In this document: one piece after another, positions 1-28,635 of the stretch | How positions within the stretch are numbered: position 1 is the first letter of the stretch | Layout of the letters: every line of letters begins with the position of its first letter | Source: a candidate division WOR-3 bacterium | GTDB lineage: Bacteria; Hydrothermota; UBA3072; B12-G15 | Length of the DNA stretch: 28,635 nucleotides | Assembly: GCA_965649055.1 (NCBI GenBank) | Contig: CBFGJG010000025.1 | Span: 1-28,635, forward strand | Reading direction: 5' to 3' | Notes under the pieces: model-generated | What the model saw: only the letters and a program-made list of their open reading frames with translations | The model's database searches: none | What the model was told of the DNA's origin: nothing | Translations under genes and position numbers: made by a program

Positions 1-105
1 TCCCGATCTTACGGGAGTTCGATTGCTACGCAATAAGCCGAGATGTGAGTATACGAACAATTCCCCTTCGTTGCAATCCCGATCTTACGGGAGTTCGATT
101 GCTAC
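1..105 (-). CRISPR. Leader-proximal end of a CRISPR array: partial repeat 1-29, 40-bp spacer 30-69, full 36-bp repeat 70-105; the array runs off the left edge
   Basis: 1-29 is identical to 77-105. The minus-strand repeat GTAGCAATCGAACTCCCGTAAGATCGGGATTGCAAC has a TCCCG/CGGGA hairpin and ends in ATTGCAAC (an ATTGAAAC-like Cas6 handle). It is adjacent to an AT-rich leader and to cas1/cas2. Confidence 0.93.
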
Positions 106-170
106 AGCACCCCTTGAAAGTTATTTAACACCAATAACTTATAAGGGCATTTCCGACACAGACCTAAAAA

Positions 171-190
171 TTATCCACATTTTATCCACA
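171..190 (+). promoter_or_regulatory. Two perfect tandem DnaA boxes (TTATCCACA at 171-179 and 182-190)
   Basis: Exact matches to the DnaA R-box consensus, 2 nt apart. Confidence 0.6.
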
Positions 191-290
191 TTTTTCATAA
201 CTCATTCATTTTGAACCACAACGACGACAAGTTTGAAATTTTTTCAATTTTCGCTATAAATTATTAATTTTAAGAAGGTTATAAGTCGAA

Positions 291-310
291 TGTGGGAAAA
301 ATGTGGAAAA
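291..310 (-). promoter_or_regulatory. Two imperfect DnaA-like boxes in the opposite orientation (TGTGGGAAA 291-299, TGTGGAAAA 302-310)
   Basis: 2 and 1 mismatches to TGTGGATAA, with the same 2-nt spacing as the pair at 171-190. Confidence 0.45.
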
Positions 311-328
311 CTTTGGTCGTCGTTCGGA

Positions 329-365
329 AAAATTATTACAAACTTGTACAATTTGTAATAATTTT
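329..365. repeat. 37-bp near-perfect palindrome in the CRISPR leader
   Basis: AAAATTATTACAAA-C-TTGTACAA-TTTGTAATAATTTT; removing C343 leaves a perfect 36-bp palindrome. Confidence 0.85.
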
Positions 366-447
366 AAAATTTACTTTCGATTCTACTATAATTGCTTCAA
401 TCAAATTTAAACTTTTTTCTTTTCAAAGAGCAATTTTAATTTTTATT

Positions 448-476
448 ATTATAAATGATTTTTAAAATTTTGTCAA
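448..476 (-). promoter_or_regulatory. Sigma70 promoter for the pre-crRNA
   Basis: Minus strand TTGACA (476-471), 17 nt, TATAAT (453-448): perfect consensus, pointing into the array. Confidence 0.8.
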
Positions 477-479
477 GTG

Positions 480-1295
480 TTATTTTAACATTTCTTCAAT
501 AATTTCACCCTTATGGGAAATTTTCATCCTGTAAATTACATTCTCATCTTTTTCAAGTTCAATAAGCCCGTAAAGATTCAATCTTTCGATTTCGTCTCTG
601 TTTTTATTCACAATTTCTCTACATTCTTCACCTGAAATTATTGTTTTTTGCTTCATCATCTTTAAAATATCCGCTTCCATCCCTTTAGGTATATAAAACA
701 TCTTTGGGAAGAAAATCACTTCGTTAAATTCTTCATTCATATAATAAACTTCTGAATCAACTATAAAACCAGCAAGGGCAGTTGCTATAACATGTGCTTT
801 CAGACCGCCAGTTGGGTTATAGAAAACCCTGTAACCCTGTTCTGTTTTCTTCTTACCAAGATAAATCAATCTGTCAAGTAGCAAAGAAATGTCTTTTTCA
901 AATTCTGTCTTTGCGTATTTTTCATTGAACATCTTTTCAAAAAAATATCCGGAAAATTCTCTACCATCATAAAGTCTATACCCGAGTTCTTTTAAATACT
1001 GTCCAATAACCAATCTACATAATTCATTTGAATGAGTGTTTGTCCCAAAAAGATACACTTCTATATTTTCAGGTTCTTTACCTTTTACTACCCTTAAAAA
1101 TGTATTCAACTCCGCAGAATTCTCGTATGGCGCTACTTTAAGAAAATCGAAAAGCCTATTTATTCCTTCTATATTATTTAATAATTCCTGCCAGTAATTT
1201 TCATCTGATATTTTTCTGTCTTTCGGTAATTCACCCTTTCTCTGTGCATTTGTTATCAGACTTACTCCACTGCTTATGATATGAAACTCTTTCAT
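480..1295 (-). CDS. CRISPR-associated CARF-domain protein, APE2256/SSO1393 (Crn1-like ring nuclease) family, with probable C-terminal winged helix
   Basis: N-terminal IISSGVSL strand-loop, SAELNT and YNPTGGLK motifs; C-terminus resembles a wHTH (RLNLYGLIE...KISHKGE); AGGAGG RBS; directly downstream of cas2. Confidence 0.8.
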   Translation of the reverse strand: MKEFHIISSGVSLITNAQRKGELPKDRKISDENYWQELLNNIEGINRLFDFLKVAPYENSAELNTFLRVVKGKEPENIEVYLFGTNTHSNELCRLVIGQYLKELGYRLYDGREFSGYFFEKMFNEKYAKTEFEKDISLLLDRLIYLGKKKTEQGYRVFYNPTGGLKAHVIATALAGFIVDSEVYYMNEEFNEVIFFPKMFYIPKGMEADILKMMKQKTIISGEECREIVNKNRDEIERLNLYGLIELEKDENVIYRMKISHKGEIIEEMLK

Positions 1296-1310
1296 ATATC
1301 CTCCTCCTAT

Positions 1311-1583
1311 TTAAATTACATAAGTTTCATCATATTCAACCGGTTTACCTTCTCCTATTATCTCTACTTTACTATCTTTGTCAAGAAAATAAATCCTGAT
1401 ACTATCGGTTTTTATATCTATTTTCCTTTTCAGTTTCTCTATCATTATTTTAATCTGTTCATCGGTTAAAACACATTCAAATACACTGTATTGAACTCTT
1501 TCACCCCAGCTTTTCATATCTTTAAATATTCTGTTCCTTCTTTTATCATCAGTTATATCGTATGCAACAACTATTTTTTTCAT
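1311..1583 (-). CDS. cas2: CRISPR-associated endonuclease Cas2
   Basis: VVAYDITDDKRR, RVQYSVFEC and DSIRIY motifs; 90 aa; 4-bp overlap with cas1. Confidence 0.97.
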   Translation of the reverse strand: MKKIVVAYDITDDKRRNRIFKDMKSWGERVQYSVFECVLTDEQIKIMIEKLKRKIDIKTDSIRIYFLDKDSKVEIIGEGKPVEYDETYVI

Positions 1584-2536
1584 TCAACTTTATAAGCAGT
1601 GAATTGGCTTCTGTTTAAAATAGCATTTGCAAGTTCATTTGAATAATCAGAAATTATCTTTCTGTAATGGGAAATTCTGTTATCGTAGTATGTAAAAAAC
1701 TTCCTTTTCCCATTTCTATTCAATATAATTCTTTCTTCGTTTTCATCTTTTTCAAAATCTTCTTCAATATTTATAATATTTCTCGAAATCATCTCTACAA
1801 CCCCTGTATCAACAACAGGTGCTCTAAGGAATTCCATAAAATCAAGTGCAAGTGCTGGTCTTGAAGGCCTAATAATGTGATAATATCCAATATAAGGGTC
1901 AAGTCCTGCAATTCTTAAATGTGTTATGCATTCAGATAGTAAAACTGCATATCCATAACTCAGTAAGGCATTAACAGGATCAACAGGTGGATGCTTCTTT
2001 CTTATAAAATTTTCCCTGTTTATAACTTTACCAAAAACTTCAAAATATATTGCACTCCCAACGCCTTCTAATCCCATTAATCCGTTCTTCCCATTTTTAT
2101 ATTTTACAGAATCTAAAAGGCTGTCAAATCTTTCTATCCCGGTGGAACATTCCATATCCCTTCTTGAAATCCACCTTTTCAAAATACTTCTCTGATTCCA
2201 TAACTTTGCATATACAATGCTTTTACAAATATTCAGGACAAACTCCGGTTCGTCAAGTGTTGAATATTGTTCTATTCTTCTTTTTATGTTTTTTGAGAGT
2301 AATGGCTCAACAATCCCTTTTAACCTTCCTTCTATTGAAAGAAATGCTATTGGAATACCTAATTCTAAAAACAATGATAAAGCCTGGGTTGTTATCTGAA
2401 CATTACCAATTATGATAACCCTTTCTATTTTGTTATATGGTATTTCAAATATCTCTAAACCATCCTTTTCAACTACAACCCTTCCTTCTATTTTTCTTAC
2501 CTTTGAACCCTGCTCGGTTAAATATAATGAACTCAT
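1580..2536 (-). CDS. cas1: CRISPR-associated endonuclease Cas1
   Basis: LYLTEQGS start, GLEGVGSAIYF, PPVDPVNALLSYGY, GLDPYIGYYH and LALDFME; catalytic E/H/acidic residues present. Confidence 0.97.
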   Translation of the reverse strand: MSSLYLTEQGSKVRKIEGRVVVEKDGLEIFEIPYNKIERVIIIGNVQITTQALSLFLELGIPIAFLSIEGRLKGIVEPLLSKNIKRRIEQYSTLDEPEFVLNICKSIVYAKLWNQRSILKRWISRRDMECSTGIERFDSLLDSVKYKNGKNGLMGLEGVGSAIYFEVFGKVINRENFIRKKHPPVDPVNALLSYGYAVLLSECITHLRIAGLDPYIGYYHIIRPSRPALALDFMEFLRAPVVDTGVVEMISRNIINIEEDFEKDENEERIILNRNGKRKFFTYYDNRISHYRKIISDYSNELANAILNRSQFTAYKVE

Positions 2537-3025
2537 TTAAGTAAGACTGTTTATTAGATATTGAAGTGATAAAACTCCAAAAACCAATGTTCCCAATCCT
2601 GCAAATGGATGTTTAATCCCCATTTTGTCATAAAAATGTTCTTTTAGAATATGATAAACCCTGAAATGGTAACCCAATATACCAAATATAAGAATTATAT
2701 TTATAAAGGAAAGATAAGGAATGAATCCTAATATTTCGAAAAATAAAAGTAAAATTAATCCACGCTTATTCACTTTATACTTTGATTTTAAAAGATTCAG
2801 ACCAGGCCTTTGCATAAAAAACCAGACATACCAGAAGAAACCGAATGTTATTATAATCAGAATGAAAAGAACAAATACATTCATTTTCACAAGGCCAAAT
2901 GATAATGTCGACATATTATCCCGCTTCTCCATAAATATAAATTCATTACTTTTTAATGGATATCCGCAAGTTGAACAGAATTTAAAAAAATCAAGGTTTT
3001 CTCTTCCACATTTTGGGCATAACAT
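2537..3025 (-). CDS. Zinc-ribbon membrane protein (DUF4234-like)
   Basis: CPKCG-x9-CSTCG double zinc ribbon; LIIITFGFFWYVWF and terminal LQYLIN resemble DUF4234; several hydrophobic helices. Start placed at ATG 3025 (AGGTGG RBS) rather than GTG 3034. Confidence 0.7.
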   Translation of the reverse strand: MLCPKCGRENLDFFKFCSTCGYPLKSNEFIFMEKRDNMSTLSFGLVKMNVFVLFILIIITFGFFWYVWFFMQRPGLNLLKSKYKVNKRGLILLLFFEILGFIPYLSFINIILIFGILGYHFRVYHILKEHFYDKMGIKHPFAGLGTLVFGVLSLQYLINSLT

Positions 3026-3027
3026 TT

Positions 3028-3564
3028 TTACCACCTTTTTATTACAACTGTGTTTGCTATATAGTCATGGGAAGTTTGATTTTTCTGTGTAAATCCTGCC
3101 ATTAAATATCCAAAGATTGTTATAAAACTGATAAATCTACTTAAATATCTTATAGTTGCTTTTTTGCGTGTAATCCTTTTTCCATCAACTTCTTGAACCC
3201 TTAATCTGAAAATTCTTTTACCTAATGTTGATTGCTTCTCGGAACTTTCAAGCAGAACAAAATATAAAAATCTGAAAATAAAGGTTAAATAAATTGTTTG
3301 ATGGAATAAATAAGAAAACTCAGTTTCATAGTCAGTGAAGGGGCAAGTCGGGTCTAACTCAATTATAGCAAATCTTATAAAAAAATAGATTGTTGCAAAT
3401 ATTAAAACTATTATGTTATCAATCAAATATGCTAAAAATCTTATCCAGAAACCAGCGTATTTGATTGTAAAAACCTGCTTTGAACCACATAAATAGCAAA
3501 ATTTGGAAATTTCAGGGATTTTCGCACCACAGTTATTGCAGAATTTAAAGCCATCTTCAACCAT
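3028..3564 (-). CDS. Zinc-ribbon plus RDD-family membrane protein
   Basis: CNNCG-x9-CYLCG; YAGFWIRFLAYLID, QSTLGKRIFRLRV and QTSHDYIANTVV are RDD signatures; AGGAGG RBS. Confidence 0.9.
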   Translation of the reverse strand: MVEDGFKFCNNCGAKIPEISKFCYLCGSKQVFTIKYAGFWIRFLAYLIDNIIVLIFATIYFFIRFAIIELDPTCPFTDYETEFSYLFHQTIYLTFIFRFLYFVLLESSEKQSTLGKRIFRLRVQEVDGKRITRKKATIRYLSRFISFITIFGYLMAGFTQKNQTSHDYIANTVVIKRW

Positions 3565-3581
3565 AAATCCTCCTTTTATTC

Positions 3582-3610
3582 AATATAAATAAACTATTAT
3601 GTATCAGCAA
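3582..3610 (-). promoter_or_regulatory. Possible promoter for the RDD-DUF4234-cas1-cas2-CARF operon
   Basis: Minus strand TTGCTG, 17 nt, TATATT just upstream of the RDD gene RBS; weak match in AT-rich DNA. Confidence 0.3.
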
Positions 3611-3664
3611 GGGCAGAACTACCTAATGGTGTCAGGTCTTGACATTTGACATTTTTTATGTTTT

Positions 3665-3707
3665 ACAGGATGGCTGAGAATATAACTAATATTCCCAGCC
3701 ACCCTGT
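3665..3707 (-). other. 19-bp RNA stem-loop just downstream of the ORFan stop codon
   Basis: Minus strand ACAGGGTGGCTGGGAATAT-TAGTT-ATATTCTCAGCCATCCTGT pairs fully with two G-U wobbles; no U-tract follows. Confidence 0.7.
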
Positions 3708-3715
3708 CTATTCTC

Positions 3716-4165
3716 TTATCGAATACCTAATATCTTCCATATATTTATCTTCTTTCTATATCTTTTGTCCGATGGTATTGGCCTTGATATCCTGATCTTT
3801 ACCACCGATGTCATATTACCATTACTAAATAAATGGTCTATCTCTTTTATTATATCCTGAACATCACAACAAAAATGAAACATTTCCTGCCTAACATACA
3901 ACCCCTTTATCTTCTCTACCTTCACCTTCGCCCTATCACCATAATAGCTCTCAAACAAACGCTCAAAATTAAAATATGAATTATCTATCTTTAATTCCCT
4001 GTATATCTCTTCTAAACCAAACAATGTATAATATGCCTGCTCATACAAATCCATCATATCTATCAAATTTATGCTAACTTCCGGATGTAACCACTCACTT
4101 ATCTTATTCACCTTCCAAAAAGGATATGTATCATTAACATCATCATTATTTCTCTTAAAAAACAT
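3716..4165 (-). CDS. Hypothetical protein (149 aa), distant paralog of the upstream ORF
   Basis: Strong RBS AAAGGAGGTGAT before ATG 4165, so the start is revised from 4213; no family recognised. Confidence 0.7.
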   Translation of the reverse strand: MFFKRNNDDVNDTYPFWKVNKISEWLHPEVSINLIDMMDLYEQAYYTLFGLEEIYRELKIDNSYFNFERLFESYYGDRAKVKVEKIKGLYVRQEMFHFCCDVQDIIKEIDHLFSNGNMTSVVKIRISRPIPSDKRYRKKINIWKILGIR

Positions 4166-4205
4166 ATCACCTCCTTTCGGGGTTTTACCCCATTTTTTTA
4201 TTTTT

Positions 4206-4514
4206 TTATGCATCTGATTTTATAAGCTCTGGTATATCTATCTCTATCACCATAGGCTGATTACCTTCCCTAAGTGCTTCTTCTACCTTCTCGGTTATTC
4301 GTGAAATGAATTTACGAAATGTGTAAATATTACGCATATTCGCTATTCTGTTGAATCTATTTTTACCTCTTATTTCAGGATGTTTAGCCGTTATCTTATA
4401 TGCCTCTTCAAAAACCTTATCTAACTCTGAATGCATCTCCTTCATTTCCAGAAGAAAATCAAAGGCTTCATTGATGGGTATCTTTAATTTCTGTGATTTC
4501 TTAAAATTATAAAT
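4206..4514 (-). CDS. Hypothetical protein (79 aa from ATG 4445; about 102 aa if it starts at ATT 4514)
   Basis: The frame is open upstream to an AAAGGAGGT RBS at 4530-4522, and the extension aligns with the neighbouring paralog. Confidence 0.55.
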   Translation of the reverse strand: MYNFKKSQKLKIPINEAFDFLLEMKEMHSELDKVFEEAYKITAKHPEIRGKNRFNRIANMRNIYTFRKFISRITEKVEEALREGNQPMVIEIDIPELIKSDA

Positions 4515-4528
4515 AATAAATACCTCCT

Positions 4529-4564
4529 TTCAGGGCTTTTAAACCCTTCAGGGTTTTAAACCCT
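4529..4564. repeat. Tandem pair of short palindromic units
   Basis: TTCAGGGCTTTTAAACCC followed by TTCAGGGTTTTAAACCCT; each unit is an AGGG...CCCT inverted repeat. Confidence 0.7.
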
Positions 4565-4861
4565 AATTAAAATATTTTAAAAAATATTTTAAGGATATAT
4601 TTATCACATCTTGAGTCTTTTGATTAGCAGAAATGGTAATATAATATATAAATATTCTTAAATTCCGCAAGGGTATTTTTACCTATAAAATCGAAAATAG
4701 TAATTATGATAATAAGGACTTTCCAAAGAATTCACCATAATTATTAAAGAAGATAAAAATTTTTCTAATGATTTGCTTCAGGGTTATACCAGACATTCAC
4801 ATTCTTTTTAAATCAAAAATTTTTTTATGAATAACTTTTCCAATTCATATATATTATATTC

Positions 4862-4889
4862 TTGACAATTTTTTATTTTTTTTTACATT
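4862..4889 (+). promoter_or_regulatory. Sigma70 promoter of alaS, probably giving a leaderless mRNA
   Basis: TTGACA 4862-4867, 16 nt, TACATT 4884-4889, 7 nt, ATG 4897; no Shine-Dalgarno. Confidence 0.65.
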
Positions 4890-4896
4890 TCTTTTT

Positions 4897-7452
4897 ATGT
4901 ATACAGCACAAAATTTGAGAAATTTGTTTATAAATTTTTTCAAGGAAAAAGACCATATAGTTTACCCTTCTTCTTCTTTGATACCTGAAAGAGACCCTAC
5001 ACTTCTTTTTACTTCAGCTGGAATGGTCCAGTTTAAACCATTCTGGTCAGGTGAAAAAGAGCCGGAATCAGGAAGGGCTACAAGCATCCAGAAATGTTTA
5101 AGGCTTAGTGATATAGATAGTGTTGGAGAGACACCCAAACATGATACATTTTTTGAAATGCTCGGGAATTTTTCTTTCGGTGATTATTTTAAAAAGGAAG
5201 CAATACAATTTGCTTACGAATTTCTTTTTGAAATCCTTAAAATAGATATAGAAAAAGTTGTAATAACAGTGCATCCTGACGATGAAGAAAGTTATAAAAT
5301 ATGGAAGGATATGGGTATTAAAGAAGAAAAGATTTTTAAGTTAAAAGATAACTTCTGGGGTCCAGCAGGAGGAAGCGGCCCTTGTGGTCCCTGCACTGAG
5401 ATACACTATGACCTTGGAGAAGAACTTGGTAATTGTAGTGTAACGGATGAAAACTGTGATAGATTTATCGAACTATGGAACCTTGTTTTTCCACAGTTCA
5501 ATTTCCAGAATAATGAATATCTTCCATTGAAAAATAAAGGTGTTGATACAGGTATGGGGCTTGAAAGACTTGCAATGGTAATGCAGCGAAAGACCAATAT
5601 ATTCCAGACAGACCTTTTTATGCCAATAATAAAAAAGATTCAGGAAATAACCGGAAAGAGTTATGAGGAAAATAAAAAAGAATTTAACATTATAGCAGAC
5701 CACACAAGGGCTTTAACATTTGCAATTTCTGATGGTGCATATCCTTCCAATGAAGGAAGAGGATATGTATTAAGAAGGATTTTAAGGAGAGCGGTAATAA
5801 ATCTTCATAAAATTGGTATTGATGAACCTACATTATATAAGTTAGTCCCAGAAATAGTCAAAATGATGAAAGAACAATATCCAGAGCTTGAAACAAATAT
5901 CAATAAAGTATCGCTAATTATAAAATCAGAAGAAGAAAGATTCCTACAAACACTTGAAAGAGGTTTGAACCTTATAGATGAGTTCACAAATGAATCAAGA
6001 GACAATACAATCTCCGGTGATAAACTTTTCGTTTTATATGACACCTATGGATTTCCACCTGACCTTGTTAAGTTAATCACCAAGGATAAAGAAATCAAGA
6101 TAGATTTTGATGGTTTTGAAAAAGAAATGGAAAAGCAAAGGGAAAAATCAAGAAAATTCTCAACATTTAAGACTCAAGAAAAAGGTGAATGGATAAACTT
6201 AAAAGATGAATCTTCAGAATTTACAGGTTATGAAACTTTTGAAGAAGAAACAGAAATAATTTCTTATAGATACATAAATGACAAAATACAGGTTATATTA
6301 AGAAAAACTCCATTTTATGCTGAAAGTGGCGGACAGATTGGTGATACCGGGATAATCGAAGGAGAAGGTTTTAAAATAATAATTGAAGATACCCAAAAAG
6401 ATGAAAAAGGGAATATACACATAGGTAGATTAGAGGGTGAATTAAAATCATCAGAAGTATATGCTTATGTTGATAAGAAGAGAAGAAGAAATATAATGAA
6501 AAATCATACTTCTACACATATACTTCATAAGGCGTTAAAAATCGTCCTTGGAGAACATATAAAACAGGAGGGTTCCCTTGTTTCATACGACAGGTTGAGA
6601 TTCGATTTCTCTCATCCATCACCACTTAAATCAGATGAGATAAAAAAGATTGAAGATACTGCAAATGAAATAATTCTTGATTGTAGAGAAGTTAAAACAA
6701 GGATGATGCCATTTGATGATGCCCTAAAAGAAGGTGCTGTCGCAATATTCGGTGAAAAATATGGTGATACAGTGAGACTCGTTGAAATTGAAAATTTTTC
6801 TAAAGAATTATGCGGTGGAACCCATGTAAAGAATACATCTGAAATACTTGGTTTCAAGATTATTACTGAAAAAGGTATTGCTGCAGGAATCAGAAGAATA
6901 GAAGCTATAACAGGAGAATGGTTTATAAATTCATATTTTGACAAGAATTCAAAAATTTCTCTTATAGCTGAATTGTTAAAAACAAAAGAAGAAAATCTAA
7001 TAAAAAGGATTAATGACCTGATAAAAGAAAATGAAGAAATGAATAAAAAAATAAGGGATTTTGAAAAGTTATTGATTGAAATAGAATATAAAAAATTTAT
7101 TGAAAGACAGAAAAACTTTGAAAACCTGAAATTTACCGTAGATGAAGTAAATCTTTCAAAGGACGGAATGAGAAAACTTGCTTCGAAATTAACTGAGAAA
7201 AATGATAATTTATTCGGTATAATATTCAAAAAAGAAAATGGAAATGTTTTTGCAGTTAGTTTTTCAGGAAAAGAGGCTTCAAAAAAAATAAAGGCAAATG
7301 AAATAATAATGATAATTTCAAGGTTCATATCCGGCGGAGGCGGTGGTAAAGAAAATATTGCAGAGGGTGGCGGTAAGAATCTGGAAGGTATAAAGATTGT
7401 TATGGAGAGATTCGATGGAATTCTGCAGGAATACCTTAAAGGTAAAAAGTGA
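4897..7452 (+). CDS. alaS: Alanine--tRNA ligase
   Basis: DPTLLFTSAGMVQFKP, TFFEMLGNFSFGDYFK, GPCGPCTEI, DTGMGLERL; editing motifs HTSTH and ELCGGTHV; C-Ala GGGGG. Confidence 0.99.
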   Translation: MYTAQNLRNLFINFFKEKDHIVYPSSSLIPERDPTLLFTSAGMVQFKPFWSGEKEPESGRATSIQKCLRLSDIDSVGETPKHDTFFEMLGNFSFGDYFKKEAIQFAYEFLFEILKIDIEKVVITVHPDDEESYKIWKDMGIKEEKIFKLKDNFWGPAGGSGPCGPCTEIHYDLGEELGNCSVTDENCDRFIELWNLVFPQFNFQNNEYLPLKNKGVDTGMGLERLAMVMQRKTNIFQTDLFMPIIKKIQEITGKSYEENKKEFNIIADHTRALTFAISDGAYPSNEGRGYVLRRILRRAVINLHKIGIDEPTLYKLVPEIVKMMKEQYPELETNINKVSLIIKSEEERFLQTLERGLNLIDEFTNESRDNTISGDKLFVLYDTYGFPPDLVKLITKDKEIKIDFDGFEKEMEKQREKSRKFSTFKTQEKGEWINLKDESSEFTGYETFEEETEIISYRYINDKIQVILRKTPFYAESGGQIGDTGIIEGEGFKIIIEDTQKDEKGNIHIGRLEGELKSSEVYAYVDKKRRRNIMKNHTSTHILHKALKIVLGEHIKQEGSLVSYDRLRFDFSHPSPLKSDEIKKIEDTANEIILDCREVKTRMMPFDDALKEGAVAIFGEKYGDTVRLVEIENFSKELCGGTHVKNTSEILGFKIITEKGIAAGIRRIEAITGEWFINSYFDKNSKISLIAELLKTKEENLIKRINDLIKENEEMNKKIRDFEKLLIEIEYKKFIERQKNFENLKFTVDEVNLSKDGMRKLASKLTEKNDNLFGIIFKKENGNVFAVSFSGKEASKKIKANEIIMIISRFISGGGGGKENIAEGGGKNLEGIKIVMERFDGILQEYLKGKK

Positions 7453-7597
7453 TTGTTCAGAATGTCTTCTTTGCACTTCTATCTGTCCAAACGGAACAAT
7501 TTTATTTAAAGATAGCAAAATTACTTTTTCAAAAGATACATATTTCTGTGGTCTATGCTTAAATATATGTCCGGAGGACGCTATTGAAAAAATATGA
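7415..7597 (+). CDS. Small 4Fe-4S dicluster-type ferredoxin
   Basis: CSECLLCTSICP plus a second motif TYFCGLCLNICPEDAI; GGAGA RBS before ATG 7415; overlaps both alaS and the reductase gene. Confidence 0.75.
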   Translation: MEFCRNTLKVKSDCSECLLCTSICPNGTILFKDSKITFSKDTYFCGLCLNICPEDAIEKI

Positions 7598-8741
7598 TAT
7601 TATAGTAGTTGGAGCAGGTCCTGCAGGTGCTTTCTTTTCAAAGCTAATATCCAATTCAGGTTTTAAGGTTCTTGTTATTGAAAAAAAGAGAAAAATTGGA
7701 GAAAATGTCCACTGTGCTGAAGGTGTTTCAAGGAAATCTATAAATGAAATAATAGATATAAAAAAAGAATGGATATCATCACCTGTAGAAGGTTCTGTTA
7801 TGTCAGGTCCTGATAATACCGAGTTTATAACAGATTATCCAAATGTTGGTTGGATTCTTGATAGAGCAAAAATGGAAGAAGATTTAATGCTTGATGCAAT
7901 TAAAAATGGTGTTGATATAATTACAAAGAAGGAAGTTATTGAGATTTCAGATTATAATAAAGGGAGAGAAGTTACAATCAACACAGGTGAAAAATTTCTA
8001 TGTGAACTTGTTGTTGGTGCCGATGGATTATCATCTTTCACAGGGAGAAGAACAGGTATATTAAACCCTATGAGAATGGACGAATTCCATTCAACATATC
8101 AATATTTTGCCTTTGTAGACAAAAAAGATTCATACGCCGAGATGTATTTTTCTTACATAGATGTTCCAGGTGGATATTTCTGGTGTTTCCCGAAAGGTAA
8201 TGGATTCGCAAATGTTGGCCTTGGTATAGACCCTTCAATGACAAAAGGAAAACCAAAAGATTATCTTGACAAAATCATAAAAAAAAGATTCAGGATATTT
8301 AAACCTGTCTATGGTTTTGGTTCGGGAGTTCCCACAACATTTAACAGCAGGCTTGTGAAAGAAGGTGTTGCACTTATCGGGGATGGTGGTAGATTAACCG
8401 ACCCAATCACTGGTGGGGGTATTGCAAACGCATTAAGAAGTGCAAAAATGCTTGCAGAAACAATTATTAATGGCGATTTGTCACTGAAAACTCTTAAAAA
8501 TTATGAGAACAAGTGGAATAGAACATATGGTAAAAACAATAAATGGGGATGGAGTGCCAAATTGGTTTTTAAAAGTCTCAGAGAGGAAGATATAAAGAAG
8601 ATTGCAGAATTCGGGATAAAGAAATTTCACAACAAAACAATTGACGATATAGACCATTATGATATAATAAAAGGTATAATAAAAGAATACCCTGAGTTCA
8701 TAAAATGGGGTATAAAACTATTAAAAGGGAGATTTGATTGA
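7584..8741 (+). CDS. Geranylgeranyl reductase family flavoprotein (digeranylgeranylglycerophospholipid reductase-like)
   Basis: YDIIVVGAGPAG, HCAEGVS, PGGYFWCFPKG (PxxYxWxFP), ANVGLG and LIGDGGRLTDPITGGGIANA; TTG start. Confidence 0.88.
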   Translation: MKKYDIIVVGAGPAGAFFSKLISNSGFKVLVIEKKRKIGENVHCAEGVSRKSINEIIDIKKEWISSPVEGSVMSGPDNTEFITDYPNVGWILDRAKMEEDLMLDAIKNGVDIITKKEVIEISDYNKGREVTINTGEKFLCELVVGADGLSSFTGRRTGILNPMRMDEFHSTYQYFAFVDKKDSYAEMYFSYIDVPGGYFWCFPKGNGFANVGLGIDPSMTKGKPKDYLDKIIKKRFRIFKPVYGFGSGVPTTFNSRLVKEGVALIGDGGRLTDPITGGGIANALRSAKMLAETIINGDLSLKTLKNYENKWNRTYGKNNKWGWSAKLVFKSLREEDIKKIAEFGIKKFHNKTIDDIDHYDIIKGIIKEYPEFIKWGIKLLKGRFD

Positions 8742-9460
8742 AAGTATATGAAAAAATTTTATATAATGTAAAAAACAAAAAAAAATCAATTGCTGTTCTT
8801 TTAGACCCTGATTCTGAAAATGTTAATAATCTTGGAAAGAAGATAAAAAAAATTAACGAGAGTTCTGTCGACTTTTTATTCGTTGGTGGAAGCACTATCT
8901 TCAATGAAGAGTTTGAAAATTTTTTGAAAAATGTAAAGAAATTATCTTCGAAACCAGTTGTTATTTTTCCAGGTTCATCTCTACAGGTTAGTAAGCACTG
9001 TGATGCTATATTATTTTTATCTCTTATAAGCGGGAGAAATCCGCAATTTCTTATTGGAGAACATGTATCATCCGCAATGAAAATAAAAAAACTTGGTATT
9101 GAATGTATTCCAACAGGGTATATATTGATTGAATCAGGAACCTTTACTTCTGTTGAATTTATGAGTAATACAAGACCAATCCCAAGGGATAAACACGATA
9201 TTGTTATATCACATGCATTAGCAGGAGAATTACTTGGTTTTAAACTGATTTATCTTGATGGTGGTAGTGGTGCTCTGTATTCAATTCCCGAAGAATTGAT
9301 TAGAAAAGTTAAAAAGGAAATAACAATACCTTTAATAATTGGTGGAGGAATAAAGAGTGCCAAAGATATTAGAGAAAAACATAATGCAGGTGCAGATATT
9401 GTTGTTATTGGAAATATAATTGAGAAAGACGAAGGATTTATTGATAAACTTGAAGGTTAA
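8738..9460 (+). CDS. Geranylgeranylglyceryl phosphate synthase (PcrB/GGGPS family, group II type)
   Basis: VLLDPD, FVGGS, PVVIFPG, FLSLISGRNPQFLIG, PTGYILIESG, IYLDGGSGA, LIIGGGI and VVIGN motifs; TTG start overlaps the reductase stop. Confidence 0.93.
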   Translation: MKVYEKILYNVKNKKKSIAVLLDPDSENVNNLGKKIKKINESSVDFLFVGGSTIFNEEFENFLKNVKKLSSKPVVIFPGSSLQVSKHCDAILFLSLISGRNPQFLIGEHVSSAMKIKKLGIECIPTGYILIESGTFTSVEFMSNTRPIPRDKHDIVISHALAGELLGFKLIYLDGGSGALYSIPEELIRKVKKEITIPLIIGGGIKSAKDIREKHNAGADIVVIGNIIEKDEGFIDKLEG

Positions 9461-9461
9461 T

Positions 9462-10220
9462 ATGAAAGGGCTGATACTTGCAGGTGGTCTTGGTAAAAGA
9501 CTATATCCTTTAACAAAAATAACAAATAAGCATCTATTACCTGTTTATGACAGACCTATGATTTATTTTCCACTCCTTACACTCGTAAAAGCAGGGATTA
9601 AAGACATAATGATAATAACAGGTGGTAACAATGCCGGAGATTTTATAAAACTTCTTGGTAATGGTCATTCTTTCGGCTTAAAATACCTACATTATGCTTA
9701 TCAGGAAAAGGAACTTGGAATAGCAAATGCAATTGCTCTTGCTGAAGAATTTATTGGAGAAGACCTTTTCACTGTAATTCTTGGTGATAATATATTTGAA
9801 AATGATATTTCAGGATATGTAAAAGAATTTGAAAAAATAGGTGAAGGTGCAATGATATTATTAAAAAAAGTCCCGAATCCAAAAGAATATGGAATTGCAT
9901 TTATATCAGAAAACAGAATTGTAAAAATTATTGAAAAACCTAAGAATCCAAAATCAAATCTTGCTGTTGTTGGTCTTTATATGTACGATAATACAGTATT
10001 CAAACAGATTAAAAAACTTACTCCTTCAAAAAGGGGTGAGTATGAAATCACAGATATAAATAATTATTATCTAAATAATGGAAGGTTACATTTCAAAATA
10101 CTTGATGGCTGGTGGGGAGATGCGGGTGAAAACATCGATAAATTACTTGAAGTGAACAATTATGTTGCAAATAAATTAAAAAAAGAGAAGACTCACTGGT
10201 GGAATACAAAGATATTTTGA
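9462..10220 (+). CDS. Sugar-1-phosphate nucleotidyltransferase (RmlA/SpsI-like glucose-1-phosphate thymidylyltransferase)
   Basis: GLILAGGLGKRLYPLT, KHLLPVYDRPMI, ILGDNIF, EKPK and PSKRGEYEITD; true start ATG 9462, one base after the GGGPS stop. Confidence 0.92.
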   Translation: MKGLILAGGLGKRLYPLTKITNKHLLPVYDRPMIYFPLLTLVKAGIKDIMIITGGNNAGDFIKLLGNGHSFGLKYLHYAYQEKELGIANAIALAEEFIGEDLFTVILGDNIFENDISGYVKEFEKIGEGAMILLKKVPNPKEYGIAFISENRIVKIIEKPKNPKSNLAVVGLYMYDNTVFKQIKKLTPSKRGEYEITDINNYYLNNGRLHFKILDGWWGDAGENIDKLLEVNNYVANKLKKEKTHWWNTKIF

Positions 10221-10771
10221 ATATTATTCAGGAATACAATAAATTACTTGAAGACCTCAAGATAAATTTTAAAATAATTAAAAAAATTTCAAAAATACTA
10301 ATTAATTCAATAAAAAAACAGGGAAAGATATTGACAATTGGGAATGGCGGAAGTGCTGCCTGTGCACAACATTTTTCCTGTGAACTCGTTGTAAAAATGA
10401 ACAAAGAAAGAAAATCTTTACCTTCAATTGCACTCACAACTGACACATCTATCCTTACAGCTGTATCCAATGACAATTCATTTTCGTATGTTTTTTCAAG
10501 GCAAATTGAAGCCATAGGTAAAAAAGATGATGTGCTTTTAATTTTCTCAACGAGTGGTAAATCTGTAAATCTGATCAATGCTGCTATAACAGCAAAGAAG
10601 AAAGGATTAAAAGTAGTTTCAATTTTAGGTAAAGACGGTGGAAATGTAAAAGAACTTTCAGATTTATTCTATATTGTTCCATCAATGAATACACAGAGGA
10701 TCCAGGAAATACACAATATTTTAATTCATATAATTGTTGAATTGATAGAAGATGATTTCATTAAGTCTTAA
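10199..10771 (+). CDS. gmhA: Phosphoheptose (sedoheptulose-7-phosphate) isomerase, SIS domain
   Basis: GNGGSAACAQH, VFSRQIEA, STSGKSVN and RIQEIH motifs. Confidence 0.9.
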   Translation: MEYKDILNIIQEYNKLLEDLKINFKIIKKISKILINSIKKQGKILTIGNGGSAACAQHFSCELVVKMNKERKSLPSIALTTDTSILTAVSNDNSFSYVFSRQIEAIGKKDDVLLIFSTSGKSVNLINAAITAKKKGLKVVSILGKDGGNVKELSDLFYIVPSMNTQRIQEIHNILIHIIVELIEDDFIKS

Positions 10772-11681
10772 ATCTTATGCTAAAGTAAATCTATTCCTTG
10801 ATATTACAGGAAAAAGAAAAGATGGCTATCATAATCTATCAACTATTTTTCAGATGGTTTCTCTTTATGATATTATAAAACTGAAACTAATTGATGAAGA
10901 AGTCATAAGGATAAAAACCAATAATAAAAATATACCTGAGGACGAAAATAACCTCGCATATAAGGCTGCCATGCTTTTCTTTAAAACTACAGGTATAAAA
11001 AAAGGATTAGAAATAGAAATAAAAAAAAATATACCTACAGGTGCCGGTCTCGGTGGTGGAAGTTCAAATGCTTCTGTTACTTTGCTCGGATTAAATAAGA
11101 TGTTCAATTATCCTATTGATTTTAAAAAAATAAAAAAATTATCAGAAAAAATAGGCTCGGATTGTCCCTTTTTCCTTGTTGGTGGAACAATATATGCAAC
11201 CGGAAAAGGTAATATATTAAAAGAATCTTTCAAAACTCCTAAATTTACTATTCTTATATTTTATCCTAATTTTGAGGTAAAAACAGAATTTGCATATAAA
11301 AATTTTTTAATCGATAAAGATTTAAATAACTTGACAAAAAAAAATATTAATGTATCTTGTATAATAAATGCCTTAAGAAATAACAGGGAAACAGAGATTG
11401 GAAAACTTCTTTATAATATTTTTGAAGATGGTTATTTTAAAATATATAAAGATGTTTTTCAATTTTATAGTTTCCTTAAAAATGGAAGGTGTTTAGGCGT
11501 GGGACTTGCTGGAAGTGGTTCAAGTTTGTATGCGATTTACAAGAAGAAGGAAGATTGCATTTCCGATTTTGAGTATCTTAAAAATTTTGGAAATGTATGG
11601 ATGTGTAGGACTATTTCTTCCAGCGAATATTTAAAAACTTTCAAACTATTGGAGGATGAATTATGCAGATTACTGAAGTAA
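10752..11681 (+). CDS. ispE: 4-diphosphocytidyl-2-C-methyl-D-erythritol kinase
   Basis: AKVNLFL...[35 protein letters not shown]. Confidence 0.96.
11331..11358 (+). promoter_or_regulatory. Possible internal promoter inside ispE for spoVG/tRNA-Gln/prs
   Basis: TTGACA 11331-11336, 16 nt, TATCTT 11353-11358. Confidence 0.4.
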
Positions 11682-11959
11682 AAGTTATGTTGAGAAACGA
11701 ACCAAAATTGAAAGGCTTTGCTAATGTAACTTTTGACAATGAGTTTGTGGTGAGAGGTATCAAGATTATTGAGGGACAGAAGGGACTTTTTATTTCAATG
11801 CCTTCAAGAAGAAACAGAAACGGGCAACACAGGGATATAGCTCATCCTATTAATAACGAGACAAGAGAGAAAATACAAAATGCTATAATTGAAGAATACA
11901 AAAAAGTTTCTTCGAGGGTTAATTCCAATATTGAAAATAAGAAAAAGGAAGGTGAATAA
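11663..11959 (+). CDS. spoVG: SpoVG-family nucleic-acid-binding regulator
   Basis: [31 protein letters not shown] and DIAHPIN; GGAGG RBS. Confidence 0.96.
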
Positions 11960-11967
11960 ACAATTAT

Positions 11968-12040
11968 TGGGGTGTCGCCAAGCTGGCAAGGCACGGGATT
12001 TTGGATCCCGCATTCGGAGGTTCGAATCCTCCCACCCCAG
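11968..12040 (+). tRNA. tRNA-Gln(UUG)
   Basis: Acceptor stem TGGGGTG/CACCCCA; anticodon arm CGGGA-TTTTGGA-TCCCG with TTG at 12001-12003; T arm GGAGG-TTCGAAT-CCTCC; CCA not encoded. Confidence 0.97.
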
Positions 12041-12055
12041 AAAAGGTGAGAAGAT

Positions 12056-12994
12056 ATGAATGAATTAAAGGTTTTCAGTGGAAATTCAAATAAGGCACTT
12101 GCAGAGAAGATTTGCGATTATATAGGTATTCAACCGGGCGAGATATTCGTCAGTAGATTTATGGATGGAGAAATCTGTGTAAAAATTCTCGAAAATGTCA
12201 GAGGAAAAGATGTTTTTGTAATCCAGTCCACATATCCACCTGCTGAGAATCTACTTGAACTTCTAATTATGCTTGATGCTTTAAAGAGGGCTTCAGCAAA
12301 AAGAATTACAGTTGTTATGCCATATTATGGATATGCAAGGCAGGATAAAAAAGATGAACCAAGAACACCTATAACTGCAAAGCTTGTAGCTGATCTCATA
12401 AGCACTGCCGGGGCAGATAGAATTCTATCTATAGACTTACACGCTGAACAGATACAGGGATTCTTTAACCTTCCTTTTGACCATCTCTATGCCGCCCCTG
12501 TTATTATAGAACATATACTTTCTCAGAATTTTAATCCCTCTGAACTTGTTATTGTCTCACCAGATCCGGGAAGGGCAAAGAGGGCAAGAGGCATTGCAAA
12601 GAGGATAGGTAATTTACCAATAGCAATAGTTGATAAAAGAAGGCCATCACCCAACCAATCAGAGGTGATGAATATCGTCGGTGAAGTTAAGGATAAAATT
12701 GTTATTTTAATAGACGATATCATCGATACTGGCGGAACTATTACAGGAGCAGCAAAAGCTCTTGTAGAACAGGGTGCCAAGAAAGTGTATTCATATGTAA
12801 CACACCCGTTGCTTTCAGGAGACTGCTTGAAGAAAATTGAAGAATCACCTATTGAAAAAATGATTGTTACAGATACTATACCGCTAAAAAATAAGTCTTC
12901 TGATAAGATTGAAGTCATATCCGTTTCAAGACTTCTCGGTGAAGCAATTATAAGGATACATAAAGAAAAATCTGTGAGTAATTTATTTATTTAG
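12056..12994 (+). CDS. prs: Ribose-phosphate pyrophosphokinase
   Basis: VRGKDVF, PYYGYARQD, DLHAEQIQGFF and IDDIIDTGGT motifs. Confidence 0.99.
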   Translation: MNELKVFSGNSNKALAEKICDYIGIQPGEIFVSRFMDGEICVKILENVRGKDVFVIQSTYPPAENLLELLIMLDALKRASAKRITVVMPYYGYARQDKKDEPRTPITAKLVADLISTAGADRILSIDLHAEQIQGFFNLPFDHLYAAPVIIEHILSQNFNPSELVIVSPDPGRAKRARGIAKRIGNLPIAIVDKRRPSPNQSEVMNIVGEVKDKIVILIDDIIDTGGTITGAAKALVEQGAKKVYSYVTHPLLSGDCLKKIEESPIEKMIVTDTIPLKNKSSDKIEVISVSRLLGEAIIRIHKEKSVSNLFI

Positions 12995-13003
12995 GAGGTA
13001 TCT

Positions 13004-13690
13004 ATGTTGAAGATTGAAGCGTATGAAAGAAAAGAGTTAGGAAAGTCTGGAGTTAAAAAACTTAGAAAAGACGGCTATATTCCAGCAGTAGCGTATGGAC
13101 ATAATGAGAAAACCATCCATTTAAAAATTAAATATCAGGACTTAAAACAACTGATACACGACCTTCCTTCTGAATCTGCGACAGTTGAACTTTCAATCGG
13201 TGATAAGAAATTTACAACAATTATAAAACAACTCACAAGAGATTTCAGAACCCATGACTTTCATCATGTCGATTTCCAGATATTACACAAGGATGAGAAA
13301 GTAAAGGTAAAAGTTCCAATAGAACTTACAGGCGAATGCCAGGGTGTTAAAGAAGGTGGTGTTATTGATTTCGTAGTAAGGGATGTAGAAATAATTTCAT
13401 TACCTGCCAATATACCCGAAAAGATTGTTATTGATATAACGAATCTTAAGATAGGGCACTCTGTCCATGTGGGTCAGATAAATACAGAAGATAAATACAA
13501 AATTCTATTACCACCTGATACTCCTATTGTTTCAATAGTTGTTCCTAAGAAGATAGAAGCTGCTGCACCAACAGAAGCTGTAGTGGCTGAAGAACCAAAA
13601 GAACCTGAACTTATATCTAAGAAGAAAGAAGAAAAAGAAGAAGTTGAAGAAGAAACCAAAGAAGAAAAGAAGGAAGAAAAGAAAAAATAA
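13004..13690 (+). CDS. rplY: 50S ribosomal protein L25 / Ctc (long form)
   Basis: LRKDGYIPAVAYG, HVDF and GVKEGG; acidic/basic tail. Confidence 0.96.
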   Translation: MLKIEAYERKELGKSGVKKLRKDGYIPAVAYGHNEKTIHLKIKYQDLKQLIHDLPSESATVELSIGDKKFTTIIKQLTRDFRTHDFHHVDFQILHKDEKVKVKVPIELTGECQGVKEGGVIDFVVRDVEIISLPANIPEKIVIDITNLKIGHSVHVGQINTEDKYKILLPPDTPIVSIVVPKKIEAAAPTEAVVAEEPKEPELISKKKEEKEEVEEETKEEKKEEKKK

Positions 13691-13691
13691 A

Positions 13692-14258
13692 ATGACAAAA
13701 AAACTTATTGCAGGACTTGGAAATCCGGGGAAAGAGTACAGGAATACAAGACACAATGCAGGATTCATGTTTATAGATAAAATGGCTGAAAGCTTCAAAT
13801 TATATTTTAAACCAGGAAAAGGTGATTATCTTGAGACAAAAAAAGACGATGTTTTCTTTATAAAACCTATGACTTATATGAACAATTCAGGTATGGCAAT
13901 CTTACAATTTTTACAGGAAAATCCTACAATAAGTATTGAAAATATTCTTGTCGCTTATGACGATATGGATCTTCCTTTCGGTTTTATAAGGATTCGTAAA
14001 GATGGTTCAAGTGGTGGGCATAAAGGTATAGAATCCATTATATATCATCTTCAATCAAAAGACTTTTGTAGATTAAGAATAGGAATAGGTAAAGAAGGAG
14101 ATGGGATTGATTGGGTTCTATCAGATTTTACCAGAGAGGAAATGGAAAAATTACCTGAAATACTGGATATGTCAATTGAAGCTGCTATAACCTGGATTGA
14201 AGATGGAATTGACAAGGCAATGAATAGATTCAACAAAAAGGTTAAGGAGGTTTCATGA
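13692..14258 (+). CDS. pth: Peptidyl-tRNA hydrolase
   Basis: GLGNPGKEYRNTRHNAGF, KPMTYMNNSG, GGHKG and RLRIGIG; start revised to ATG 13692. Confidence 0.97.
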   Translation: MTKKLIAGLGNPGKEYRNTRHNAGFMFIDKMAESFKLYFKPGKGDYLETKKDDVFFIKPMTYMNNSGMAILQFLQENPTISIENILVAYDDMDLPFGFIRIRKDGSSGGHKGIESIIYHLQSKDFCRLRIGIGKEGDGIDWVLSDFTREEMEKLPEILDMSIEAAITWIEDGIDKAMNRFNKKVKEVS

Positions 14259-14542
14259 ACAAATATGAAGGTCTTATTATAATAGACCCAAGGCTTGAAG
14301 AAGAAAAGATAAAAAAAAGAATCGATGAATTGAAGAAAATGATCGAAGAAAGAGGAAAGATTGAAAATATCACAGACTCAGAACCATGGGGCAAAAGAAA
14401 ACTTGCCTATCCAATAAACAAATCAGAAGAAGGATACTATGTGCTAATTGAATTTACAGGTGATGGACAACTTGTTGAAGAATTAAAAAAACATCTGATA
14501 ATAGGAACAGACTATATGAGATTTATGTTTTTGCGGAGATAA
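14255..14542 (+). CDS. rpsF: 30S ribosomal protein S6
   Basis: KYE...I.P, WGKRKLAYPI and GYY motifs. Confidence 0.96.
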   Translation: MNKYEGLIIIDPRLEEEKIKKRIDELKKMIEERGKIENITDSEPWGKRKLAYPINKSEEGYYVLIEFTGDGQLVEELKKHLIIGTDYMRFMFLRR

Positions 14543-14543
14543 T

Positions 14544-14984
14544 ATGAATAATATAAAATTACCATACATAAATAACGCATTTTTAATTGGTAGAGCCACA
14601 AAGGACTCAAGACTTCTATTCTCAAAGAATGATGTCCCTTTCTGTATGATAACCGTTGCTAACAATAGAAGATACAAAGATAAAAAGACGGGTGAATGGG
14701 CAGAACAGACTAATTTTATAAATGTAAAAATTACTGGTCCTTTAGCCCAGGATGTCTGTGACAGGATAAAAAAAGGGACACCTTTATATATTGAAGGTTC
14801 AATAGAAACTTATAATAAGGAAATAGGTGGAAAAAATATAACTCATACTGTTATAAGGGCTAAAAGCGTGAAGATACTATCATCTGATACTATAACAGAA
14901 GAGGAAGAATTCTCACCGCCTGAAATTCCAAATGGGAGTGAACTTCCTCCTGTTGGTGAGGAAGATGAAGAATTACCATTTTAA
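14544..14984 (+). CDS. ssb: Single-stranded DNA-binding protein
   Basis: N..FLIGR and KGTPLYIEG OB-fold motifs; acidic EELPF tail; lies between rpsF and rpsR. Confidence 0.95.
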   Translation: MNNIKLPYINNAFLIGRATKDSRLLFSKNDVPFCMITVANNRRYKDKKTGEWAEQTNFINVKITGPLAQDVCDRIKKGTPLYIEGSIETYNKEIGGKNITHTVIRAKSVKILSSDTITEEEEFSPPEIPNGSELPPVGEEDEELPF

Positions 14985-14993
14985 GGAGGTATA

Positions 14994-15209
14994 ATGAAAA
15001 ACAAGGATTGTTATTTTTGTTCAAACAATATTAATTATATTGACTATAAGAATATAGACCTATTAAAAAGGTTTACATCTGAAAGCGGTAAAATACTTGC
15101 AGGGAGAACAACCGGAACCTGTGCAAAACACCAGAGGAAACTGAAAAAGGCTATTAAAAGAGCAAGGATAATGGCATTACTACCTTTTGTCGCTAAGATT
15201 TCAAGGTAG
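14994..15209 (+). CDS. rpsR: 30S ribosomal protein S18 (zinc-binding form)
   Basis: [24 protein letters not shown] and KRAR.MALLP motifs. Confidence 0.98.
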
Positions 15210-15215
15210 GTGATT

Positions 15216-15665
15216 ATGGATGTTATCCTTTTAAAAGATGTGCCAAATCTTGGTAGAAAAGGTGAGAAAAAACATGTGAAAGATGGTTATGCAAGAAATT
15301 ATTTAATACCTAATGGATTAGCACTCCCCTACTCACCTGCAAACCTTAAAAGATTTAAAAGTGAATTTGAACTAAAGAAAGGATACGAAGAAAAAAAGGA
15401 AGAGGAAGCAATTAGATTACAAAAGGAACTTTCAACGGTCACATTAACTCTAAAAAGAAAAATCGGAAAAGATGGTAAACTTTTTGGAGCAATAACATCC
15501 AAGGATATTGCCGATTTACTTAAAGAGAAAAAAATTGAAATTGACAGAAAGGATATCCTCCTGGAAGAGCCTATAAAATCAAAAGGTATTTATGATATAA
15601 ATATAAAGATTTATAAAGACATTCATGCTACATTGAAATTATGGGTTGTGAGTGAAGAAGAATGA
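15216..15665 (+). CDS. rplI: 50S ribosomal protein L9
   Basis: [25 protein letters not shown] and [11 protein letters not shown] 15216 preferred (AGGTGA RBS). Confidence 0.98.
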
Positions 15666-16144
15666 AAGAAGTTTATATCTCTGGATTTGGACAGGATGAA
15701 AAAGGAGGTATTGTTATAATTCTTTCAGAAAAATTACCAGGTAAGAAAGTATTACCTATTTGGATCGGAGAATACGAGGCACAGGCTATTGCAAGGGCAT
15801 TACAGAAAGTATCTCCACCAAGACCTTTAACCCACGAACTATTAATAAGCATTATATCAGGTCTTGAATTTACAATTGACAAGGTTGTTATAACCGATTT
15901 AAAAGAGAATACATATTATGCAGTTATCTGGTTAAAAAAAGAAAATAACATCTATCACATAGATTCAAGACCATCCGATGCAATAGCACTTGCTGTGATG
16001 TCAGGAGCACCAATATATGTTGATGAAAATGTTTTGGAAAAAGGTGGAATAGACATTGAAACATCAGAGAAAAACGCACAGGATATAAAGAAATATCTTC
16101 TATCAATGAAACCCGAAGACTTTGGCAAGATAGACCTCAAATGA
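15662..16144 (+). CDS. Bifunctional nuclease family protein (DUF151)
   Basis: [22 protein letters not shown] and [12 protein letters not shown] motifs. Confidence 0.93.
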
Positions 16145-16584
16145 AATGTGTAATCCAGAGGGTTAAAGAAGCATCCTGTAAAATTGAAGGGAAAGAAATA
16201 TCAAGAATAGATAAAGGACTGCTGATATTTTTGGGCATACAAACCGATGACAGAAAGGAAGAAGCAGAATACTTAGCGAGCAGGATACCAAATTTGAGAC
16301 TTTTTGAAAGAGACGGAAAATTTAACGATTCTTTAATAGATGTTAATGGGGAAGCACTTGTTATATCACAATTTACATTGTTAGGTAGAACAAAAAAGGG
16401 TTTAAGACCTGATTTCATTCTTGCAGAAAAACCTGATAAAGCAGTGGAACTCTATAAGTTTTTTATAGATGAATTATCAAAATATATACCGGTTAAATCA
16501 GGGATTTTCGGGGCAAAAATGGAAATAAGTTTAATAAATGATGGTCCTGTTACAATAATTATAGACACCCGGGAGAATCTATGA
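16141..16584 (+). CDS. dtd: D-aminoacyl-tRNA deacylase
   Basis: VIQRV, SQFTL, FGAKM and NDGPVT motifs. Confidence 0.97.
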   Translation: MKCVIQRVKEASCKIEGKEISRIDKGLLIFLGIQTDDRKEEAEYLASRIPNLRLFERDGKFNDSLIDVNGEALVISQFTLLGRTKKGLRPDFILAEKPDKAVELYKFFIDELSKYIPVKSGIFGAKMEISLINDGPVTIIIDTRENL

Positions 16585-17426
16585 AAAGTATGACAGGTTT
16601 TGGAAAATCTGTCAAAGAATACAACGGTGTGAGCCTTTCATGTGAATTGACTTCTCTGAATAATAAATATCTTGAAACTGCCTTTAATGTCCCTGATGAT
16701 ATAGAATCTTTCAGGATAGATATGATTGAAATCTTGAAGAAATATATAAAAAGAGGATATATTGAGATAAAAATAGAAATAAGACATAACAAGGATATGG
16801 TGTTTAAAATTGATAAAGAAATGTTAAATTCTTTCATTCCTGAACTCCGCAAGATGATTGACGAATTTTCGCTTGATAGAACACTTGATTTAAAAACACT
16901 CTTTTCAATACCGAACATTTTTAAAAGAGAGAAATTTCAGGAAAAAAATATAATACTGGAACTGCTTGAAGAAGCTGTAAAAGAACTTATCAGATTTAGA
17001 GAAAAAGAAGGTGAAAACATAAGGAAAAGCCTTGAAGAAAAAATTAATTTTATGAGTGATGAGATACAGAAAATAATGTTCGAATCAAATGAGGCATTGA
17101 AAGATAAAAAAGAAGAGATATTTAAAAAACTAATGGCATTAAAAGAACTTGGTTTAAACTTTTCAAAAGAAGATATTGAATTTCTTGGTTTCAGAGGTGA
17201 AATAGATGAAGAGATAATAAGACTCAAAAGCCACATAGACCTTTTGAAAGAAACCTTATATGATGTCAATCCTGTTGGAAGAAAGATAGGTTTTATAATA
17301 CAGGAAATTCTAAGGGAAGTGAATACGATTGGTTCAAAGGCAATACTCCCGGGAACTGTCCACAGGGTGATAAAGATAAAAGAGGTTGTTGAAGAAATAA
17401 GAGAACAATCAATGAATATAGAATGA
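16581..17426 (+). CDS. yicC: YicC/YloC family endoribonuclease
   Basis: MKSMTGFG, EEIIRLKSH, GRKIGF..QE..REVNTIGSK and IREQ..NIE motifs. Confidence 0.93.
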   Translation: MKSMTGFGKSVKEYNGVSLSCELTSLNNKYLETAFNVPDDIESFRIDMIEILKKYIKRGYIEIKIEIRHNKDMVFKIDKEMLNSFIPELRKMIDEFSLDRTLDLKTLFSIPNIFKREKFQEKNIILELLEEAVKELIRFREKEGENIRKSLEEKINFMSDEIQKIMFESNEALKDKKEEIFKKLMALKELGLNFSKEDIEFLGFRGEIDEEIIRLKSHIDLLKETLYDVNPVGRKIGFIIQEILREVNTIGSKAILPGTVHRVIKIKEVVEEIREQSMNIE

Positions 17427-18016
17427 TTATAGTAATTTCAGGACCATCAGGTTCAGGAAAATCTACAATTGTGTCACTCCTAAAAAAAGAAGATTTTTAT
17501 TATTCAATTTCTTTTACAACAAGAAAAAAGAGAGAATCCGAAATAAATGGAAAAGATTATTTTTTTGTGAGTGAAAAAGAATTTAAAGAAATGATAAAAA
17601 AAGGAAAATTCCTTGAATATGCGAAGGTCTATGGAAACTATTATGGAACACTGAAAGAGAATGTGGTAAAAGCATTAAAAGAAAAAAAGGATGTTATTCT
17701 TGACCTTGATACAAAAGGTTCATTGAATGTAAAGAGAATATTTAAAGATGATGCAATTCTCATTTTTATTATTACTGATTCAATTGATACATTAAAAGAA
17801 AGGCTTATAAAAAGGAAGACAGAAAGCAAAGAAGAATTTGAAAGAAGGATAAACGCAGTTAAGAAAGAAATTAAAGATGGGAAAAAATTTGATTATATAA
17901 TACTGAATAAATCTGTTGATGGTGCATTGAAAGAAATAAAAGATATAATAAATTCAGAAAGAAAAAAAGTAAAAAGAAATCTAAATATACTTGAAAATTT
18001 TTTGAAAAATCTATAA
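17423..18016 (+). CDS. gmk: Guanylate kinase
   Basis: SGPSGSGKST, SISFTTRKKRESE.NGKDY and GNYYGT motifs. Confidence 0.98.
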   Translation: MIIVISGPSGSGKSTIVSLLKKEDFYYSISFTTRKKRESEINGKDYFFVSEKEFKEMIKKGKFLEYAKVYGNYYGTLKENVVKALKEKKDVILDLDTKGSLNVKRIFKDDAILIFIITDSIDTLKERLIKRKTESKEEFERRINAVKKEIKDGKKFDYIILNKSVDGALKEIKDIINSERKKVKRNLNILENFLKNL

Positions 18017-18022
18017 AAAAAC

Positions 18023-18050
18023 TTGACATAAAAAAAATATCTTTTATAAA
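18023..18050 (+). promoter_or_regulatory. Possible promoter of the HD-GYP gene (possibly leaderless)
   Basis: TTGACA 18023-18028, 16 nt, TATAAA 18045-18050, ATG at 18059; no SD. Confidence 0.45.
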
Positions 18051-18058
18051 TATGATAA

Positions 18059-19888
18059 ATGGAATTTTATATAAACCATCTTAAAAAAACTCTAAATAAA
18101 ATTATAAAAATAAAAAATTTTATTTTTATTACAAAGGATTTCTCAACTACCAAGAGTAAAAAATTTATTCAGATGTTCAATGAAGCAAAAAATGGTATAA
18201 ACTATACAGATAAGTGGATTATCTATAAAAAAACAAATTCAGGAATACTGATCGAGATTAAAGAAAAGAAGGATAAAAAGAAACTAAAAAATCTTGTATA
18301 TGGTATAAAGCACATATACGAAGATATATATAACTATTATTTGCACCAAAAAATAAATAAAATTATCTTATCCTTACAGGATATAAAAAATTTCTCCGAT
18401 ATCTATAATTTACTTGTGAAAGAAATCTGCGAATCACTCGAGTTTGAAAAAGGTGTTTTCTGCAGATACAATCCTGATGAAAATATGATTTATGGTGTTC
18501 CACCAGGATATGGTGTTCAAAATGAAAATGATATTCTGTCGTTCAGATTCAAACTTGATGAACCATCTGCCGGTAAACATGCAATATCAACCAAGAGTAT
18601 TTATTTTACAAATGACGCAGAGAATGATCCATATATTATCAAGAAATTTGTAAAATATTTTAACGCATATAAAGTAATAATTGTCCCATTTTTCTATGCA
18701 AATAAACTTGTAGGTCTTTTCTATGGAACAAGGAATAAAAGCGGGAAAGACTTAGATGAAGAAATTTCAATTTTAAAGATCCTCTCTTCAAGTATTTCCT
18801 TGCTTTTAAATTACCTTATTGAATCAGAGAAAAGGACAAAAAGAGAAGAAAGTATTCTCGAATTACAAAATGCTAACCTTGCAATTTCATCTGAGATAGA
18901 CATTGACAAGGTCCTATCGCTTATCTCTGAAGAGATTGTAAAACTACTTGATGCCGATGCAACATCCCTTATGATATTTGATAATGAAAAAAATGGCTTT
19001 GTTATAAAAAGTTCCTATGGTTTATCTGAAGAATATGTAAGAAAACAATTTATCCCTTATCAAAATGTGGAAAAATTTATTAAAAATAATTATCCTACAA
19101 TGATCACTGAAGATTTGAGGAAACAATATTACGGAGATAAAGAAATAATAGAAAAGGAGGGGCTTATATCCTGCCTTTCAACAGCGGTAATATCAGAGAA
19201 CAAGCTGATGGGTATTCTGAATGTATATCAGAGAAGACTGAGAAAATTCACAGAAGATGATATACTTATCATAAAGGTCTTTGCAGCACAGGCCGGGGTT
19301 GCTATAAGGAATGCAAGACTTTATGAAAAAATCCTACAGACAACCGAAAGTTTTATAATCACACTTTCAGAAATGGAAGCATTAAAAGACCTTTATACAT
19401 TATCACATTCTGAAAATGTTGCAACACTTGCTTTAAAGATAGGTATGGCAATGGGACTACCACAAAAGATGCTCGATGATATCTACAGGGCTGGCTTATT
19501 GCACGATGTTGGGAAAATAATCGTTGAAAGAAACCTATTGATAAAGCCTGAAAGACTAACAGATGAAGAGATGGAAGAAGTTAAAAAACATGTTGAATTT
19601 GGTAAAGATATAATAGAAAGAATAAGTGAGTTTGAAACAATTACAGAATACATATACTATCACCATGAAAGATATGACGGAAAAGGATACCCCAAAGGTC
19701 TTAAAAACGATAATATTCCACTCGGCGCAAGAATCCTTGCAGTTGCAGATGCAATAGAAGCAATGTTATCAGAAAGACCTTATAGAAGCAGAATGACAAT
19801 AGAAGATGTAAAAAACGAGCTTATAAAAGAAAAAGGCTCTCAATTTGATCCACATATCGTTGATATCGCATTAAAAATCCTTGAATAA
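18059..19888 (+). CDS. GAF-GAF-HD-GYP cyclic di-nucleotide phosphodiesterase
   Basis: Two GAF-like domains; HSENV, LHDVGK, HHERYDGKGYP and RILAVAD motifs. Confidence 0.93.
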   Translation: MEFYINHLKKTLNKIIKIKNFIFITKDFSTTKSKKFIQMFNEAKNGINYTDKWIIYKKTNSGILIEIKEKKDKKKLKNLVYGIKHIYEDIYNYYLHQKINKIILSLQDIKNFSDIYNLLVKEICESLEFEKGVFCRYNPDENMIYGVPPGYGVQNENDILSFRFKLDEPSAGKHAISTKSIYFTNDAENDPYIIKKFVKYFNAYKVIIVPFFYANKLVGLFYGTRNKSGKDLDEEISILKILSSSISLLLNYLIESEKRTKREESILELQNANLAISSEIDIDKVLSLISEEIVKLLDADATSLMIFDNEKNGFVIKSSYGLSEEYVRKQFIPYQNVEKFIKNNYPTMITEDLRKQYYGDKEIIEKEGLISCLSTAVISENKLMGILNVYQRRLRKFTEDDILIIKVFAAQAGVAIRNARLYEKILQTTESFIITLSEMEALKDLYTLSHSENVATLALKIGMAMGLPQKMLDDIYRAGLLHDVGKIIVERNLLIKPERLTDEEMEEVKKHVEFGKDIIERISEFETITEYIYYHHERYDGKGYPKGLKNDNIPLGARILAVADAIEAMLSERPYRSRMTIEDVKNELIKEKGSQFDPHIVDIALKILE

Positions 19889-20003
19889 TGTGGATAACCT
19901 GTGGAAAATTTGTCCAAATCTTATAAGCAATTGATAATCAATAAAATAAACCTAACCCATTATCCACAAAAATATTATTTTTTTGATAAAAATCAACTGA
20001 TTA
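19889..20003. promoter_or_regulatory. DnaA-box and IHF-site cluster (oriC-, datA- or DARS-like)
   Basis: TGTGGATAA 19889-19897, TGTGGAAAA 19900-19908, TTGTCCAAA 19910-19918 and TTATCCACA 19960-19968; exact WATCAANNNNTTR matches at 19924-19936 (minus) and 19991-20003 (plus). Confidence 0.65.
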
Positions 20004-20026
20004 AGAAGGGATTTTGAACTGAAACT

Positions 20027-21106
20027 TCAACCTAAGTCTTTAAGTTCATCTTCTCTGAATGTGAGTAATGGTGGGGTTTCTTCATAGTCTCTACCAGGTT
20101 TATAATCAAATATCTCCCTTGTCTTTTCGCCAACAGAATAGAAAATTCTTTGAAGTTCTATATCTTTCGGGCAGGCATCTTCGCATAATCCACATCCAAC
20201 GCAGGAATGTGACATATGTGTCAATCTCCCAATCTGGAAAAACAGGGTATCTGTTGGCATCTTTGTTCCACCTTTTTTCTCACCCCAAAGGAAGAAATTC
20301 TCAGGTTTGTACTCAAATACAGGCGATTCCCAGAAACATTCCTTACAGAAACATATCGGGCATTGATGCATACAATTATGGCATGTTATACAATCTTTAT
20401 AAAAATTTAAAATATTATCTATCCCGTATACTTCTTTTAAAGTGGCTCCCTTAACTTCTTCCCATTTTTTTGTCCTTCTCTCAATTATATTCTTTATCCT
20501 CTCTTCCCTTTTATTTTCCTCTTTTTCTTCTGTCTCGAAACTTCTAAATATCTCTTCACCAATTTCTGTCTGTGGTATCAGGATTAATCCTTCTTCTATA
20601 CCAAAATATCCCATTATCAAATCTGCATTCTTATTTGGTATAGGGTTTGTGCAGGTCATACAGGATCTTCTTAAATTTTCATCTGTATCTTTTTTTACAT
20701 CCTCTAAAAATGTATTAAATGGTTCTCTTATTTCCTTCAATTTCTCTGTTCCATATGCACCAAAACAGTCAATACCTATTATTATTATATTTTCCCTTTC
20801 AATCTGTTTAAATTTTACGAGTTCAACAAATGCATTCAAATCACAGGGTCTTAATATAACTGCAATCCTTCTCTCACTCTTTTTTGTCCTTGTTATCCTT
20901 TTTATCTCATTTGCAGTAGAAACTGGAAATGAAGGAAAAAAAGGATTCATTAAATCTGTAAATTTTTTATCTGTAAAAAATATAATTGAATAATTCCCAT
21001 TAAATAAGACAGGTCCTACCATGCCATCTACGAGACCTTTTTCAAAAATTCCTTTTATAAAAAACCTTGAAGATTCAATCAAATCACCTTTTCTTATTAT
21101 TCGCAT
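20027..21106 (-). CDS. FdhB/FrhB-like flavin Fe-S protein (F420 hydrogenase/dehydrogenase beta family) with C-terminal 2x4Fe-4S
   Basis: IAVILRPCD, IIGIDCFG, RRSCMTCTNP, CITCHNCMHQCPICFCKEC and SCVGCGLCEDACP motifs. Confidence 0.85.
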   Translation of the reverse strand: MRIIRKGDLIESSRFFIKGIFEKGLVDGMVGPVLFNGNYSIIFFTDKKFTDLMNPFFPSFPVSTANEIKRITRTKKSERRIAVILRPCDLNAFVELVKFKQIERENIIIIGIDCFGAYGTEKLKEIREPFNTFLEDVKKDTDENLRRSCMTCTNPIPNKNADLIMGYFGIEEGLILIPQTEIGEEIFRSFETEEKEENKREERIKNIIERRTKKWEEVKGATLKEVYGIDNILNFYKDCITCHNCMHQCPICFCKECFWESPVFEYKPENFFLWGEKKGGTKMPTDTLFFQIGRLTHMSHSCVGCGLCEDACPKDIELQRIFYSVGEKTREIFDYKPGRDYEETPPLLTFREDELKDLG

Positions 21107-21115
21107 CCTTCCCCC

Positions 21116-21553
21116 TTAAACATTCCATCTTTTCCCAATCTCATTAGGCCCTAATTTTTTAATTGTTTCTGTTATCTCTGTCATAGTCTTTGCGAATTTC
21201 ACACCTTCACTTGCAGATATCCATTTCAGGAATATCCGTTCTTCACCAAGACCCAGTGTCTTAAATATCGTCTTTATTATTTTTATCCTTCTTCTTGTCT
21301 TATAGTTTCCATTTATATAATGGCAATCACCGGGATGGCATCCGCCTACTACGACCGCGTCAGCGCCTTCAAGCAACCCTCTTATAATATATGCAGGGTC
21401 AACGGTTCCTGAACACCAGACCCTTAGGGGTCTTATGTTTGTTGGATATTTCATCCTTGAAGTCCCTGCAAGGTCAGCTGCTGCCGAAGTGCACCAGTTA
21501 CAGAAAAATCCAAGTATTTTTGGTTCAAAACCCTTGTTTTCAGATTCGTTCAT
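21116..21553 (-). CDS. mvhD: MvhD/FlpD [2Fe-2S] adaptor subunit
   Basis: FEPKILGFFCNWC, AADLAG, CSG.VDP, GCHPGDCHY and WISASEG motifs. Confidence 0.95.
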   Translation of the reverse strand: MNESENKGFEPKILGFFCNWCTSAAADLAGTSRMKYPTNIRPLRVWCSGTVDPAYIIRGLLEGADAVVVGGCHPGDCHYINGNYKTRRRIKIIKTIFKTLGLGEERIFLKWISASEGVKFAKTMTEITETIKKLGPNEIGKRWNV

Positions 21554-21561
21554 ATTCCCTC

Positions 21562-23244
21562 CTATAAACCAGCTGGAAGGAATGGATCAAAGTCCTTCCT
21601 GTGTTTCTCAATTGTCTTCAGATTTCTGTATTCAGGTAAGAGTATAGGGCTTCTAAGTTTCGTTTCTATCCCTGCCTCTTTTAATTCCCTTTCGTAATTT
21701 CTGATATGTTCAATGTGTAATTTCCCTTTAAACACCCTTTCCTTTGAAATCTTTGCACTTTCTATTCCAGCCCTTGCACCAAAAACATTGTAATCAAGGA
21801 CTGAATTTCCCATTAGTCTGTTTCTTCCGTGGAGACCTCCAGAAACCTCACCGGCAACAAGTAAATATGGAAGATTCGTATGACAGTGCTCATCATTTTC
21901 TATTCCTCCATTCTGATAATGTAGTGTTGGATAAACAAGCATTGGTTCCTTTCTTATATCAATACCGAATCTCCTGTATTGTCTGAACATCGCAGGGAAT
22001 GCCTTTTCAATCGTCCCTTCCCCCTGAATAAGCTCTATTATTGGAGAATCAAGCCATATACCCACCCTACCTTCAGGTGTCTTTATTCCATTACCGGTAG
22101 CACAAGCCCTTATAAAAGATGATGCCTCAACATCCCTTGGTTCGAGTGGATATACAAACAATTCTCCGTCTTTATTCAAAGGCTGTCCACCAAAGCCTCT
22201 TATCTTTTCTGTTATTAAAAATCCATATATCTGTTCAGGGTATATTGCACCTGTTGGATGGTATTGTGCAGAATCCATATAAATAAGTTTAGCCCCTGCC
22301 CTATATGCCATAACAAGACCATCTGCTGTTGCACCATAATGGTTTGTGGTTGGAAAACCTTTTATATGCAATCTACCAAAACCACCTGTGGTTATTATAG
22401 TCACCTTTGCCTTAACAACAAGATATTCACCTGTTTCCATATCAAAAAGTATTGCACCTGATACCTGATTATCCTCATCAAGTAAAAGTTCTACTGCTGG
22501 ATGGTATTCAAGATATGTTATTAAATCAGGTCTTGATTTTACCTCATCCCTTAAAACCCTCATTATCTCAGCACCTGTATAATCCTTACAGGATAGCATC
22601 CTCCTCCTTGATGTTCCACCACCTGCTGCTGTCTTAAGATTACCTTTTTCATCCCTATCCCAAATAACACCAAGTTCCTCAAGGAACCTCACAATAAAAG
22701 GTGCATCTGTAACAAGTGCTCGGACAAGTTCAGGTTTATTATCAAAATGTCCACCACCAAGAACATCAAGGTAATGTATAGCAGGTGAATCACTCTCATT
22801 CACAGATGCCTGCATTCCACCCTGTGACATCATTGAATTTGCATCTCCAAGCCTCAATTTTGTTGATATAATAACCTTTGCCCCTTCATTAGAAGCCCAT
22901 ATAGCTGCCATACATCCTGCTCCGCCGCCACCTATTATTAAAACATCTGTTTCATAATCAGGTTCACCTATCTCAAATTTATCAGGGTCTATTATTGAAT
23001 GAGATTCAAGAAGCCTCACAACATCTGTTAAAAGCATCTCACCTTTATTTGGACCTATTCTTATTTTAGCCCTTGCATCAGGTTGATAATCAGGATGGTA
23101 TTTAGAAAGAACCTCATCCCTTTCTTCTGCACTCATAGGTTTTAAAAAGTTAATGAGTCCTTTCTTTGCCATCTCAAGCCTTTTGGGCCTTGTCTCTTGA
23201 ACCTTCTTTAAGGACTCATACATATATTCAGGATAACCACTCAT
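21562..23244 (-). CDS. Soluble succinate dehydrogenase/fumarate reductase-family flavoprotein (TfrA-like)
   Basis: DVLIIGGGGAG, TGGFG, QYHPTG, TEKIRGFGG, PRDV, PTLHYQNGG and HGRNRLMGNS motifs. Confidence 0.9.
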   Translation of the reverse strand: MSGYPEYMYESLKKVQETRPKRLEMAKKGLINFLKPMSAEERDEVLSKYHPDYQPDARAKIRIGPNKGEMLLTDVVRLLESHSIIDPDKFEIGEPDYETDVLIIGGGGAGCMAAIWASNEGAKVIISTKLRLGDANSMMSQGGMQASVNESDSPAIHYLDVLGGGHFDNKPELVRALVTDAPFIVRFLEELGVIWDRDEKGNLKTAAGGGTSRRRMLSCKDYTGAEIMRVLRDEVKSRPDLITYLEYHPAVELLLDEDNQVSGAILFDMETGEYLVVKAKVTIITTGGFGRLHIKGFPTTNHYGATADGLVMAYRAGAKLIYMDSAQYHPTGAIYPEQIYGFLITEKIRGFGGQPLNKDGELFVYPLEPRDVEASSFIRACATGNGIKTPEGRVGIWLDSPIIELIQGEGTIEKAFPAMFRQYRRFGIDIRKEPMLVYPTLHYQNGGIENDEHCHTNLPYLLVAGEVSGGLHGRNRLMGNSVLDYNVFGARAGIESAKISKERVFKGKLHIEHIRNYERELKEAGIETKLRSPILLPEYRNLKTIEKHRKDFDPFLPAGL

Positions 23245-23252
23245 TCTTCCTC

Positions 23253-23933
23253 CTAATCCGTATCGAGTTTTATATCACGGGCAAAGTATTTTTTCTTAAG
23301 TTCATCTTTAGGCATCATCATAAGTAACTTTATCTCATTATCAAATTTCCCTTCCTTTATCTCATTCAATCTCTTATCAAGTTTATCTGATTTCTTCTGC
23401 AGATATTTTCCATACAATCTCCTTGCAAGCATAGCAACATGCAATTGTGGTATCTCTGCAGGACATCTTATATTACACAATCCGCACATAATACAATCAA
23501 ATGAAAGTTCGGAAGCAAGTTCCAGGTCTCCCCTTATAGTAGCCTGAACATAGTCCATAACCTGTATTTCCTGTGGACATATCTTTGTGCATGTATTACA
23601 GGAAACACACCTGTAAACCTCAGGGAAATATCTGTTGAATGGTTCATTATTCGGTGTTAACTCATCAATGTTATAAACCTTTTTTTCAGCAGGTGAATAC
23701 GGGACTTGGACAATATGCATACCTGGTTTTACAACAGTCTGACAGCCCAGACCACCATACAATTTATAATCATTTGGGAGCCTGTATAAAGATGCACAGG
23801 CACCGCAGAAACCTTCCCTGCATCCTACGCCTTTCTTCAGTTTAAAACCAGCATATTCAAGTGCAGTTATTATAGTTGAGCCTTCCGGGACAAGATATTT
23901 CTTCCCGTATATATACACTGGAATAAAATTCAT
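23253..23933 (-). CDS. SdhB/TfrB-like iron-sulfur subunit (2Fe-2S plus 2x4Fe-4S)
   Basis: GCREGFCGAC...CQ, CVSCNTCTKICP and CIMCGLCNIRCP; start revised to ATG 23933 (GGAGGTGAT RBS). Confidence 0.85.
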   Translation of the reverse strand: MNFIPVYIYGKKYLVPEGSTIITALEYAGFKLKKGVGCREGFCGACASLYRLPNDYKLYGGLGCQTVVKPGMHIVQVPYSPAEKKVYNIDELTPNNEPFNRYFPEVYRCVSCNTCTKICPQEIQVMDYVQATIRGDLELASELSFDCIMCGLCNIRCPAEIPQLHVAMLARRLYGKYLQKKSDKLDKRLNEIKEGKFDNEIKLLMMMPKDELKKKYFARDIKLDTD

Positions 23934-23946
23934 ATCACCTCCAATT

Positions 23947-26900
23947 TCAATAATCCTCAGTGATAATATGCACCATATCAAATACCTGTGATTTTGAAAG
24001 ATTCTTTAATGTTATTGCACCAGACGGGCATCCCGCACTGCATGCACCACATCCTTCGCATATTGCCTCATTAACAACAGATACCTTCTTTTTCTTATCT
24101 ATTGTTATAGCAGAATACGGGCATATAGCCTCACAGAATCCGCATCCAGCACATATTTCAGTGTCAACATTTGCAATCACAGGTTCTCTCAGGAACTCGT
24201 CTTTTGAGAATAAAGATAAAACCTTACTTGCAGCACCTGAAGCATGTGATACTGTATCAGTAATATCCTTTGGGAATTGTGATACACCTGCAATGAATAT
24301 CCCTGATGTTGCAGTTTCAAGTGGTCTTAATTTAAGATGGACTTCCTGCATCCATCCATAGGCATCAGTTGGTATCCTCAATTTCTTTGCAAGTTCTTTA
24401 GCACCTAAAGAAGGAATCATTGCAGTTCCAAGGACAACCATATCAACCTCAAGTTCTATCCTCTCACCTAACAATGTATCAACACCAAGAATAACAATCT
24501 TATCATTCTTTCTATAAATTTTGCTAACCTTACCCCTCACATACAAAACCTCTTCTTCCTCTTTTGCCCTCTGTATAAATTCCTCATATCCTTTTCCATT
24601 TGACCTTATATCTATATAGAAAACATAAGCCTTTCCATCATGAACCTGATGTTTATAAAGCATTGCCTGTTTACCAAGATACATACAGCAAATCCTGGAA
24701 CAGTAAGCAAGGTTATGTGCAGGGTCCCTTGAACCTGCACAGCTTATGAACGCTATCGATTCAGGGATCTTTCCATCCGATGGTCTTTTTGGAACACCGG
24801 CAGTTGGTCCGGATGCACAGAGCAATCTCTCAAACTGTAATCCATCAATAACATCAGGGATTTTTCCTCCACCGTATTCAGGTATCTCTTTCAGATTAAG
24901 CAGTTCAAAACCTGTTGCAACAACAATTGCACCTACCTTTTCTTCAATTATCTGGTCTTTAAGATTATGGTCAATTGCCTTTGGCTCGCATTTCTCAACA
25001 CAGAGTTTACACTCAGAGCATCCACCACAATTTATACACCTTTTTGCCTGTTCAACAATATCCTTATCAGAATAACCTATTTCAACCTCATTGAAATTAT
25101 TTATCCTTGAAGAAACAGGGATTGAAGGCATCTTCATCCTCGGTATTTTTTCAGCAAGTTCCCTATATCCTATAAGTTCTGATTTAAATGGGGGCTCAAA
25201 TTCCCTGTTTTCGTATAAATCCTCATTATTTAAGAATTTCTTTATAGATTCAGCTGCCCTTCTTCCATCACCAACAGCATCTATGAATGTTGCCGGTCCT
25301 CTTGATACATCTCCACCAGCAAATACCTTTGGTATTGAAGTCTGCAAGGTTATTTCATCTGTTAATATACTTTCCCATTTTGTCTTCTTTATATCGATAT
25401 CACCAAGGAATGAGAGCTCAGGCCTCTCACCTATTGCAAGTATAACATTATCACAATCTATTGTATAATTTGAACCCTCAACCGGTATTGGTCTTCTTCT
25501 TCCTGATGAATCAGGTTCACCGAGCTTCATCTTTATTAACTCTACCTTTTTAAGTTTTCCATTTTCACCTATGAATTTCACCGGATTTGTCAAAAATAAT
25601 ATCTCAATACCCTCTTCGACTGCAGCCTCAACCTCATCCTTTATTGCAGGCATCTCCTCTATTGACCTTCTATAAATAATCTTTACCTTCTTTCCTAACC
25701 TCAATGCAGTCCTTGCAGCATCTATTGCAGAGTTTCCACCACCAACAACAAAAACATTCTCACCCAATTCGACCTTTTCACCCAAATTCACCTTCTTTAG
25801 AAAATCAAGTGCACCTATTACACCTTGAAGATTTTCTCCCTCAATTCCCATTTCCATCTCTCTGTGTGCACCTGCTCCAATAAAGACCGCATCTGAATTT
25901 TCAAGTATTTCCTTAAATGTTATATCTTTTCCAACCTCTGTATTCATCCTGAATTTTACACCTGTTGATTTTATAAAATCTATTTCCCTTCTTAAAACAT
26001 CCTTAGGGAGTCTGTAAGATGGAATACCTGTAAGAAGCAATCCCCCAGGTTCGGGAAGTTTATCAATAACCTCAACCTGGAACCCTTCAAGCCTCAGGTC
26101 GTATGCACATATAAGCCCTGCAGGACCTGCACCAATTATTGTTATCTTTTCTTTCCTTTCTTCTTTTATCTCAAAATTTGTATCTATCTTACCCTTTGTA
26201 TTCCATTCCCAATCAGCAAGGAATCTCTTAATATATTTTATTATGACTGATTCATCAACATTCTTCCTATCACATTCCCCTTCGCATGGATGTGTGCATA
26301 TCCTTCCTGCAACACCTGCAAACGGGAATCTGCTTTCCTCCCTGATTATCTTGATTCCCTGGTCAAATCTTCCAGCCCTTGTTGCAGCAACATAACCCTG
26401 AACATTCAGATGTGCAGGGCATCTTGCCTTACAGGGTGGTGTTCCTTTTTTCTCAATAGTGAACACATTAGGAACAGCCTGTGCAAATGGTCTATAAATT
26501 GCCTTTTTCAATGATAGGTAACCATTATAATTATCAGGGATTAAAACAGGGCAAACCTCAGAACAATCCGCACATCCTTTACATTTACTATAATCAACAT
26601 AGGCAGATTTTCTTCTTATCTTAACATTGAAATTTCCAATGTATCCTGAAACACTATCTATTTCTGAATATGTGTATAACTTTATATTTGGATGCTGACC
26701 AACATCCGTCATCTTAGGTGTCTCAATACATTGCGGGCAATCAAGTGTCGGGAATGTCTCTGAAAGAAGTATCATCTTCCCGCCAATAGTTGGCTCCTTC
26801 TCTACAAGCACAACCTCATATCCACCATCCGCAATATCAAGCGAAGCCTGAATCCCTGCTATTCCACCACCTATAACAAGTGCCCTTTTTGTTATAGGAA

Positions 26901-27309
26901 CCTTGTTAAGGTGTAATTCAAGATTTTTCCTCACCTTCTGGACAACTGATTCTATAACTTTTACAGCCTTCCTTGTTGCCTCTTCAGGATTATCCATATG
27001 TGGCCACGAAACCTGTTCCCTTATATTTGCAATCTCAACCCTGTATGGATTTAACCCTGCTTTTATAGCAGCATTACGGAATGTCCTTTCGTGTAATGTC
27101 GGAGAACAGTTTGCAACAACAGCACCATCAAGATTATATTCCCTTATCTTGTCAATGAACAACTGCTGCCCGGGTTCAGAACACATATACATATATGTTG
27201 TTGAGAAGACAACATCCTTTATATTCTTTGCCTCTTCTGCAACCTTTTTTACATCAATAGTTCCTGCTATATTCAGACCACAATGACATATGAAGACACC
27301 AATCCTCAT
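23947..27309 (-). CDS. hdrA: Large heterodisulfide reductase subunit A (HdrL-type) with an inserted GltD/NfnB-like pyridine nucleotide oxidoreductase module
   Basis: HdrA motifs GVFICHCG, NIREQ, GGGIAG, TFPTLDC, CAGSRD, YCSRICC and PKDI, plus a C-terminal ferredoxin; insert motifs PPC...CP, GRICTHPCE, GAGPAG, GIPSYRLP, GGGNSA and FAGGD. Confidence 0.93.
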   Translation of the reverse strand: MRIGVFICHCGLNIAGTIDVKKVAEEAKNIKDVVFSTTYMYMCSEPGQQLFIDKIREYNLDGAVVANCSPTLHERTFRNAAIKAGLNPYRVEIANIREQVSWPHMDNPEEATRKAVKVIESVVQKVRKNLELHLNKVPITKRALVIGGGIAGIQASLDIADGGYEVVLVEKEPTIGGKMILLSETFPTLDCPQCIETPKMTDVGQHPNIKLYTYSEIDSVSGYIGNFNVKIRRKSAYVDYSKCKGCADCSEVCPVLIPDNYNGYLSLKKAIYRPFAQAVPNVFTIEKKGTPPCKARCPAHLNVQGYVAATRAGRFDQGIKIIREESRFPFAGVAGRICTHPCEGECDRKNVDESVIIKYIKRFLADWEWNTKGKIDTNFEIKEERKEKITIIGAGPAGLICAYDLRLEGFQVEVIDKLPEPGGLLLTGIPSYRLPKDVLRREIDFIKSTGVKFRMNTEVGKDITFKEILENSDAVFIGAGAHREMEMGIEGENLQGVIGALDFLKKVNLGEKVELGENVFVVGGGNSAIDAARTALRLGKKVKIIYRRSIEEMPAIKDEVEAAVEEGIEILFLTNPVKFIGENGKLKKVELIKMKLGEPDSSGRRRPIPVEGSNYTIDCDNVILAIGERPELSFLGDIDIKKTKWESILTDEITLQTSIPKVFAGGDVSRGPATFIDAVGDGRRAAESIKKFLNNEDLYENREFEPPFKSELIGYRELAEKIPRMKMPSIPVSSRINNFNEVEIGYSDKDIVEQAKRCINCGGCSECKLCVEKCEPKAIDHNLKDQIIEEKVGAIVVATGFELLNLKEIPEYGGGKIPDVIDGLQFERLLCASGPTAGVPKRPSDGKIPESIAFISCAGSRDPAHNLAYCSRICCMYLGKQAMLYKHQVHDGKAYVFYIDIRSNGKGYEEFIQRAKEEEEVLYVRGKVSKIYRKNDKIVILGVDTLLGERIELEVDMVVLGTAMIPSLGAKELAKKLRIPTDAYGWMQEVHLKLRPLETATSGIFIAGVSQFPKDITDTVSHASGAASKVLSLFSKDEFLREPVIANVDTEICAGCGFCEAICPYSAITIDKKKKVSVVNEAICEGCGACSAGCPSGAITLKNLSKSQVFDMVHIITEDY

Positions 27310-28175
27310 AAGAACTCCTTAAAATAAGGTTTCGGGTCTATCTTATTATATTTAAAACCTATAAATTCCTCAGGAAGACCGAATGACAATGCAAGAATCT
27401 GCGTGAAGTATAAAACAGGCATCTTTCTAAAACCAAGGTATTTCTTGGAACAATCTTCCTGTCTTGACTCAAGATTAAAATCACACAAAGGACAACTTAA
27501 AACGATTGAAGATGCACCTAATTCCCTTGCAAGATTCACAATAGAATAAGTCTTGTCAAGGACAACATCCTTGTCTTTTATTGTATGGTATGAACCGCAG
27601 CATTCCGTCTTAAAAGGAAATTCAATAACCTCAGCACCTGTCAGAGAAAGTATATCTTCCATTATCGCAGGCAATTCCATATCATCAACGGCAATCTCCT
27701 TTGGTCTTAAAAGCAGGCAACCATAGTATGGTGCAATTTTCAAACCTTTCAAAGGCTTCTTTATTTTTTCTTTTATCTTTTTTAATCCAGCATCTTTTAA
27801 AACCTGTAATATATGCATGACATCAACAGTGCAATCGTATTTTGTATTTTCCTCGTACATAAAATCATTCAATTTATCCAGTTTTTCCTTATCTTTCCTG
27901 ACAAGCAAATCTGCCCTTTTTATTGTGTTATAGCACATGGAACAAAGTGTCAGAAGCCTATCATATCCTTCTTCTTTTGCCCTTATTAAATTCCTTAAAG
28001 GTGCAAGCTGATGCATCAGGTCATCTGATGCAAGAGAATAAACGGTTCCGCAGCAATTCCATCTTGAAAGTTCCTTTACATCAATTCCGAGTTCCTTCAA
28101 TATTCCGAGTGAAGAGACTTCAAAATTCTGTGCATCTGATTTCAAGGTGCATCCCGGATAGTATGCTAATCTCAT
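27306..28175 (-). CDS. hdrB: Heterodisulfide reductase subunit B (two CCG domains)
   Basis: YYPGC...WNCCG...CSMC and YYGC...ECCG...CPLC motifs. Confidence 0.96.
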   Translation of the reverse strand: MRLAYYPGCTLKSDAQNFEVSSLGILKELGIDVKELSRWNCCGTVYSLASDDLMHQLAPLRNLIRAKEEGYDRLLTLCSMCYNTIKRADLLVRKDKEKLDKLNDFMYEENTKYDCTVDVMHILQVLKDAGLKKIKEKIKKPLKGLKIAPYYGCLLLRPKEIAVDDMELPAIMEDILSLTGAEVIEFPFKTECCGSYHTIKDKDVVLDKTYSIVNLARELGASSIVLSCPLCDFNLESRQEDCSKKYLGFRKMPVLYFTQILALSFGLPEEFIGFKYNKIDPKPYFKEFL

Positions 28176-28579
28176 GATGATAGTTTCCTCATTGCAGAGA
28201 CAAATGCGATTGGTGGAACGCCTTCTCTCTCTTTTTCCGATATTTCATTTATAAGTATATAATCCTTCTTATTCCTTGTTTCAACAACCCTTATTGCCTC
28301 CATTATAGCAGCAATATCAATCTCCTTCGGGCATCTTGAAGAACAGGTGAAACAGGAAGCACAAATCCAATGTGTATTCTTACCAAGTATATATTCAACC
28401 TTTCCTTCCTGTAAGAGCATCAAGACCTGATTTGGAAGGATATCCATAAAGGGAGACGAAGGGCAACCTGCAGAGCATTTACCGCACTGATAGCATTTAA
28501 ACACATTCGTATTACTCAGTTCTTCTATCTTCCTTACTATTTCATTCCTTATATCTTTATCTTTTAATTTTATTTCCAT
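28172..28579 (-). CDS. hdrC: Heterodisulfide reductase subunit C
   Basis: CYQCGKCSAGCP and WICASCFTCSSRCP; start revised to ATG 28579 because the TTG at 28597 lies inside the promoter. Confidence 0.95.
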   Translation of the reverse strand: MEIKLKDKDIRNEIVRKIEELSNTNVFKCYQCGKCSAGCPSSPFMDILPNQVLMLLQEGKVEYILGKNTHWICASCFTCSSRCPKEIDIAAIMEAIRVVETRNKKDYILINEISEKEREGVPPIAFVSAMRKLSS

Positions 28580-28586
28580 TTTCAAG

Positions 28587-28614
28587 ATTTTATGCAAGAC
28601 AATATTTTTGTCAA
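28587..28614 (-). promoter_or_regulatory. Sigma70 promoter of the hdr operon, probably leaderless
   Basis: Minus strand TTGACA (28614-28609), 16 nt, TAAAAT (28592-28587), 7 nt, ATG 28579. Confidence 0.7.
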
Positions 28615-28635
28615 TAAAAAATGAAAAAAATTTTT

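Follow-up and report, generated by a model that had tools for sequence, protein, structure and literature searches.

IHF sites are known in the CRISPR leaders of E. coli and P. aeruginosa, and in the type I-E layout the IHF site lies between the leader motif and the leader–repeat junction. To our knowledge, the proteins with a demonstrated action at leaders are limited to IHF, HU and archaeal histones. DnaA has an established role as a transcription factor: DnaA boxes control transcription in dnaA autoregulation, in the DnaA-box clusters of B. subtilis and at nrdAB and mioC of E. coli. In addition, datA and DARS of E. coli and the B. subtilis clusters represent single chromosomal sites that tune initiation.

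Three reports describe host factors at leaders for IHF (types I-E and I-F), for HU (the type III-A system of Thermotoga profunda) and for histones (Pyrococcus furiosus) (PMC13769266, PMC13748974, 10.1101/2023.05.26.542337). In the abstract and passages of PMC13769266, DnaA is mentioned only in passing, in connection with HU at oriC, and PMC11879090 does not mention it. The DnaA targets described in the papers that we found include no CRISPR locus. A search of the full-text literature, which had the leader-motif survey of Santiago-Frangos 2021 outside its scope, revealed neither DnaA boxes in a CRISPR leader nor DnaA as a CRISPR host factor; this agrees with the sequence-only reading from which our analysis started, which was not aware of such boxes as a described leader element.

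The leader considered here resembles the IHF, HU and histone leaders in having a predicted site for a non-Cas host protein within ~100 nt of repeat 1 and at a conserved distance from it. It differs from the IHF leaders in that its words are DnaA boxes and no IHF consensus is present. DnaA is not a nucleoid protein like IHF, HU and histones but an initiator and transcription factor that recognises a specific sequence; moreover, the module described below is confined to one genus and is known here from sequence alone. With the DnaA-box rows that control transcription, the leader shares phased same-strand boxes placed between a promoter and its transcribed target, as in the 5'UTR of the organism's own dnaA, but what is transcribed here is a CRISPR array, which is non-coding. 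The tandem arrangement of two boxes with an 11-bp register is shared with the unwinding core of Bacillus-type origins (tandem boxes, DnaA-trios and AT-rich DNA), whereas the leader pair has no CTA-type trios and occurs in three copies. As in datA, DARS and the B. subtilis clusters, the boxes lie away from the origin, but the closer analogue of those sites on the same contig is a second cluster, at 19889–19968. The finding thus belongs to one of two known kinds, namely leader sites for host factors or control sites with DnaA boxes outside the origin.

Anatomy of the leader and its DnaA boxes

The window, i.e. the whole stretch of DNA that was analysed, is 28,635 nt long and makes up an entire contig (C25) of a draft genome (2.08 Mb in 85 contigs, 31.6% G+C) from an uncultured hot-spring bacterium. 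The CRISPR array extends beyond the start of the window; its first repeat, 36 nt long, is GTAGCAATCGAACTCCCGTAAGATCGGGATTGCAAC on the minus strand, and the transcribed-sense end of the repeat is ATTGCAAC. The features used below are as follows, L026 being the orthologous leader found in a congener.

1–105, minus strand: end of the CRISPR array next to the leader (partial repeat 1–29, spacer 30–69, repeat 1 at 70–105)
106–479, minus strand: CRISPR leader, between cas1-cas2-CARF and repeat 1, read toward the array
106–122, minus strand: motif TTTCAAGGGGTGCT close to the junction; other leaders of the Cas1 clade have related TTTCAA(A/G)G motifs
148–157, minus strand: leader motif GTCGGAAATG, conserved
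166–195, minus strand: 30-nt invariant block AAAAATGTGGATAAAATGTGGATAATTTTT, including the boxes at 171–179 and 182–190; 65 nt from repeat 1
220–228, no strand: second inverted-repeat arm, GTCGTCGTT in the transcript, a conserved feature
291–310, minus strand: distal box pair, TTTTCCACA at 310–302 and TTTCCCACA at 299–291; in 3/3 copies of this genome, absent from L026
316–324, no strand: inverted-repeat arm (AACGACGAC/GTCGTCGTT), the 5' arm in the transcript
329–365, no strand: palindrome TTATTACAAA..TTTGTAATAA followed by T5; one symmetric (compensatory) change in L026
423–431, minus strand: GCTCTTTGA motif, kept in all four leaders and also in leaders of more distant Cas1 relatives
448–476, minus strand: consensus sigma-70 promoter TTGACA-17-TATAAT, 12/12 matches (−35 at 476–471, −10 at 453–448)
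480–2536, minus strand: adaptation module (CARF-type Cas_APE2256 480–1295, cas2 1311–1583, cas1 1580–2536)
19889–19968, no strand: separate DnaA-box cluster (tandem pair, 51-nt gap, inverted perfect box)

The segment 106–479 is a genuine CRISPR leader, as had been read from the sequence at the outset, because the cas1-cas2-CARF genes on the minus strand and the 12/12 promoter both face the array; the paralogues share this segment. Arrays with the same repeat have a common leader, which was found in the window, on contigs C68 and C4 of the same genome and in L026 (where the repeat differs at 5 positions). The C68 copy, 96% identical to that of the window over 259 nt, is located at the start of its contig beside cmr5 and cmr6 of a type III-B effector, while the C4 copy (80% identical) lies inside its contig ahead of a one-spacer array, the far repeat of which is truncated.

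Read toward the array, the leader passes from the promoter through GCTCTTTGA, the palindrome TTATTACAAA..TTTGTAATAA with its T5 run and AACGACGAC to the distal boxes, and then through ~60 nt of AT-rich DNA, GTCGTCGTT, the proximal block, GTCGGAAATG and TTTCAAGGGGTGCT to repeat 1. The C4 and L026 leaders retain the −35, and a similar promoter type occurs in related leaders. Since these related leaders carry the same consensus promoter together with GCTCTTTGA, the promoter at 476–448 is likely that of the pre-crRNA; as predicted from the consensus alone, transcription would start near 441. No sigma-70-like site with at least 10/12 matches was found between the boxes and repeat 1. Two other candidates were rejected: no sigma-54 promoter is seen on the leader sequence, and the promoter-like ATGAAA-17-GATAAT that arises from the boxes is weak, with 9/12 matches and a −35 that is not conserved in L026.

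In the leaders of distant Cas1 relatives, the same promoter type and a CTCTTTGA motif are located only 100–170 nt from repeat 1, from which it follows that the leader in the window is an expanded one. The proximal boxes occupy the transcribed part of this unusually long leader, ~250 nt downstream of the promoter and the predicted start. The palindrome at 329–365 could serve as an operator or a weak terminator-like hairpin. The arms of the AACGACGAC/GTCGTCGTT inverted repeat are ~90 nt apart, and the bases flanking them lengthen the complementarity differently in L026. Across the Cas1 clade, a motif of the GCTCTTTGA type recurs just past the promoter or at the repeat (L030, L036, L040 and L112), and TTTCAA(A/G)G recurs 10–17 nt from repeat 1. 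The IHF consensus, taken as WATCAANNNNTTR, has 0 matches in the leader (106–479) and 3 in the whole window, of which 2 fall in 19889–20026.

The strict DnaA box is TTATCCACA, and its relaxed consensus is TTWTNCACA. Two perfect boxes are located at 171–179 and 182–190 on the plus strand with a 2-nt gap, and they read TGTGGATAA on the transcribed sense strand. Both lie on the same helix face (11-bp register), with A5 and T5 tracts at the flanks of the pair. The distal pair is weaker and is not conserved beyond this genome: TGTGGGAAA at 291–299 has 2 mismatches to TGTGGATAA (1 to the relaxed consensus), and TGTGGAAAA at 302–310 has 1 under the strict and 0 under the relaxed form. The sequence-only reading had described these boxes as a set of four; re-reading of the DNA reproduced its coordinates, spacing and opposite orientation of the distal pair, but perfection is limited to the proximal pair, the distal boxes being weaker by their 2 and 1 mismatches.

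That reading had also expected fewer than one perfect box in the window and had noticed four, in two intergenic clusters, and the count holds: composition predicts ~0.36 and 4 are found, all in the leader and in the spacer at 19889. At up to 1 mismatch the window has no overall enrichment (17 boxes against 11.2 expected, a number reached in 8/100 shuffles), and the signal resides in the perfect boxes and their pairing. In the whole genome, 42 perfect boxes occur against 26 expected, and 6/42 belong to the leaders. A genome scan for box clusters had been proposed as a check; for pairs with the 2-nt gap (up to 1 mismatch per box) it gave 8 in 2.08 Mb, whereas 30 simulated Markov-1 genomes had 0.13 on average and never more than 1. 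Five of the eight are in the three leaders, 2 overlap in the dnaA 5'UTR, 1 is at 19889, and there are none elsewhere. Around the seven remaining arrays and array pieces (six with other repeats and one representing the far end of an array with the C25 repeat), 0 boxes at up to 1 mismatch lie within 400 nt.

Conservation and distribution of the box block

L026, from a congener with Cas1 78% identical, is the only orthologous leader found, and conservation is read from this one independent orthologue within the same genus, the three copies of the C25 genome being paralogues that are not counted separately. The two leaders have 60.3% identity over 393 aligned columns. The 30-nt box block AAAAATGTGGATAAAATGTGGATAATTTTT is the longest stretch in which they do not differ, a length that 0/20000 shuffles of the match vector reach. 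Next in length come 20 identical nt with CCGAACGACGAC at their end, the −35 region, TGTCGTCGTT, TGCTCTTTGA and GTCGGAAATG. The conserved block exceeds the boxes themselves, since the A5/T5 flanks and the AA spacer are invariant too, and the proximal pair is separated from repeat 1 by 65 nt in both leaders, with no indel between.

At the position of the distal pair, L026 has unrelated sequence. Inspection of an orthologous leader, suggested in the sequence-only reading, thus gave a divided answer: the proximal pair lies in the best-conserved block of L026, but the distal pair is missing. The symmetry which that reading had attributed to the set is accordingly specific to the C25 genome. For the proximal pair, two outcomes that would have counted against the reading, frequent pairs in the intergenic DNA of the genome and absence from an orthologous leader, did not occur. 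Within this genome, both pairs are present in all three paralogous leaders (C25, C68 and C4); in the C4 leader, the sequence that follows the distal pair toward the array is divergent, the pair itself being kept.

The leader RNA of the window has a strong predicted fold (z −6.7), in which the minimum-free-energy structure pairs the distal with the proximal boxes, and the two pairs are complementary at 17/20 positions as counted on the sequence. In the L026 leader, no partner complementary to the box block was found. Since L026 keeps the block without this partner, RNA pairing between the boxes cannot be the conserved function, and the distal–proximal pairing is not the conserved feature.

A further contig (L027) encodes the same Cas1 as L026 and stops 226 nt past cas1. 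The proteins of its neighbouring genes are 85–91% identical to those of the C25 genome, which indicates a congener as its source. Upstream of its cas1 (L027:4128–4700) we observed hairpin-bearing ~77-nt repeats (GTCATTGCGAGG..CGTGGCAATCC) that do not represent a CRISPR array.

To see how far the leader extends beyond the genus, 160 Cas1 loci (80 metagenome and 80 genome) from alignment-based scans were considered, and the leader orthologue was present in only 1/160 of them, namely L026. A single-protein Cas1 scan of genome_contigs gave no match; one Cas1 relative, P0002, is 85% identical. The leader DNA compared with 60 relatives recovered only the paralogues of its own genome, the remaining matches being short (27–70 nt) and mostly confined to a promoter-distal, AT-rich stretch of it. 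The C25 repeat, at up to 3 mismatches, is absent from the 271 other genomes of the phylum, and no sequence in viral_contigs matches the 26-nt box block. The sequencing runs listed for this stretch include no RNA run. Among hot-spring DNA contigs, 1/4 runs gave matches to 85–225 with 0–3 differences per short contig and to 221–315 with 10–11, and these matches are not counted as evidence on the boxes.

The proposed enrichment of boxes in the leaders of related arrays did not materialise, either in leaders with Cas1 at most 55% identical, at the other arrays of the same genome or in array flanks at large. Leaders of the first kind, including L028 and L029 (same repeat family, Cas1 55%), have no pair and no perfect box, and 108 array-upstream flanks hold 6 boxes against 10 expected. 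Single perfect boxes 63–71 nt upstream of repeat 1 at L136:8838 and L137:7865 (Cas1 35% identical) were set aside as further support, because they represent one lineage and occur at about the chance level. The “array” flags of L214 and L233 among 50 loci of relatives proved to be simple tandem repeats and not CRISPR. The box module is real, under constraint and, as far as seen in these searches, confined to the genus.

DnaA, the likely origin and other box clusters

The DnaA protein of this organism keeps the DHTT..H stretch of domain IV, the residues of which we take to be those reading the box. It is encoded by a single dnaA gene on contig C16; the product of 437 aa matches PF00308 (E 1e-70) and aligns full-length to solved DnaA chains (8btg, E 2e-120). 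The gene is preceded by four boxes in an 11–12-bp register (TGTGGATAA, TGTGGAAAA, TGTGGATAA and GGTGGATAA), which stand downstream of a TTGACA-16-TATGAT promoter, the last of them 2 nt before the start codon. The leader boxes and those of the dnaA 5'UTR are the same 9-mers (TGTGGATAA and TGTGGAAAA), and the proximal leader pair has the same orientation relative to transcription as the dnaA boxes. The initial recognition of the leader boxes as DnaA-type words is borne out by this phased row of the same words ahead of the organism's own dnaA.

In the dnaA–dnaN spacer (contig C16, ~26160–26310, L001), weak boxes are followed by CTACTACTG, with CTA trios, and by AT-rich DNA, and the same layout is found in two relatives from the order (L234 and L235). 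This spacer, and not contig C25, likely holds the origin. The leader pair was considered as a replication origin or unwinding module and rejected, since no CTA trios adjoin it and its three copies are each located beside a CRISPR array; the DNA after the pair reads TTTTTCATAACTCATTC, without CTA repeats.

The 2-nt tandem geometry noticed earlier at 19889–19908 is confirmed and is accompanied by a further box: a perfect TGTGGATAA (19889–19897), CC and TGTGGAAAA with 1 mismatch (19900–19908) are followed by a perfect inverted box at 19960–19968. This cluster sits between convergent genes, outside the CRISPR locus. In family relatives L231 and L232, a cluster of this type lies directly past the stop codon of the HD-GYP/GAF orthologue, as in the window; the layout is found beside different genes in G001 (L233), and similar ones occur in other families (L196, L197, L199, L209 and L214). 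The cluster at 19889–20026 is not the origin and may represent a DnaA-regulatory site.

Among 272 genomes of the phylum, the tandem box pattern (up to 1 mismatch) occurs at 61 places in 45 genomes, compared with 2 places for a reversed-pattern control. The family relatives G001–G003 have one tandem pair each, none of them in a leader. In family f38 (G153–G164; L200–L207 and L216–L220), a multi-copy element of ~300 nt, often found at contig ends, contains, in this order, two palindromes of the form ACTGACAT..ATGTCAGT, one inverted repeat, a tandem pair of perfect boxes and a third palindrome, with a sigma-54-type promoter (GGCAC-N5-TTGC) ~62 nt downstream. Sigma-54 is encoded in 3/3 f38 genomes tested and in the genome of the window. 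A dense cluster of at least 8 DnaA-type boxes was also observed on two contigs of G245 (L227 and L229), in opposite orientation.

Possible roles of the leader boxes

From the presence, rarity, conservation, position and orientation of the boxes, all read directly from the DNA, we infer three further things: DnaA binding, an effect on transcription and a tie to the replication state. The sequence-only reading, in which DnaA may act as a host factor or roadblock, is supported in part, by a genuine leader with a conserved proximal pair of DnaA-type words but not by symmetry or by wider occurrence. Binding of DnaA to the 30-nt leader block is probable. With more reserve, and at somewhat less than even confidence, we suggest that a lineage-specific DnaA module in the transcribed leader of a type III-associated array tunes transcription into this array. 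DnaA would bind the phased proximal pair 65 nt upstream of repeat 1, and in the C25 genome the second, weaker and convergent pair 100 bp upstream would reinforce it. The bound DnaA would hinder or tune RNA polymerase entering the array, and the supply of crRNA would track the level of free, active DnaA.

Control of transcription is favoured by the position of the boxes between promoter and array, by their orientation, which is the same as at dnaA, and by the character of the module as an add-on that is dispensable in related systems. However, relatives with Cas1 at most 55% identical function without the module, and a roadblock needs no fixed 65-nt distance to the repeat. Upstream of the boxes, the palindrome and U-run that follow the promoter might also terminate transcripts prematurely, and the array would then have to be served by a different, unseen promoter. 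The invariant A5/T5 flanks and the AA spacer fit a DNA-shape or architectural role at least equally well.

Such an architectural role in integration is the main rival, and we hold it to be possible, though on the doubtful side: DnaA on the phased pair, assisted by the A and T tracts, would bend the leader and guide Cas1–Cas2 to the leader–repeat junction, as IHF, HU and histones do in other systems. Leaders elsewhere need host DNA-binding proteins, according to two reports (PMC13769266, PMC13748974). In the present case, the 65 nt to repeat 1 are maintained in both lineages with no indel, despite divergence of the intervening sequence; the A5/T5 flanks fall inside the invariant block, the leader is free of the IHF consensus, and both HU/IHF-family genes of the genome score below the IHF and HU equivalog cut-offs. 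The f38 elements add to this argument by placing the same perfect pair between palindromes, ~62 nt upstream of a sigma-54-type promoter; in proteobacteria, the position upstream of a sigma-54 promoter is typically occupied by IHF. The location of the pair fits less well, because it lies beyond the GTCGGAAATG motif and not between this motif and the junction, unlike IHF in type I-E. In addition, DnaA in such a role is not reported in the literature searched, and none of the more distant leaders in this Cas1 clade has the module, which means that it is not a core requirement.

A wider proposal, which at present seems unlikely to us, is that a phylum without a clear IHF recruited phased DnaA-box pairs as a general DNA-shaping module, with DnaA acting as the Cas1–Cas2 integration host factor. 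The perfect pair does occur in two settings, the CRISPR leaders of the C25 genus and the multi-copy sigma-54-type promoter elements of f38, and proteobacteria use IHF in both CRISPR leaders and sigma-54-type promoters.

It is also conceivable, although rather improbable, that some other factor recognises the 30-nt block or that the block acts in the leader RNA, so that the likeness to DnaA boxes would be a resemblance only. The distal “boxes” of the C25 genome would then exist to pair with the proximal ones in a long hairpin, as they do in the predicted fold (z −6.7, 17/20 positions complementary), and the conservation reaching past the 9-mers as well as the adjoining CARF-domain gene, which could encode a regulator, would be in line with this. 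However, a motif present in inverted copies is necessarily complementary to itself, L026 retains the block with no complementary partner, and exactly the same words, including the TGTGGAAAA variant, occur at dnaA and in the conserved 19889 cluster.

We see little probability that the ten leader boxes in three loci represent a DnaA reservoir of the datA or DnaA-box-cluster kind, which would titrate or recycle DnaA while the CRISPR context is incidental. The leaders do hold 6 of the 42 perfect boxes of the genome, and the family conservation of a non-origin, non-promoter cluster at 19889–19968 indicates that the lineage keeps such sites. Nevertheless, the pair travels with the leader in three paralogues and a congener at a fixed distance to the repeat, a register which titration does not require, and G001–G003 have one tandem pair each with none in a leader. 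Finally, chance or a passively inherited non-functional relic, suggested by the occurrence in one genus only and by AT-rich spacers that favour such words, is already disfavoured and very improbable in view of the 8 pairs against 0.13 expected, the 30-nt invariant run reached by 0/20000 shuffles and the 2 places of the control pattern against 61.

Both the preferred reading, in which DnaA tunes transcription into the array, and its architectural rival bear on open questions, namely how non-proteobacterial leaders are marked for integration and how CRISPR output is related to the state of the cell. A conserved and high-affinity-looking predicted DnaA site provides a concrete new candidate for a leader host factor. 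Should its effect be on transcription, no earlier case would exist of a CRISPR array under the control of the replication initiator; should it be on integration, the host factors of leaders would gain a sequence-specific member linked to the cell cycle. DnaA as an integration host factor, if true, would link the acquisition of immune memory to the replication initiator, and the leader pair hints at such a link between replication and CRISPR immunity.

Follow-up and report, generated by a model that had tools for sequence, protein, structure and literature searches.

The window analyzed in the present study, a stretch of 28,635 nucleotides, carries at positions 7415-9460 three overlapping genes on the same strand, which encode a 60-aa ferredoxin, a 385-aa flavoprotein of the geranylgeranyl reductase (GGR) family, and a 240-aa group II geranylgeranylglyceryl phosphate synthase (GGGPS). 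This cassette is flanked upstream by alaS and downstream by an rmlA-like gene, gmhA, ispE, spoVG, and prs, as follows:

4897-7452, + strand: alaS (alanyl-tRNA synthetase), which opens the co-directional run (tRNA-synt_2c, 611 bits; tRNA_SAD; DHHA1)
7415-7597, + strand: small ferredoxin, 60 aa, presumed electron donor to GGR; ATG start (Fer4, 36.6 bits; Fer4_9, 32.1 bits)
7584-8741, + strand: GGR-family flavoprotein of the digeranylgeranylglycerophospholipid (DGGGPL) reductase type, 385 aa; TTG start (TIGR02032; GGR_cat; PDB 3oz2)
8738-9460, + strand: group II GGGPS, 240 aa, predicted to form the first ether bond; TTG start (PcrB; TIGR01769; NF003198)
9462-10220, + strand: RmlA-like sugar-1-phosphate nucleotidyltransferase, probable ATG at 9462 (NTP_transferase, 184.5 bits)
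10199-10771, + strand: GmhA-like sedoheptulose-7-phosphate isomerase (SIS_2, 89 bits; TIGR00441, 191.4 bits, cut-off 209.45)
10752-11681, + strand: ispE, CDP-ME kinase of the MEP isoprenoid pathway (TIGR00154, 207.1 bits, cut-off 138.7)
11663-11959, + strand: spoVG, conserved downstream end of the cluster (SpoVG, 117 bits)
12056-12994, + strand: prs, conserved downstream end of the cluster (Pribosyltran_N, 172.6 bits)

The overlaps amount to 38 nt between alaS (end at 7452) and the ferredoxin gene (ATG at 7415), 14 nt between the ferredoxin and GGR genes, and 4 nt between those for GGR and GGGPS. Purine-rich, Shine-Dalgarno-like runs lie 5-7 nt before each start in the cassette (GGAG at 7404-7407 for the ferredoxin, GGAGGA at 7573-7578 for GGR, and GGGAG at 8727-8731 for GGGPS). 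The cassette is translationally coupled inside a long co-directional run of housekeeping genes, and this run probably constitutes an operon. The three overlapping genes and the identities given to them in the initial annotation were confirmed by ORF coordinates and profile matches. Its placement of the cassette between alaS and ispE/prs was right with regard to the flanks, but left unmentioned the RmlA-like gene and gmhA between GGGPS and ispE, and its statement that all junctions overlap holds for the three from alaS to GGGPS, but not for that between GGGPS and the next gene if the ATG at 9462 is the true start.

The same overlaps argue against a fusion of archaeal DNA to a bacterial contig by misassembly or contamination, as had been pointed out before. 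The G+C content is uniform over the region (0.28-0.34), all three further genomes of the family share the gene order (split at a contig end in one of them), which also occurs in other families, GGGPS identity declines smoothly from 92% to approximately 50% across homologues labelled WOR-3 and Bacteroidales, and the clade of the window protein in the GGR tree is not nested among archaea. No sign of a chimera, the first concern with a metagenome-derived contig, was found, and because the cassette recurs in related genomes, an assembly chimera appears to be refuted as far as can be judged from sequence, and we assign it next to no probability.

Regarding GGGPS, the protein exceeded the cut-offs of PcrB (PF01884; 144.3 bits, cut-off 23.9), the GGGP equivalog TIGR01769 (180.3, cut-off 161.55), and NF003198 (282.2, cut-off 247). 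With group labels taken from PMC9385802, group II structures scored 143-213 bits against it (4jej, 212.7; 4mm1, 170.2; also 6jo3 and 6nke), far above the 40-44 bits of group I structures (2f6u, 3vzx, and 1viz), which bears out its earlier assignment to group II. The catalytic Tyr and Tyr-x-Glu residues are described as strictly conserved in GGGPS (PMC9385802); the window protein keeps both tyrosines (in PTGYILIE and IYLD), and the Glu of the triad is Asp (YLD), so that a carboxylate is retained. Asp at this position was also found in the family of the window genome (f1), in families f3 and f7, and in two genomes of the sister family f2, and the column alternates between Glu and Asp among phylum relatives (8 of the 18 sequences aligned have Asp). 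The best solved relative is the group IIb enzyme of Flavobacterium johnsoniae (PDB 4jej, named in PMC9385802; 212.7 bits over residues 3-238). The window protein shares with it the GGG and GSG loops for phosphate binding as well as both tyrosines, and has Val84, the type of residue found in the Methanothermobacter enzyme, at the position of Ile90, a proposed limiter of chain length; the two differ in the catalytic Glu and in gene neighborhood.

The GGR protein passed the subfamily model TIGR02032 (GG-red-SF; 188.7 bits, cut-off 158.8) and GGR_cat (PF22578; 62.8 bits, cut-off 27), and the motifs HCAEGVS, PGGYFWCFPKG, and DPITGGGIANA previously noticed in the reductase are present in its translation. 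A catalytic Cys, a PxxYxWxFP cavity motif, and an LxGD FAD motif are described for GGRs in PMC10821996. Cys44, P195-G-G-Y-x-W-x-F-P-K, L264-x-G266-D267, and the GGG motif of the window protein were invariant or nearly so in a 15-sequence alignment (A1), and the Cys, PxxYxWxFP, and LxGD motifs align with those of the DGGGPL reductase from Thermoplasma acidophilum (PDB 3oz2). The latter aligned over its full length (residues 1-374, 160.9 bits) and has in common with the window protein the Cys-containing xCxEGxS, PxGYxWxFPKG, LxGD, and DPITGGGIANA. It differs in that its RxxFD segment is RAKME in the window protein, in which the RxxxD motif thus reads RxxxE, and in that the latter scored far under the NCBIfam equivalog cut-offs for DGGGPL reductase (NF041160, 179.5 vs 780; NF041080, 139.8 vs 580). 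Since the match at the equivalog level fails, this protein is best regarded as a GGR-family member of a ferredoxin-linked clade and not as a proven DGGGPL reductase.

Judged by the criterion for GGR-associated small ferredoxins, namely two CxxCxxCxxxCP motifs in approximately 55-75 residues, the ferredoxin of the window has a complete first motif and a second one without its first Cys (Thr42), and is therefore one short of the eight canonical cysteines. In an alignment of 49 GGR-adjacent ferredoxins, seven Cys were invariant and the Thr42 column was Cys in at least 90% of sequences; the family of the window genome also conserves an additional Cys near the N-terminus, Cys4. The frame is open, overlaps both neighbors, and keeps its Cys pattern in 3 of 3 other same-family genomes (G001-G003), which is more than chance would give; these genomes, as well as G090 and G043, encode a ferredoxin co-directionally just ahead of GGR. 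Of 80 GGR loci of archaea and of other bacterial phyla, 63 have a small same-strand ORF with CxxCxxCxxxC no more than 400 bp away from GGR, in nearly all cases directly before it and with an overlap. A ferredoxin upstream of this GGR type was not found in 13 of the 19 phylum genomes inspected.

Across a sample of 121 genomes of the phylum, GGGPS was present in 77 and a DGGGPS-like gene in 78, with both in 72. A G1P dehydrogenase (G1PDH)-like gene occurred in 44 (40 of them GGGPS-positive), this GGR type also in 44 (43 GGGPS-positive), and all four together in 26. According to coordinates compared by hand, 25 of the 43 genomes that have both genes, from eight families, encode GGR co-directionally and directly before GGGPS, and the two are not neighbors in the remaining 18. 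In relatives, alaS is followed directly by GGGPS or by GGR-GGGPS and the order spoVG-prs is also kept, and the order alaS-Fd-GGR-GGGPS-ispE-spoVG-prs recurs in f9, a distantly related family within the phylum; ispE is thus co-located with lipid genes in f9 and in the window, and GGGPS-ispE-spoVG-prs was found in G090 and G043. Conservation of the linkage in relatives had been set beforehand as a refutation test, and the linkage is conserved: the same order appears in the genomes of the family, in f9, and in other families. The RmlA-like gene, which scored 239-251 bits with the rmlA models, under their cut-offs, holds the same position in G002 and G024, and a further ORF of approximately 299 aa accompanies the rmlA-like/gmhA pair in G024. 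The G1PDH-like gene was not found in G001, a genome of the same family that is approximately 98% complete, and was also not found in any of the 14 GGGPS-retaining genomes of genus g4.

The host genome, which is 93.8% complete, contains candidates for the rest of the pathway. A DGGGPS-like UbiA gene is encoded on contig C10 and not co-located with GGGPS on contig C25; its best models were NF009523 (173.8 bits) and NF009521 (168.1 bits), which leaves it under the DGGGPS equivalog cut-off (174 vs 269). An ORF adjoining this gene resembles undecaprenyl-diphosphatase, as judged by eye. A G1PDH-like gene on contig C20 scored 234.9 bits with NF002022 (cut-off 413), the next family being glycerol dehydrogenase with 65 bits; in the PDB search, it matched 3ce9 (171 bits) and G1PDH chains (150 and 120 bits), and glycerol dehydrogenases reached at most 56 bits. 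The initial annotation had proposed a mono-ether or hybrid product because the window has neither DGGGPS nor G1PDH; this proposal was not upheld, since candidates for both lie on other contigs and co-occur with GGGPS across the phylum. CdsA was found and CarS was not found in a search of the host genome. Since FabF, three PlsY, PlsC, GpsA, and CdsA are encoded in the same genome, a mixed membrane is predicted; the occurrence of GGGPS and DGGGPS homologues together with the fatty-acid/G3P pathway in one bacterial genome corresponds to the "mixed membrane" gene set of the FCB type.

The gene identities, the conserved motifs, the gene order with its conservation, and the co-occurrence of the pathway genes are observations; the enzymatic activities, the transfer of electrons from ferredoxin to GGR, and the length, stereochemistry, and abundance of the lipids are all inferred. 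In the proposed pathway, GGGPS would form the first ether bond by joining a prenyl diphosphate (nominally GGPP, built from MEP-pathway units) to glycerol-1-phosphate, the backbone that the G1PDH-like enzyme would provide. The second chain would be added by the DGGGPS-like UbiA enzyme, the bacterial CdsA may act in place of the missing CarS, and the chains would be saturated by the FAD enzyme GGR with electrons from the small iron-sulfur ferredoxin encoded just upstream. The predicted outcome is a membrane in which archaeol-type diethers with saturated chains are mixed with ordinary acyl-G3P lipids. We put the probability of this reading, ferredoxin-driven saturation combined with ether-bond formation toward archaeol-type lipids, at approximately 60%.

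The single trans-prenyl synthase of the host genome passes the FPP-synthase model (301.8 vs 275) and misses CrtE (272.5 vs 460), and no GGPP-type synthase is evident in the host genome or in its order. This enzyme has Tyr five residues before DDLPxxD, and the same was seen in 9 of 9 orthologues from the order and in 8 of 12 GGGPS-positive genomes of other families; in 4 of 4 genomes without GGGPS, the equivalent signature has Phe in place of this Tyr. From such residues, the rule quoted in PMC9385802 predicts FPP as the product. Saturated phytanyl-type ethers from MEP precursors had been suggested for this bacterium; saturated isoprenoid ethers are consistent with all the tests that were run, whereas the C20, "phytanyl" part of the suggestion is weakened because no GGPP-type prenyl synthase is evident. 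Since the only trans-prenyl synthase is FPP-type, yet GGGPS, the DGGGPS-like and G1PDH-like genes, and the ferredoxin-GGR pair are all retained, the cassette may make farnesyl (C15) ether lipids on glycerol-1-phosphate, or GGPP for a truly heterochiral mixed membrane, vertically inherited in WOR-3, may now come from a bacterial FPPS-type enzyme; we consider this pair of readings improbable. To our knowledge, no membrane lipid class consisting of saturated sesquiterpenoid diethers has been described.

In an alternative suggested by Bacillus PcrB, the product of which, heptaprenylglyceryl phosphate, is no membrane phospholipid, the enzymes may be active and yield a minor specialized lipid, such as a prenylglycerol(-phosphate) anchor of an envelope glycoconjugate, in place of bulk membrane. 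The RmlA-like sugar nucleotidyltransferase and GmhA next in the run, the same pair in G024, an LPG_synthase_TM-family membrane protein after GGGPS in the sister family f2, the undecaprenyl-diphosphatase-like ORF beside the DGGGPS-like gene, and the full bacterial acyl-lipid pathway are compatible with such a product, and the passages of Coleman et al. (GBE 2019, PMC6431249) on these genes leave their role in FCB bacteria open. However, the f9 version of the cluster lacks rmlA and gmhA, the joint presence of GGGPS and the DGGGPS-like gene in 72 of 77 GGGPS-positive genomes points to diethers, and a structural lipid would be in keeping with a dedicated saturating reductase that has its own ferredoxin, and a minor lipid thus appears possible but unlikely.

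The adjacency of GGR and GGGPS may alternatively not reflect a shared pathway, with GGR and its ferredoxin reducing some other polyprenyl compound (a polyprenol carrier, a quinone, or free GGPP/FPP). GGRs are described as promiscuous, with many paralogues of unknown substrate (PMC10821996), the lipid-reductase equivalog model was missed, GGR is not beside GGGPS in 18 of the 43 genomes, and the f2 locus retains GGGPS without this GGR. Nevertheless, GGGPS accompanies this GGR type in 43 of 44 genomes and is adjacent and co-directional in 25, the closest full-length solved relative is the Thermoplasma lipid reductase, and neither MenA (best score 23 bits, on the DGGGPS-like gene), the futalosine-pathway family MqnA/D, nor a long-chain prenyl synthase was found in the host genome, the last point speaking against a quinone; together, these observations make a different substrate quite improbable. 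The salvage or degradation of environmental archaeal lipids or prenols, with no de novo synthesis, would explain the missing GGPP-type synthase in the order of the window genome, and a reverse reaction where G1PDH is missing is raised by Coleman et al. (PMC6431249). The G1PDH-like gene in the host genome and the linkage to ispE, a biosynthetic gene of the MEP pathway, argue against salvage, as does the saturating reductase, for which breakdown has no need, and we hold this reading to be very improbable. The synthesis of archaeol-type lipids for a mixed membrane thus remains our preferred reading.

Considering known systems, Bacillus subtilis PcrB/AraM (heptaprenylglyceryl phosphate; PMC6431249) similarly combines a bacterial G1PDH homologue with a PcrB-family prenyltransferase, but PcrB belongs to group I (40 bits for the window GGGPS against PcrB/HepGPS structures, 213 against group II), and the window genome has no long-chain prenyl synthase. 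The GGR of Methanosarcina acetivorans requires the ferredoxin encoded at its locus (PMC10821996), and the parallel with this pair (Isobe et al. 2014, as cited in PMC7852524 and PMC10821996) drawn in the initial annotation holds: a small ferredoxin gene adjoins a GGR of the same clade, a Methanosarcina homologue (P0099) is 36% identical to the window GGR, and Methanosarcinales loci with an upstream ferredoxin fall in the same large clade of the GGR tree. Unlike that pair, the present one has a bacterial host, a ferredoxin with Thr for one cluster Cys and an extra N-terminal Cys, and a GGGPS gene that directly follows.

The nearest parallel in gene content is found in the FCB group, for which GGGPS, DGGGPS, and GGR have already been published together with enzyme assays (Villanueva et al. 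2020, ISME J, PMC7852524; Coleman et al., PMC6431249); GGGPS and DGGGPS of Cloacimonetes are reported to have produced unsaturated archaetidylglycerol in Escherichia coli (PMC7852524). Common to these bacteria, as described in the two papers, and the window genome are a group II GGGPS, a DGGGPS-type UbiA, GGR homologues, the MEP pathway, a complete fatty-acid/G3P pathway, and CdsA with CarS missing. The window genome belongs to another phylum, the closest named homologues being labelled candidate division WOR-3, and its cassette lies inside a housekeeping gene run. Its GGGPS is linked to GGR and ferredoxin, whereas that of Cloacimonetes is co-located with DGGGPS, a feature of those loci that the pathway does not require; it has one prenyl synthase, FPP-type, in contrast to the two polyprenyl synthases reported in PMC7852524; and it has a G1PDH-like gene, whereas the four Black Sea MAGs are reported to lack egsA/araM (PMC7852524). 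The host of the cassette, probably WOR-3, thus represents a fuller example of a published exception to the divide between bacterial and archaeal lipids.

The best-supported reading of these data is that an archaeal diether pathway operates in this bacterium. Three of its candidate genes lie in the window within a long forward-strand run of genes (4897–19888), all co-directional and most of them overlapping, ordered as follows.

Order of the gene run around the cassette
Start of the run order, + strand: alaS, directly before the ferredoxin gene
7415–7597, + strand: ferredoxin, 60 aa, a small gene between alaS and GGR
7584–8741, + strand: geranylgeranyl reductase (GGR)-family flavoprotein, passing the GG-reductase subfamily model and carrying the GGR catalytic domain
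8738–9460, + strand: GGGP synthase (GGGPS), PcrB family model and GGGP equivalog
Downstream of GGGPS, in this order, + strand: RmlA-like nucleotidyltransferase, gmhA, ispE, spoVG and prs (profile matches)
End of the run, + strand: L25, pth, rpsF, ssb, rpsR, rplI and further housekeeping genes (profile matches)

The three overlapping genes recognized in the initial annotation were confirmed by open reading frames, overlaps and profile matches; the neighborhood described there, from alaS to ispE and prs, was correct in order but omitted two sugar-metabolism genes, the RmlA-like gene and gmhA, between GGGPS and ispE. The ferredoxin, GGR and GGGPS genes overlap their upstream neighbors by 38, 14 and 4 nt, respectively, and a Shine-Dalgarno-like run lies 5–7 nt 5' of each of the three starts. 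The GGAGGA preceding the GGR start falls within C-terminal codons of the ferredoxin that are conserved, consistent with translational coupling. A chimeric assembly, against which the annotation had already argued, was rejected on the basis of the even G+C content across the cassette region, the overlapping junctions and the recurrence of the order in related genomes. Between 4200 and 13200, promoter-like sites (50 vs 42.8 ± 5.7 in shuffles) and terminator-like sites (1 vs 4.0 ± 2.1) were uninformative on transcription units.

Regarding the remainder of the window, the contig begins inside an apparent CRISPR array (1–105; two exact 29-nt repeats at 1–29 and 77–105), beside which a Cas_APE2256 (Csx1-like) gene, cas2 and cas1 are located on the reverse strand (480–2536). 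A redox cluster on the reverse strand (20027–28597) encodes an HdrA-like flavoprotein of 1120 aa that carries Fer4 domains, an MvhD/FlpD-like protein, an HdrB-like protein with a CCG domain, an FAD_binding_2 protein of 560 aa and several further proteins of the 4Fe-4S type. This cluster may encode an electron-bifurcating complex and may supply reduced ferredoxin; that this heterodisulfide reductase-like flavoprotein/iron-sulfur cluster regenerates reduced ferredoxin for the cassette is speculation.

GGGPS passed the PcrB family model, the NCBIfam GGGP equivalog and the GGGPS/HepGPS subfamily model, and its best solved relatives were the group II structures 4jej (212.7 bits) and 4mm1 (170.2 bits), with group I structures at 44 bits or less. 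According to passages of PMC9385802, these are the enzymes of Flavobacterium johnsoniae (IIb) and Methanothermobacter (IIa), respectively, and the catalytic Tyr and Tyr-x-Glu residues of GGGPS are called strictly conserved. Both tyrosines are present in the window's protein, and the Glu is replaced by Asp (YLD). Since this column alternates among 18 aligned GGGPS of the phylum (Asp in 8, Glu in 10) while neighboring motifs stay fixed, the replacement is more suggestive of a conservative change that is tolerated than of decay. GGR aligned full-length with the Thermoplasma lipid reductase 3oz2, retained Cys44, PGGYxWxFPK, LxGD and the GGG segment (motif names after a part of PMC10821996), and scored far below the equivalog cut-offs. 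In the ferredoxin, the first CxxCxxCxxxCP motif is complete and the second is without its first Cys (Thr42); in an alignment of 49 GGR-adjacent ferredoxins, seven Cys were invariant and the eighth column was Cys in at least 90%. An extra N-terminal Cys is conserved in the window's family and could replace the missing cluster ligand.

The rest of the pathway was sought in the window's own genome (2.08 Mb, 85 contigs, 31.6% G+C, 93.8% complete); among named homologues, the nearest to GGR (75% identical) and to GGGPS (73% identical) carry the label candidate division WOR-3. A mono-ether or hybrid product had initially been considered because neither DGGGPS, the UbiA-family enzyme for the second ether bond, nor G1P dehydrogenase (G1PDH) is encoded in the window. 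This reason fails genome-wide: among four UbiA-family genes outside the window, the one on contig C10 best matched DGGGPS-type models, and contig C20 carries a G1PDH-like gene. The genome search proposed at that stage yielded candidates for these two genes, but it did not find CarS, and no GGPP-type synthase was evident; CdsA is present. Two further UbiA-family genes, on contigs C16 and C1 (L002, L004), matched no specific NCBIfam model (best 46–57 bits), and the fourth, on C2, resembles decaprenyl-phosphate phosphoribosyltransferase (230.8 bits vs a cut-off of 234). Genes for bacterial acyl lipids comprise FabF, three PlsY, PlsC and GpsA, the PlsY (G3P acyltransferase family) paralogues of this 2-Mb genome being on C1, C43 and C4 (172.9, 124.4 and 123.9 bits).

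In the proposed pathway, the G1PDH-like enzyme would generate G1P, GGGPS would form the first ether and the DGGGPS-like enzyme the second, CdsA would activate the product, and GGR would use electrons from the ferredoxin to saturate the chains, a step suggested by the arrangement of the genes and by the precedent in Methanosarcina. Acyl lipids of the bacterial type would be produced in parallel. The alternative named initially, that GGR acts on menaquinone, is disfavored and was set aside because no MenA or MqnA/D family was found in the genome. A second GGR-like flavoprotein on contig C11 (L009:509–3293, reverse strand; 317 aa; TIGR02032 at 140 bits, below cut-off) was rejected as a lipid candidate since a LipS2-like and a LipS1-like lipoyl synthase gene flank it. 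By visual inspection of sequence and ORF order, the same arrangement, with a GGR-like reductase enclosed by a LipS1/LipS2 pair, occurs in G002 (L122), a genome of a related genus.

That no GGPP-type synthase is evident constitutes a concrete, testable puzzle. The single trans-prenyl synthase of the genome (contig C9, L007:1420–2289) adjoins an ORF judged dxs-like by eye, passes the FPP-synthase model, fails CrtE, and has a Tyr five residues before its DDLPxxD motif. The aromatic-plus-insertion signature, which predicts FPP by a rule summarized in PMC9385802, in the part drawn on here, was present in 9/9 orthologues of the order, in 8 of 12 GGGPS-positive genomes of other families, and also in 4/4 GGGPS-negative genomes; the remaining four GGGPS-positive genomes possess an archaeal type-I-like prenyl synthase instead. 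It is possible that the FPP-type synthase also makes GGPP, that the ethers are C15-based, or that the donor is scavenged. The position of the proposed chain-length limiter is occupied by Val84 in this GGGPS, matching the C20-using enzyme of Methanothermobacter, and this residue mildly favors a C20 donor. Most genomes of the phylum (loci L142–L167) have one trans-prenyl synthase, of two kinds. One resembles bacterial FPPS (DDLPxxD, aromatic at −5); the other, in families f10, f13, f19 and f28, is approximately 350 aa long and bears the type-I GGPPS signature of archaea (DDxxD, aromatic at −5).

In the initial annotation, a linkage not conserved in relatives would have counted against the reading; conservation was found. 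Among 21 close relatives, GGGPS was above cut-off in 20 and a DGGGPS-like gene was found in 19. The order alaS-ferredoxin-GGR-GGGPS recurs in all three other genomes of the window's family (f1), one being split at a contig end, and in these three the ferredoxin frame overlaps both neighbors. GGR-GGGPS linkage among the 21 was observed in 3/4 in this family, the fourth being the contig-end split, and in 0/17 in the sister family f2, where window-type GGR was found in 0/19 (E ≤ 1e-40) and the three GGR paralogue types are all outside the ferredoxin-linked clade, none with a ferredoxin. At f2 loci L027, L029, L030 and L031, GGGPS comes directly after alaS and leads into an overlapping membrane-protein ORF of approximately 350 aa, which in genome G004 (L027) matches the LPG_synthase_TM family (113 bits); for the other loci, the assessment used ORF order and sequence.

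A linkage confined to the window's family is too narrow a view, contradicted by a sample of 121 genomes of the phylum, for which counts carry no statistics and the genomes are related to each other: GGGPS occurred in 77, a DGGGPS-like gene in 78 and both in 72; G1PDH-like genes in 44 (40 GGGPS-positive) and window-type GGR in 44 (43 GGGPS-positive); and all four together in 26. Of the 43 genomes that carry both GGR and GGGPS, 25, from eight families, have GGR directly upstream of GGGPS (coordinates compared by hand); one of these 25 GGR genes has an internal stop. Two genomes of the distant family f9 show alaS-ferredoxin-GGR-GGGPS-ispE-spoVG-prs, the order of the window minus rmlA and gmhA. 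This embedding across distant families, taken together with the co-occurrence of GGGPS and DGGGPS-like genes (72/77), argues for lipid genes that have long been vertically inherited and routinely expressed, and not for a recent accessory acquisition. A ferredoxin precedes window-type GGR in 6 of 19 genomes inspected, all from f1 or f9, and none was seen in the other 13. At one locus without it (L136, genome G033), the GGR homologue is flanked by a divergent EtfB-like ORF (by eye) and then a 345-aa ORF; the EtfB-like neighbor may be an alternative electron donor to GGR.

Beyond the phylum, 80 GGR loci of archaea and of bacteria from other phyla, including no close relative of the window, were sampled among at least 450 confirmed and at least 600 matched stretches. 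A small same-strand ferredoxin ORF lay within 400 bp of GGR in at least 63 of the 80, nearly always just upstream, a lower bound because the strict Cys pattern misses variants such as the window's ferredoxin and some loci are cut on the 5' side of GGR; the ferredoxin-GGR unit thus occurs widely across both domains. It matches the case of Methanosarcina acetivorans as described in a part of PMC10821996. A weak PcrB-like match within 4 kb of GGR occurred at only one of the 80 loci, and, within this sample, the union with GGGPS appears particular to WOR-3. In a maximum-likelihood tree of 116 GGR rows (a quick search with an arbitrary root and unstarred deep supports of 91–93), the window's clade (SH-aLRT 99) was placed beside other FCB-type lineages, outside a mixed bacterial/archaeal crown. 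Recent transfer from archaea is unsupported, since the clade is not nested among archaea in this quick tree.

Ideas about early cell evolution give a central place to the "lipid divide", which separates archaeal G1P isoprenoid ethers from bacterial G3P acyl esters, and bacteria with the capacity for both lipid types are natural test cases for this divide. The bacterial ferredoxin-GGR-GGGPS unit offers a ready-made module to test ferredoxin dependence, and could let bacterial hosts produce archaeal lipids in saturated form. The case is solid, more complete than that in print, and accessible to experiment through heterologous expression, while specialists will not be conceptually surprised.

Passages of Coleman et al. 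(PMC6431249) report that all 12 of the surveyed FCB phyla have GGGPS and DGGGPS and that G1PDH was confined to Fibrobacteres and Cloacimonetes, with WOR-3 listed in a table; a full-text literature search found no other paper joining WOR-3 with GGGPS or ether-lipid terms. The conserved cassette in a housekeeping gene run, the missing GGPP synthase and the frequency of G1PDH-like genes in WOR-3 are apparently new details, an earlier report of the last being possible given the table of Coleman et al. For Cloacimonetes genes, parts of Villanueva et al. (PMC7852524) describe demonstrated GGGPS and DGGGPS activity, GGRs akin to those of Euryarchaeota, the lack of CarS and G1PDH, and homologues in additional FCB phyla and phyla related to them. 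Compared with the Cloacimonetes MAGs, for which this idea was first demonstrated, the window's lineage has a fuller gene set, including a candidate G1P dehydrogenase, and holds the saturating reductase and its own predicted electron donor compactly with GGGPS.
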